Virus record (IMG/VR): IMGVR_UViG_3300033515_000006
Span: 1 to 55,467 of that record
Reading direction: 5' to 3' (one strand)
DNA length: 55,467 nt
DNA from: a virus
Taxonomy: Duplodnaviria; Caudoviricetes
Shown: in pieces, positions 1 to 55,467 of the stretch
Layout of the letters: each line of letters opens with the position of its first letter
Position numbering within the stretch: position 1 is the stretch's first letter
Translations under genes and position numbers: made by a program
Notes under the pieces: generated by a model
Told to the model about the DNA's origin: nothing
Seen by the model: the letters and a program-made list of their open reading frames with translations, nothing else
Database searches by the model: none

Positions 1-2
1 AT

Positions 3-431
3 AACTTAAAATATTTATTACCTTTAGATTATAAAGGTGAAAGTTTTTATGGATTAGGTAAAAATATAGTAGAATCTAATTTGATTTCTTTAGGTAGTGT
101 TGATTCAAGACCTTATAAAGTTTATACAGCTTTATTAACTCAATTTGGTACTAATGCACCAACTGTCGATAATGTGTTTGAAAACACTATAGGTAATATT
201 ACTTTTTCTTATGATAATATTGGTAGTTATTTGGTAAATAGTTCTGGTTTATTTACACCAAATAAAACTGTAATAATATTTACTCCAGGAAGACCTTTAG
301 CAGGTGGTGTAGAATTAGGTTCTCAATATCAAAATAGCAATAATTTAATTTTATATTCTAGAAATAATACAGGTAATTCAACAAATAGTATAATTGCTTT
401 ATGTACATTAGAAATAAGAGTTTATGAATAA
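3..431 (+). CDS. 5'-truncated virion/tail fibre-associated protein (C-terminal part)
   Basis: Frame is open from base 3 to TAA at 431, so the TTG start at 81 is probably not the real start. Beta-rich tail ending LEIRVYE, in the fibre region. Confidence 0.5.
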   Translation, partial: NLKYLLPLDYKGESFYGLGKNIVESNLISLGSVDSRPYKVYTALLTQFGTNAPTVDNVFENTIGNITFSYDNIGSYLVNSSGLFTPNKTVIIFTPGRPLAGGVELGSQYQNSNNLILYSRNNTGNSTNSIIALCTLEIRVYE

Positions 432-1020
432 TTATAAAAAATTAATACAACCTATTGTTATTTTAATATTGTTAGTTATAATATTTTTACAAAGAAGTTG
501 TTATTCAGATAATATAAAATATAAAACTAAATTAGTTAAACAATTTGATACAATATATAAACCTGTACAATTACCTTCTAAAACAATAACAGAATATAAA
601 ACTAAAAAAGGTGATACTATTTATATACCAGGTAAAATAGATACTGTTGAAGTAAAAGTATTTGAAAATGCATTAGATACAATTAAAACAAAAATGTATA
701 TTGATGCAACTAAAATAAGACAATATAAGAACGATTTTAATGATAGTATAGCGGATGTATCAATTTTTACAGAAACTAAAGGAGAACTTCTTAAAATAGT
801 TCCTACTGTAACTATTAAAGCTAGACTACCTGAAAAGAAAACTATATTTGCATTATATACAGGTGGAGGATTATATTTAAATAATAATTTTGATTTAGGT
901 TATAAATTAGATGTTAAATTTCAAAATAAAAAAGGTGATTTATTTGGAGGTTCATATGATCCTATAAATAACGTTATTTTTATAGATTATAATATAAGAT
1001 TAATTAATATTAAAAAATAA
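424..1020 (+). CDS. Membrane-anchored protein, possible spanin-like lysis accessory
   Basis: N-terminal basic plus hydrophobic segment (IVILILLVIIFLQRSC) and amphipathic beta-strand C-terminus. Function inferred only. Confidence 0.35.
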   Translation: MNNYKKLIQPIVILILLVIIFLQRSCYSDNIKYKTKLVKQFDTIYKPVQLPSKTITEYKTKKGDTIYIPGKIDTVEVKVFENALDTIKTKMYIDATKIRQYKNDFNDSIADVSIFTETKGELLKIVPTVTIKARLPEKKTIFALYTGGGLYLNNNFDLGYKLDVKFQNKKGDLFGGSYDPINNVIFIDYNIRLINIKK

Positions 1021-1023
1021 AAA

Positions 1024-1935
1024 ATGGCATTTAAAATATACAAAAAAAATAATTATATAATTGTCGAAGATACTATATCTGGTAAACAATATCAAGGATT
1101 AGCTAAAAATGTATTTGTTTATAAAGATTTATCTTCTGAAACAAATTATGATTTTGAAGGATTAACATATAATGGTTTAAAAGGAATTTCACTATCGGAT
1201 ATTGTTGATGAAACAAACACACCGTTTGTAAATGAACAAGCTTTTATAGATTTTTATACAGAAAATACTGGAAATTTTAATACGGGTGGAGCGACACCCC
1301 AAGTAAATGACAAAGAAAATATAGTTAGTGGAGTTGTAGCAATTGGAACAGATACTTATACTGCAACTTATGTTCCAAGTATTACAGAGTATGAAGATGG
1401 CTTAAAAATTATAGTAAGATTTACAAATGCAAATACAGGTGCATCAACATTAAACATTAATAGTTTAGGTGCAAAGTTAATCGTAAAAGGTACTTCAACT
1501 GCTTTAGTTGGGGGCGATATTCCAACAGGTACAACATTACTACTAGCTTATGATGGAACAAACTTTGTAATAGTAGGAAGTCAATTAGTTAATCAGTTTT
1601 TTGATTGGTCACCTACTTATGGAGGTTTTTCTACACCTCCGAGTGGTGGAGTTAATAGATATTGTGTTCAAGATAAAATTTGTAATTTTTACGCAATGCC
1701 AACTGTTAATGGAACATCAAATTCAGCTACCTATACTATTACTTTGCCATTTGTTGCTAAAAATTTACAAGTAATACCTTTAAATTCTACTATTGATAAC
1801 GGAGCAACCGCAGTTGGAGGGCAATTAGTAACTACGGCAGGTTCAAATATTGCAACAATAAGTAAAGTAACAGGTGCTTGGGGTACAACTGGAGCAAAAA
1901 GAGCAGTAGTTCAAGGTTGGTATGAAATTCAATAA
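1024..1935 (+). CDS. Tail fibre/receptor-binding-type structural protein
   Basis: G/T/S-rich beta composition; FTNANTGASTLNINSLGAK motif typical of phage fibre domains; late-region position. Confidence 0.55.
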   Translation: MAFKIYKKNNYIIVEDTISGKQYQGLAKNVFVYKDLSSETNYDFEGLTYNGLKGISLSDIVDETNTPFVNEQAFIDFYTENTGNFNTGGATPQVNDKENIVSGVVAIGTDTYTATYVPSITEYEDGLKIIVRFTNANTGASTLNINSLGAKLIVKGTSTALVGGDIPTGTTLLLAYDGTNFVIVGSQLVNQFFDWSPTYGGFSTPPSGGVNRYCVQDKICNFYAMPTVNGTSNSATYTITLPFVAKNLQVIPLNSTIDNGATAVGGQLVTTAGSNIATISKVTGAWGTTGAKRAVVQGWYEIQ

Positions 1936-1937
1936 TT

Positions 1938-2522
1938 ATGGCACACTATAAACCAAATACAGACAAAAAAATAATATTTCACGGAAATAGTTTATTTAAT
2001 TATGCCAATAATAATTTACCTTATGGTTGGGCAGTTAGTAATTATGTGAGAGATAATTTAGTGAATAAAAAATCAATTTTTGATTATTCGCAGGGTGGTA
2101 AAACAACAACGCAAATAGTTAGCGAGTTCCCAACAAGAATTGCACCTTATTTTAAAGCAAATGATGTTTATATATTTTGGGATGGAATTAATGATTTAAA
2201 CACGGGTAAAACGGTTGCTCAAACATTAGCAAGTTCAAAAACATTAGCAACATTAGCAAAGGCACAAGGCTATAAAGTTTATACTTTGACTTGCACAAGT
2301 GTTAACAATGTAGTTGTAGAGCCTTTGAGAATACAATATAATACTCTATTATTATCAGATACTTCATTTTGGGATGGTGTAGTAGATTTAACAACAATAG
2401 GAGTTATAAGTGATTTAAACGCTTATACAAATACTACTTATTTTAATGCAGACGGAGTGCATTTTACTACTACCGGATATAATTTAATTGCACAAAAAAT
2501 AATCGATTCAATAACTTTTTAA
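1938..2522 (+). CDS. SGNH/GDSL-family esterase
   Basis: Blocks FHGNSL (Ser), SQGG (Gly), DGIND (Asn) and DGVH (Asp-x-x-His). Confidence 0.85.
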   Translation: MAHYKPNTDKKIIFHGNSLFNYANNNLPYGWAVSNYVRDNLVNKKSIFDYSQGGKTTTQIVSEFPTRIAPYFKANDVYIFWDGINDLNTGKTVAQTLASSKTLATLAKAQGYKVYTLTCTSVNNVVVEPLRIQYNTLLLSDTSFWDGVVDLTTIGVISDLNAYTNTTYFNADGVHFTTTGYNLIAQKIIDSITF

Positions 2523-2539
2523 AAATAAATACAATTTTA

Positions 2540-2571
2540 TTTGGAAATGTCAAATATTTTTTGTACCTTTG
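2540..2571 (+). promoter_or_regulatory. Bacteroidota primary-sigma promoter (-33/-7)
   Basis: TTTG (2540-2543), 20-nt spacer, TACCTTTG (2564-2571), upstream of ATG 2596. Confidence 0.8.
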
Positions 2572-2595
2572 TACAATAATTATAAAAATTAAAAT

Positions 2596-3528
2596 ATGAC
2601 ACTATTAGAAATTAAAGAATTCTTAAAACAAAAAGTGGGTTATCAAAAAGAAGGTGGTAAAAGATTAAGAGATCATTTACGTAATAAAGGTTTTGAAACT
2701 ACTATAAGAGATTGTAAAGAAGCTTTAAGACAATGTCGACAAGAAAATACACAAATTATAAATAAAGTTAAAACAAAAACAGCTAAAGTATTAATTTATG
2801 ATTTAGAAACATCACCTAATATAGGTTGGTTTTGGAGAGCTGGTTATAAACAAAATATTCAACCAAATCAAATTATAAAAGAAAGAGCGATTATTTGTGT
2901 GTCTTATAAATGGCAAGGTGAAGACGAAGTTTATAATTTAACTTGGGATAAAAATCAATGTGATAAATTTCTTATTGAACAATTTGTTGAAGTATTAAAT
3001 GAAGCAGATTTAATTGTAGCTCATAACGGTGACAATTTTGATATTAAATGGTTAAAAACTAGAGCGTTATATCATAGAATACCAATGCTACCTAATTATA
3101 AACAATTTGACACCTTAAAATTAGCTAAAGCTAAACTTTATTTAAATTCAAATAGATTAGATTATATATCTAAATTTTTAGGTTTTGAAGGTAAAATACA
3201 AACAACTCCTGATTTATGGAATAAAGTTGTAATGTTAAATGATAGAGCTGCGATGAAAGATATGTTAGATTATTGTGATGAAGATGTCAGACAACTTGAA
3301 AAAGTTTATAATGAATTACAGTATTTAGATAATCCTAAAGTTCATGTTGGTGTATTAAATGGAGAAGTTAAATATAGTTCACCAATTAGTGGTAATTACA
3401 ATTTAGAATTAGTTAAATCAGTAACTACTAATACAGGAACTATTAAAAGAATAATGAAAGATTTAGACAATAATAGAATATTTGAAATGTCTAATACAAA
3501 TTATTTAAAATATAAATTAAATAAATAA
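2596..3528 (+). CDS. DEDD 3'-5' exonuclease (RNase H-like fold)
   Basis: ExoI LIYDLETS, ExoII AHNGDNFD, ExoIII YCDEDV. Confidence 0.8.
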   Translation: MTLLEIKEFLKQKVGYQKEGGKRLRDHLRNKGFETTIRDCKEALRQCRQENTQIINKVKTKTAKVLIYDLETSPNIGWFWRAGYKQNIQPNQIIKERAIICVSYKWQGEDEVYNLTWDKNQCDKFLIEQFVEVLNEADLIVAHNGDNFDIKWLKTRALYHRIPMLPNYKQFDTLKLAKAKLYLNSNRLDYISKFLGFEGKIQTTPDLWNKVVMLNDRAAMKDMLDYCDEDVRQLEKVYNELQYLDNPKVHVGVLNGEVKYSSPISGNYNLELVKSVTTNTGTIKRIMKDLDNNRIFEMSNTNYLKYKLNK

Positions 3529-3536
3529 ACATAACG

Positions 3537-3572
3537 AAGGTACTTAACTCATAAAGTTGAGTACCTTTTTTT
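3537..3572 (+). terminator. Intrinsic terminator
   Basis: AAGGTACTTAACT/AGTTGAGTACCTT stem followed by a T-run. Confidence 0.85.
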
Positions 3573-3585
3573 ATACAATTAAAAT

Positions 3586-4278
3586 ATGATTTTAGAAAAT
3601 ATTATTTTTGATGTAAGAGAGTCTTTAAAACAATATACAGAAGATGGAGAAATTTCAAATGAATACATAATATATTTATATGGAATTAAAAGGTCAAAGT
3701 ATTTACGTCAAGAGCTCAATAACTATCAACGAACTACAGATATATCTGTAACACAAACTTTATGTTTAGGTTTAGAAAGAGTATCTGTAAATGAATGTGG
3801 TTTAGATTTAAGTTGTGAAACAATACTTAGAACTAAGAAACCAATACCTCAACCTTTAGAATTACATATTAAATCAGCAATAACATCTGTTAAACCAACA
3901 GAAAGAATATCTATTCCATTTAATTTTGTAACAAAACAAAAAGCTATTTATTCATCACATTCTCCTTTTAATAGAGCTATATTTGCTTTTTTAGACAATG
4001 ATAAATATATATATTTAATAAGTGAAGATGAAACATTAAATTTATTAGAATGTATTACTATTACAGGAGTATTTGAAGATCCTTTAGATTTAGTTAATTA
4101 TACTAATTGTTGTAATTGTACAACAAATTCAATACCTTGTTTTGATGAAATGACATCAAATTATCCATTACAACCACATTATGTTGATTTAATTAAAAAT
4201 GAAATTGTTAATGAGTTAATTCAAAAATTAAAAATACCTGAAGATACTTTAAATAATAGTGTAGATGATAAAGAATAA
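3586..4278 (+). CDS. Putative tail ring (tubular) protein
   Basis: Size and synteny (ring-IHF-ring-muzzle-cargo) typical of crAss-like phages. Confidence 0.55.
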   Translation: MILENIIFDVRESLKQYTEDGEISNEYIIYLYGIKRSKYLRQELNNYQRTTDISVTQTLCLGLERVSVNECGLDLSCETILRTKKPIPQPLELHIKSAITSVKPTERISIPFNFVTKQKAIYSSHSPFNRAIFAFLDNDKYIYLISEDETLNLLECITITGVFEDPLDLVNYTNCCNCTTNSIPCFDEMTSNYPLQPHYVDLIKNEIVNELIQKLKIPEDTLNNSVDDKE

Positions 4279-4783
4279 AAGAACAAGTGGTAAAATAAAA
4301 CGAGATTATGGAATGGCTGATTATTATAAATACTTTAAAAAACAATATCCTGAATTGAATATTACAAATAAAAAGTTTTATAATATTATAGCTGATTTTA
4401 ATAAAAAAATCACAGAATATGTAATAGAAGATAATTTAGATTATCAATTACCACATTTAGGAGCTTCTATTGCGGTTAAAAAAACAAAACAAATACCAAA
4501 AATAGTTGATGGTAAATTGGTCAATACTGCTCCAGTAGATTGGGTTACAACAAATACTTTATGGAAAGAAGATGAAGAAGCTAAAGAAAAAAAACTTTTA
4601 GTTAGATTTTCAAATTATCATACTTCTAAATATGTTTTTGGAATATATCTTAAAAAATATATTTATTCATTTAAAAACAAAAAATATTATAGATTTAAAG
4701 CAACTAGATCTTTTGCAAGATTATTAGGTAAACGAATAAAAGATGAAAACAAAGAGCGTTATGACGCATTTTTATTATATTAA
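4265..4783 (+). CDS. IHF/HU-like protein of the crAss-like tail module
   Basis: Basic protein with IIADFNKKI...LPHLGASI...YRFKATR HU/IHF-like pattern; conserved position. Confidence 0.6.
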   Translation: MIKNKRTSGKIKRDYGMADYYKYFKKQYPELNITNKKFYNIIADFNKKITEYVIEDNLDYQLPHLGASIAVKKTKQIPKIVDGKLVNTAPVDWVTTNTLWKEDEEAKEKKLLVRFSNYHTSKYVFGIYLKKYIYSFKNKKYYRFKATRSFARLLGKRIKDENKERYDAFLLY

Positions 4784-4785
4784 AT

Positions 4786-5529
4786 ATGACAAATTCACAA
4801 TATAAATCGTTAGGGTCAATCATTTGGTCTATTTTAAAAAACCCTTTAGCACAAGAATTAACTCAAGAAGAAGCAGCAGAATACGCGTTAGAAGCAATAA
4901 AATTACTTGGTGCACCTGTTATATATCTTAATAAATTAGAACGTCTTAATTTGACTTCTTATAAAGCTGAATTACCTTGTGACTTATTATATATAGAAGG
5001 TGTTGAATATTTTGATGGTAACACAAGTGATCCTATTGCAATGAGAGAATCTACAAATATTTATCATTTAGATCCTGAAGAATTTACAAATGAACAAAAT
5101 ACAGATTTTGATTTAAGAGGAAATCATCGTAGAAATGAGTTTACATATAAAATTCAAAACGGTATTATATTTACATCAATGAGTGATGGTTGCATACAAA
5201 TATCTTATAAAGGTATTGCTACAGATGAAGAAGGATATCCTTTAATACCTGATAATCAAAAAGTTCAATTAGCTTTAGAATATTATATATTAAGTAGATA
5301 TTTAGAACCATTATGGTTAATGGGTAAAATTACAGATAAAGCTTTTGAATATATACAACAAAAAAGATATTTTTATATTGCTTCTGCTCAAACAGGATTA
5401 ACAATGCCTGGATTAGATAAAATGGAATCTATGATGAACTCTTTAAACAGATTAATCATAAATACTACAGCTCATCAAAATAAATTTAAAAAGATGGGTG
5501 AAAAAGAACGCTTGAGATCTTACAGATGA
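4786..5529 (+). CDS. Tail tubular/ring protein (P22 gp4-like)
   Basis: LPCDL and ISYKGIATDEEGYPLIPD motifs; lies upstream of the muzzle gene. Confidence 0.65.
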   Translation: MTNSQYKSLGSIIWSILKNPLAQELTQEEAAEYALEAIKLLGAPVIYLNKLERLNLTSYKAELPCDLLYIEGVEYFDGNTSDPIAMRESTNIYHLDPEEFTNEQNTDFDLRGNHRRNEFTYKIQNGIIFTSMSDGCIQISYKGIATDEEGYPLIPDNQKVQLALEYYILSRYLEPLWLMGKITDKAFEYIQQKRYFYIASAQTGLTMPGLDKMESMMNSLNRLIINTTAHQNKFKKMGEKERLRSYR

Positions 5530-6215
5530 TAGGTATATATAAAATTACAAGTCCTAATAATAAAATTTATATCGGGCAATCTATAAATGTACCTCGAAGA
5601 TTTATTTCTTATAAAAACACAAATCAAAATATTTCACATATAAGATTAAAAAATTCATTTAACAAATATGGTGTTGAAAATCATATATTTGAAATAATTG
5701 AAATTTGTTTAATTGATAAACTAAATGAACGTGAAAGATACTGGCAAGATTATTATGATGTAATTGGTATTAAAGGATTAAATTGTAGATTAACAACTAC
5801 AACGGATAAGAGTGGTTATTTATCTAAAGAAGTAAAAGATAAAATATCTAAATCACATATAGGTAAAAAACTTAGTGAAGAAACTAAAAATAAAATTAGT
5901 AATTTTATGAAAACTAGACCTATTTCTGAATTTCAAAAACAAAGAAGTTCTGAATGTAATAAAAATAAAATTATTTCAAATGAACAAAAAAAATTACTTT
6001 CAAATTTACGCAAACAAGAATATTTAAATAATAAATTAAATATTGGTAAAAAAGGTAAAGCTTCACCATTTGCTAAAAAAGTAAAATGTTTGGTATCAAA
6101 TAAGGAATGGAATACTTTAACAGAATGTTGTTTAGAAAATAACTTATCTATAAAAAATATGTCTAGAAAATTAAATGGTACTAGAAAAAATAATACAAAC
6201 TATATTTATATATAA
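5526..6215 (+). mobile_element. Free-standing GIY-YIG homing endonuclease with NUMOD3-like repeats
   Basis: GIYKITSPNNKIYIGQS, LNERERYW, and repeats SKEVKDKISKSHIGKKLSEETKNKIS. Confidence 0.9.
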
Positions 6216-6236
6216 TAATTAAATCATTTTTGAAGA

Positions 6237-9200
6237 ATGAATAAAGCAATTACACATTCATACAATGGTATGATGCAGGATGTAACAAAATCAGAATTTA
6301 GTAATCAATTTTATTTTGATGCTAAAAATATACGTATTTTAGCTACAGACACCCAATCTTCTGGGTCAATTACAAATGAAAAAGGTAACTCTTTAATTTT
6401 AAGTGTTCCTACACCAATTATTAATTATACAAATAAAACTATATCTTATAATTCAGATGTTATAGTTTATAAAACTTCTGAAATTAATTATAATGCACAA
6501 AGTGGTACACAATTAATTATAGGACATTCTAATAGTAGAGATTATATTATATTATTTACAACAGATAATAATGGTTTTGATTGTATATGGAAAGTAAGAT
6601 ATTCTGATTATAATATTAGTTTATTGTATTTACGTAATTTAAATTTTTCAATTCAATATCCTATTCAAACAGTTAATAATTTTGAAAATAAAAATATAGA
6701 TAAAGTATATTGGGTTGATGGCAATAATCAAATGAGGTTTATTAATATTAATCATTCTATATCAAATGGTGATTTAGAAGAAATTATAGATATTCCTGAA
6801 AATGTAATAAATATGGTTGGTGAATTTAATTTATCACAACCAGTTATTACTAAAAAATTATCTGGTGGAAATCACACAGCAGGTATGATTCAATATGCTT
6901 ATAATTTATATAGATCTAATTCTTCTCAAACAAAATTAAGTTCATTAAGTGAATTAATTAGTTTAGATAAAGGTATAAGTTTAGGAGGTGGTGATGTTAA
7001 TGAAAAAGTAGGTACAATACCTGTTATTAAAATAGACAACATTGACAATTCTTACACAAATATAAAAGTTTATGCTATTAAATATACTTCTTTTAATGAA
7101 GTACCTTCAATATCTTTAATTGAAGATAGAGAAATACCTTCTAATTATATTATTGAAGTATTCGATGATGGTTCAATAATAGAAAGTTTATCTTTAGAAG
7201 AATTTTTATTTTTAGGTTCAGACATAATGATACCTAAACATATTAATAGTAAAGATAATAGATTATTTTTTGCAAATTATAAAGAATTTAATTATGAATT
7301 AAAATTAGATTGTCGAGCTTATAGTTTTAAGTCTGATAGAACGTCTATTGTTTATGATAATGTAAGAATATTTCAAAGTGGTGATACTACTCCTAACATA
7401 AATGGTTTAACAGGTGATGAAAGAGTTATTACAAATATATTTACAGATGATTATGAAGATAAATTTGATTCTATCAATTTAGATTATGATTTATATAAAT
7501 TTCAAGAAAATGGTAATATATATGGAGGTGAAGGTAAATATTTAAAATATGAATTAACTCAATCTACTATTTACAATAGTAATAATAAATATTTTAAAGA
7601 TGAAGAACTTTACAGAGTAGCTATTCAATTTTATAATTCTTATGGTCAAGTAAGTTTACCTAATTGGATTGCTGATTTTAAAGCTAGGGAAGGTAATTTA
7701 ATAAATAATTATAATACTTTTAAAGTTGAATTAAAACCTGAATTTTATGTATGGTTAAATACATCTTCTAATTTTACAGATCCTTATACCAAACCTATAG
7801 GTTATAAAATATTAATAGCAGAAAGAAGTATTAATGATAAAACAATTGTTGCTAATGGTATATTAGGTACAATGATGATTAATAATAAATCTACTCTTGA
7901 AGTTCATAATTTACCATACAGACAAAACAAAAGTACAGAAATACCTAAAATACCTAATATTTTATTAAGAAATTGTAATAAAACATCTCAATATGGTGAT
8001 ACTAAGCCTTTAAAACGTTGTGCTCATTTAGATGATTTAGCTGGAACTTTTGGAGCAAATACTGAAGTACAAGTTCCTTATTATGGAGATAAAGATGCTT
8101 CTGGTAAATTTTTTCAATTTAATAATATGTTACAATTATACTCACCTGAAATATTGTTTAATAATACAATCCAATTAAATCCAGGTTTATTATTAAAAAT
8201 AAAAGGAGCTTTAAAAAATAATTACAATGCTTCTTGGAGTAAAGAAGAACATATTAATGGAAATGATGTTATAGAATCAAAAGCTTATTATGGAATATCT
8301 CCTCATTTTGCAGGAACCGTTTCAGGTATTATTGGTAATGCTTATAGTAATATGGATAATGGTATTATTGCGCATCCTGGCGGCAATGATCCAAACAGAA
8401 TTGAAACTAATTTATTTTATAGAGGTTATGGTAATGTAAAAATTACAGATAATGTAACTTTAAATAATATTGTACAAATAAATAATTCTTTTGTTACAAC
8501 ATCAGGTTCAGATCCTTTAGATGTCAACGTTGGTTTTTCATATGGTAATAGAGCTGTAAGAATAAAATTAGATGATGATTTTAATCAAACAAATATTGAA
8601 TATATTTTTACACCTTCAGTAGGTTATACAACTATACCATATACAATTAAAATATGTTCCGATAATCAAGGTAATAATGTATTAACACAATTAACATCAG
8701 TTATTGGAACTCAAACTATTAATTTTTCACAAACATTTATAACTAATCCTCCTTTCAATTTAACTAGAGTATTTGATTATTTTTTAGTAATTGAACCAAC
8801 AGCTTTAATTTTAGGTAATTTGGATGTTGAAGCTAAAGCATTATCATCTACTATTACAGATATAATTAAAGAAAGTAATACTAATACTATTAGTATAAAT
8901 ATTTTAAATTCTATACCTGCAGGTGGTTTTATCAGTTCTCCTAATAAAATATATAATTCTATATATGGAACACCTGAAATTACAGAAAAAGGTCAAGATT
9001 TCACTACATATAACAATGATACTAAATATAGATATACTAATTCATTACAATCTTGTTTAACAGATGGTAATAGTGATTGGGATGATAAAGGTACATATGG
9101 TAGAAGAATTGTTGCAATTAATAGTGATAACAATAAATGTTTAACTTTAGTTACAGGTCCAAATACAAATACTGTAGATAATTGGAATAGAAAACAACTT

Positions 9201-10733
9201 GAAAACTTATTTAGTGATGCTGGCTTAACTGGTGAAAACAATGCTTTAATTGGTGAATTATTTAAATCAAGAGAAGAAATATATATAGGTGGTATATATG
9301 GAGGTAATTCTTGGGAAGATAAAAAACGTACAAATTATATTGAAATAGGTAACTATTCTTTAATTATAAATAACGTTATAAATATTGAATCACCTGGTGA
9401 CACGTTTGTAAATTATTTTAGATTTTTAAGGATTGTTAAAAAAGATACTGAAATAAGAGAACAAGGTACTAAACAATATGAAGAAATTGTAGAATTTTTA
9501 ACTGAAACAACGGTTGATGTTAAAAATAGAAGTGATTTAAGTTTAAATGATTGGGATAATAGATTTCAATATAAAGATGAAGATTATCATAAATACAATA
9601 AAGTTTATTCACAACAACCTGATTTAATTAAAAGAAGAAATTTAAATTATAATTTTAAAAAAGTTAATAGTTTTGATACAAATATAATATCTTCTAAATT
9701 AAAATCTGCTGGAGAATTAATTGATAGTTGGTCAGATGTATTAATAAACGATGTAATAACGTTAGATGGTAAATTTGGAGCAATTAATTCATTAACTATG
9801 TTAAATGATGAATTATATTCAATACAAGATCGTGCATTTGCTTTTCTATCTATCAACCCTAGAATTCAAATTCAAGGTTCAGATGGATTAGCTGTTGAAT
9901 TAGGTACAGGTGGTGTATTACAGGATTATAAATATATAACTACTGACACAGGTACAATTAATAAATGGTCTGTTGTAAATTCACCACAAGGTATTTATTT
10001 TTATGATGCTTTAAATAAATCATTTAATACATTTAGAGGTAATATTAAAGGTATTTCTGATGAAAAAGGACTACATACTTACTTTTTTAATAATAATGTC
10101 TTAAATCAGCTTAAAATAGATAACCCTTTAATTAAACAAGGTATATCTTCAGGTTATGATTTTATTAATAATGATGTATTTATGACTTTTCATCAAGGTG
10201 ACAAATCATTTACTATTGGTTTTAATGAAGTTAAAGATAATTTTATATCTTTTTATGATTATATTCCAAGCATATATATAAGTAGAGGTGATCATTTTAT
10301 AACAACACATCCAGATATTAATAAAATATATAGACAATATTCAGGTAATTATAATGAATATTATGGAATTAAATATCCTTCATATGTTACTTTAAATGTT
10401 AATCCTGAATCAACAAAAGATTGTGTGTTTGATAATATTAATTTTAAATCTGATGTTACATTAAATAATATAGATCAAGTTGATAAGACTTTAACAGGTA
10501 TTAGAGCATATAATGACTATCAAGATAGTAATACACCTTTAACTGTAACTCCTTTAATTTCTGGAAGAAACAATAATCTTAGACGTAAATTTAGAGATTG
10601 GAACGCATTAATTCCTCGTCAAAATAGAAATAGAATACGAGCACCTTATATTAAACTTAAATTACAATTTGATAATCAATCTAATTATAAGATGATTTTA
10701 CATAACGTATCTGTATTTTATACAACGTCTTAA
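6237..10733 (+). CDS. Tail stabilization/muzzle protein
   Basis: 1498-aa beta-rich protein with N-terminal GMMQD...DAKNIRI and C-terminal RRKFRDW...RIRAPYIKLKL; crAss-like synteny. Confidence 0.75.
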   Translation: MNKAITHSYNGMMQDVTKSEFSNQFYFDAKNIRILATDTQSSGSITNEKGNSLILSVPTPIINYTNKTISYNSDVIVYKTSEINYNAQSGTQLIIGHSNSRDYIILFTTDNNGFDCIWKVRYSDYNISLLYLRNLNFSIQYPIQTVNNFENKNIDKVYWVDGNNQMRFININHSISNGDLEEIIDIPENVINMVGEFNLSQPVITKKLSGGNHTAGMIQYAYNLYRSNSSQTKLSSLSELISLDKGISLGGGDVNEKVGTIPVIKIDNIDNSYTNIKVYAIKYTSFNEVPSISLIEDREIPSNYIIEVFDDGSIIESLSLEEFLFLGSDIMIPKHINSKDNRLFFANYKEFNYELKLDCRAYSFKSDRTSIVYDNVRIFQSGDTTPNINGLTGDERVITNIFTDDYEDKFDSINLDYDLYKFQENGNIYGGEGKYLKYELTQSTIYNSNNKYFKDEELYRVAIQFYNSYGQVSLPNWIADFKAREGNLINNYNTFKVELKPEFYVWLNTSSNFTDPYTKPIGYKILIAERSINDKTIVANGILGTMMINNKSTLEVHNLPYRQNKSTEIPKIPNILLRNCNKTSQYGDTKPLKRCAHLDDLAGTFGANTEVQVPYYGDKDASGKFFQFNNMLQLYSPEILFNNTIQLNPGLLLKIKGALKNNYNASWSKEEHINGNDVIESKAYYGISPHFAGTVSGIIGNAYSNMDNGIIAHPGGNDPNRIETNLFYRGYGNVKITDNVTLNNIVQINNSFVTTSGSDPLDVNVGFSYGNRAVRIKLDDDFNQTNIEYIFTPSVGYTTIPYTIKICSDNQGNNVLTQLTSVIGTQTINFSQTFITNPPFNLTRVFDYFLVIEPTALILGNLDVEAKALSSTITDIIKESNTNTISINILNSIPAGGFISSPNKIYNSIYGTPEITEKGQDFTTYNNDTKYRYTNSLQSCLTDGNSDWDDKGTYGRRIVAINSDNNKCLTLVTGPNTNTVDNWNRKQLENLFSDAGLTGENNALIGELFKSREEIYIGGIYGGNSWEDKKRTNYIEIGNYSLIINNVINIESPGDTFVNYFRFLRIVKKDTEIREQGTKQYEEIVEFLTETTVDVKNRSDLSLNDWDNRFQYKDEDYHKYNKVYSQQPDLIKRRNLNYNFKKVNSFDTNIISSKLKSAGELIDSWSDVLINDVITLDGKFGAINSLTMLNDELYSIQDRAFAFLSINPRIQIQGSDGLAVELGTGGVLQDYKYITTDTGTINKWSVVNSPQGIYFYDALNKSFNTFRGNIKGISDEKGLHTYFFNNNVLNQLKIDNPLIKQGISSGYDFINNDVFMTFHQGDKSFTIGFNEVKDNFISFYDYIPSIYISRGDHFITTHPDINKIYRQYSGNYNEYYGIKYPSYVTLNVNPESTKDCVFDNINFKSDVTLNNIDQVDKTLTGIRAYNDYQDSNTPLTVTPLISGRNNNLRRKFRDWNALIPRQNRNRIRAPYIKLKLQFDNQSNYKMILHNVSVFYTTS

Positions 10734-10764
10734 AAATATTTAAATAAAATAATTAATAAAAAGT

Positions 10765-10795
10765 TTTGATAATAATAAAATATTTTGTATATTTG
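10765..10795 (+). promoter_or_regulatory. Bacteroidota -33/-7 promoter upstream of the cargo genes
   Basis: TTTG (10765-10768), 19-nt spacer, TATATTTG (10788-10795). Confidence 0.7.
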
Positions 10796-10825
10796 TATAT
10801 CTAAACTTATAACACAATAAACTTT

Positions 10826-10858
10826 AAGGAGGTTGATTAATTTCTTCCTCCTTTTTTT
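10826..10858 (+). terminator. Intrinsic terminator-like hairpin
   Basis: AAGGAGG/CCTCCTT stem plus T-run. Confidence 0.65.
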
Positions 10859-10879
10859 ATAACTTTAAAATAATATATA

Positions 10880-13837
10880 ATGCCAGATCCAAAGAAAAAA
10901 CCAATAGTTGTAAATGATCCAAATGATCCAAGATTACATAAATATTTAGATAGTTTAAATTTATATAAAGGTTATGAATTATCTAAAATTTACAATAAAC
11001 AAGATGAAAATTCTAAATTAGTACCGAAAACTTTACCTAAAAATAAAATAAAATATAGTAAATCAGATGCTGACCCACATAAATCATATTCAGATTATTT
11101 AAAATATTCTAAAGAATTTGAAAAAAAGTTAGATGAGGAATTTAGAAAAGATCCAAAAAATGCTTTAAACAATATAAAAAAAATACCATATTTTAATACT
11201 AAAAAAGCAAAAATGACTGCTTTTAGTAAAAAAGAAGATTTGACCAAATATGATAAAAATGCTGCAAATTTAGTAAATGAATATGAAAAATTAAATTTTA
11301 AAGATCCTGTAGAAACAGGTTATTGGAAAACACCAGATTTATATGACCCAAATATACAGGAAATAGGTAGTTATTATAAAGGTGCATACAATCCAATATT
11401 TAAAAAACCAAATCAAGAAATTAAATATATTGGAAATTTTAATGATGTTTTAAAATTAAGACATTCTCCATATATTGCAGGAGTTAATAAAATTCCTAAT
11501 AACAATCAAAAACAAATAATAATACAAAAAAAAGAAACACCACAAGTAACCCCCTTACAAAAAATACAAACAAAAGGTTTAATAGAAACTAATCAAGAAA
11601 TAAATTCACCTTTAGCAACTATAAGACCACAAACTCAAATGCCAAAATATTGGAATGTGACAGATACTAATAATCAAAGATTTGGTGCAACTGAAACAAA
11701 ATATAAAATTTATCCTGAAACTTTAAATACACTAAGAGAACTTCCTAAAGAAGGTTGGGATAGAAAAATAACAGCACAATATGCAATGGGTGGAAATTTA
11801 CAACAAAATAATATGAAAAATAACAATCTTACAAGATTTAATGAAGGTGGTTCTCACGAACAAAATCCATTAGGAGGTGTACCTCAAGGTCAATCACAAA
11901 GTGGTCAAATGAATACAGTTGAAGAAGGAGAAACCAAAAAGAAAAATTATGTTTATTCTGATAGATTATCTATTGATGAAAATATGACTAAACAAATGAA
12001 TTTACCTTCATATATTAAAGGTAAAACATTTGCTGCGGCATCTAAGGCTATTGACAATAAATTTTTAGATAGAAATGATAATTATAGTAATGAAACTAAA
12101 AATACTCTCTTAGATCGTCTTAAACAAGCTCAGGAAACTATTAAACAACAAGAACAACAACGTGCTGAACAAATTGCTCAATCAATGCAATCTAATCAAC
12201 AACAAGTTCCTGATATGATGAATGGTGAAATACCTGAAGGTATGGAAGAATTTACAGAACAACCTGAACAAAATCAAATGTTTATGGGTGGTAATTTCAA
12301 TTTAGCTGAAGCAGGTAATATAACAGGTGGATTATCTGGCTTAGCAGGTAAAGCATCACCTTATTTAGGTGCAGCTTCTGGAGCAATGTCTTTAGGTAAT
12401 TTAGCTCAAGGAAATGGTGCTTCTACCAACAAAGCACAATCTGCTTTATCAGGTGTTGCTACAGGTGCTCAAGCAGGAATGGCTTTTGGTCCATGGGGAG
12501 CTGGAATTGGAGCAGCTGTTGGTTTAGGTGCAGGTTTAATTGGTGCAAATAAAGCTCAAAAACAACAAGCTATTGATTTAAGAAATAATGCAAATTCTGC
12601 TAATTTAACAGATAATTTTGCTTATGGTGGTAAAATTAAAATGGGAGATGGTGGTATTCCAGGAGTTCCAAATTCTTCTACAAGAATACAAGATCCTAAT
12701 TATTTTAAAAAAGATATTGTAGGTTCTGCTGATTATAATACTAATGTAATTCAAAATTTACATAATGCTTTAGGTATTACTCCTAATACTAAAGGATATG
12801 GAACTGCTTGGGGTCAAAAAAGTAATGAAGCTTATTTTAAAAAAGATTTATTAGATGGTAATAGTTCAGCAATAAATTGGAATAAAGAAGGAGTAAAAAG
12901 TTATGGATTTACAAAAGAAGACGTGACTGGTCCTGGATATGAAAAGATGAGAGTACAGTTAGGACTAACGCCTGAAGGTTATAAGTATTTAGGTCCTGAA
13001 ACACCAGATACTTCAATGTTAAAACCTACAGAACAACTTTTTGTAGAACCTACAGGAGTAAAACAAAGTATGGAAAATTATTATCAAAATTCACCTAATA
13101 AAATTAATTCTGAAAATACAGATAATACTGATAATGATAAACAATCATGGTTAGATAAAAATGGTGGTAAAATGTTAAAATATGCTCCTGTAGCAATGAA
13201 CGCTTTCCAATTATCTCAATTAAAAAAACCACAATATACAAGATTAGATAGATTAACTGATAGATTTAAACCTGAATATGTAGATGAACAATCATTACAA
13301 AATATAGCTAATAATGAATATAATAATTCTGTAAATGCTGTAAGTCAAATTGGTGGTTCGCAAGGAGCAGTTCGTAATTCTATAATTGGAGCAGGTTTAA
13401 ATAAAACTAAAGCTTTATCAGATGCTTACATGAATGCTTCAGCACAAAATAGACAAACAAATATAGCTGGTCAAGAATTTAATTTAGGAGTTAATAAAGC
13501 TAATCTTATTCAAGCTGACCAAGAACTTGATATTAACGATAGAAATCAAGCTGCTTATAGAAATGAAAAATCTAAATTATTAAGTTCTATTGGAACAGAT
13601 TTAGGTTCAATTGGTAAAGAAGAAGTTAATAAAAATCAAATTGCTGAAGCATTAGGATATGATGTTAATGGTGATTATGTCGTAAATAAAAAAACTGGTA
13701 AAAAAATGTTAACTAAAGATTTTGAAGAAAAAGTTAAAAATGGAACTTTAAATAAAAAATATAATTTTGGAAATGCTGATAAATTTACCAATTCTTCAAT
13801 TAATTATACACCAACTAATTTTAAAATAGGACAATAA
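10880..13837 (+). CDS. Virion cargo/ejection protein 1 with G/A-rich membrane segment
   Basis: GGSHEQNPLGGVP and VEEGETK motifs; GMAFGPWGAGIGAAVGLGAGLIGA hydrophobic segment; no Cys; follows the muzzle gene. Confidence 0.7.
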   Translation: MPDPKKKPIVVNDPNDPRLHKYLDSLNLYKGYELSKIYNKQDENSKLVPKTLPKNKIKYSKSDADPHKSYSDYLKYSKEFEKKLDEEFRKDPKNALNNIKKIPYFNTKKAKMTAFSKKEDLTKYDKNAANLVNEYEKLNFKDPVETGYWKTPDLYDPNIQEIGSYYKGAYNPIFKKPNQEIKYIGNFNDVLKLRHSPYIAGVNKIPNNNQKQIIIQKKETPQVTPLQKIQTKGLIETNQEINSPLATIRPQTQMPKYWNVTDTNNQRFGATETKYKIYPETLNTLRELPKEGWDRKITAQYAMGGNLQQNNMKNNNLTRFNEGGSHEQNPLGGVPQGQSQSGQMNTVEEGETKKKNYVYSDRLSIDENMTKQMNLPSYIKGKTFAAASKAIDNKFLDRNDNYSNETKNTLLDRLKQAQETIKQQEQQRAEQIAQSMQSNQQQVPDMMNGEIPEGMEEFTEQPEQNQMFMGGNFNLAEAGNITGGLSGLAGKASPYLGAASGAMSLGNLAQGNGASTNKAQSALSGVATGAQAGMAFGPWGAGIGAAVGLGAGLIGANKAQKQQAIDLRNNANSANLTDNFAYGGKIKMGDGGIPGVPNSSTRIQDPNYFKKDIVGSADYNTNVIQNLHNALGITPNTKGYGTAWGQKSNEAYFKKDLLDGNSSAINWNKEGVKSYGFTKEDVTGPGYEKMRVQLGLTPEGYKYLGPETPDTSMLKPTEQLFVEPTGVKQSMENYYQNSPNKINSENTDNTDNDKQSWLDKNGGKMLKYAPVAMNAFQLSQLKKPQYTRLDRLTDRFKPEYVDEQSLQNIANNEYNNSVNAVSQIGGSQGAVRNSIIGAGLNKTKALSDAYMNASAQNRQTNIAGQEFNLGVNKANLIQADQELDINDRNQAAYRNEKSKLLSSIGTDLGSIGKEEVNKNQIAEALGYDVNGDYVVNKKTGKKMLTKDFEEKVKNGTLNKKYNFGNADKFTNSSINYTPTNFKIGQ

Positions 13838-15768
13838 TGGCAAATAGATTTGATAACGGTTCAATTTCAGCATATACACCACAATCAATGCAAGAACTTG
13901 CATTCGTTCCACTTATGAAACGACAAAAGCACGATGATATGGAAAAAAGTTTAGCAGAATTAAGTGCTATTGCTACAGATCCATTAAATGAACATCGTGA
14001 AAAAGCTTTACAATTAAAAAATGAATTAGAATCTAAACTTGGTAATTTATCTGGTGATCTTGCTTCAAGAGGTATTGATTCAATTGGTAAAGAAGCTTTT
14101 TATAAATTACAAAAAGAAAGAAATGATTTGATTGCACCTACTGGAGAAATCGGTATTATAAATGCAGCTAAAGTTGCTGAAGCTAAAGCTAAAGAAGACT
14201 TTATGAAAAATGCGGATAAATCATTTGGACAAAATGTTTTAGAACAAAAATGGTTAGAACATCGTCAAAAATATGCAGACATGAAAGGTCGAGATAAAGA
14301 CGGTAATATTATAAATATTAGTAATTTAGGTTCTCCAAAATATGTAGATTTAGATACAGGTATTAGAGATGTATTAAGTACTCTTGGTCATACAACTAGA
14401 GAAAAACTTTTAAATTCAGGATTATCTTTCAAAAATACAGAATATGGTCCAGTAATGGTTAATTCTCAAGGTAGTGTTGTTACTAAAACTAATGATGAAC
14501 AATTAAATAATGCATTAAACGCTTTAAAAACTAGATTTATAGATAAAACAGGTGAAGGCAGAATTAGTAGAGATTTTGAAGGAAGAACTACTGATGAAGA
14601 TTTAAATTATATAAACAATAGAGTTTTAGGTGCTAAAATATTTGAACAAAATAAAGATTATAAAACTAATTACGATAGAATATCTACTGGAGATGGTAAT
14701 GGAGATGGTAAAAATGGAGGAGCTACACCTTTAATTTCTATTCAAAATGAAATTCAAAGTAAAGAATTTGCAAATCAAAAATATAGTGATAATTTAAAAG
14801 AATATAAAAGATTATCTTCTATACCTATAGATAAAAGAACTGAAGAAGATAATGTAAAATTAGAATTAATAAAAAATTTACAAAAAGATGTTGATGAAAA
14901 ATTAAAACAAACCAATGTTTATAAACAAAATCAACCAAAAGTTCAAGCATTTGATTCTAAAATAGATCCTTCATATAGAAACTTTATTCAAAATGCAGAT
15001 AATATGTCTGCATCTGAATATGATAAAGAAATTGAAAATATAACTAAAAAAGAACTTGCAAAAATTAAAACAACTAAAGGTTTTGTTAGTGGTAGAGAAG
15101 GTATTGTAAGTATAAATGTTAGAAAAAAAGTAAATGATTTATTAAATCAAAGAAGAGAAATTTATAAACCGATAACTGAAGCAAAAAATAAATTGACTGC
15201 TTTAAACAATCGTCAATTTTATCATTATGCATTAGCACCTATTACTGAAAAAGAACAAGGTCAATATCAAAATTTAAATAATAATTTAGCAACTGCTGTT
15301 AAATCAAGTCCTTCTGCATTATCTAATTTAGGTTTAATAGAATCTGTAGATTTAGCGAATGGTTCTAAAAAATATAAATTAACAGAAGAACAAAGAAATC
15401 AAATTCAAACATTACTTTATAATTCAGATCGTAAAAATATTAGATTAGAATCTGTTTCAGAAAAAGGACCTGGAGGTAAACCACAATTAAGAATAGCATT
15501 TACACCAAATGAAGATGATGATGTAGATTTAGCAGGTGTAAACTGGTTTGGTAAAAATTCAGATAATTTAAATAATAAAGAAATATATCTTAATTTAGCT
15601 GTAAATAATTTAACCAATAAAAAAGCAGGTGGTCCAGATATAAAAAATATTGTAGGATTAATTGTAAATTATATAGGTGAAAGAGGTGAAGCTACTGAAA
15701 ATGGTACTACCGAAGGATATGATATTGCAAAATCATTTATTAATAATGCTTACGGAGTAAACGATTAA
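13837..15768 (+). CDS. Virion cargo protein 2
   Basis: Helical, Cys-free, coupled by TAATG overlap; synteny. Confidence 0.6.
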   Translation: MANRFDNGSISAYTPQSMQELAFVPLMKRQKHDDMEKSLAELSAIATDPLNEHREKALQLKNELESKLGNLSGDLASRGIDSIGKEAFYKLQKERNDLIAPTGEIGIINAAKVAEAKAKEDFMKNADKSFGQNVLEQKWLEHRQKYADMKGRDKDGNIINISNLGSPKYVDLDTGIRDVLSTLGHTTREKLLNSGLSFKNTEYGPVMVNSQGSVVTKTNDEQLNNALNALKTRFIDKTGEGRISRDFEGRTTDEDLNYINNRVLGAKIFEQNKDYKTNYDRISTGDGNGDGKNGGATPLISIQNEIQSKEFANQKYSDNLKEYKRLSSIPIDKRTEEDNVKLELIKNLQKDVDEKLKQTNVYKQNQPKVQAFDSKIDPSYRNFIQNADNMSASEYDKEIENITKKELAKIKTTKGFVSGREGIVSINVRKKVNDLLNQRREIYKPITEAKNKLTALNNRQFYHYALAPITEKEQGQYQNLNNNLATAVKSSPSALSNLGLIESVDLANGSKKYKLTEEQRNQIQTLLYNSDRKNIRLESVSEKGPGGKPQLRIAFTPNEDDDVDLAGVNWFGKNSDNLNNKEIYLNLAVNNLTNKKAGGPDIKNIVGLIVNYIGERGEATENGTTEGYDIAKSFINNAYGVND

Positions 15769-15770
15769 AT

Positions 15771-18700
15771 ATGAGACCAAGTATTAATGATTTAATGAAA
15801 AGAGCTGCTGCTGGTTCTTATGATGAAAAATTTAAAAAAGAAATGTCAAATAATATATTTGACAAATATTCACAAAGAGAAAGTTTTGATTTTGATTTAA
15901 CAAATCAAGATTATTTAAAAGGAGATGAAAACCCATATACATATAATATGGGTTTAAATGAAAATGCAGAAGATCCTTTTAATGAAATTAGAGCAACTAA
16001 TCAGTCTGGAGTAGAACAATTAGGTTTAGGGCTAGTTAGAGCTACTAATAAAGCAGCAACAGAAGTGGCTAAACTTGCACCTATTGTATATGGTGTAGGT
16101 AAAGCTATTTTTGAAGATAATGAAACTTCTGCATTAGAAGATATATTTAATAATGAAGGTATTAAAGCTTTAGATGAAATGAGTCAAAAGATTAATACTG
16201 ATTATTTACCAGTATATGTTAAAGACTCAGTTAAAAATGGAACCTTAATGGATAATTTATTATCTACTTCATTTTATGCAACAGAAGGAGCTGATGGTAT
16301 TGGTTTCATGGCTTCAATGTTTGCACCTGGTATGCTTTTAAGTAAACTTTCTTTAGGTTCTAAACTTATAGGAGCTATGAGTAAATCTAGTAAAATGGCT
16401 AAAATGCTAGAAACTACAAATGGTGGTATGAAAGCGTTAGGTAAATTAGGATGGACAGCTAGAGATATAGATTCTAAAGTATCTGTATTATTTAACTCGA
16501 TGATAGAAGCTGGTGCTGAATCTAAAGGAACTCAAGATGCTTTAAATGGTGAAAAACTTAATGAAATTGAATTATATAAATCTAAAGGATTAAGTCAAGA
16601 ACAAGCTGAAGAAATATTTAATCAAAAACATCCTGATTGGGATAATCAAGTTGCTTCTGCAATGAAAGGTGATTTCTGGATGCAGATGCCAATGTTATTA
16701 GGTACAGGTTCCATGATGCATAAAGCTATTTTTGGTAAAGCTTTAGATAAAGTTGAAAAAACTGTAGAATATGGTTTAAAAGGTAGAGTTGGTAGTATGA
16801 CTAAACAATGGGGTAAAGCAACTTTATCTGAAGGTTTTATTGAAGAAGCTGGACAATCAACTTTAGAAAATTACTATACTAAAAAAGCTTATGAAGGTAA
16901 ATTAGGTAAAGGCTTAATAGGTGATGTAAATATAGGTGATTTAACAAAAGAATATATAAATACAGTTTCTTCTGTTGAAGGTGGAAAAGCAATATTTTTA
17001 GGTGCTTTAATGGGAGGTCCATTTATGTCAATGGAAGCTCGTAGAGAACATCTTAAAGGTTTAAAAGACACAAACAGTATTACGAATGGTGTTAAATCAT
17101 CTATTGATGATTATAATACAATTAAAGAAAATGATATTTATGAAACAGATCCTAAAGATCCTACAAAACCTTTGTTTAAAAAAGATGAAAATGGTAATAT
17201 TACAAGTGAAAAAATTATAAATCGAGAAAAAGCTTTAAAAGTTGCTGAATCGTTAAAAAATATTGAAGATGACGATGCTTTATATGATGAAGCTATTAAA
17301 TCTGACGATATTGAATTACAAAAGTTTATTCAAAATAGAAATATTTTAAAATTAATCGCACCTGCAATTCAAAATGGAAAATTAGGTTTACAAATTTTAA
17401 AAGAAGAGCTTGAACAAGCTCTTAAATTTACAGATATTTCTGAAGCTGATAAAAATTCAAAAGATGAAAATAATACTAATAAAAAATTAGTAGAAACCAT
17501 ATTAGCAAAAGCAGAACATCTTCAAAAACAAAATGAAAAGTTTAAAGATTTTTCTCCAGATATTATTAAATTAGATGATCCTAGAACAACTAAAGAATTA
17601 AATGAAGAATATTTAAATCATTTAAATTCTAAGTATATTGAAACAAAATCATTACAATATGATGCTGAAAATAATTTAAAAGAATTAAATAAGAAAAGAG
17701 ACAATATATTAGACGAATTAGGTTTAGATAAAGGTTTACAAATTGAAGATGAAATTGCGACAAATAAAGAACAAAGTTCTTCATTATTAAAACAAGTTAG
17801 TGATAAAATTAGAGAAACTGAAAAAGAAGTAAGTAAATACAAAAAAGATATTAATGAATTATGGGAAAATAAAGATTTAATAAATAAATCTTTTAAATCT
17901 TACATTAATGAAAAAGAAAAAAAACAAAAACAAACTTCTGAAGAAAATGTTCAAAAAACTGATGAAATTAATAGTAATATTAAATCAGCAACTACTGTTG
18001 AAGAATTAGATAAAATTAAACCTAATGAATATACTGCACAACAATTTAATCAAAAACGTGAAGAATTAGAAAAAGGTAAAATAATTGAAAGAGAAAATGA
18101 AATTGCTGAAATAATACCTTCTACACAAGTTAAACAAGTTTTAAAATCAGAACGTGAAGAATTAACTGATCATATGACTAACGAGAGGTATAGTGTATAT
18201 GAAGGTAATCCTATTGAATTTATTAATAAAGATAGTGATGGTAATTTACTTTATAAAACTAAAAATGGTCAAAAAATTTTATTTGTAGACAAAATTAATA
18301 AAATCGAAGAAACAACTGTTGATGATATTGTAGAAGGTTCTGCGAATGATTTTAAAGTTGTAGACCCTAAAATAGTTTCTGATGGTACTGTTAAAGATGA
18401 TGGTAAATCACCTGGAAGTGTTAAAGGAAATAAACAATATGCTGACTATCTTTTAGAAAGTAGAGATAAAACAGGAGATACTGTTACATTTACTGTAAAT
18501 AGAAGTCAATTTGTTAAAGATAAAGATTCTTTAGAAGCAATTAAATTATATGATAAACTATTAAAGGATGAAAAATTTTCAGCTACAAATGAACAATTAG
18601 AATATTTAATTAAACATTTACCTATACAGTTTAATTATAATAATGGTTCTAGTTCTTTCTCATCACACGGTGGAACTTTAAATAGTAAATTAAGAACTTC

Positions 18701-20606
18701 TATTATTAATGCATTACAATCAGGTATTAAATTAGAAAACATACAAAGTGTAGTTACAAATCAAGCAAATGCTGATTTCAATAATCAAATTGTAGATAAT
18801 AAACCAGCCGTTAATAATGTATTAGATATTGCTGAATTTAACGGAGATACTAAAAATTTAGTATTATATCATATAAATACAGATGGTAAATTTATAGTTG
18901 TTTCAGAAAAACAAGAAGATTTTCAAGGTAGTCATAAAGTTAATACAGATTTATCAGGTAATATATTTGTTGTAATGTCACATCCTAAAGGATATAAAGT
19001 TGCTGCTAAATTAAATTCAAATAAATTAAACATTAAACAATCTGAAGGTTTAGCTTTATTGTATAAAGAACTAACTAAATCAAAAAATACTGAAATAAGA
19101 GAACAAGTTTTAGATAATTTAGAAGACGACGAAATTAATAATTATGTAAAATCTAAAATATTAAATCTTTTAAGTAATGAAATTAAATTATTAGGAGGTA
19201 ATCCTAATAATATTTCTATTGATGAAATGATTAAATTATTAGTTTTAGAAAACAGTAGTAAAGATTCTAATAAAAGTATTGAAATAGGGATTGATGAAAA
19301 CGGTAATCAAACAGTTAAATTTAATAATAGTGAATATAATTTAGAAAATGGTATTGAAAATTTTGTTAAAGATTTAACTGAAAATAAAAAACAAAATGTT
19401 ATTACTATTGAAACAGATGCTACTAAAGTTGGAGATAAAGGAATTACATTTAAAAATCAAGCTTATTTAAAGTATTTATTTGATAACAGAATAGTTTCTA
19501 CAGATATTAACACTAATCCTGAAGAAGGAAACTTTAAAACAGCTTCTAGTGCTACAGAACAAGGTAGTGAAGTATATATCAGATCTGCTGTTGAAAGTAA
19601 AAATACAACTGCTGTATTTGTAAATCAAAAAACTGAAATTAAACGTCAATCTGAATTAGAAGCTAAAAAAGCTGATATAGAAGAGGATAAATTTAATAGA
19701 GAGTTTTCTCAAACAATAGACCAAATAAACAACTTTTTTACTAACACATTAGGATTATCTATAAAGTTTGATGGAAGTGGCAGAAGGAAATTAGATAATG
19801 GTAAAGAAGTAGTAACTTATGAAATCACTATTTATCAAAATGGTAAAGCAATAGGAAATACAGGATTTAAAATAGTAAATGGTAAAATTGAAATAAGTCT
19901 AACTGAAATAAATGAAGAATTACAAGGTAAAGGTATAGCATCTGTTTTATATCAGGATATAAATAACGCTTTACAACAATTAGGTTATGGTGTATTACAT
20001 TCTGATACAACGTTTTTAGAAGATTCTCGAAAACAAAAAACATTTTTAATTGTAGATGGTAAAGAACTTTCTTTAGACGAAACTTCAGAGTTTCTATTAA
20101 GTTTAGAAGACCCTCTTGAGGATTTAGAGAAATTAAAAGAAGAAGGTAGAGTACAAGAAATTAAAAAAGTAAAACCTGGCGAAAAGCTTTGGCAAAGTTT
20201 AGAAAGAAAAGGATTAGCTGAAAAATTAGAAAATGGACAATATAGATTTATCAACACTAAATATGATGCAGAACTAAAAGTATTAGAAAGTGAAAATAAT
20301 TCAGAAAATATTAGGAATAATGAAAATAATTCCGTATCTTTGCCAAATAACGTAAAAATAGAAAATGAAATGGATATTCCTAACACACAAGCTAACGTAG
20401 ATTATAAAGAAGCAATTGATAAAATTATTTCTGATAATAAAATGACTGTTGATTTACAAAAAAATATTGATATATTAGCTAAAAATATAGAAATGAGAGA
20501 TTCTGAAGATTTTAAAACTAAATCTGAAAAAGTTCAAAGTAAAATTTTAGAGAATATTAAAAAAGCAAATATTGAGATGCCTCAATTAATTAAAAACTGT
20601 GGATAA
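15771..20606 (+). CDS. Giant virion cargo protein with C-terminal GNAT-like insertion
   Basis: N-terminal hydrophobic helices, coiled coils, and LQGKGIASVLY acetyl-CoA motif near the C-terminus. Confidence 0.65.
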   Translation: MRPSINDLMKRAAAGSYDEKFKKEMSNNIFDKYSQRESFDFDLTNQDYLKGDENPYTYNMGLNENAEDPFNEIRATNQSGVEQLGLGLVRATNKAATEVAKLAPIVYGVGKAIFEDNETSALEDIFNNEGIKALDEMSQKINTDYLPVYVKDSVKNGTLMDNLLSTSFYATEGADGIGFMASMFAPGMLLSKLSLGSKLIGAMSKSSKMAKMLETTNGGMKALGKLGWTARDIDSKVSVLFNSMIEAGAESKGTQDALNGEKLNEIELYKSKGLSQEQAEEIFNQKHPDWDNQVASAMKGDFWMQMPMLLGTGSMMHKAIFGKALDKVEKTVEYGLKGRVGSMTKQWGKATLSEGFIEEAGQSTLENYYTKKAYEGKLGKGLIGDVNIGDLTKEYINTVSSVEGGKAIFLGALMGGPFMSMEARREHLKGLKDTNSITNGVKSSIDDYNTIKENDIYETDPKDPTKPLFKKDENGNITSEKIINREKALKVAESLKNIEDDDALYDEAIKSDDIELQKFIQNRNILKLIAPAIQNGKLGLQILKEELEQALKFTDISEADKNSKDENNTNKKLVETILAKAEHLQKQNEKFKDFSPDIIKLDDPRTTKELNEEYLNHLNSKYIETKSLQYDAENNLKELNKKRDNILDELGLDKGLQIEDEIATNKEQSSSLLKQVSDKIRETEKEVSKYKKDINELWENKDLINKSFKSYINEKEKKQKQTSEENVQKTDEINSNIKSATTVEELDKIKPNEYTAQQFNQKREELEKGKIIERENEIAEIIPSTQVKQVLKSEREELTDHMTNERYSVYEGNPIEFINKDSDGNLLYKTKNGQKILFVDKINKIEETTVDDIVEGSANDFKVVDPKIVSDGTVKDDGKSPGSVKGNKQYADYLLESRDKTGDTVTFTVNRSQFVKDKDSLEAIKLYDKLLKDEKFSATNEQLEYLIKHLPIQFNYNNGSSSFSSHGGTLNSKLRTSIINALQSGIKLENIQSVVTNQANADFNNQIVDNKPAVNNVLDIAEFNGDTKNLVLYHINTDGKFIVVSEKQEDFQGSHKVNTDLSGNIFVVMSHPKGYKVAAKLNSNKLNIKQSEGLALLYKELTKSKNTEIREQVLDNLEDDEINNYVKSKILNLLSNEIKLLGGNPNNISIDEMIKLLVLENSSKDSNKSIEIGIDENGNQTVKFNNSEYNLENGIENFVKDLTENKKQNVITIETDATKVGDKGITFKNQAYLKYLFDNRIVSTDINTNPEEGNFKTASSATEQGSEVYIRSAVESKNTTAVFVNQKTEIKRQSELEAKKADIEEDKFNREFSQTIDQINNFFTNTLGLSIKFDGSGRRKLDNGKEVVTYEITIYQNGKAIGNTGFKIVNGKIEISLTEINEELQGKGIASVLYQDINNALQQLGYGVLHSDTTFLEDSRKQKTFLIVDGKELSLDETSEFLLSLEDPLEDLEKLKEEGRVQEIKKVKPGEKLWQSLERKGLAEKLENGQYRFINTKYDAELKVLESENNSENIRNNENNSVSLPNNVKIENEMDIPNTQANVDYKEAIDKIISDNKMTVDLQKNIDILAKNIEMRDSEDFKTKSEKVQSKILENIKKANIEMPQLIKNCG
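20311..20342 (+). promoter_or_regulatory. Intragenic -33/-7 promoter upstream of the vRNAP gene
   Basis: TTAG, 20-nt spacer, TATCTTTG (20335-20342), about 260 nt before ATG 20606. Confidence 0.55.
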
Positions 20607-23600
20607 TGAGTTGTATAGTATTAAATAATGGATTAGAATCATCGTTACATAAACAATTGATTGAAAAATATGGACAAGAACTTGCAGATAAAAAAATGCA
20701 AGGATTTATGTCTGATTCTTTTAAACAAAAGTTTGGTAATTATCAAGAATTAATTGATAATAAATCTGATTTTATTCCGCCAAATTTTAAAAATAGATTA
20801 AATGATAAATTTGAACCATTGTTGTTGGAAGATAACAATGGTTTTTATTATATAGATAAAAATTATCAAAATCAATATATTGACGTTGCTGATTCAGAAT
20901 TATTTAAATTATTTAAATCTGAACGAGCTATTAATTCATTAGTTGAAATTTTAGCAAAAGATCATTTAGATAATATTGGTGTAACAATGAATTTTGATAC
21001 ATTAGGTATTGAAGGTAAAGAATCTAAAATATTATTAAAAGATTCTATTTTAAATAAAATATCAAGTTTATCTGATGAAACAATGGATTCTGAAGATTTA
21101 AATATTTCAACTAATGGTTTAATATTAGATGATATTTTAAGTAACGATAAAGCATTAAAACAATTAGAATATAAAGTTAATGAGTTTTATAAAGCTAAAA
21201 AGTTTATTTATGCTGAAGAATTTCAAAATGAAGAATTAGACGATACTATACTAGGTCAACGAGATAGTATAACTATGAAATCATCGTTTGAAACAAATCC
21301 TAAAGCTAAAGTAGGAGCTATTGTAAAATTAAGATTGTCTTTAATTAAAGATCCTAAAAACATTGAATCTGATTTTGGACAAGCAATGTCTGTTGATTAC
21401 AATGTATTATATAACAAATTAACACATATTTTATCTGATAATTATATTACAATTGATAAAAATCAAGATAAACATGTAATTGAAGATGCTTTTACAAGTA
21501 TAATTAACTTATTAAAAGTACATGCCCCACATATTAGTGAAATTGCAAATCTTGTAGATTATTTATCTAAGTTAGATGTTGAAACTAATGATGTAGAAAG
21601 TGTTGAGGGTATTCAATTATATCAATTAAAAGCAGGTATTGTAAGGGCGTTTAATCTACAGAAAAACAATTTTGATACAAAAGTATTACATGAAACTAAA
21701 GTTGTTGTAGAGAAAGGAATAACTGAAGAATTTACAAGACATAATGGAACTATAGGTACACGTAATATTACAAATGATGTAATTGGTTCTGAATATAAAT
21801 ATGAATCTGATGATGCTAGTACATTAATTAATAATAAAAAATCATTTTTAGTTAATTGGGGATTATCATTTAAAGAATATTTTGGATTTCCTGAAAAAGT
21901 TACTGAAGTTTTTAATAAAGATAAAGTAGCAGAATTAAATAAAATAATTGAAGGAATTAAACAAGTTGAAAATAGTAAAACAACTTCTTTATTAAAAGCT
22001 GAAAGTATTTTAAGACTGTTATCAACTATTGGTATAGATATTTCAAATGAAGTATTTAATCGAGCAATGAATAATAATAAAGATAATGTTTTAACAGATG
22101 TTAAATTAAATGAACATTATGATAATTTTGTATTAAAAACAAAAGAATCTTTTATTAATTCAAGAGATAACTTTCAAAACAATAAAGAAATATTTAACAA
22201 TTATTGGTTTAATCAATTAGCAAAAGCAGAATTGTTTTATAGTTCACAAGGAGATGAATCATCTATTAATCAAGCAGGTAAAAATAAATATTTATTTTCA
22301 ACACCTTCAGGTATTAGACAAACTATTTACACTTGGAAGAAAAATCCACAATTATTTGAAGATTTTTATAATGATTTAGGTGTGTGGGAACAAAACTCTA
22401 AAATATTTAAACATTTATTAGCTTTAGATGTTCCTAAAAATGAAAGATTAACTAAAAGAATTGAAAGATTATCTAAGTTAGATGTTGATATTTTTAATAA
22501 TTTTACAAATAGTTCAACTAAAACAGTTGATGGTAAAGTTAAAACTGTTAGAGAATCAGCTAAAGATGTAAAAGAATTATCTAAAAATGAAGATATTAAA
22601 ATATTTGTAAATGATATTTTAAAAAGTCAATTAGGTAAAGATTCATTAACTAAAGGTAGAGGCACAACTGCACCAGGTAAATCAACACAAGTTGGTTTAA
22701 TACATGATTTCTTTTTAGGTAATAATGTGTCTTATAAAGCAAATGGTGAAATTAATATTGATAATGCTGTAGATGTAGTTTATGATTATTTTTTAGGAGA
22801 ACTTAATAGAATTAATGAAGCTCATAAATCTATCAATGATAAAAGTATTAAAGGACAATCTAAATTAAAAGCTTTTTATCATTTTAAAAATGGTGAAGAA
22901 ATATTTGACAATGAAGGTAATTTAATATTAGATAATTTAGGTAATACTTTTAAATCACAATTAATGCCTGATTTAAGTTATGATAAAATAGCCAAATCAA
23001 TGGATAATGTGATATATAAAAAATATCCTTTATATAACACCAATGGTGAAGTATTGTTTGAAAATTTAGAATATAATAAACCTGAAATTCACGAATTAAT
23101 TAAAAAAACTTTAATTGATAAACTAAATGAATTAAAGCAAGATTTATTAGAAGCTAATTTGTTTGAAAAAGTTGGTGAAAATTCTTATATAAATAAAGGT
23201 GTTGATACTAGGATTATTAAAAAATATTCTGATAATTATAAAATAACTAATGAAAGCTTAAATAAACTTTTAGGAGATGTTTTAATAAATGGATTAGTTA
23301 ATCAAATTGAATATTCTAAAATGTTTGCAGGAGATGTCGCTTATTACAAAAATCCTGTAGATTATATTAAACGTATTGGATCAACTATTTCTGATGGAAC
23401 TCGTGAATACATTACGAAACATAATGCTACATTTAATGTAGGTGTTATTGATTCTGTTGAATTTAGAGAACCATATTTAGAAGCATTTAAAAACCTTATA
23501 CAAGATGATCCTAATTTACTTAAACTTTGGGAAGAAGATGTAAACGCGGCAGATGCTCAAGCTTGGATTACACCTAAACGGTGGAAATCATTATTACTAG

Positions 23601-26600
23601 GTTGTAGTATGTTTACACCTGAACATCAAGTAGTTTATGAAAAACTAATTGGTAAAAATAAAGAACCTTTAACTAAAGATGAACTTAAAATAGTAGCACA
23701 ACCTCTAAAAGGTCATTATTTTATGCGTGAAGAAAAAGGTGAACCAGTATATTTAAAATACTCACAAGCTGTCTTAACCCCTTCATTAATTAAAAGCACA
23801 AAACTTCAAGATTTATATGATTTTATGAAATACCATAAAGTTGATGAATTAGTCACATTTGATGCGATTAAAGTAGGTTCACCAAAATCAACTAAATTAC
23901 ACGATGAATTAGGTGGATTGAATGTTAGAGATGAATCTGGTAAAATGAAGCCTTTAAACGTACTTAAATTAGATTCTAGAGGGTGGAAATTACAACAAGA
24001 TTTACCAACTAAAACATATAAAGAAACAGATACAGGTTCTCAATTATTAAATAACATGTTAGTATTGTTAGCACATATGATTAATAGTGATATTAAACAA
24101 TTTGAACATAACGGTCAACAATATTCTGCTTTAGAATATGCTAAATTAATAGATAATACTTTAGGTGATTTATTAGGAATAGGATTAAATGATTTTTTTA
24201 ATGAATTTAGTATTGATAAAAACAGTAAAGAAATTAAAGATTCAGGTAAACTTTATAATATATTGGCTGATGAATTAAATTCTAGGGAATATTCAGATGA
24301 AGTAATTAAGGCATTACGTGCTAAATTATCTATTGTGGCTTTACCAGGATTTGATACTAAATTACAAAGTATTTTTAGTTCGATTGTTAAAGATAGAACT
24401 GTTAAAATAAAAACTAATGGTGGGTCAATGATTCAAATGGCTAATTACGGTCTAACTAAAGAAGAAGCTGATGCAAAAGATAACAATATTAAATGGTCAC
24501 CACTTGTTAAATTAGGAGATACCGTACAACCTTATTCTTACGTTAAGAATGAAGATGGCACACCTAAAATAAATATATTTGGTAAAAAAATAATTATTCC
24601 AGAACAAGTATTATTATCTGGTAGTTTCATTGCTAAATATATTCCTGATTATGAAACTAAAAGTCCTGAAGAATTATTTGGAACTTTAAATCCTGAAACA
24701 GGTAAATTAGAAGGTGGTTTAATAGATAATAGAATTTTAGAAAATATAATAGGTTATAGAATACCTAATCAAGGACCTTCTTCTAATGGTGCAATGCAAA
24801 TTGTAGGTATATTACCATCAGGTAATGGTGATACAGTTGTAGCATTTGCAGGTATTACTAAGAAAACAGGGTCAGATTTTGACATTGATAAAATGTATAT
24901 AATGTTTCCTAACTACAAAGAAAATGAAGGAAAATTAGTTTATACTGAATCTAATTTAAATAGTAAGGAATCTTTACAAAATAAATTAATTGAATTATAT
25001 AAAGGTTTAATATTACAAGAAGATAATATTAAAATGGTTATGACACCATTAGATTTTCCACATTTAAAAGACGATGCTTTAAATATAGCACCAACTGCTA
25101 AAAAAGGTAATTTAGATGTATTTAGTGCAATACAGGATATTAAAACTAAATATTCATTTTTAGATGGTTTATTGGGTGTGGGTATGGAAGCTAATGCTGC
25201 AAATGATTATGCTAGAGGTACAATGGCTAATGTTTATTACGAAGATGTTAATTTAGGTACTAGAAGTAATCAAGGTGAATATTTTTCAGTTAAAAGAAAA
25301 GATAAATTTGAAGATGTTCAACATACACATTTTGATAGGATTAAATCTCAAAGTTTATCTAAACAAGAATTAAAACAATATCAAGAAAGTTATAATAATA
25401 GAGTTTTAAGTGAAAAAGATAAATTATCCGATACTATTTTAAAAACCTATGAAAACTTTAACATTTCAGATAATATTTCTGCATTAATGAATGCTTTTGT
25501 AGATATTGCTAAAGATCCATATATTACTAATGTAAATTGGAATGCGATGACTACAGGTGTTGGTAATATGTTATTAAGAGGTGGTGTTCATCCATTTGTA
25601 ACAATGTCATTTATTGCCCAACCTATTATTAAAGAATATATTGATTTTAATAAACAATATAATACTTTAGATAAAGCTGAACAAATAGCAAATACTAAAG
25701 ATGCTTTTAAAATATTTAAAGTTTCAGAATTATTAAAAAATGATACTTTTTTAATTAGAACATTGGAAGATGGTACTAATATTGAAATGAGTTATAAACA
25801 ATTATATAAACTTGTTGCTACTGGTAATAGTGCTTTAGAATTTTTATCAGATAAAGATTTTGCAACTAAAAAAATGATTGCTAAAATTGAAAATCAAACA
25901 GGTATTACTAAATTAACCAATGACGATATTAATATAATTTTAAATAATACTAAAGATATTATAGAAAATAATCGAATATTTTTTGATAAAAAATATGTAA
26001 ATATTTTAGATACAGAAATTGGTACATTACGAGAAAATATATTTAAAAATGATATTAAATTTCAAGCTAAAGTTTTAGATAATCTATATAAATTTATGGG
26101 TGATGCTAAAAAACTAAAAGCTAGTATGGAAGCGTCAGGGCATGATATTAATGGCTATGGTAAAAACACTACGTCATTGTTAATGGTGTTAAATAAAATT
26201 GAAAACGTTTCACAAAAAGGAGTTATTAATTATAATAGTAAAAATATACATGAAGATGACGGAACTACTAAATTATTAGGACACAGACAAAATAATTTAT
26301 ATGAAATTAAAAAAGTGGTTCAAAATAACCCTACTAGTTTTCCATCAGCAACACCTTATGTGTGGAATACATTTAATAAAATCTCTCAAGATATATATGG
26401 TACTAATTTAGAAAATGAAGAATTAGCTAATAGTTTAGATAAAATATTTAAAACATATTTAATGTCTTCATTTGAACCATTTAATAATACTTTAGAAGAA
26501 AACCAAGAAATTTTTGATAATTTTCCAAATACATTTTTAAAATTTAAAAATAATGAAGTTAATCGTGAAAGATATGCAATTATTAAAGAACTTAGAATTA

Positions 26601-27955
26601 TTGAAGATAAAGGTAAAAAGTTTATAGGTTTGGATAATAAACAAAATTCTAAAGAATATACTGATAAAATGATTAATTCTTGGAGAGAGTTAATGCAATA
26701 TCATCCAGATATAGCTGAAGATTTAATTAAATATTCATTTATTAGTTCAGGGTTTAATAATTCTCCAGTTAGTTTTCATCAATATATACCACCAAATTTC
26801 TTTTTTAAATATGATTTTAATCAACATGTGGATAGTTTTACTAAAAGATTTGACAATGATTCAATAGATGAAAATTTTATAAATCATTTTTATTTATCTA
26901 ATCTAGATAATGCAAGTGTTGTTAAAAATGTACAATCATTTATGGAATTAAAATCAACAGAACAAGAATTTCCACAAACTAAAGAAGTTACTGCTTTTGA
27001 TAAAAAAGTATTAGGTAGATTTATTAAAGTTAATTATAAACAAGAAAATGAAACTTATTCTATATTTCATAAAAGTTTAGGAGTAGATGAAAAAGGTAAA
27101 AATATTTATACTAAATTTATACCAGTAGAAGGTGGTTTTGCACGTATATCATCGATTGTAGGAGATAAACAAGTAGGTATTGTACAACATAATTATAATT
27201 CAGATTTTATTAGCTTAAAACCCGCAGAATTAAGTGAAACATCTTTAAATATTTTAAATACTAAATATATGGAAAATAATTTAGAACAAACACAATCTAT
27301 TGATGAAGAAGAAGATATTGTAAATAAAGAAGAATTAACACAATTTACTGAACCTGAAACTAAACAAGAAGTTAAATCTGAAGTTAGTAATAAAATTTAT
27401 AATGAATTAGGTAATAAAACTAAATCTAAAAGTGTAGTTATTAAATCTTGGAGTGAATTAAAAGATACAACTAAAGCAATAACACCTGAAGGTGTAGTTT
27501 CAACAAGAATTAAAAATACTAATGAACACTTCGGTAATCCTTTTAGTCATGATCCTGCAGGCAAAACTCAAGGATTAATTAAAACTGAAACTATACAAGA
27601 AGCTGTTGAAAAATTTACAGATTGGGTAATTAATTCTAAAGATGAAAGAGCTAATTGGATTAGAGAACAATTAAAATCTGGAGAATTGAAAGATAAACCA
27701 ATTTTATACTATAAAGAACTTGGAGAACCTTCTCATGCTACGGCTTTAGATTATTTAATTAATAAATATAATTGGAAAACTAATGAATTTATTTTAAATA
27801 AACCACAACAATTATCTTTATTTGATCAACTCGAACAAGATAAACAACGTTGGGAAGAAATTAAAAATAAATGGATTGAATCTGGTAGAACTGAAGCTGA
27901 TTTTAATTCTATGAATAATGAAGAAAGAGAACATATAATTAAAAATTGTTTATAA
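20606..27955 (+). CDS. Virion-packaged single-chain RNA polymerase (phi14:2 gp66-like)
   Basis: Catalytic GSDFDIDK (DFDIDK at 24875-24892) preceded by GYRIPNQG; also DAQAWIT; 2449 aa. Confidence 0.92.
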   Translation: MSCIVLNNGLESSLHKQLIEKYGQELADKKMQGFMSDSFKQKFGNYQELIDNKSDFIPPNFKNRLNDKFEPLLLEDNNGFYYIDKNYQNQYIDVADSELFKLFKSERAINSLVEILAKDHLDNIGVTMNFDTLGIEGKESKILLKDSILNKISSLSDETMDSEDLNISTNGLILDDILSNDKALKQLEYKVNEFYKAKKFIYAEEFQNEELDDTILGQRDSITMKSSFETNPKAKVGAIVKLRLSLIKDPKNIESDFGQAMSVDYNVLYNKLTHILSDNYITIDKNQDKHVIEDAFTSIINLLKVHAPHISEIANLVDYLSKLDVETNDVESVEGIQLYQLKAGIVRAFNLQKNNFDTKVLHETKVVVEKGITEEFTRHNGTIGTRNITNDVIGSEYKYESDDASTLINNKKSFLVNWGLSFKEYFGFPEKVTEVFNKDKVAELNKIIEGIKQVENSKTTSLLKAESILRLLSTIGIDISNEVFNRAMNNNKDNVLTDVKLNEHYDNFVLKTKESFINSRDNFQNNKEIFNNYWFNQLAKAELFYSSQGDESSINQAGKNKYLFSTPSGIRQTIYTWKKNPQLFEDFYNDLGVWEQNSKIFKHLLALDVPKNERLTKRIERLSKLDVDIFNNFTNSSTKTVDGKVKTVRESAKDVKELSKNEDIKIFVNDILKSQLGKDSLTKGRGTTAPGKSTQVGLIHDFFLGNNVSYKANGEINIDNAVDVVYDYFLGELNRINEAHKSINDKSIKGQSKLKAFYHFKNGEEIFDNEGNLILDNLGNTFKSQLMPDLSYDKIAKSMDNVIYKKYPLYNTNGEVLFENLEYNKPEIHELIKKTLIDKLNELKQDLLEANLFEKVGENSYINKGVDTRIIKKYSDNYKITNESLNKLLGDVLINGLVNQIEYSKMFAGDVAYYKNPVDYIKRIGSTISDGTREYITKHNATFNVGVIDSVEFREPYLEAFKNLIQDDPNLLKLWEEDVNAADAQAWITPKRWKSLLLGCSMFTPEHQVVYEKLIGKNKEPLTKDELKIVAQPLKGHYFMREEKGEPVYLKYSQAVLTPSLIKSTKLQDLYDFMKYHKVDELVTFDAIKVGSPKSTKLHDELGGLNVRDESGKMKPLNVLKLDSRGWKLQQDLPTKTYKETDTGSQLLNNMLVLLAHMINSDIKQFEHNGQQYSALEYAKLIDNTLGDLLGIGLNDFFNEFSIDKNSKEIKDSGKLYNILADELNSREYSDEVIKALRAKLSIVALPGFDTKLQSIFSSIVKDRTVKIKTNGGSMIQMANYGLTKEEADAKDNNIKWSPLVKLGDTVQPYSYVKNEDGTPKINIFGKKIIIPEQVLLSGSFIAKYIPDYETKSPEELFGTLNPETGKLEGGLIDNRILENIIGYRIPNQGPSSNGAMQIVGILPSGNGDTVVAFAGITKKTGSDFDIDKMYIMFPNYKENEGKLVYTESNLNSKESLQNKLIELYKGLILQEDNIKMVMTPLDFPHLKDDALNIAPTAKKGNLDVFSAIQDIKTKYSFLDGLLGVGMEANAANDYARGTMANVYYEDVNLGTRSNQGEYFSVKRKDKFEDVQHTHFDRIKSQSLSKQELKQYQESYNNRVLSEKDKLSDTILKTYENFNISDNISALMNAFVDIAKDPYITNVNWNAMTTGVGNMLLRGGVHPFVTMSFIAQPIIKEYIDFNKQYNTLDKAEQIANTKDAFKIFKVSELLKNDTFLIRTLEDGTNIEMSYKQLYKLVATGNSALEFLSDKDFATKKMIAKIENQTGITKLTNDDINIILNNTKDIIENNRIFFDKKYVNILDTEIGTLRENIFKNDIKFQAKVLDNLYKFMGDAKKLKASMEASGHDINGYGKNTTSLLMVLNKIENVSQKGVINYNSKNIHEDDGTTKLLGHRQNNLYEIKKVVQNNPTSFPSATPYVWNTFNKISQDIYGTNLENEELANSLDKIFKTYLMSSFEPFNNTLEENQEIFDNFPNTFLKFKNNEVNRERYAIIKELRIIEDKGKKFIGLDNKQNSKEYTDKMINSWRELMQYHPDIAEDLIKYSFISSGFNNSPVSFHQYIPPNFFFKYDFNQHVDSFTKRFDNDSIDENFINHFYLSNLDNASVVKNVQSFMELKSTEQEFPQTKEVTAFDKKVLGRFIKVNYKQENETYSIFHKSLGVDEKGKNIYTKFIPVEGGFARISSIVGDKQVGIVQHNYNSDFISLKPAELSETSLNILNTKYMENNLEQTQSIDEEEDIVNKEELTQFTEPETKQEVKSEVSNKIYNELGNKTKSKSVVIKSWSELKDTTKAITPEGVVSTRIKNTNEHFGNPFSHDPAGKTQGLIKTETIQEAVEKFTDWVINSKDERANWIREQLKSGELKDKPILYYKELGEPSHATALDYLINKYNWKTNEFILNKPQQLSLFDQLEQDKQRWEEIKNKWIESGRTEADFNSMNNEEREHIIKNCL

Positions 27956-30900
27956 ATGAAAAATTGCGTAAATTTTAATAGTCCAGATGTAGTAAAATTA
28001 GCAGGAGAACTAAATGTTTCTCCTGCTGTTGCTGCAGCAAAAATAGGACTATGGCAAAGTAAAAATAATATAGAAGATAGATTTCCTACTAAAGATGAAT
28101 TATTTCAATCTAATGAAGTTAATACAACTTTAAAAGCTGTAGATATATTACAATCTGATAAAGCTAAACAAGTATTTGAAAAAGGTAATAAAAATGGTTG
28201 GGATTTAAATAAAATCTTAACTGAACTTCAAATTCCTAAAGAACAAAAACAATTAATTTTAGATTTAGGTGTTACAGATAGAGAACAAATAGCTTTAGAA
28301 TTAGCTTCTAATTATAGTTATAGTGTTAAAATTGATATTACTAAAGAAAATATTAGAAGTGGAGTTAAAGAAATAGAAGAAGATAATTATGATACTTTAT
28401 ATTCTCCTTCTGAAAATAAATATTATTCTTACAGTGAAGAATTAGGTTGGATGCAAACTGATGAAAATAATAGAAATCAAGAATTTGATATTAATCCACC
28501 AGAAGATGCCAAGCCTTATCAAAAAAATACAAGATTTGAAGATAATTATGTTGAATTAAATAGTTCACATTACTCAAATCTTACAGTTCCAGGTGGTACT
28601 AATTACACAGAGAATGAAATATCTACTCCTTTAATTACACCTAGTATTAAAGGTCATGCTCAGTTTGCTACAGATAATGGTATAGGATGGTTTAGAAGTG
28701 ATGATGCTTTAGTTAATAATGGATTAACTCAACAAGAATTAGATAATATTCCGCAAGAATATTTAGAAGAATCTTTACATAATACTAAAACTCGTAGAAT
28801 ACTAGAAGTACAATCTGATTTATTTCAGAAAGGTAGAGATAAAGAATGGTTATCTAGAGAAATGGATAGTTTAACTCCTGAAGAAGTAGCTAATGAACCT
28901 GAATGGTTAAGACCTATCGGAACAATTGTTAAAAGTGATAGTAAAAAGAATGCATTTTTAAATTTATTAATAAAAGACAATAACTGGGTTACATTTTTTG
29001 TTAAATCTATAATTCAAGACTCTCAAAAGAAAGGTTATGAAAAAGTATTATTTCCTAGTGGAGATACAGCTAGTAAAGTTGAAGGTCATAGTACTTTAGA
29101 AGAGTTTAAGAAACAGAAAGAAGATAGGATTAAAGAACTTGAAAAGCGAAAAAAAGAAGGTACAGAAACAGTAGAAAGATATTTATTAGATGATAATAAT
29201 GAACCTTATTCAAGTGTTAATGTTAAAATAGATGAAGAAATAAATCAACTTAAACAGGAACTTGAAAGAGTAGAAACAGAAGGATTTGGCGCTTTAAAAC
29301 CTATTTATAATTTTTATGAGAATACTGTAACTAATATTCTTAATAAAACATATGGTAAAGATAATGTAAAAGTTATTACAGATGAATATGGTAATACTTG
29401 GAATGAAGTTACTTTAGATAATAAAAGAGATGAATCTACTATTTTTATGAAACAAGTAGATATGTCTAATATCATAGATGATTCTGTAGAAACAATATTT
29501 CCAGATACTAAATCTGAAACAATTGAACAATCTGATGATAATCAAAATCATAAATTATTGTTTGGTGATGAAAATATTAAAACATTATCTGCTACTGAAG
29601 TATTAAAAAATTTAATTTCAAGTGATACATTTAATAACTCTAAAGATGAAGGTTTCTTTTTAGAAAAAATGATGAATTTGTTAAATAAATCTGGAGCTAA
29701 ATTAAAATTAATTACAGATGTTAATGATATTAATTATCAAAAATTTGATAGTAAAACAGTAATGTTATATGATGCTATTACAAATACAATATATGTAAAT
29801 GATACATCTTTAAATAATTTTGATAAACAAACTTTAGCTAGTGCCTTTATACATGAAGTAGTGCATAGTACTACATTACGTGCTTATTTTGCACCAAGAA
29901 CATTTGAAGAAAGAGAATTTAGAGATTTTATAGACAAATCATTTTTTCAATATAAATATTTATCTGAAAAAAGAGATAGTGAAGGTAATTTAATGTATGG
30001 TTTTACAAATCAAGCTGAGTTTATCGCTGAAATCTATTCTAACCCTGCTTTTAGAGCTGAAATTGAATCTATTGATAAGAAATGGTTTGATAAATTTATT
30101 GATGCTGTAAGACGCTTGTATGAAATGATTAAAAATGGTTTTAATACTGATTTAATTAAATCTGCTGTTTTATTTAATATTGTTGATGAATTTGCAACTA
30201 AACAAAGTGTTAATTATAAAGGAACTTTAGTTAAAGATCCAAGATTTGAAAGATTTGGTAAAAGTGAATTTGCTAAAAAAGTTGAAGGTGATAAAATTAG
30301 AAATCTTGATGAAAGATTAGAAAATTTAATTAATATTCAAAAAGATAATATTTCACAAATTATTCGTAGAGCACAATCTAATAATAAAAAACATGGTGTA
30401 AAAAATAAAGAATTTATAAATGTTGTTAAAAAATTAGAAGAAGAATTACACACTGCTGCTCAAACAGATAAATTAAAAGCAATTAATACATATGTTGATT
30501 TTATGGTTTATCAAATCGATAAAATTAAAAATTTAATGGAAAAGTCTACAAATAAAACTGAAACATTAGATATTATTGAAAGATATAAAACATATTTAGG
30601 GGCTAGTGATTTATTAAAACCAGTTACAGATACGTTAGTTGATACCGATATTAAAGATTTATCAGAAGAACAACAACTTTATAATAAAGAAATACTTCGT
30701 AAAATAGGTGAAGTTGGTGGATATTATAATATATTACAAGCTGAATTTACAGCACATATTAATAAAGAATTAATTAATGAATTAAATGATCCTTATTATT
30801 CTGAAATTGTAATTCAAGAATTTAGAAATACAATAGGTAAAGATTATCCAAAAGATAGTGAATTATCTAAAAACGAATGGATTAATCAAGAAGTTGTAAA

Positions 30901-33469
30901 AAGACAAGATGAATTAGATAAATTAATTGAAGAAGATAAAAATCAATTAATAAAAGGAGTATCTGCGGATATCGATAAAGGTGATGCTAATATTTTTAGT
31001 ATATTAGATACTAAATCTAGATTTATGCAAATAGGTTGGAAATTAATTACTAAAATGCAATCTAAAATTAACGAATTAATTAGAAATTATGATTTTAAAC
31101 TTGATAAATTAAATACAGATTTAAAAAATGAAAAAGGTAAATACGATGTCAAAAATTTATTTGAAAAAGATAGTAATGGTCAAACTTTTATAAAAGGTGA
31201 ATACAATTTAAAATTTAGAGATAAATATATAAATGAATATTCTAAACTATTAGATGAATCTGTTCAACTTAGAAAAAAATTAACAGCAGAAGGTTTATCT
31301 ACTATTCAAATTCATTCAAACGCAGAATTAAAAGTAATATTTTCTAAACTTGCTAAATGGAGAGCTGAAAATACTAAAACTATAAAAGGTGTAATTTATC
31401 CAGCTGATAAATATAAAAATGTTTTAAATTTTTCAAAAGCAGAAAAAGCAATTTATGATGAATATTTAAAGCTTGTACACGAAGGAGTTAAACAATTTGG
31501 TAAAGATAATTCTTTATTAAGATCTAGTTTAAATGCTAATTATTATATGATACCATATCAAACAATTAGTAATTTAGAACGTTTAAAAGAAGGTAAATTA
31601 AATGTAGTAGATTTTGCAAAACAAAAATATACAGATATTGTTGATTGGAAAATAGATGAAATTGAAAATACTAAAAAAATGTTTACACCTTTAGGTAAAG
31701 AAATTCACAGAGTTCCTGTATTATATCGAAATAATATTACTAAATCTGAAGATGAAAAAGAATTTAATAAAAGATTAGCAGAACAATCTGTAGATTTATT
31801 AACATTAATGAGATTAGAATTTCATAATTTAACAAATCATTCTCAAAAAACTCAACATGAAACTGTTTTAAACGCGTTAGTAGATACTGCAAAATCTAAA
31901 AATTATACAAAAACAGATAGTAATGGTGGTTATATATCAAATGTATTTGGTAAAAATAAAAAAACAGTAACATTAGAAGGTTCTGATAGTAATACATATA
32001 AAAGATTAGAATCTATTGTAAATCAAACGTTATATAATCAATTTAATGAAGCAAGTATTAAAATTTTAGGTAAAGATATGAGTAAATTATCTAAATCTTT
32101 AATTAGTCATACTGCATTTTTAGGAATGACTGCTAATTATTTTTCTGCTCCTGTGAATATTTTAAATGCTGAATTTCAACAATTTATATTAAAAATTGGA
32201 GGTGATATTAAAAATGGAGCTTTAAGTTCTGCACATAAATTTTATTTTGCAGATATGCCTAATATTTTAAACGATGTTGGTAGACCTGTAAATCATTCTG
32301 TTACAAATCAATTAAATGAAATATTTGATATATTTGGTGGTTTAACTTCTGTTCAACAAGATTTTGTTAAAAATACAATATTAAAATCTATAATAGATCC
32401 TCAAATGTTACAAATAATGCAGTCTGGTGGTGAACATATGATTCAATCAATATTAAATATAGCTTTAATGAAATCTGTTAAAGTTATGAATTCTGAAAGT
32501 AAATATATTGATAAAACGGGTAAGATTGTAAAAGAAGAAAATGCAGCTACTTTATTTGATATGATTAATCAAGATAAAAATACTAAACAAGTTTCTTTTT
32601 CTGATAATTTTACATATACTAGTTTATCTACAAATACTAAATGGAATAATGGTGGTTTTGAAAACGTAAAACTTTATATTAAAAAGAAAGTTTCTGATAC
32701 GATGGGTCAACATGATAAAAATTATCAGTCAGAATATCAAAAACATTGGTGGGGTCAATTATTATCAATGTATCGAAAACACGTAGTGCCATTAGGTATT
32801 GCGCGATATAGAGGAGCAGGTAAAATGTTTGTTAATAAATTGGATTTATCTGAGGAAGATCTTCACTGGAATGAATTTCTTCAAATAAATGAAGAAGGTT
32901 ATTACACTACATTTGGTAGAATGTTTTTAGGAGGTTTTAATAAAGGTATCGTGAATGGTTTACAAAATTTAAAATATTCTGTATTAAAAGTAAAATGGAA
33001 TGAATTATCTAATTATGAAAAATCTAATATTAAAAAAGCAACTGCTGAATTTTCAACTTTAGCATTATTAAACTTTGTAATCATACCTTTACTCGCTGGT
33101 TTAGGTGGTGATGGAGATGATGATGATTATTTAGTTTATTTATTAATGGAAAGTAGAAGACTTGAACAAGAATTAGGTTCTTATACAGACCCTAATGATG
33201 CATATAAAATAACTAAAAGTCCAACTGCTACATTAAGTTTAATCAATAATTCAATAAGTGTTGGTAAATTTGTTGTAAGTCCAACAAGTTGGTTTTCTAC
33301 TAATGAAAAAGGAGAATTAAGATTTTTAAATGCTTTAGAAAAAGTAACAATTCCAAGTGCATTAAGACCTGATACAACAGCTAAAACAGCATTAAAACAA
33401 ATGGATCAAGGACTAAGTGTTCCTTACAATGAAACAATTTTTTACAAGTTATTTAATGAAAATAACTAA
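27956..33469 (+). CDS. Giant virion cargo protein with zincin metallopeptidase-like domain
   Basis: HEVVH (29852-29866) plus downstream AEFIAE; hydrophobic C-terminal segment. Confidence 0.7.
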   Translation: MKNCVNFNSPDVVKLAGELNVSPAVAAAKIGLWQSKNNIEDRFPTKDELFQSNEVNTTLKAVDILQSDKAKQVFEKGNKNGWDLNKILTELQIPKEQKQLILDLGVTDREQIALELASNYSYSVKIDITKENIRSGVKEIEEDNYDTLYSPSENKYYSYSEELGWMQTDENNRNQEFDINPPEDAKPYQKNTRFEDNYVELNSSHYSNLTVPGGTNYTENEISTPLITPSIKGHAQFATDNGIGWFRSDDALVNNGLTQQELDNIPQEYLEESLHNTKTRRILEVQSDLFQKGRDKEWLSREMDSLTPEEVANEPEWLRPIGTIVKSDSKKNAFLNLLIKDNNWVTFFVKSIIQDSQKKGYEKVLFPSGDTASKVEGHSTLEEFKKQKEDRIKELEKRKKEGTETVERYLLDDNNEPYSSVNVKIDEEINQLKQELERVETEGFGALKPIYNFYENTVTNILNKTYGKDNVKVITDEYGNTWNEVTLDNKRDESTIFMKQVDMSNIIDDSVETIFPDTKSETIEQSDDNQNHKLLFGDENIKTLSATEVLKNLISSDTFNNSKDEGFFLEKMMNLLNKSGAKLKLITDVNDINYQKFDSKTVMLYDAITNTIYVNDTSLNNFDKQTLASAFIHEVVHSTTLRAYFAPRTFEEREFRDFIDKSFFQYKYLSEKRDSEGNLMYGFTNQAEFIAEIYSNPAFRAEIESIDKKWFDKFIDAVRRLYEMIKNGFNTDLIKSAVLFNIVDEFATKQSVNYKGTLVKDPRFERFGKSEFAKKVEGDKIRNLDERLENLINIQKDNISQIIRRAQSNNKKHGVKNKEFINVVKKLEEELHTAAQTDKLKAINTYVDFMVYQIDKIKNLMEKSTNKTETLDIIERYKTYLGASDLLKPVTDTLVDTDIKDLSEEQQLYNKEILRKIGEVGGYYNILQAEFTAHINKELINELNDPYYSEIVIQEFRNTIGKDYPKDSELSKNEWINQEVVKRQDELDKLIEEDKNQLIKGVSADIDKGDANIFSILDTKSRFMQIGWKLITKMQSKINELIRNYDFKLDKLNTDLKNEKGKYDVKNLFEKDSNGQTFIKGEYNLKFRDKYINEYSKLLDESVQLRKKLTAEGLSTIQIHSNAELKVIFSKLAKWRAENTKTIKGVIYPADKYKNVLNFSKAEKAIYDEYLKLVHEGVKQFGKDNSLLRSSLNANYYMIPYQTISNLERLKEGKLNVVDFAKQKYTDIVDWKIDEIENTKKMFTPLGKEIHRVPVLYRNNITKSEDEKEFNKRLAEQSVDLLTLMRLEFHNLTNHSQKTQHETVLNALVDTAKSKNYTKTDSNGGYISNVFGKNKKTVTLEGSDSNTYKRLESIVNQTLYNQFNEASIKILGKDMSKLSKSLISHTAFLGMTANYFSAPVNILNAEFQQFILKIGGDIKNGALSSAHKFYFADMPNILNDVGRPVNHSVTNQLNEIFDIFGGLTSVQQDFVKNTILKSIIDPQMLQIMQSGGEHMIQSILNIALMKSVKVMNSESKYIDKTGKIVKEENAATLFDMINQDKNTKQVSFSDNFTYTSLSTNTKWNNGGFENVKLYIKKKVSDTMGQHDKNYQSEYQKHWWGQLLSMYRKHVVPLGIARYRGAGKMFVNKLDLSEEDLHWNEFLQINEEGYYTTFGRMFLGGFNKGIVNGLQNLKYSVLKVKWNELSNYEKSNIKKATAEFSTLALLNFVIIPLLAGLGGDGDDDDYLVYLLMESRRLEQELGSYTDPNDAYKITKSPTATLSLINNSISVGKFVVSPTSWFSTNEKGELRFLNALEKVTIPSALRPDTTAKTALKQMDQGLSVPYNETIFYKLFNENN

Positions 33470-33474
33470 AGGAT

Positions 33475-33516
33475 AAAAAAAAAGGTGATATACTTAATTG
33501 TATATCACCTTTTTTT
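33475..33516. terminator. Bidirectional terminator between the convergent arms
   Basis: A-run, GGTGATATAC/GTATATCACC stem, T-run. Confidence 0.92.
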
Positions 33517-33519
33517 GTT

Positions 33520-33705
33520 TTATTTTATTTCTATATTTAATTCATCAACAACCATCCATTGACAATCATTTGAATTTAAATTTATTTCTTCAGATTCTAT
33601 AAAATCAATACAATCTTCCCAAATATTTTCATCATAATCATAAACTAAAACATTTTGAGTTTTAAAATCTAAAATTATAATTTTCTTTTTATTATAATTA
33701 CTCAT
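33520..33705 (-). CDS. Hypothetical acidic protein
   Basis: 61-aa ORF in a tightly packed operon. Confidence 0.6.
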   Translation of the reverse strand: MSNYNKKKIIILDFKTQNVLVYDYDENIWEDCIDFIESEEINLNSNDCQWMVVDELNIEIK

Positions 33706-33874
33706 TTAACTTTTTTCGATGTTCTTTAAGTTTTAGTTCTAACAATTCTAAATTAAATGTAACAGGACCATATTCTCCATCTGAAGTATCAAAAATTACT
33801 TTATTATTTTCAATTTTTAAAATTCCAAATCTACCATAATTTACTTCTTTTTCTATAATAATTGTTTTAACCAT
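33698..33874 (-). CDS. Hypothetical 58-aa protein (not in ORF track)
   Basis: MVKTIIIEKEVNYGRFG...KKLNE; fills the gap and overlaps both neighbours. Confidence 0.65.
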   Translation of the reverse strand: MVKTIIIEKEVNYGRFGILKIENNKVIFDTSDGEYGPVTFNLELLELKLKEHRKKLNE

Positions 33875-34668
33875 TATGATCTTCCTTTAAATTCAGGATA
33901 TAATTCTTTTCCTTTATCAGATTGCCAGTATTCTTTAGTATCAATATCCATAATACTAACTTTACCAAACCATCCTCCACCTGTGTCTAAATTCCATATA
34001 TTAGCAGCATTCATAGGTGTATCTTGTCCCCAAAATTCAGTAGATGTATGTCCTATAAATACTTCATTATAATCACCTACCATTTTAAATTTTGGATTTT
34101 CAATACCTTCAATAGCAGATATTTGACCATAACTTAAAGCTTGTGACCATAAATCTCTATCCCACCATAATATATCACCTTGTTCTTCTAACGGAAAATG
34201 TCGATTAAAACCTCCGTGAACAAATAAATTATTATTATTATCTAAATAATAAGGTAGTTGATTTTCAAAAAATTTAATATGTTTATCAGGTACATCATTA
34301 GTTTTAATTGTATGATTAATTCCAAACTTATTGTACTCAAACCATTCTGCGTCAGGTCTTGAATGTTTTAAATAACTTAAACCTGTAGCTTTTTGACCTT
34401 GACCCCAATTAGAAGGATTTATACCTGTTTGTAACCATTGTAAAAACCAATCATCATGATTTCCTTTAATAGCGATTAAATTTTTAATTTTAAGTAATTC
34501 TTCAACTACTTCAAAACTTTCACAATGACCATCTACGACATCCCCTAAAGAAATTAATGTATCAGTATCATTATTAAAATTACATCGCTCTAAACATTGT
34601 TTAAATCCTTTAAAATTACCATGCAGGTCACCCACAACTAATGTTCTACCTTTATTTTTTATTTCCAT
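33874..34668 (-). CDS. Metallophosphoesterase, PPP/lambda NinI-like
   Basis: GDLHG, GDVVD, GNHD, FVHGG, GHT and LDTG motifs. Confidence 0.9.
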   Translation of the reverse strand: MEIKNKGRTLVVGDLHGNFKGFKQCLERCNFNNDTDTLISLGDVVDGHCESFEVVEELLKIKNLIAIKGNHDDWFLQWLQTGINPSNWGQGQKATGLSYLKHSRPDAEWFEYNKFGINHTIKTNDVPDKHIKFFENQLPYYLDNNNNLFVHGGFNRHFPLEEQGDILWWDRDLWSQALSYGQISAIEGIENPKFKMVGDYNEVFIGHTSTEFWGQDTPMNAANIWNLDTGGGWFGKVSIMDIDTKEYWQSDKGKELYPEFKGRS

Positions 34669-34781
34669 ATTTTATAATCTTGAAAAATTCTACTTGTATT
34701 ATTTTGTAACCATTTTTTATAAATAAGTTTACCATTATAATACAAGTAAAATTCTGTTTTTGTTAATATTTTATTAAACAT
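34659..34781 (-). CDS. Hypothetical 40-aa protein (not in ORF track)
   Basis: MFNKILTKTEFYLYYNGKLIYKKW...; overlaps both neighbours. Confidence 0.5.
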   Translation of the reverse strand: MFNKILTKTEFYLYYNGKLIYKKWLQNNTSRIFQDYKIWK

Positions 34782-35283
34782 TTATTAACTCACTTAATAA
34801 TTTAGGTTTGTAATCTATTACTTCAGCAGATACATTAATATAACGTTTATCTGGTAAAGTATTTTGATGTACATGACCGTGAATATTAATGTTAAATCTA
34901 TATTCAAGTTCTTGAGGATGAACAGGAATGTGACTAAAAATAATGTTTCCGAATTCTTTATGTCTTAAATATTGTGAAGCAGATACATTATTAACATATT
35001 TTAATAATTCAGGTACATGTTGAGGTTCATCGTGATTACCAAGTATTACTTTTTTAATACCGTTTAACTGATTTAACCAATAATATTCAGATGATTTTTC
35101 CATTGTGATATCTCCTAAAATCCATGTAACATCTTTTTTAGACACAACTTTATTCCATTCTTTTACAATATGTTCATTCATATGAAATTCATCGTTAAAT
35201 CCTCTTCTTAATGCCATATTCTTGTGCCCAAAATGTGTATCTGAAATATACCTAACGACTGACATTTTTTTCAATTTTATCAA
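34774..35283 (-). CDS. Small calcineurin-like phosphoesterase
   Basis: SDTHFGH, LGD, GNHD, SHIP and HGHVH; true start probably MSVV (35265). Confidence 0.88.
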   Translation of the reverse strand: MIKLKKMSVVRYISDTHFGHKNMALRRGFNDEFHMNEHIVKEWNKVVSKKDVTWILGDITMEKSSEYYWLNQLNGIKKVILGNHDEPQHVPELLKYVNNVSASQYLRHKEFGNIIFSHIPVHPQELEYRFNINIHGHVHQNTLPDKRYINVSAEVIDYKPKLLSELINV

Positions 35284-35584
35284 TTATAGATGCTTTTTTA
35301 ATTATAAGATAAATTATATTATCTCCAAACTTTTCATCTAATAATTCTTTTGTTGGTAATTTACCATCTACTAAATCATTTGTTATATCTGCAATAGATA
35401 TTTCATGTTTTAATAAAAATCCATCTAATACTTTTTCACGTATTAATCCACTACGTTGTGAACCAATATCAAAATTATGAAATGGATTATTATTCCTGCG
35501 ATATTCTCGCGCTTTTACTTTAAGTACATTTGAGATTTGTTCACAAACTTCATCTACTACTTCATCAAATCTTTTTTCTGTCAT
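35252..35584 (-). CDS. All-helical DUF1599-like (nucleotide-modification-associated) protein
   Basis: KAREY...PFHNF...EKFGDNIIY pattern. Confidence 0.45.
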   Translation of the reverse strand: MTEKRFDEVVDEVCEQISNVLKVKAREYRRNNNPFHNFDIGSQRSGLIREKVLDGFLLKHEISIADITNDLVDGKLPTKELLDEKFGDNIIYLIIKKASIIDKIEKNVSR

Positions 35585-35585
35585 A

Positions 35586-36077
35586 TTATTTATTTTTATA
35601 AAAACTTAACCAATAATCATCAAAATTAGGATTACTATCATATAAACATAATTCAAACTCTCCATTTAATTTTTTACTTATATTTATTAAATTTTTAAAT
35701 TCTAATTTATTATAAGTTCTAATAGTACTTACATATTTTTTACTTTTTATATTATAAACAGTTGGTTGTAAACTTCTTTTATTTAAAACATAATGTGTTT
35801 CTGCATAAATAGCTTTATCTACGTATTCTTTATAATAAGCAGATTCTATTTTGACTCTAACTATTTCAGATTTTAATTTTAAAAGTAAATTACCAACATA
35901 ATCTTGACATTCATTGTAGGTTTTAAACTTTTTTTGAACACAACACATATATTCATTACCTACAATATTGTGATTAATATCTAATAAATTAATAGATAAT
36001 GTTTTTAAACCTAAATATTCAAATTCTTTTAAAATAGTTTCATCTTTACCTGTTATATGTATTTCAAATAATTTCAT
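35586..36077 (-). CDS. Hypothetical protein
   Basis: 163-aa ORF with FEIHIT, RVKIE and ETH motifs; no family recognised. Confidence 0.6.
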   Translation of the reverse strand: MKLFEIHITGKDETILKEFEYLGLKTLSINLLDINHNIVGNEYMCCVQKKFKTYNECQDYVGNLLLKLKSEIVRVKIESAYYKEYVDKAIYAETHYVLNKRSLQPTVYNIKSKKYVSTIRTYNKLEFKNLINISKKLNGEFELCLYDSNPNFDDYWLSFYKNK

Positions 36078-36089
36078 ATTTAAAAAATT

Positions 36090-36122
36090 AAAGCCACTAC
36101 CTTAATTGATAGTGGCTTTTTT
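36090..36122. terminator. Terminator-like hairpin
   Basis: AAAGCCACTA/TAGTGGCTTT stem, intergenic. Confidence 0.7.
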
Positions 36123-36126
36123 ATTA

Positions 36127-36873
36127 TTATTCATTTACAACAATAGTCCACATAGTAATTGTAATACCAGTATTAGGATTTCTTGTTTCAACTCTTGTAG
36201 TAGATACTTCATCTAAAGATTCTTTTAACATTGGTAATTCATTAATAGAACGATTTGTAGTTGATAATATTAAAAGACCCGTTTTAACTACAGCTTCTTC
36301 ACCTTGAAAATAACTAATCATATCTTGAACTAAAGCTTTAGTAATATCAGACATTACTTCATCAAGATTAAAATCTTCAGTTAATGTAAAGTTTTCTCTA
36401 TTATTTTGAATATAAGCTTGAAGTTCATTATTTAAATTACGAATATCACCTTTTAAACCATCAATACCATAAATTTGTGAAACACCACAAGAAATATTTG
36501 TATCAGAAATAGATAATTGATTAATTCTTTTTGAATATGTAAATCCTGGAATAAATGTAATATCTATTTGAAAATTAAGATCATCATTATCACTACTTTC
36601 ATGAATATTTGTAACAATATTAAGTTCTTCTACTTGAGGAATAACTCTAACTGGAACAGGAATTGGTTCTACTCTACGTGGTTGTCTAGGTACTCTTTGA
36701 GGAACTACAATTTCTTCTATTATTTCATCAAATAATGATTTACAATAGTTTTTCTGAACTCCTTTATCATTTATAAGAGAATAACGAGTTTCAGATTCAT
36801 TTACTACTTCATATTCACTATTTAAAGAAATTGAAATTACATTTCCTAATTTTTTACATTTAATTCTTTTCAT
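36127..36873 (-). CDS. Hypothetical two-domain protein with Pro/Arg linker
   Basis: 248-aa ORF with VPQRVPRQPRRVEPIPVPVR linker. Confidence 0.6.
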   Translation of the reverse strand: MKRIKCKKLGNVISISLNSEYEVVNESETRYSLINDKGVQKNYCKSLFDEIIEEIVVPQRVPRQPRRVEPIPVPVRVIPQVEELNIVTNIHESSDNDDLNFQIDITFIPGFTYSKRINQLSISDTNISCGVSQIYGIDGLKGDIRNLNNELQAYIQNNRENFTLTEDFNLDEVMSDITKALVQDMISYFQGEEAVVKTGLLILSTTNRSINELPMLKESLDEVSTTRVETRNPNTGITITMWTIVVNE

Positions 36874-36875
36874 TG

Positions 36876-37172
36876 TTATATGTTTTTATATTTTTTTATT
36901 ATTATATATTTATAAAATTTATTTAATTTGTGTAACACACGATCTTTAATAGCATCTTTTGAATATATTTCTTCAAGAACTTTCATTCTTATTTTTACAT
37001 CTCCAATTTCCTCTATTACTTTTTCATCAGATACTAAATCTGGCTTATTTTGTTTTTGTTGAAGAATTAAAGACAACTCTAATAATTCTTCAATTGTTTT
37101 ATTTATAGTATAATTACGATCATTTACATTTAATAAATGGTTATATACTATATCTTTATGTTCTTGTTCCAT
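36876..37172 (-). CDS. MazG-like NTP pyrophosphohydrolase fold protein
   Basis: KTIEELLEL...VIEEIGDV (ExxE...ExxD). Confidence 0.65.
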   Translation of the reverse strand: MEQEHKDIVYNHLLNVNDRNYTINKTIEELLELSLILQQKQNKPDLVSDEKVIEEIGDVKIRMKVLEEIYSKDAIKDRVLHKLNKFYKYIIIKKYKNI

Positions 37173-37433
37173 TTATTTAATATTTTCAAGTGGATAAGCA
37201 TTTAAAATTGAATCTTTGTTTATAGAAGCATCATAATTATGACATTTTACAGTTTTAATATCACTACTATGTTTCCATCCAGAATTGTGTAAGTATAAAT
37301 TAGCTTTTTCACTTGCTTCTTTTAAAGCTGCATCTACATGAAGTTTAGCAAATTCAATCATTACCGAATAAACATCATCATTTCTATCAAATTTTGATTT
37401 ATATAATTCTTTTACTGTTAGTATTTTACTCAT
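37173..37433 (-). CDS. Hypothetical protein
   Basis: 86-aa ORF with MIEFAKLHV...SILNAYPLENIK. Confidence 0.6.
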   Translation of the reverse strand: MSKILTVKELYKSKFDRNDDVYSVMIEFAKLHVDAALKEASEKANLYLHNSGWKHSSDIKTVKCHNYDASINKDSILNAYPLENIK

Positions 37434-37437
37434 TTTA

Positions 37438-37539
37438 TTATTCTTTAATCATATGATACAAACCTATTACAATACATATTGTTCCTGAAATGAGTATTAC
37501 TGATAAGCAAATGCTTAATATGTTTTCCATTATTTCCAT
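37438..37539 (-). CDS. 33-aa single-TM peptide (not in ORF track)
   Basis: MEIMENILSICLSVILISGTICIVIGLYHMIKE; fills the intergenic gap. Confidence 0.5.
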   Translation of the reverse strand: MEIMENILSICLSVILISGTICIVIGLYHMIKE

Positions 37540-37547
37540 TATTTTAA

Positions 37548-38822
37548 TTATTTATATTTATTATATTGTTCAATAGCTTCTGATGAATTTTCACATATAA
37601 TATAATTATATTCTTTGCAATTTTGAACCATTTTATTGAACCAAACTACTTCTTGAGTACCTTCAGTCACAATTACAAAAACATGACCTAATTTGTCATT
37701 ATTTTGTCTTAAACGACCTACTTTTTGTATAAAATCTACTTCATTACTATAATAATCTTTTATAATACAAATATCTAAACCTGGTAAATTTTTACCTTGT
37801 TTTAATTTTTTAAACGAACCTATTGATTTAATTTCATTTCTATTAAGTTTATTGATAATTAAATCATTTTCTTCATCTGTATTATTGGAAGATACTACTT
37901 GATTAGGTATAATTCTTTCTAAAGATTCTAAAGAATTACCAAATATAATAGTTTTTTCATCAATTTTATTTAATAATATTTTAACAATAACATCTTTACT
38001 TTTTAAATTATATAATAATTTACTTCTTTTTGAAGCAATTTTTTTAATTTCTAAATCTTTACGTATTTCAAAATCTACAATTAATTCATTTGGTTTTTGT
38101 TCTAATATTAAAGTTTCATTAAATTTATTATTAATATATTTATAAGCATCAACTTCAGTTTGCCAAAATATAACTTTAGAATTACCTGCTTTAATACATT
38201 TCATGTTAGAATTTAAATTATTTTTAACAACATATATATTTAATTTACGAGATGTACCATCAATTTGTCCATCAGAAGTTGTATATGTAAAACAAATTGG
38301 TGCAATTTCATTAATCATGTCAATTTTATTAACCATTGTTTTACCAAAAAATCCAACTAAATCATTATCTCTTTTTAAACAATAATATTGACTTGCTGAT
38401 ATTGTTGCACTTAACCCAATTATTGCATCATAATCATTATATATATGAAATTTAACATATTCTGGACTTAATTGGTCATGTATTTCATCACAGCCTACTA
38501 AACCAAATTTAAAATTTTTCCATTTATAAACAGTTTGATAACAATAAAAATCTAAACTATAATCTTTATGTACATCAACATTAAATATTTTATTATATTT
38601 TATAATTTCAGCTTCTAAATCTTTTTGTCTTTCTGTAGTTTCCGCTAAAAATATATGTTTAATATCTTTTCTATTTTTTGGCATGGTATATAATGCTTTT
38701 AAAAATATAAAATTTTTACCACTACCAGTAATAGATTCTACAGTTCCTTTTTTTTGTGTTTTATATATCCAATTTTCAATTGCTTTATCTTGGATATTAT
38801 TTTTTAGTTGATTTAATTCCAT
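37548..38822 (-). CDS. Superfamily 2 helicase
   Basis: TGSGKN, CDEIHD, LSAT, QGKNLP and QKVGR motifs. Confidence 0.85.
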   Translation of the reverse strand: MELNQLKNNIQDKAIENWIYKTQKKGTVESITGSGKNFIFLKALYTMPKNRKDIKHIFLAETTERQKDLEAEIIKYNKIFNVDVHKDYSLDFYCYQTVYKWKNFKFGLVGCDEIHDQLSPEYVKFHIYNDYDAIIGLSATISASQYYCLKRDNDLVGFFGKTMVNKIDMINEIAPICFTYTTSDGQIDGTSRKLNIYVVKNNLNSNMKCIKAGNSKVIFWQTEVDAYKYINNKFNETLILEQKPNELIVDFEIRKDLEIKKIASKRSKLLYNLKSKDVIVKILLNKIDEKTIIFGNSLESLERIIPNQVVSSNNTDEENDLIINKLNRNEIKSIGSFKKLKQGKNLPGLDICIIKDYYSNEVDFIQKVGRLRQNNDKLGHVFVIVTEGTQEVVWFNKMVQNCKEYNYIICENSSEAIEQYNKYK

Positions 38823-39459
38823 TTATTTTCATTATTTTTGCATAACTTTTTTTGGAGTTATCATCTAATTTATATTTTTCAAAATCAATAAAATCACTAA
38901 AATTTCCATTAATTCCTTCATTTAATTCTAAAATTTTATTAATTTCTAATTTATTTAATATTTTACAACCTTGGTTAAACATTAAAATATGATTTGAATT
39001 GAAATAATTACTAATTTCTTTTGATTTAATAGATATATTACAAGAAGTTGTAAATAATAAACCTCTATCTTTTTTTGGAAAATATTTACACATTTGTATA
39101 AAATGTTTAGCGATTGATCTAAAATCATCATTGTTATTTTGATATAAACATCTAATTAACATTCCTGAATAACATAAATAAGAATGTTTTTTAATAATTT
39201 TATCAATTACAAAACTAATATATAATTCATTATTTTTAATACTTGTTGTAAAAGGTAAAACACTTATTTTTTGTATTTCTTTTAAATATAAAGTTCTATC
39301 TTCTTCTGTAAAAAAATCTAAATATTCTTTTTTTAAAATTATAGAAGCACTTTTTAATTCATCATCTATATTTCTTATTTGATAATTAAAATTTGAAAAA
39401 CAACCTTGACCATAAGTAATATTATTATTTATTTCATAATTATCTCCATCTATATACAT
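38797..39459 (-). CDS. Hypothetical protein
   Basis: 220-aa ORF; no recognised motif. Confidence 0.6.
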   Translation of the reverse strand: MYIDGDNYEINNNITYGQGCFSNFNYQIRNIDDELKSASIILKKEYLDFFTEEDRTLYLKEIQKISVLPFTTSIKNNELYISFVIDKIIKKHSYLCYSGMLIRCLYQNNNDDFRSIAKHFIQMCKYFPKKDRGLLFTTSCNISIKSKEISNYFNSNHILMFNQGCKILNKLEINKILELNEGINGNFSDFIDFEKYKLDDNSKKSYAKIMKINGIKSTKK

Positions 39460-39489
39460 TTTTTATATTTTTATATTTTTAATAAATAA

Positions 39490-39656
39490 AGTAGATGACA
39501 GGATTTAAACCTGCATTATACGTCTATAATCCACACGAGTTCCCAAAGTTACGATATACCCTCTACAGTTATTATATATCTCTCGACTTCACGTTTTAAT
39601 ACAAAGATTAAAGGTCATGTAATTGTGGTGCGTCTGTCAATTTCCGCCACATCTAC
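39490..39656 (-). ncRNA. tRNA-like RNA (class II/Leu-type frame) with an 88-nt insert in place of the anticodon loop
   Basis: Acceptor GTAGATG/CATCTAC, D arm GCG/CGC, stem CCACA/TGTGG, variable hairpin ATTATA/TATAAT, T arm GCAGG-TTTAAAT-CCTGT. Confidence 0.75.
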
Positions 39657-39674
39657 TTTATTATTTATTATTTA

Positions 39675-41537
39675 TTAAATTTCACAACCAGCACCACTAC
39701 AAGCAACTTGGTCTTTTAAATTAGTAGTATCGTTTATTTCAATTACTTTAGATAAATCAATATCTTTTAATGTTTCCATTAATTTTTCATAAGTTTCTTT
39801 ATCACAATCTTCAAACGGGGTTTGTTTATAAGTACCACCATTGTAAGGAAGTACAGATAAACCATTATAATAATCTTTATTAACCCACATCCATTCTCCG
39901 ATGATTTTCCATTCATCAGGTCTTACAGATACAGTACAAGATACATTATGTGTATTTTGACCTTTAATATGTCCAGTTTTAACCCAATCTTTAGAAATAA
40001 GTTTAACTCTTTCTAATGCATCAATTGTAGATTCGTGTCTTGTTATAGCTCCTTCTGGTGCTTTTTGTGGTACTGTAATTACAGCAGTAGTATTTGGACT
40101 AAAATATTCATCTTCAATTAATTCAGGATGATAAATAGCTAAATATTGATATAATGCTTCATTTTTATTAATACGCATTCTTCTTAAATAGTAATCATTA
40201 TGCCAAGCATGAATACCTGACGATGTACCTAAAACTAAACTTGTAGTTCCAGCAGGTTTGACAGCAGTTGTTCTTGCTGCTTGATTAATACCTAAAACTT
40301 CAGATAATATTTTATTTTGTTCTATGACAATTTTAGCAGCTTGTTCATAATCTAATTCAAGATTACTTTTAGATGCAATACCTGTCATAGAAACACCAAT
40401 TAAAGCATCTTTTTCAGTATTTTTCTTCCATACATCTCTAAGATAATGAAAATCTGTGTAAGAAGCTTGTAATGTACCTACAAAAGAAGCAGCTTGACAT
40501 CTTTTATTTAAATCTTGTTGAGATTCAATATTTGACATATTGATTTCACATAAATTACAGAATTGATAAGGTCTTAATGCAATTTCACAACATGGATTTG
40601 TTCCCCAATCTTTATCATTTGTAAGATAAATACCAGGTTCTCCACTTCCTGAAGCTTCAATTCTTTCCCAAACTTTATCAAAAGTTTTTTTATCAATTTT
40701 ATGTCTTAATAATACTACTGAGTTATTAGCTCTACCTCTTTGTGGATTAGATTCCCACCAATTACCAGCTTTACAATTTAACATAGCATCGCTATCTAAA
40801 TCAAATAAACTAATCATTGCGGCTCTTCTAATACCACCAGCTAATACAGCATCTGCAATATGACATTGAATATCATGACATTCTATATCAGTTAATTTAG
40901 AACCATCTTCTTTTTCTCTTAAAATAGCTTCAATTTTAACTAAAGCAATTCTTAAAGGTTCAGGTCCTGGTGCTTTACCACCAGCAGTTACTAATAAAGC
41001 TCCTTTTTGTCTAATATCTGATAAATCAAATTCAATATGACTTCCACCAGATATATAAGATTTAAATAAAACTTTAACGGCATCTGCCCAACCAATAATA
41101 CTATCTTGTACTACATACTTTTTTTTACGTTCAAAATTAGGTTTTCTAATTTCAGGTAATTTATCAATATGATGATTTTGAACACTATAACCTACACCTG
41201 TACCACCTAATAATAAAAACATAGTTTCACTAAAACTACGTATATCATCAATTGGTAAAAATGCACAATTATAAATTCTACTATTATTCATATCAATTGC
41301 TCTACCACCAAATTGTAAACTACGCATTGACGGTAAAATTTTCTTAGTTAAAACAAAGTTTTTATAAACATTTTCAATATCGTTTTTAATATTTGGATGT
41401 TTTTTTATATGCATTTGCATATTTCTTTCAACTAATTCTTCCCAAGTTTCTCTTCTTTCTAACTCAGGTAAATGTTTGGCATATTTTGAATATACCGTAA
41501 TGTCACTTAATATTTTTTTATCTAAACTTAAATTCAT
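39675..41537 (-). CDS. nrdJ: Class II (adenosylcobalamin-dependent) ribonucleotide reductase
   Basis: LPSMR, YNCAF, GGIRRAA, GTNPCCEI, VKPAGTTS and C-terminal ACSGAGCEI; no beta-subunit gene adjacent. Confidence 0.9.
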   Translation of the reverse strand: MNLSLDKKILSDITVYSKYAKHLPELERRETWEELVERNMQMHIKKHPNIKNDIENVYKNFVLTKKILPSMRSLQFGGRAIDMNNSRIYNCAFLPIDDIRSFSETMFLLLGGTGVGYSVQNHHIDKLPEIRKPNFERKKKYVVQDSIIGWADAVKVLFKSYISGGSHIEFDLSDIRQKGALLVTAGGKAPGPEPLRIALVKIEAILREKEDGSKLTDIECHDIQCHIADAVLAGGIRRAAMISLFDLDSDAMLNCKAGNWWESNPQRGRANNSVVLLRHKIDKKTFDKVWERIEASGSGEPGIYLTNDKDWGTNPCCEIALRPYQFCNLCEINMSNIESQQDLNKRCQAASFVGTLQASYTDFHYLRDVWKKNTEKDALIGVSMTGIASKSNLELDYEQAAKIVIEQNKILSEVLGINQAARTTAVKPAGTTSLVLGTSSGIHAWHNDYYLRRMRINKNEALYQYLAIYHPELIEDEYFSPNTTAVITVPQKAPEGAITRHESTIDALERVKLISKDWVKTGHIKGQNTHNVSCTVSVRPDEWKIIGEWMWVNKDYYNGLSVLPYNGGTYKQTPFEDCDKETYEKLMETLKDIDLSKVIEINDTTNLKDQVACSGAGCEI

Positions 41538-41630
41538 TAAATTTTATTAAATTATTAATTAATATAAAATTTATTTATGTTTTTAATGTTTTTTAAGTTT
41601 GTTTTATTTTTAATAAATTTTATTAAAAAA

Positions 41631-41744
41631 GAATCCCTAACAGACGATCTTAATGGGTATTGATGTTCTGGACTTTCGCCTCACCTTATTTGTGGCTCCA
41701 TAACACGACGTACATTTAAAGGATATGTTTAACATCTCAAGGTT
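41631..41744 (-). ncRNA. 6S-RNA-shaped structured RNA (candidate 6S-Flavo homologue)
   Basis: Closing stem CCTTGA-GATG/CGTC-TTAGGG, central bubble, internal stem GTGTT-TGGA-GCC/GGC-TCCA-AACAT, then a U-run. Confidence 0.55.
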
Positions 41745-41783
41745 ACTGGTTTGGATTCAAGCTACTGTTAACCTTTGTTCACT

Positions 41784-41957
41784 TTATTTTATAACCTCAT
41801 AGTTACCATATGGAAAATATTGTCTTAATTCACTATATGATGAAAAACTTGCTAAAATAGCACCTTCAGCAATAGCTACTTTATTTAAACCCATATTTTT
41901 AACCCTTACTGGTTTACCAGTGTATTTTTGAAATTTTATTTCATCATATATTGTCAT
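41784..41957 (-). CDS. Hypothetical 57-aa protein (not in ORF track)
   Basis: MTIYDEIKFQKYTGKPVRVKNMG...YEVIK; starts just after the dut stop. Confidence 0.6.
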   Translation of the reverse strand: MTIYDEIKFQKYTGKPVRVKNMGLNKVAIAEGAILASFSSYSELRQYFPYGNYEVIK

Positions 41958-41959
41958 AT

Positions 41960-42388
41960 TTATTTTCCGCTTGAACCAAATCCTAAATCATTTCTATCAG
42001 TATCAGATAATTCATCTACTACTTCAAATTCAATTTTAGGACAAGGTTGAATTATTAATTGTGCTATTCTATCTCCTACAGAATAAATATCAGTATTAGG
42101 AATAGCTTTAAATCTACATTTAATTGAACCACGATAATTTTGATCTATTACACCTACGTGATTTGCTAATATTAAACCTGTATTAGATATACTACTTCTA
42201 GGATATATTAATCCTACATAACCTTCAGGTATTTCAATAGCTAATCCTGTATCATATTCAATATAACCAAATTTACCTTTATCAATTGTAGATACACTAA
42301 TAGCTGTTAAATCTAAACCACAATCACCTTCTTTAGAATATGACGGTATTACAGCATTTTCATGTAATTTTTTAATTTTTATATTCAT
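41960..42388 (-). CDS. dut: Trimeric dUTPase
   Basis: GLDL, PRSS, GVIDQNYRG, RIAQL and RNDLGFGSSG motifs. Confidence 0.95.
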   Translation of the reverse strand: MNIKIKKLHENAVIPSYSKEGDCGLDLTAISVSTIDKGKFGYIEYDTGLAIEIPEGYVGLIYPRSSISNTGLILANHVGVIDQNYRGSIKCRFKAIPNTDIYSVGDRIAQLIIQPCPKIEFEVVDELSDTDRNDLGFGSSGK

Positions 42389-42389
42389 A

Positions 42390-42584
42390 TTAAAATAATG
42401 ATTTAATAAATTCTTCTCTTGCTGTTACAGCTTCTTGTAATTTTTCATATTGACCTATATGTAAAGCTATACTCACACCTTTTTTACTTCTATATGTAAT
42501 TTGTGCAATAAAAACTCCTCTTGATTTTTTAAACCAAATTCCTTTATATCCAGTATTACTTTTATCTGATTTACTATTTATCAT
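42390..42584 (-). CDS. Stand-alone AP2-like DNA-binding domain
   Basis: TGYKGIW...FIAQI...HIGQY...EAVTAR. Confidence 0.65.
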   Translation of the reverse strand: MINSKSDKSNTGYKGIWFKKSRGVFIAQITYRSKKGVSIALHIGQYEKLQEAVTAREEFIKSLF

Positions 42585-43131
42585 TTAATCTAAATGTTTC
42601 ATTATCTTTTAAAACTTCTTCTCCTAATTCTGCGTCATCATCTAATATGACTTTGTGTTTTATTGAACTTAATCTTTCTTCTAATTGTTGTTTGAGTTTT
42701 TTATCTTTATATAATATTTGTTTAATTTTTAAAATCAGATTAATTCCTGCAGGTATTTTACCGTACATTTCTGTCCAAAAATTTAATATTAATTTTTTAG
42801 CATCTTCTCCAAATTTTGAATATTCTCCATTTAATAAATTATAATATTCTGGTAAATATTCTTCTGGAAATTTAAAAACATAAATTACATTATTATCAAT
42901 ATCAATTGTTTTAATAAAATATTGGTTATCTATTAAACGATGTTCATAAGCTGTAAATTCAGGATTTTTAAAACTAAATTCATGTTTTATAAATATACAT
43001 TCATTAAATTCATTATTTTCATCAAACATATAAGTATTTTCAAGATAATTAATAAATTTCTTTTCTATACCTACAACTTCTGATATTAATGGTAAAAGAT
43101 ATGTTTTAGATGCATTATATTTTTTACTCAT
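42574..43131 (-). CDS. Hypothetical protein
   Basis: 185-aa ORF in the replication operon. Confidence 0.6.
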   Translation of the reverse strand: MSKKYNASKTYLLPLISEVVGIEKKFINYLENTYMFDENNEFNECIFIKHEFSFKNPEFTAYEHRLIDNQYFIKTIDIDNNVIYVFKFPEEYLPEYYNLLNGEYSKFGEDAKKLILNFWTEMYGKIPAGINLILKIKQILYKDKKLKQQLEERLSSIKHKVILDDDAELGEEVLKDNETFRLNDK

Positions 43132-43132
43132 A

Positions 43133-44164
43133 TTATACTTCTATAAAATTATCTTTAAGTTCAACAACACCATTATTATCTACAATATATTTTGGTGTAA
43201 CATATTGTTTATTTTTCCAACACCAATATATTTCATCTAATAATTCATCTATACCTCTATATCTATATTTACCAATATTAAATCCTTCATATGCAGCTTT
43301 AATCCATTTATCTGTCATTATAAATAATAAAGGTGTTTTATCTGATTTAGATATATATAAAAATTTAAAAGGTTCTAATGTATAACCTTCAAGTTTTAAA
43401 AGTTTACAAATCTCATCAAAAGCTCTTTGGTATAAAGCACCTTGGAAATAATATCTCCATTTAATAAAACTTTCTTCAAATTCAATAGCATTATTTTTAC
43501 CAGTTTTTAAATCGATTAACTGAACTTTTTTATTTTTGTGATCTATTGTTAAAATATCTATAATACCTTTAACTTTAAAACCACGATAATCAAATTCAAA
43601 TTTAACTTGATAATAATTATCTAAATCATTATCTAATATATATTTAGAATATTTATGTTCTTTTAAAATTGTACTTAATTCTAAAGCATCATTATATTCA
43701 GATGTTGTAATTATAATTTTACCTGTGGATTCAAACATACATTTTAAATAATTCCAAAATTCAGCTATATCAAAATTAGAATACAATGTTTCTTCTTTTT
43801 GACGTTTCCATAAATTATTTTGTTGAATTATATTAAGAACTTTTTCTCGTGTTGGAATCTCTAAATAATTTTTTATAATTATATCACATAATACACCTAA
43901 TGTAGCAGTTGGTTTATCACCATCAAATTTATAATATAATTTATTAAATTCTTCATTTGATAAAAATAATAAATCATCTACTAATGAACCTAATTTTAAA
44001 CCAACTCCTTCTACACTTTTTTTACGTATTAAAGATATAGCACCATTTCTATCAAAATCTGAAATTTTACTATAAGAAACACTTAAATCAATTATTTCTT
44101 CATTATCCAGTACTTTTGATAATTTGTTTATTTTCTTTTTCTCCTTCTCCATCAATCTCTTCAA
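43133..44164 (-). CDS. PD-(D/E)XK RecB/RecE-like exonuclease
   Basis: KGIIDIL, LIDLKT and YYFQGALY motifs. Confidence 0.8.
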   Translation of the reverse strand: MKRLMEKEKKKINKLSKVLDNEEIIDLSVSYSKISDFDRNGAISLIRKKSVEGVGLKLGSLVDDLLFLSNEEFNKLYYKFDGDKPTATLGVLCDIIIKNYLEIPTREKVLNIIQQNNLWKRQKEETLYSNFDIAEFWNYLKCMFESTGKIIITTSEYNDALELSTILKEHKYSKYILDNDLDNYYQVKFEFDYRGFKVKGIIDILTIDHKNKKVQLIDLKTGKNNAIEFEESFIKWRYYFQGALYQRAFDEICKLLKLEGYTLEPFKFLYISKSDKTPLLFIMTDKWIKAAYEGFNIGKYRYRGIDELLDEIYWCWKNKQYVTPKYIVDNNGVVELKDNFIEV

Positions 44165-44363
44165 TTATTAAATCCATTAGATTATCTTCTAATCGATTAT
44201 AAATATCATTATCTTGTAAATTAAGATAATCTACATTGTTTTCTAGGAACAATCTAGCTGAGTTAATTTGATTTTTATTAACATATGATATGAAAGTATC
44301 ATAATTTTTATCATCAAATAACATTAAAGCTAATTGCTCTATATTTAATAATTTGTTTTTCAT
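44103..44363 (-). CDS. Hypothetical protein
   Basis: 86-aa ORF. Confidence 0.5.
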   Translation of the reverse strand: MKNKLLNIEQLALMLFDDKNYDTFISYVNKNQINSARLFLENNVDYLNLQDNDIYNRLEDNLMDLIIEEIDGEGEKENKQIIKSTG

Positions 44364-44367
44364 TGTT

Positions 44368-44679
44368 TTATTTTTGTTTTTGTTCGTTATACCATTTAAT
44401 AAATTCTATACAAGCATTATATGTTTGGTTTATATTTGGTATAGCATCTGTGATATTGTAATACATTTCTATACTATCTAATTCTAAACATATATGAAGT
44501 ATCTTTTCTACTACTTCTATTAACCAATTCCAATCAGTATTAAATTCTAAAACATATCTAGAATCTACTTTATAAAACGAATCTGCTAATTTCTTTGGTA
44601 AAACATAAGAATTATTTTTTAATTTTTTCCAGTTTAAAAATTCAGCTATCAGTATATTATTATTATCTATTTCTTCCAT
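44368..44679 (-). CDS. Hypothetical protein
   Basis: NILIAEFL...DWNWLIEVVEKI...CIEFIKWYN. Confidence 0.6.
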   Translation of the reverse strand: MEEIDNNNILIAEFLNWKKLKNNSYVLPKKLADSFYKVDSRYVLEFNTDWNWLIEVVEKILHICLELDSIEMYYNITDAIPNINQTYNACIEFIKWYNEQKQK

Positions 44680-44680
44680 A

Positions 44681-45145
44681 TTATAATACTTTTATATAAA
44701 CTCCAGGATTTTCTTTAGAATAACTACTGTACTCTCCATCTATTTCCATCGGAAAAGGTAAGAATACAGTAGTATCATCATCTTCTATTATATCGTGAGC
44801 TGTAAGTAAATCGGCAATTAACTGATTTGCATTGTTAAAATCATATTTATGCTTACTTCCACGTACAAAATGAAATCCTATTTTATAAGGTTTTTCTTTT
44901 AAATATTTATCAAAATATTCTCTTGTTTTTTCAAATTCATTTGGTCTATTAATATAACCTCTAATTAATTTTTTACTAGATGAAAAAGATTGTATTCCTA
45001 ATGCTCTAATATATCTATTAACTGCTGGTGATGAAAATATACCTCTTGAAGTTTTAACTTTTGAATTTTTTAAACTAGGTACTGAACCACTTATAAATAA
45101 ATATTCATTACCATTTAATTCTACAACTTTTACCATTGATTCCAT
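44681..45145 (-). CDS. RusA-like Holliday junction resolvase
   Basis: VPSLKN and KYDFNN...ADLL...IIEDD. Confidence 0.65.
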   Translation of the reverse strand: MESMVKVVELNGNEYLFISGSVPSLKNSKVKTSRGIFSSPAVNRYIRALGIQSFSSSKKLIRGYINRPNEFEKTREYFDKYLKEKPYKIGFHFVRGSKHKYDFNNANQLIADLLTAHDIIEDDDTTVFLPFPMEIDGEYSSYSKENPGVYIKVL

Positions 45146-45806
45146 CTATTTCTAAATTAATTGCATTTAACGAGTCGTAGTCAAGTACATTATTTTGTAA
45201 AATAGTATGTAATCTTGGGTCAATTAGATTAACAAATGGTTTTCTAACTTCTTCATCACCTATAAAAAGAAAGATCATACTTGTAGTAGAATTGTTAATA
45301 ATTGTCAAAACTTCTTTTGAAAATTCAATCCATTTACTTTTTTGAGAACGTTTTGCTCCTTTTAATTGACTTAAAGCAGTATTATATAAAAATATACCTT
45401 GTGAAATCCAATTGTCTAACGTATAATCAATTTCATGTTCCGTTTCTTGATTATAATTATTAACTTTATTTAATAAATTTATTAAATGTTCATCATAATC
45501 ATTATTATAATTATTTTTATTAGCAAAAGCAACACCATTACTTCGATAAGTAATTTCTGGTTTACAATCTATAATACAAACATTAATTTCTTGTAAATCT
45601 AATTTATTAAATATTGAAAATAAATCTTTTTTTAAAGGATAAACTTCTTTATTTTTATATGATTCAAATATTGAATACATTATATTAGACATTACTTCAC
45701 CATGTATAAATTTATATAATCTATTATACCAACCATTAGACATTAAATCTCTATAATTTATTTGCAGATTATAATCATAATTTTTATTAAAATATGTTAC
45801 TCTCAT
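45108..45806 (-). CDS. Family-1 uracil-DNA glycosylase fold, catalytic motifs lost
   Basis: EVYP, NGVAF, NWISQGIFLYNTALS, WIEFS and final IKW retained; GQDPY replaced by DCKPE; HPSP absent. Confidence 0.75.
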   Translation of the reverse strand: MRVTYFNKNYDYNLQINYRDLMSNGWYNRLYKFIHGEVMSNIMYSIFESYKNKEVYPLKKDLFSIFNKLDLQEINVCIIDCKPEITYRSNGVAFANKNNYNNDYDEHLINLLNKVNNYNQETEHEIDYTLDNWISQGIFLYNTALSQLKGAKRSQKSKWIEFSKEVLTIINNSTTSMIFLFIGDEEVRKPFVNLIDPRLHTILQNNVLDYDSLNAINLEIDGINGKSCRIKW

Positions 45807-47511
45807 TTTCGTTTAAAAATTTATCATTAGCAGGAACATAATCTGACGATACAGATAAATGATCTGGAATTTCAATTTCAATAAGAGGATCTTGATTAAT
45901 GTAATCATCATATGGTATTGAATATCTAATTTTTTTATCTAATTGTTCTTTAAAAAAACCAGGTTTTATTTCTTTATAAACTTTTTTAACATTAATATTT
46001 TCTACAAGATTAATGTTTGAAGATTCCCATTTAATATTATTATATGTTTTAATATTTTCTTCATCATAATTAATAAAACCTTTCTGATTAAAATTTTCAG
46101 TTAAATCTAATCTTTTATTAAAATAATTATAAACTTCTTTATGAAAAGTATTAGTGTTAATATTTACATTTCTTTGAATTTGATCAGATAACCATGTTAA
46201 AAAATGTCCATTTTTAATATAACCATCTTTGTTTAATAAGATAGATTCTGTATTATTTTTAACATAATCTATAATAAAAACATTTAAATATAAAAAATTT
46301 ATAATTTTATTAATATTATATGTTGGTGTATGAATTCTAAATTCAATAGTTTGTTTATTACCAAAAATAAGAGGTATTAAATTTGTAAAATAATAACGTG
46401 TATTAATATTCCATTTTTGATTACCATTAGGATCTCTATGATGTGATTTTACATTATCTAAATTATAATCATAATTAACCATGTCATCACCTTCTGATAA
46501 ATATCTAAATAAAACATTAAAATTTTTGTTAATATTTTTTTTATCAATAACAGGGTCTAAATAAAAATTAACTTTTTCAATAGGTAATGGTTTACTATAT
46601 TCTTTACGTTTAATACCAAAATTATATTTTTTATATAAAGGAAACATTTGAAATATTTGATTTTGATAAACCGACATAAATTTCCAAAAAGCTAAAATAA
46701 ATTCAGGAGTTCTTGGAATATTTCCAATATGTAAATGTGTAGAACAAGAAATATCATATTCTGTACGTTTTTTTAATTCATATACAGAATCAATAAGAGC
46801 TTGTAAACCTTTTTTACCTTCTAAAGGAATAGTTACATATTCTAAACCTGAAATACTACCATCTCTTAAAGGAATTAAAGGTAATTGATTAAGTTTTTTA
46901 TTTGTTAAAATACCTTTAGTTGTTTCAAACTCTAAACCAAATGTATAATCTTTTAAATATTTACCATATGTTTCTACATTTTTACAAATAACAGGTTTAT
47001 AGTTTTGTTCATAATTTAAAACAAATTGTTGAGTAATACCTTTTGAATCGTAAGGTAAACTTTCTTTATATCTTTTTTCAACTTCTCTTAACGTATTAAG
47101 TTCATTAACTGTTTTTAAAGAAATATGATAAAAAATACCAGTTGATCTACATTCTCTATAATATAAAGGTATTATTTTTTCATTAATACATATTAATTTT
47201 TCATGATTTTTTAAATAAATTTCAACATTATACAAAGAATTTAATGTGAAATAACCTAAAATAGGATTTTCATTATTAAAATTAACAACACCTTCAATTA
47301 ATTCATTATTTTTAATTACATATTCTTTTTTAGAATGATCAAAAACTAATCTATTTTTTGTAAATCTAATATATCTATTATTAATTAAATAAATATCTCC
47401 TGAATTTTCAATTTTATTATTACCTATTAAATAATATTCACCTTTTATACGTCTACAAAAACTTTCAGGATAATTTTGACCATTAATTGTTTTTACAATT
47501 TTCTCTTCCAT
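45787..47511 (-). CDS. Amidoligase (COOH-NH2 ligase, glutamine-synthetase-like fold)
   Basis: FGLEFET, RDGSI, LEYVT, THLHIG, RYYFTN and TIEFRIH. Confidence 0.85.
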   Translation of the reverse strand: MEEKIVKTINGQNYPESFCRRIKGEYYLIGNNKIENSGDIYLINNRYIRFTKNRLVFDHSKKEYVIKNNELIEGVVNFNNENPILGYFTLNSLYNVEIYLKNHEKLICINEKIIPLYYRECRSTGIFYHISLKTVNELNTLREVEKRYKESLPYDSKGITQQFVLNYEQNYKPVICKNVETYGKYLKDYTFGLEFETTKGILTNKKLNQLPLIPLRDGSISGLEYVTIPLEGKKGLQALIDSVYELKKRTEYDISCSTHLHIGNIPRTPEFILAFWKFMSVYQNQIFQMFPLYKKYNFGIKRKEYSKPLPIEKVNFYLDPVIDKKNINKNFNVLFRYLSEGDDMVNYDYNLDNVKSHHRDPNGNQKWNINTRYYFTNLIPLIFGNKQTIEFRIHTPTYNINKIINFLYLNVFIIDYVKNNTESILLNKDGYIKNGHFLTWLSDQIQRNVNINTNTFHKEVYNYFNKRLDLTENFNQKGFINYDEENIKTYNNIKWESSNINLVENINVKKVYKEIKPGFFKEQLDKKIRYSIPYDDYINQDPLIEIEIPDHLSVSSDYVPANDKFLNENESNIF

Positions 47512-47517
47512 TTTGTT

Positions 47518-49338
47518 TTATTTTTCATATTGTTCAGATACACAATCTATACTCATGATATAATCTTTACCTGATTCAATTAATTCTTTAATTGTTTCAT
47601 TTTTTTCATTTTTTAAATTCTCATGAACAATTTGTAATTTAGTATATATTGGTAAAAATTGATTGTCTATAATATTAATTATTCTATCTTTTTCTTTTTG
47701 TTCATTAAAAAATTCTTCTTCATCCATTAAATCTTTATCAGATAAAAATGTTTCAGTATTTCTTTTTGTTAAATCAATAGGTAATGTCATAGGAGGTATT
47801 AAAGAATAAGAGTTTAATTTAATAGGTAATTCTATTTGAACACCATCTGATGTTTTTTCAGAATCTTCCTTATATTCTTCTAATTTATCAATTGATATTA
47901 AATTACCATTTTCAATATTATAAATATTATTACTTAATAATGGTGTAAAACTATTGTTATATTTTTCATAATTTAAAATAATATTTTGTGAATTATCACT
48001 ATGTCTTTTTAAACTACATACAGGATATTTAGACATTGCTGAATAATCTTCTAATGTAAAATTTTTAAAATTATTTATTAACGCATTATAATCTTCAATT
48101 GTTTCTAACAATATTCCATTATATATATAATTTAAACTAATATTTTGATTTAAATGGAAAGGTATGAATAATGTACTATCCGTTTTAAGTAATTCATCTA
48201 ATTCATCAGTATTAATAAAACGTTCTTTTTTTAAACTAAAATATGTTGATATAATATTTGTAGAAATACTATATAATTCTTCAGATTTTTCAGTTAATTT
48301 GTAAAAACCAAAATTTTTTATCCATGTATAAATACCTGTAATATTATGACCATTTCTTTTATATCTTAAATTTTGATAATAAATTTTACAAGGAAATTCA
48401 TTTATAATACCTTTTTCATCAAATATGTTTGTAATAGATGAATTATTTTTAACTCTACGACGTTTTTCTGCTTTAGTAAGGTGATTTATTGTATTTTTAG
48501 TAGTCGTAGTACTCGTTAAACCACCTTTTGAAAAATTTCCACCATACGCTTTTTTTTGACCTACTTTATTTCTATTTACTTTATGTTTAATAGCATTATT
48601 TATATTACCATTTTTTATTTCATATAAAATATTATATTCAAATTCAAATATATTTTTATTTTTTTCTCCACCTATAAATACAAGTGCATTTTCAATTGAA
48701 GATATATATAATGAATTTTTTGATTCTTGATAATAAAATAAAGGTCTTTCTTCCCATAAAGTAGGTGAATGATCTCCTACTTCTTTTTTAGAAGCACCAT
48801 GAAAAGCAAATATTACATTAGGTTCGTTTAAATCTTGAAAAACAATAGCGGCTCCTCCAATATATTCTTCTAAAACATTTATATTTTTAGTTTTATATAA
48901 TATTTCTAATAAAACTTCAGAATCATTTTTACGTCTATCAAATATATTTTTTTCATCATTTATATTTACTTCAATTTCGTAATTTTTAGCTAATTCTTCA
49001 TAATCAATTAAAGTACCATTATGACATCCTATAAATTCAAAATTTTCATTTAATTGACCAAAACCAAAAGGATGAGCATTATGAATATTAGTTAACCCAA
49101 TACTACTTTTTCTAGTATGTCCTATTACAGCAGGAATTATTTGTGGTTTAGGATAATTTTTATTTATAATAAAATCTTCAAAATTTTTATTTTTATCTAT
49201 ACCGTAATAAATTTCACCATCTACTGCAACTCCACAAGAATCACCACCTCGGCTTTCATTAAATAAACCTAATATATTTAATTTATCAGAGTTAAATTGT
49301 TCGGGGTCTTTTCCTGACCAAGCAATTATTCCACACAC
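47518..49338 (-). CDS. Class II (Ntn) glutamine amidotransferase with C-terminal extension
   Basis: MCGI, RGGDSCG, GHTRKSS, AHPF, HNGTL, DSE and ERPL. Confidence 0.9.
   Translation of the reverse strand: MCGIIAWSGKDPEQFNSDKLNILGLFNESRGGDSCGVAVDGEIYYGIDKNKNFEDFIINKNYPKPQIIPAVIGHTRKSSIGLTNIHNAHPFGFGQLNENFEFIGCHNGTLIDYEELAKNYEIEVNINDEKNIFDRRKNDSEVLLEILYKTKNINVLEEYIGGAAIVFQDLNEPNVIFAFHGASKKEVGDHSPTLWEERPLFYYQESKNSLYISSIENALVFIGGEKNKNIFEFEYNILYEIKNGNINNAIKHKVNRNKVGQKKAYGGNFSKGGLTSTTTTKNTINHLTKAEKRRRVKNNSSITNIFDEKGIINEFPCKIYYQNLRYKRNGHNITGIYTWIKNFGFYKLTEKSEELYSISTNIISTYFSLKKERFINTDELDELLKTDSTLFIPFHLNQNISLNYIYNGILLETIEDYNALINNFKNFTLEDYSAMSKYPVCSLKRHSDNSQNIILNYEKYNNSFTPLLSNNIYNIENGNLISIDKLEEYKEDSEKTSDGVQIELPIKLNSYSLIPPMTLPIDLTKRNTETFLSDKDLMDEEEFFNEQKEKDRIINIIDNQFLPIYTKLQIVHENLKNEKNETIKELIESGKDYIMSIDCVSEQYEK

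Positions 49339-55467: not shown

Follow-up and report, generated by a model that had tools for sequence, protein, structure and literature searches.

The window analysed here is a 55,467-nt stretch of a Caudoviricetes genome (IMG/VR record IMGVR_UViG_3300033515_000006). Its gene order is that of the Crassvirales structural and cargo block, with a muzzle protein (Pfam crAss_MUZ, E = 2.8e-200), cargo protein 1, cargo protein 2 and the polymerase-associated giant proteins, as in phages phi14:2 and crAss001. The cargo genes, and the catalytic motif that served as a landmark for break positions, are as follows.

10880-13837, plus strand: cargo protein 1 homologue (985 aa, no Cys; Pfam crAss_CARG1, E = 2.4e-26)
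13837-15768, plus strand: cargo protein 2 homologue (643 aa, no Cys, N-terminal N-R-F motif; homologues in loci L002-L004 and L007)
15771-20606, plus strand: chain protein A (1611 aa; single Cys is the penultimate residue, 1610)
20606-27955, plus strand: chain protein B, virion RNA polymerase by similarity (2449 aa; Cys 3, 1000 and 2448)
24875-24889, plus strand: DFDID catalytic motif of B
27956-33469, plus strand: chain protein C (1837 aa; single Cys is residue 4)

The cargo protein 1 homologue is putative ejected cargo and stands outside the proposed Cys-linked chain. The gene for cargo protein 2, whose homologues in the four loci named also contain no Cys, lies directly 5' of the gene for A. 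B aligns with phi14:2 gp66 of known structure (PDB 6VR4; phmmer against 6vr4_A, E = 5.9e-152, query 46-1443, chain 56-1394) and with phi14:2 g066 (tblastn, E = 3e-112), and carries the DFDxD motif as T-G-S-D-F-D-I-D-K-M-Y (window 24866-24898), which is invariant in the polymerase alignment. Judging by these matches, B is a Crassvirales virion RNA polymerase of the phi14:2 gp66 type. A has counterparts in phi14:2 gp67 and crAss001 gp47, and C in phi14:2 gp65 and crAss001 gp49.

The five cargo ORFs contain 5 Cys in 7,525 aa (0.07%), a depletion of the kind seen in Schitoviridae-type ejected proteins, well under the average of the proteome; among the other 26 ORFs of at least 150 aa in the window, most have about 0.5-3% Cys and three have none. 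Four of the five Cys stand within 1-4 residues of the ends at which A, B and C face one another, and neither outer end, the N-terminus of A or the C-terminus of C, has one. The chance that at least four of five Cys placed at random in A, B and C would fall into four 10-residue windows at the facing ends is about 1e-8. The five codons are:

20598-20600, plus strand: TGT, A Cys1610 (tail Cys of the A|B junction)
20612-20614, plus strand: TGT, B Cys3 (head Cys of A|B)
23603-23605, plus strand: internal B Cys1000
27947-27949, plus strand: TGT, B Cys2448 (tail Cys of the B|C junction)
27965-27967, plus strand: TGC, C Cys4 (head Cys of B|C)

These positions bear out the preliminary description, which had counted five Cys, placed four at the gene junctions and the fifth inside the polymerase, and found the outer ends without Cys. 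Its further remark, that Cys is avoided in ejected proteins of the N4 type, has been published (PMC11445570). A 'KNC' motif that it took to be shared is common to three of the window termini but is not conserved across relatives. Cys1000 is not conserved either: in L034, a locus that has the B|C junction stretch in common with the window, the internal Cys is offset by 12 alignment residues.

Facing cysteines across Crassvirales

We surveyed 105 IMG/VR loci (GC 24-60%; 27 of them TAG-recoded) together with phi14:2 and crAss001, counting junctions by a first-ATG rule in 10-residue windows and collapsing redundancy at 80% identity. The polymerase unit is encoded as a single polypeptide or as two to four. 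At each protein-level split, the upstream piece bears a Cys followed by 0-8 residues and the downstream piece a Cys at position 2-7, and the chain away from the facing ends is nearly Cys-free. At the B|C junction both sides carry Cys in 88 of 91 readable cases. The tabulation of Crassvirales Cys had been set beforehand as a check, and the terminal pairs proved conserved, in 65 of 68 non-redundant B|C junctions. The three exceptions (L016, L050, L052) are all accounted for: L016 becomes regular if C starts 1 nt past the stop codon (M-V-C), while in L050 and L052 B is interrupted and the Cys pair is carried by the last B piece and C. At A|B, an N-terminal Cys is found in 30/32 complete B ORFs whose catalytic motif lies less than 2300 aa from the N-terminus, and a C-terminal Cys in 23/25 upstream A proteins.

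The outer ends are bare, with Cys at none of 81 C-termini of the last protein and none of 61 N-termini of the first; in control ORFs of the same loci, Cys occurs at 24/196 (12%) of termini at each end. Plus-strand ORFs of at least 450 aa in the loci contain 0.11% Cys versus 1.44% in control ORFs. The facing-end Cys pattern is hence confirmed as general across Crassvirales. Irregular cases are the A protein of L031, with its Cys 31 residues from the end, and the first B piece of L052, in which a second Cys lies 287 residues from its end. Several lineages hold 3-20 internal Cys in their chain proteins; Cys avoidance is thus not absolute and mispairing is possible. For L014, an alternative M-A-S-C start of B was noted.

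Both cultured phages, in which A, B and C each have a direct homologue or counterpart, show the same four terminal Cys as the window. In phi14:2 these are Cys 1797 of 1797 in gp67, Cys 3 and 2179 of 2180 in gp66, and Cys 3 in gp65; the phage record annotates all three as virion proteins by MS/MS. crAss001 gp47 has only Cys 2339 of 2341, gp50 has Cys 5, 1334 and 2404, the last being irregular at 8 residues from the end, and gp49 has Cys 5; all three occur in virions (PMC10172136). The words 'cystein' and 'disulfide' are absent from the accessible part of the phi14:2 preprint (10.1101/2020.03.07.982082), as is 'cysteine' from that of the crAss001 paper, where disulfides are limited to tail and portal-vertex proteins (PMC10172136). 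The literature searched yielded no description of facing terminal Cys in cargo proteins.

Facing cysteines follow the protein break

Fused forms of the polymerase-associated proteins are known (10.1101/2020.03.07.982082; PMC10172136). In the fusions of the surveyed loci, the Cys of the joined ends are absent. Where the catalytic motif lies at least 2300 aa from the N-terminus of B, so that A is fused, an N-terminal Cys occurs in 0/25 ORFs; direct BLAST homology to separate A proteins was detected in 23 of 55 fused ORFs. B-C fusions (the L017-20 group, L085 and L096) combine B and C homology in a single ORF of 3868-5177 aa with 0 Cys. Among sister loci, L041 is fused and L043 is split, the latter with the Cys pair. 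Conversely, L046 has a lineage-specific extra link with Cys at 4 and 1166, of which residues 575-1155 match contiguous, Cys-free sequence in L010 and L040. The break positions themselves differ, as the catalytic motif lies ~1270-1480 or ~2010-2270 aa from the N-terminus of B depending on lineage; residues 303-526 of B in L021 align with 1255-1468 of A in L004. Independent pairs on a tree (FastTree, with long branches) all point in the expected direction (A|B, five on starred branches and seven on all; B|C, three), each pair test being weak by itself (median p 0.06 and 0.25).

Gene layout has no such influence. No Cys accompanies a gene break in L004, L027 and L032 that resembles a group I intron, and Cys pairs are kept despite gaps of ~0.36 kb to ~6 kb between the genes (L003, L011, L022, L023, L053). 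In crAss001 the gp47 gene lies on the opposite strand to those of gp50 and gp49. The facing Cys therefore follow the protein break, independent of gene layout. The junctions of the window are tight (1 nt overlap, 0 nt gap) and short words near the Cys codons repeat across them, which would suit a nucleotide-level or translational feature that does nothing for the protein, be it coupling, a ribosome hop from one Cys codon to the other or a scar of recombination. Such a feature is refuted by the opposite strands in crAss001 and by the gaps in L003, L022 and L023; moreover, the pattern holds from 24% to 60% GC with TGT and TGC alike, and extends to distant representatives of the head family described below. 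We regard this explanation as almost certainly wrong.

Breaks, outer ends, fusions and layout together strongly support the core of the earlier proposal, namely that the facing Cys are partners which connect the three proteins in gene order. We favour, with a probability of roughly 0.6, the reading that terminal inter-chain disulfides stand in for the missing peptide bond, by which the split proteins would form one thread. Partner assignment lies beyond sequence alone, and the Cys might instead pair within homodimers, with another virion protein, or between the two ends of B closing on itself. N4 packages about four copies of its polymerase (PMC13434306), so several copies may be present in crassviruses too. 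Pairing with such other partners would leave unexplained why both Cys are lost jointly on gene fusion, why the outer ends have none and why a pair is gained at every new break, and we consider it very unlikely.

Junction modules and the chemistry of the link

At the B|C junction the Cys are embedded in short modules:

27797-27952, plus strand: B tail module (last 52 aa, ...EEREHIIKNCL, containing Cys2448)
27956-28123, plus strand: C head module (first 56 aa, M-K-N-C-V-N-F-N..., a widespread N-terminal family with invariant Cys)
27797-28123, plus strand: junction stretch of B tail, stop codon and C head (93% DNA identity to L034:14750-15076)

The tail module is 92% identical to that of L034, with the remainder of B ~30% identical. 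The AF2 model of the head module (pLDDT 79.9) predicts helices at 10-19, 23-37 and 46-50. In the head family, the Cys and its N-terminal placement are kept in 150/150 of the best 150 of 917 cluster representatives. The residues preceding the Cys vary, with K/N favoured in tails (K in 37% at -2) and mostly S/A in heads. A split intein or trans-splicing element was rejected as a candidate: no Pfam domain occurs at the termini, where halves of a HINT domain would be expected, the fused forms are without Cys, the head Cys is at position 2-7 rather than 1, and the tails have 0-8 residues past theirs.

The modules raise the question of whether non-covalent docking of tail and head is the real link, the Cys being kept for a redox release switch or for interface packing. 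Each side has a conserved module of about 50 residues, the model predicts that the head folds into a helical domain, and tail and head have been exchanged together between the window and L034; adjacent DNA would, however, be co-transferred in any case. Furthermore, the Cys is the sole invariant residue other than Met over two unrelated head types and very diverse tails, and its distance to the chain end is far more constrained than any neighbouring residue. Docking as the sole link thus appears unlikely. In the disulfide reading, the same modules may dock the ends before oxidation.

No conserved His or second Cys was found within 6 residues of the junction Cys, leaving one invariant Cys at each facing end; because of this single thiol, the link, whose chemistry is read from sequence alone, is taken as a disulfide. 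The facing Cys could also be joined by a bridging metal, for example with two junctions sharing one Zn or an Fe-S cluster, or by other thiol chemistry, and the head-to-tail topology would be the same. This would fit all of the pairing evidence equally well, and bridging by a metal would be feasible under the reducing conditions of the cytoplasm and in anoxic habitats, both of which make a disulfide doubtful. Coordination by only two ligands is uncommon, though, and its sharing by two chains would depend on copy number; with a single conserved thiol per end, we think a non-disulfide bond improbable. Virion assembly takes place in the cytoplasm, which is reducing, and the anoxic gut is home to many of these phages; hence, oxidation of the Cys pairs is not guaranteed. 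Disulfides do form in crAss001 virions, in tail and portal-vertex proteins (PMC10172136).

A linked chain and its passage through the tail

If the facing pairs are disulfides, each would form between chains in the virion and tie the C-terminus of one protein to the N-terminus of the next, which would place A, B and C in the order and polarity of the fused forms. With side stubs of just a few residues, the linked chain would act as a single thread. The thread would exit through the tail, N-terminus first, and the bonds would then be reduced, or simply tolerated, in the cytoplasm. Transcription data argue that phi14:2 gp66 must be translocated (10.1101/2020.03.07.982082). The same preprint describes fused polyproteins as 'likely cleaved' into their components; if so, continuity of the chain may not be needed.

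In two-chain translocated toxins, a single disulfide keeps the chains together while one of them crosses a membrane unfolded; reduction in the cytosol then breaks this bond. The logic is that of the proposed crassvirus link, a likeness of mechanism without homology. In the toxins, unlike in the crassvirus chain, a single polypeptide is nicked to give the two chains, and the Cys lie away from the extreme ends. Among phages, N4 gp50 and DEV gp71, gp72 and gp73 are likewise a giant polymerase and co-ejected proteins that are almost Cys-free, which has been explained in print as a way to keep disulfides from forming during passage (PMC11445570). The N4-like polymerase is one chain of ~3,400-3,500 aa, with no terminal Cys described in the accessible part of the sources, whereas the crassvirus chain is split, with Cys exactly at the breaks. 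Inter-subunit disulfides are reported in purified crAss001 particles, in the gp57 dimer and the tail hub and ring proteins (PMC10172136); in contrast to end-to-end cargo links, these tail and portal-vertex bonds have a structural role and connect folded subunits of the shell or tail.

Tentatively, and with the odds somewhat against it, we extend the disulfide reading to a portable 'stitch', a cassette of ~330 nt comprising a Cys-ended tail and a Cys-headed N-terminus that moves between phages and positions. A giant ejected protein could then be cut almost anywhere and rejoined in the capsid as a disulfide-linked thread of 5,000-6,000 residues, which would pass the tail as a single molecule and separate, or not, in the cytoplasm. 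This would be a natural concatenation that compensates for gene fission.

A 2026 paper on N4 poses as an open question how podophages get folded proteins with masses of several hundred kilodaltons through a channel in the tail that is ~3-5 nm wide, and says that crassvirus ejection proteins still need work (PMC13434306). A covalent thread, if real, would explain the fixed exit order and 1:1:1 ratio of three separately made proteins, why Cys is otherwise purged from them, and why fused and split architectures interchange freely in this order. The link is directly testable in phi14:2 and crAss001. It also bears on the interpretation of proteomic and cryo-EM data on crassvirus cargo; the Cys-bearing terminal tryptic peptides could be missed because they are only 2-4 residues long in phi14:2. 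Lastly, proteins could be joined by means of the short tail and head pair, used as a small redox-reversible tag.

Cargo block of the window and its cysteines

The crassvirus structural and cargo block lies on the plus strand of the window at 6237-33469, in a 55,467-base fragment record with a GC content of 24.5% and an estimated completeness of 55%. Three consecutive giant cargo proteins, here called A, B and C, follow the smaller cargo genes.

Structural and cargo genes of the window, in block order
First in block, + strand: muzzle protein (Pfam crAss_MUZ, E 2.8e-200)
After the muzzle protein, + strand: cargo-1 homologue (Pfam crAss_CARG1, E 2.4e-26), 0 Cys
After cargo-1, + strand: cargo-2 homologue, 643 aa, 0 Cys
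15771-20606, + strand: A, 1611 aa, Cys 1610
20606-27955, + strand: B, virion RNA polymerase, 2449 aa, Cys 3, 1000 and 2448
27956-33469, + strand: C, 1837 aa, Cys 4

B matches the structure of phi14:2 gp66 (6VR4; E 5.9e-152) and carries its catalytic DFDID motif at 24875-24889; a PHROGs search found no family for the five cargo ORFs. Their translation yields 5 Cys in 7,525 residues, exactly as counted by eye in the preliminary description, which had also rightly noted that the outer ends of the A/B/C trio lack Cys. Most other ORFs of the window contain about 0.5-3% Cys, and three contain none. If Cys were distributed randomly over A, B and C, at least four of the five would fall into the four 10-residue windows at the facing ends with a probability of about 1e-8.

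Two minor features accompany the block. Within A, residues 1350-1408 (19818-19994) give a weak match to a GNAT acetyltransferase-like domain (PF14542, E 7.3e-5, 23.3 bits against a cut-off of 30). An N-terminal N-R-[YF] within the first eight residues is common to the cargo-2 homologues of the window (13837-13866) and of the relatives L002-L004, L007, L029, L033, L038, L041, L044, L054, L066 and L072; nearly all cargo-2 homologues lack Cys, and the one in L031 has a single Cys.

Paired cysteines at the junctions of relatives

Relatives were collected in two IMG/VR scans, with B as the first query and an alignment of the B catalytic core as the second. The resulting 105 loci (L numbers) span 24% to 60% GC and form 73 clusters at 80% identity of the B core; the cultured phages phi14:2 and crAss001 (L107) were added. 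ORFs were called mechanically (first ATG after a stop, + strand, at least 450 aa), and Cys at junctions and ends was scored in 10-residue windows. As its gene block is inverted, crAss001 was treated by hand. In an early tree comparison, the split or fused label of complete ORFs had been taken from the N-terminal Cys itself; for the later junction counts and the independent-pair test, it was redone from the distance between the B start and the DFDID motif. L004, L027 and L032 stand outside these motif-based tallies because their motif is split. TAG read-through is needed in 27 of the 105 loci, where the giant ORFs hold 11-64 in-frame TAG each and reach 4,000-5,000 aa once TAG is taken as a sense codon, a case of stop-codon recoding in the late genes (L055, L058, L061-L063, L066, L074, L076, L077, L079, L081, L082, L084, L086-L089, L091-L095, L097, L101, L102, L104 and L105).

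The facing-end Cys are conserved and paired in homologues. At the B|C junction, both sides carry a Cys in 88 of 91 readable cases (65 of 68 non-redundant). The misses are L016, in which an ATG 1 nt past the B stop gives M-V-C, and L050 and L052, in which B is interrupted after the motif and the Cys pair sits on C and the final piece of B. For A|B, the complete B ORFs whose start lies less than 2300 aa from the motif were counted, and 30 of these 32 show an N-terminal Cys. One of the other two is L014, for which the start used in the near-identical sibling L015 would give M-A-S-C. The second is L092, scored as a miss because it is the 80% cluster representative for itself and its siblings L081 and L088; it contains an in-frame TAA that the siblings do not have. 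Upstream, 23 of 25 A proteins end with a terminal Cys, the exceptions being L092 and L031, whose Cys lies 31 residues from the end. The neighbouring pair 500|493 in the pair listing for L003 is a chance neighbour and not a chain junction.

The Cys occupies positions 2-7 among 103 distinct heads (N-terminal ends of downstream proteins), with position 3 in 53, and is followed by 0-8 residues, most commonly one, among 97 distinct tails (C-terminal ends of upstream proteins). The codons used are TGT (190) and TGC (18). At the outer ends, none of 61 first chain proteins has a Cys within 10 residues of the N-terminus and none of 81 last chain proteins within 10 residues of the C-terminus. Among 196 control ORFs of the same loci, 24 have a terminal Cys at the N-end and 24 at the C-end; Cys content is 1.44% in control ORFs versus 0.11% in the big plus-strand ORFs.

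The pattern extends to both cultured phages. In phi14:2, the sole Cys of gp67 is its last residue (1797), the crystallised polymerase gp66 (2180 residues) carries Cys at 3 and 2179, and gp65 (1421 residues) has Cys 3; all three are virion proteins by MS/MS according to the GenBank record. The tryptic peptides at these termini measure just 2-4 residues, and early transcription of the phage is rifampicin-resistant according to its preprint. In crAss001, plus-strand gp47 has its sole Cys at 2339 of 2341, and its presumed partners gp50 (Cys 5, 1334 and 2404 of 2412) and gp49 (sole Cys 5) are encoded on the opposite strand. Because gp50-gp49 are inverted relative to gp47 (46119-64723), this phage lacks a co-linear order of the three chain genes. 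In L003, C starts about 6 kb past B, yet begins M-S-C, and gaps of 0.36-1.3 kb occur in L011, L022, L023 and L053. Opposite strands and kilobase gaps rule out any cause that acts on the DNA or during translation. The tight junctions in the window had first suggested a ribosome hop from one Cys codon to the other, or translational coupling of the two; this was rejected, since the pattern survives gaps of about 0.36-6 kb and opposite strands.

Fusions and shifted breaks

Judged from the sequences, the Cys track the break in the protein and not a particular gene or position. Where A and B are fused (motif at least 2300 aa from the start), none of 25 non-redundant ORFs has an N-terminal Cys. Direct BLAST homology to separate A proteins was found for 23 of 55 fused ORFs, as for L041, whose residues 163-1244 match the A protein of its sister L043 (E 1e-119). 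B and C share one ORF in three lineages (L017-20, L085 and L096, the last a complete fusion of 4730 aa), all with zero Cys. Break points also vary by lineage: from the B start to the motif there are about 1270-1480 aa in some lineages and about 2010-2270 aa in others, and residues 303-526 of L021 B align with the C-terminal part of L004 A. In L046 the chain has an additional link of 1167 aa, which bears Cys 4 and Cys 1166 and whose residues 575-1155 match contiguous, Cys-free sequence in the sisters L010 and L040. A break of another kind is found in L004 (12260-13207), L027 and L032, where about 945 nt are inserted at the DFDID motif of the B gene. Two hits in this stretch score 36 and 28 bits (E 2.8e-7 and 6e-5) against the group I intron model RF00028, below its gathering score of 50, and neither side of this intron-type break has a Cys.

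In a FastTree tree of the B core, the architecture given by motif distance switches seven times for A|B and three times for B|C. This provides five independent pairs for A|B on starred branches (seven on all) and three for B|C, a trait for which L050 and L052 were left out. In all of them the Cys changes in the same direction; singly, the pair tests are weak (median p 0.06 for A|B and 0.25 for B|C), and the tree has long branches.

Some loci deserve separate mention. The chain of L046 (2621-21719), termed four-piece (3890, 1167 and 1308 aa), has paired Cys at both junctions, and its middle link shows partial homology to the C-terminal 600 aa of the sisters' contiguous polymerase protein. In L049 (45-4568), A stops at a TAG and B starts 6 nt on in the same frame, so that read-through of one stop would fuse A and B. 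In L052 (7085-21356) and L050 (7328-22465), the break in the polymerase lies past the catalytic motif, and additional ORFs (1161 and 573 aa) separate the pieces; these ORFs have their N-terminal 65 aa in common and two Cys each, spaced C-x6-C. The extra ORFs of L050, L052 and L003 gave no Pfam match above cut-offs. The partner Cys in the first B piece of L052 lies 287 residues from the end.

Head and tail modules and a putative disulfide link

On either side of a junction, conservation extends over about 50 residues. The head pattern M-x(1-4)-C-[IVP]-N-x-[NK]-...-[ED]-[FW]-[KQ]-x-L is found at the N-terminal end of C proteins, or of B proteins in other lineages, and is internal in 0 of 29 local matches. 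A profile of the head matched 917 cluster representatives (E ≤0.001) among 1.84 billion proteins. In the best 150 of these 917 (P0001-P0150), the match begins at residues 1-3 in 146 and the Cys is kept in all 150, at position 3-6 in 147 and 3-4 residues after a Met in the remaining three. The approximately 50-aa Cys head (window 27956-28105) is a large unnamed family, found on B-type and C-type proteins, for which there is no Pfam model. AlphaFold2 predicts helices at residues 10-19, 23-37 and 46-50 of the window C protein (residues 1-80, mean pLDDT 79.9) and an extended Cys-bearing segment 1-9; a PDB fold search with this model gave no significant match (best E 0.75). By eye, a short helix-like motif, [ML]-[ST]-x-E-E-...-K-N-C, is common to the tails that pair with C-x-N heads, and a second head type (C, a hydrophobic stretch, G-x-x-S-x-L-[FY]) seems to occur on B and C proteins.

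The junction may also move as a unit. Window 27797-28123 and L034 14750-15076 are 93% identical over 327 nt, a span that holds exactly the final 52 codons of B, its stop codon and the 56 codons with which C begins, whereas the three giant proteins are otherwise only about 27-35% identical. This contrast suggests that the junction was exchanged as a unit, in what looks like a recent recombination event.

Functional coupling of the facing ends is very likely. We give a probability of about 60% to a disulfide-linked A-B-C chain, a mechanism that we infer throughout. The head-to-tail linkage proposed in the preliminary description is partly supported: Cys are paired across breaks and lost on fusion, and the chemistry of the bond is conjecture. 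An inter-chain disulfide at each junction would replace the missing peptide bond. With the A C-terminus joined to the B N-terminus and the B C-terminus to the C N-terminus, the order and polarity of the fused polypeptide would be copied. With short stubs the joint would stay thin, wrong links would be prevented by the lack of other Cys, and the chain might leave with the polarity proposed for gp45, N-terminus first. Such a chain would weigh about 600 kDa in phi14:2, as estimated from the lengths of gp67, gp66 and gp65, and about 690 kDa in crAss001, by the masses in PMC10172136. The crAss001 paper reports that disulfides form in crassvirus particles and proposes that cargo is partly unfolded and gp45 exits N-terminus first (PMC10172136).

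Head and tail sets contain no conserved His or second Cys near the terminal Cys. Together with one thiol per end, strict pairing and loss on fusion, this makes a disulfide the simplest link and a metal bridge between the facing Cys improbable. On the other hand, the cytoplasm in which virions assemble is reducing, and gut phages have an anoxic habitat, which argues against a disulfide. Neither sulfhydryl oxidase (PF04777) nor thioredoxin (PF00085) had a match in the window record; with the fragment estimated at 55% complete and PF04777 silent in the control genomes too, this negative is uninformative. Docking of the ends without a bond is about as improbable as the metal bridge. Co-folding of the B tail and C head (100 aa each, 9-row alignments, no controls) scored 0.28 against a mark of 0.32, a value that speaks neither for nor against a link. 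Further points against a linked chain are the exceptions L031 and L052, the 3-20 internal Cys in several gut lineages and the cleavage of fused polyproteins guessed in the phi14:2 preprint (10.1101/2020.03.07.982082). Other partners for the terminal Cys are less probable still, given the strict pairing. Two further origins were discarded: intein-like or autoproteolytic (no such domains, Cys not at position 1, fused forms without Cys) and a lipidation or prenylation signal (no signal peptide or lipobox, variable number of residues after the tail Cys).

Split and fused architecture, virion location and Cys depletion of ejected polymerases are already known, the last for N4-like phages (PMC11445570). 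In the article texts searched, which cover the phi14:2 study as a preprint, neither the paired terminal Cys of crassvirus cargo nor their link to protein breaks is described. The word 'cysteine' is absent from the searched text of the crAss001 paper (PMC10172136), whose extended-data tables on reduced versus non-reduced MS may bear on the claim, 'cystein' and 'disulfide' from that of the phi14:2 preprint, and 'cystein' from that of a 2026 N4 paper (PMC13434306). The proposed bond resembles a two-chain tether, in which a disulfide holds translocated chains, here in a Cys-depleted ejection module. The pairs would be unexpected to a specialist, and two cultured phages carry them.

What the first reader, a model, noticed from the sequence alone, without database searches (positions are those of the whole stretch)
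39490..39656. tRNA scaffold carrying an 88-nt structured cargo in its anticodon loop
Seen: an otherwise complete class II cloverleaf whose 7-nt loop is replaced by 88 nt containing two hairpins (TTTAAT/ATTAAA; CGAG-GATATA/TATATC-CTCG). The D loop has GA instead of GG and the T loop TTT instead of TTC, a compensatory A19-U56 pair. There is no encoded CCA, and the insert is too short for a group I/II intron or tmRNA. Inference: a natural tRNA-scaffolded RNA (decoy, aptamer or protein-spliced intron) or an RNase P/Z processing signal just after nrdJ.
Basis: partly seen in the sequence, partly recalled or inferred. Interest (0 to 1): 0.8.

Follow-up and report, generated by a model that had tools for sequence, protein, structure and literature searches.

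The report
Phage tRNA look-alike carrying conserved cargo
An uncultured phage carries a gene that folds like a leucine-type tRNA but holds a conserved, folded 88-base RNA where the anticodon loop should be, so it is most likely a non-decoding tRNA-shaped RNA of a long-known but still unexplained phage kind.

Summary
On the minus strand at 39490-39656, in the 215-base gap after a B12-type ribonucleotide reductase gene, lies a class II cloverleaf with 88 nt between the two strands of its anticodon stem. Four full-length homologues turned up in other viral and metagenome contigs (L209, L210, L211, L212). Across the five copies the 88-nt cargo is 78-92% identical to the window's, while the acceptor stem matches at only 3-4 of 14 positions yet always pairs. 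Fourteen of 49 pairs show changes on both sides (shuffles 5.7±1.6). The window's A19:U56 stands where the other four have G19:C56. No reading gives a conserved 7-nt anticodon loop, no copy lacks the insert, and no intron or ribozyme family matches. It is therefore best read as a non-decoding tRNA-shaped RNA built like phage T5 RNA1, with a new conserved cargo fold that sits on four different tRNA-like frames. Its function, expression and processing remain untested. This scan had already reported the same kind of RNA, though not this cargo, on other DNA. Related phages also hold a large family of tRNA-like genes with one shared frame and hypervariable interiors.

The parts
39490..39656 (-). whole tRNA-shaped RNA gene (167 nt, from G1 to discriminator U73)
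39650..39656 (-). acceptor stem, 5' strand GUAGAUG
   Evidence: 6 of 7 acceptor pairs change on both sides among 5 copies
39491..39497 (-). acceptor stem, 3' strand CAUCUAC; discriminator U at 39490; no CCA follows
39630..39647 (-). D arm (GCG...CGC stem, loop AAAUUGACA with G18 A19), leucine-tRNA-like sequence
   Evidence: stem invariant in 5 copies. It resembles GGCGGAAUUGGUAGACGC of related phage tRNA-like genes and T5 RNA1.
39624..39628 (-). anticodon stem, 5' strand CCACA
   Evidence: pairs in all 5 copies, one C-G to U.G change
39531..39535 (-). anticodon stem, 3' strand UGUGG
39536..39623 (-). 88-nt cargo in place of the 7-nt anticodon loop
   Evidence: 69-81 of 88 positions identical to the four homologues. 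Of 25 variable positions 13 lie in helices, and 12 of those 13 keep a standard pair in every copy.
39594..39613 (-). cargo hairpin 1 (CUUUAAU / AUUAAAR, 6-nt variable loop)
   Evidence: only one-sided changes; base pair C:G in 4 copies, C.A in the window
39586..39591 (-). cargo helix C, 5' strand UGAAGU (pairs with 39544-39549 ACUUUG)
   Evidence: 2 of 6 pairs change on both sides in L211
39544..39549 (-). cargo helix C, 3' strand ACUUUG
39582..39585 (-). cargo helix B, 5' strand CGAG (pairs with 39536-39539 CUCG); crosses helix C
   Evidence: 1 of 4 pairs changes on both sides. States with B or with C are within about 3 kcal/mol.
39553..39580 (-). cargo hairpin 2 (GAUAUA / UAUAUC) with 16-nt loop ending in the conserved AACYGUAGAGGG
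   Evidence: 1 pair with a double change, 2 one-sided. Run contigs differ only in its loop.
39515..39530 (-). long variable arm AUUAUA-GACG-UAUAAU (class II)
   Evidence: 1 pair with a double change in 2 copies
39498..39514 (-). T arm GCAGG-UUUAAAU-CCUGU (U56 pairs with A19)
   Evidence: 3 of 5 stem pairs change on both sides. The other four copies have UUCGAnU with G19.
39675..41537 (-). upstream gene: B12-type (class II) ribonucleotide reductase; its stop codon lies 18 nt before the RNA
38797..39459 (-). downstream orphan ORF (220 aa), starting 30 nt after the RNA; not a conserved partner
   Evidence: no family, no relatives. The neighbours differ in L209, L210, L211 and L212.

Best explanation
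This is a gene for a non-decoding, tRNA-shaped RNA. The acceptor stem, T arm and D arm form a leucine-tRNA-derived frame. The 88-nt domain at the end of the anticodon stem is the conserved, functional cargo. Shown here: the cloverleaf and four cargo helices are kept by compensating changes in five copies. The cargo, anticodon stem and variable arm travel together as one conserved block on four different acceptor/T-arm frames. No reading gives a usable anticodon loop. Inferred, not shown: the RNA is transcribed with the reductase gene. The host's RNase P cuts its 5' end, and RNase Z or exonucleases with the CCA-adding enzyme finish its 3' end, which would also separate the two flanking messages. 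The tRNA fold would make the roughly 167-nt product stable. The cargo, a three-way junction whose helices B and C form either a pseudoknot or two alternative states, would then bind a protein or RNA target that is still unknown.
For: Homologues are L209 753-940, L210 4512-4714, L211 1655-1819 and L212 4904-5091, aligned as A3. Covariation: 49 pairs, 99.2% of cells paired, 14 pairs with double changes against 5.7±1.6 in shuffles (0 of 500 reach it) and 0-3 when partners are slid. By helix: acceptor 6/7, T stem 3/5, variable arm 1/6, helix C 2/6, helix B 1/4, hairpin 2 1/6. The tertiary pair 19:56 is A:U in the window and G:C in the other four. Identity to the window by segment: acceptor 3-4/14, cargo 69-81/88, anticodon stem plus variable arm 23-25/26. 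Of the 13 variable cargo positions that lie in helices, 12 keep a standard pair in every copy. Two run contigs match 39508-39635, and every difference listed for them falls in the two hairpin loops or extends hairpin 1. No decoding loop is conserved. ARAGORN's reading gives GGA in three copies and GAA in two. The canonical 37/38 reading puts A at position 33 in L211. T5 RNA1 has the same architecture. The element sits on the coding strand, 18 nt after a stop codon, with no excess of promoter or terminator matches.
Against: There is no expression or processing evidence. The one clear metatranscriptome laid (X18) had no contig on the element, and X1 and X2 are probably DNA. Folding energy is no better than shuffles. 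Neither Rfam tRNA nor default ARAGORN recognises it. Only five sequences were available, and two share one frame. The acceptor 'covariation' may come from recombination with other tRNA-like genes rather than stepwise compensation. Helices B and C cannot both form in a nested fold, and all three double changes in them come from one sequence (L211). The element is dispensable: 0 of 5 near-complete close relatives and 0 of 80 reductase-linked loci have it. It has no conserved neighbour and no identified target.
Confidence: 0.62

Rival explanations
1. It is an intron-containing tRNA gene. The 77-88 nt would be removed by an unknown bacterial or phage splicing activity to give a working class II tRNA, like the 'enigmatic introns' reported in Lak megaphage tRNAs.
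For: ARAGORN with introns at relaxed thresholds calls tRNA-Ser(GGA) with a 77-nt intron. Phage tRNAs with unexplained introns are in print (PMC6784885, passages read). The insert lies exactly in the anticodon loop.
Against: By inspection there is no bulge-helix-bulge motif. No group I intron or ribozyme family matches, even at E<=10. The 'anticodon' would be GGA or GAA in near-identical genes, or UAC with A33 in L211. All 3 of 3 IMG/VR hits to the anticodon-stem/variable-arm pattern carry the cargo, so no insert-less allele was seen. The window holds no RtcB, RNA ligase or splicing endonuclease, though the contig is about 55% complete. The 'intron' is far better conserved than the acceptor stem.
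Confidence: 0.1
2. The function lies in the tRNA-like frame, not the cargo. The RNA would act as a decoy or sponge for enzymes that bind tRNA bodies, such as tRNA-cleaving defence nucleases, synthetases or modification enzymes. The insert would merely keep it off the ribosome.
For: The elbow is kept by a compensated 19:56 pair. Related phages hold many tRNA-like genes on one frame with unrelated interiors. Defence nucleases that cut the anticodon arms of host and phage tRNAs exist (PMC13056530, passages read).
Against: The frame is the least conserved part and the cargo the most conserved. The discriminator differs between copies, U in four and A in one. A mere blocker would not need 78-92% sequence identity or covarying helices.
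Confidence: 0.12
3. It is only an mRNA punctuation signal (a t-element). RNase P and RNase Z would cut there to separate the reductase message from the next gene, and the released RNA would have no role of its own.
For: It is embedded between two same-strand genes, with gaps of 18 and 30 nt and no promoter or terminator of its own.
Against: The same cargo-bearing RNA occurs in four other gene contexts, two of them in arrays of tRNA-like genes. A cutting signal does not need a conserved 88-nt fold.
Confidence: 0.08
4. It is a decaying tRNA pseudogene disrupted by an insertion, or a chance cloverleaf.
For: Default tRNA finders and Rfam miss it. The T loop is UUUAAAU and the D loop has GA. Close relatives lack it.
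Against: Five copies show 99.2% of cells paired and 14 covarying pairs. The 19:56 change is compensated. Shuffled windows give about 0.05 relaxed ARAGORN hits per 55 kb.
Confidence: 0.03

Closest known systems
Phage T5 RNA1 (rna1, NC_005859 30501-30644) and RNA2 (32959-33083), annotated 'tRNA-like stable RNA with unknown functions'
   Same: RNA1 is phage-encoded and has a leucine-type D arm (CCGGAAUUGGUAGACGG). It also has an acceptor stem, a long variable arm, a T arm, and an oversized folded domain where the anticodon loop should be. RNA2 has the T arm GCAGGUUCGAAUCCUGU, the same as in many related phage genes here. Function is unknown in both.
   Different: The profile of the cargo block (anticodon stem, cargo and variable arm) finds nothing in the T5 region, so there is no sequence relation in the cargo. 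T5 RNA1 lies in a tRNA cluster, whereas this one stands alone after a reductase gene. T5's RNAs are annotated as stable RNAs, while this one has no expression data.
Phage T4 rnaC and rnaD ('small, stable RNA; species 1 / species 2 RNA', NC_000866 70908-71171)
   Same: These are stable phage RNAs of unknown function beside tRNA genes. rnaC ends in a canonical T arm (CCGGGUUCGAAUCCCGG) preceded by a long hairpin.
   Different: No clear D arm or anticodon stem appears in the single-sequence fold. There is no sequence likeness to this element.
'Enigmatic introns' in Lak megaphage tRNAs (Devoto et al. 2019, PMC6784885; passages read)
   Same: Phage tRNA genes that bacterial tRNA finders miss because of an insert in the anticodon loop. 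The inserts are highly conserved between genomes.
   Different: Lak has alleles with and without the insert and assignable anticodons. Here no insert-less allele was found and no consistent anticodon exists. Lak sequences were not compared, and that paper's supplementary tables could not be read.
Engineered 'tRNA scaffold' for recombinant RNA (Ponchon and Dardel; PMC3753655, listing and abstract only; the design itself is recalled)
   Same: An RNA of interest replaces the anticodon loop of a tRNA, so that the cell folds, processes and protects it as a tRNA. This is the same topology as here.
   Different: That scaffold is man-made. Whether the natural element is processed and stabilised in the same way is untested.
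Archaeal/eukaryal intron-containing pre-tRNAs (PMC4090602, abstract only) and bacterial group I introns in tRNA anticodon loops (recalled)
   Same: Extra sequence lies inside the anticodon loop of a tRNA gene.
   Different: There is no bulge-helix-bulge motif, no group I match and no endonuclease or ligase in the window. At 88 nt it is far below the size of group I introns as I recall it. The insert is more conserved than the exons.

Membership tests
Decoding tRNA (Rfam RF00005) | Cloverleaf of acceptor, D, anticodon and T stems kept by covariation | tested here: met
   All four stems and the variable arm pair in 5 of 5 copies. Acceptor 6/7 and T stem 3/5 pairs show double changes.
Decoding tRNA (Rfam RF00005) | Conserved core nucleotides U8, A14, G18, U54, U55, A58 and a Watson-Crick 19:56 pair | tested here: met
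   All are present in the sequence. The 19:56 pair is A:U here and G:C in the four homologues.
Decoding tRNA (Rfam RF00005) | Seven-nucleotide anticodon loop with U33 and a purine at 37 | tested here: not met
   88 nt lie between the stem strands. Neither of the two removals compared across copies (ARAGORN's and the canonical 37/38) gives a loop conserved in all five.
Decoding tRNA (Rfam RF00005) | Score at or above the family's gathering threshold | tested here: not met
   No RF00005 hit at gathering score or at E<=10. The L210 copy is also not hit.
Decoding tRNA (Rfam RF00005) | Aminoacylation and 3' CCA | not testable with these tools
   No CCA is encoded in any of the 5 copies. Whether CCA is added afterwards is unknown.
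Phage tRNA-like stable RNAs (T5 RNA1 type) | Phage-encoded, with tRNA-like acceptor, D and T arms and a class II variable arm | tested here: met
   Viral contig; arms as above; T5 RNA1 parsed for comparison.
Phage tRNA-like stable RNAs (T5 RNA1 type) | Oversized folded domain instead of the anticodon loop | tested here: met
   88-nt cargo with four helices. T5 RNA1 has a comparable domain.
Phage tRNA-like stable RNAs (T5 RNA1 type) | Accumulates as a stable RNA during infection | not testable with these tools
   No RNA run held the element.
Phage tRNA-like stable RNAs (T5 RNA1 type) | Sequence homology to T5 RNA1 beyond the tRNA frame | tested here: not met
   The nhmmer profile of the cargo block finds only the five copies among the window and 212 loci, which include the T5 region L208.
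Protein-spliced tRNA intron (bulge-helix-bulge type) | Bulge-helix-bulge motif at the exon-intron junctions | tested here: not met
   By inspection of the sequence, neither the canonical nor ARAGORN's junction gives a 3-nt bulge, 4-bp helix, 3-nt bulge.
Protein-spliced tRNA intron (bulge-helix-bulge type) | Splicing endonuclease and ligase available | tested here: inconclusive
   PF01974, PF01139 and PF09414 are absent from the window. The contig is about 55% complete and the host is unknown.
Group I intron in a tRNA gene | Match to the group I intron model; catalytic core of about 200 nt or more | tested here: not met
   No Rfam match at E<=10. The insert is 88 nt.
tmRNA | tRNA-like ends around a tag reading frame and pseudoknots | tested here: not met
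   ARAGORN -m finds nothing and Rfam has no match. A D arm and an anticodon stem are present, unlike in tmRNA as I recall it.

The most novel reading that the evidence does not exclude
Phages of this lineage use the upper half of a tRNA (acceptor/T-arm helix plus D-arm elbow) as an interchangeable production and stabilising frame for a library of unrelated structured RNAs. That would make it a natural counterpart of the engineered tRNA scaffold. On this reading the 88-nt cargo is one such trans-acting effector. It would be a bistable or pseudoknotted fold that recombination at the conserved D- and T-arm sequences moves between frames. The more than 130 same-frame genes with hypervariable interiors in IMG/VR would be other effectors of the same system, for instance RNA aptamers or sponges aimed at host or rival-phage factors.
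Probability: 0.35. Interest if true: 0.85.

Novelty: new member of a known kind. Interest (0 to 1): 0.6.

Why it matters
tRNA-shaped stable RNAs have stood annotated in the T4 and T5 genome records, still marked as small stable RNAs or 'unknown functions'. This case adds a comparative handle that single model phages could not give. The part that replaces the anticodon loop is the conserved, covarying unit, while the acceptor stem around it is exchanged. That points to the cargo as the effector and the tRNA body as its carrier. It turns 'what do these RNAs do?' into a testable question: find what binds this defined 88-nt fold. If the wider family of same-frame genes with different interiors works the same way, phages would hold a large unexplored repertoire of small structured RNAs that standard tRNA and ncRNA annotation misses.

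Tried and rejected
- **Close relatives.** BLAST of the element against 80 reductase-linked loci, a DNA search of 5 near-complete relatives and a distant search of the phage collection found nothing.
- **Exact IMG/VR patterns.** Patterns from the T arm plus acceptor, the D arm and a 30-mer of the cargo gave 0 hits.
- **Downstream ORF.** The 220-aa ORF has no Pfam family, only one weak PHROG match to a family of unknown function (E 0.0024), and no relatives.
- **Repeat or mobile insert.** No second copy of the insert exists in the window or in 208 loci.
- **Prokaryote genomes.** Two GTDB-wide pattern scans gave 0 hits.
- **Known ribozyme, riboswitch, tmRNA or snoRNA.** Only two chance-level Rfam matches, both at E 0.44.
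- **Antisense target of the conserved hairpin-2 loop.** The window has 5 sites at <=2 mismatches against 2.0±1.3 expected, and the only perfect one is the element itself.
- **Expression.** The 24 runs held only small shares of the stretch. Of the four laid, the one clear RNA run had no contig on the element, so nothing can be said about transcription or splicing.
- **Alternative outer stem UACAYGA/UCGUGUG (RNAalifold).** It loses one pair in L211, where helix B compensates instead. Energies do not separate the states.
- **Covariance model.** This plan was dropped after the nhmmer profile found no further copies.
- **Literature.** Searches found no description of this cargo or of the shared-frame family. 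The IMG/VR structured-RNA catalogue (PMC10690425, passages read) mentions only a few tRNA-like candidates in its text. Its supplementary tables, which might list this motif, were closed. PMC150520 is not held.

Full report
**What is there.** The window is a 55-kb linear IMG/VR virus record, estimated 55% complete. Genes around the finding run on the minus strand. The element fills most of the 215-base gap between a 620-aa ribonucleotide reductase (39675-41537) and a 220-aa orphan ORF (38797-39459). The reductase has a Pfam barrel domain and a class II insertion domain, matches PHROG 367, and has relatives annotated as adenosylcobalamin-dependent reductases.

Read on the minus strand from 39656 to 39490, the element has these parts:
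- a 7-bp acceptor stem, then U8 G9;
- a 3-bp D stem, with a D-arm sequence (GGCGGAAAUUGACAGACGC) close to the leucine-tRNA type;
- a perfect 5-bp anticodon stem (CCACA/UGUGG) enclosing 88 nt;
- a 6-bp variable arm with a GACG loop;
- a T arm, GCAGG-UUUAAAU-CCUGU;
- discriminator U and no CCA.

**Is it more than chance?**
- Standard detectors miss it. ARAGORN at default settings and Rfam give nothing, even at E<=10.
- Its folding energy is ordinary (z = -0.44; 64 of 200 shuffles fold as well).
- ARAGORN with introns and relaxed thresholds finds it as the only extra hit in the real window. In 40 dinucleotide shuffles of the window it gave 2 hits in total, both in one shuffle.
- The strong evidence is comparative (below).

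**Relatives.**
- The nearest phages by reductase identity (81-83% amino-acid identity; 80 loci kept of 599 confirmed stretches) do not carry the element within 3 kb.
- Five near-complete relatives lack it entirely.
- The stretch after the reductase differs in each of 11 close relatives.
- Laying contigs of four public runs showed one short contig each in X1 and X2 matching 39508-39635 with 9-10 differences. This showed that relatives of the cargo exist.
- Pattern scans built from the unchanged parts then found four full-length homologues: L209 (metagenome contig), L210, and L211 and L212.
- Two scans of one genome per prokaryote species found none.
- A profile search of the window and all 212 loci held found only these five copies.

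**What the five copies show (alignment A3).**
- Four different acceptor stems occur: GUAGAUG (window), GGUUGAG (L209 and L212), AGCAAGG (L210) and AGUCAGG (L211). Only 3-4 of 14 acceptor positions match the window, yet every pair is kept.
- The cargo matches the window at 69-81 of 88 positions. The anticodon stem plus variable arm match at 23-25 of 26.
- On a structure of 49 pairs, 99.2% of cells are standard pairs. Fourteen pairs show changes on both sides, against 5.7±1.6 in shuffles (0 of 500 reach it) and 0-3 when partners are slid.
- By helix, the double changes are: acceptor 6/7, T stem 3/5, variable arm 1/6, cargo helix C (UGAAGU/ACUUUG) 2/6, helix B (CGAG/CUCG) 1/4, hairpin 2 1/6. Hairpin 1 shows only one-sided changes.
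- Of 25 variable cargo positions, 13 lie in helices, and 12 of those keep a standard pair in every copy.
- The four homologues have G19 with C56.
- L209, L212 and L210 carry an extra hairpin inside the D loop that the window and L211 lack.

Caveats:
- There are only five sequences, and two share one frame.
- The double changes in helices B and C all come from L211.
- The acceptor changes may come from recombination with other tRNA-like genes rather than stepwise compensation.

**Cargo fold.**
- Helices B and C cross each other. They form either an H-type pseudoknot, with hairpin 2 in the connecting loop, or two alternative states.
- Nearest-neighbour energies of the competing nested states differ by 3.3 kcal/mol or less in each copy.
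- RNAalifold's alternative outer stem loses a pair in L211, where helix B compensates instead.
- The hairpin-2 loop ends in the conserved AACYGUAGAGGG, and the 3' strand GUAA..UUGGRAAC is nearly invariant.
- I found no target for the loop in the window.

**Not a decoder, and probably not an intron.**
- No removal of the insert gives a loop conserved across copies. ARAGORN's reading gives anticodon GGA in three copies and GAA in two. The canonical 37/38 reading gives UAC, but with A instead of U at position 33 in L211.
- There is no bulge-helix-bulge motif (inspection).
- No group I intron or self-cleaving ribozyme matches.
- All 3 of 3 IMG/VR hits to the anticodon-stem/variable-arm pattern carry the cargo.
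- The window holds no RtcB, RNA ligase or splicing endonuclease, although the contig is incomplete.
- The supposed intron is much better conserved than the supposed exons.

**Context.**
- The flanks of L209 and L212 are homologous to window 51.5-55.0 kb. There the cargo gene sits where the window has two other tRNA-like genes (55132-55220 and 55296-55383). The gene has therefore moved between sites.
- Downstream genes differ in every locus.
- In L210 and L211 the element lies next to further oversized tRNA-like genes.
- Related phages share a frame, AGUCAGGUGGCGGAAUUGGUAGACGC...CAGGUUCGAAUCCUGUCCUGACUA.
- Of 131 copies with both ends found, 87 are longer than 92 nt, and default ARAGORN of them tRNAs.
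- One copy of the 88-nt cargo (L211) sits on this very frame.

**Comparison with what is known.**
- The T5 record annotates RNA1 and RNA2 as 'tRNA-like stable RNA with unknown functions'.
- RNA1 has a leucine-type D arm, an oversized domain in place of the anticodon loop, a long variable arm and a T arm. This is the same architecture, with no cargo homology.
- T4 rnaC and rnaD are 'small, stable RNA' beside its tRNAs.
- Lak megaphages have unexplained tRNA introns.
- Earlier notes of this scan had filed similar RNAs from other phages under the T5 RNA1 kind. None holds this cargo.
- I found no paper describing the cargo or the shared-frame family. The supplementary tables of the IMG/VR structured-RNA catalogue could not be read.

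**Verdict.** This is a real, conserved gene for a non-decoding tRNA-shaped RNA. It is a new member of the old, unexplained T5 RNA1 kind. The new point is that the cargo is the conserved unit and the tRNA frame is exchangeable. Transcription, processing by RNase P and RNase Z, CCA addition, stability and the cargo's target are all inferred and untested.

Noticed in passing
L088-L207 (IMG/VR), also L081, L082, L084: There is a large family of phage tRNA-like genes on one near-identical frame (5' AGTCAGGTGGCGGAATTGGTAGACGC, 3' CAGGTTCGAATCCTGTCCTGACTA) with unrelated interiors. Of 131 copies with both ends found, 87 exceed 92 nt, and default ARAGORN calls only 28 a tRNA. Some of the longest may be two adjacent genes.
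   Followed up: partly
window 55132-55220 (-) and 55296-55383 (-): Two class II-sized tRNA genes sit on the AGTCAGG/AGTCAAG frame. One has a 6-nt 'anticodon loop' (ARAGORN tRNA-???, anticodon 'tg') and the other is called Leu(AAG). They occupy the slot where L209 and L212 carry the 88-nt-cargo gene.
   Followed up: partly
window 55227-55242 (-); also L143 and L096: A conserved hairpin, GCTTG-GAAAGA-CAAGC, lies just upstream of a tRNA-like gene and follows TTGACA. L096 has CCTCG...CGAGG at the same place, so the stem covaries. It could be a promoter-region or processing element shared by these genes.
   Followed up: no
L209 768-790, L212 (same), L210 about 4660-4700; also L109, L150, L183, L136, L199: Extra hairpins are inserted into the D loop, between GGCGGAA and UGGUAGAC, in several tRNA-like genes. 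Three of the five cargo copies have them. The L209 and L210 inserts look homologous, with changed stems.
   Followed up: partly
L211 1840-1960 (-) and L210 4332-4434 (-): Further oversized tRNA-like genes lie directly next to the cargo gene, each with its own acceptor stem and its own unrelated interior. In these phages the genes form small arrays.
   Followed up: no
L082 1501-1570 (relative G005): A 70-nt gene on the same frame is read by ARAGORN as a tRNA with anticodon UUA, which would read the UAA stop codon. The window's own ORFs are open under the standard code.
   Followed up: no
L001-L011, just downstream of the reductase gene: The stretch after the reductase stop codon holds different genes across the 11 closest relatives, with a few shared. 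It is a variable slot into which the window's RNA gene and the orphan ORF appear to have been inserted.
   Followed up: partly
window 12330-12402 (+): A weak sub-threshold tRNA match (22.1 bits, cut-off 29).
   Followed up: no
L209 967-1551, 3125-3643, 4017-4412, 4462-5022: By eye from the translations, this contig carries three ORFs with gamma-glutamylcyclotransferase-like motifs and a GIY-YIG-type endonuclease downstream of the cargo gene. None was searched against a family library.
   Followed up: no
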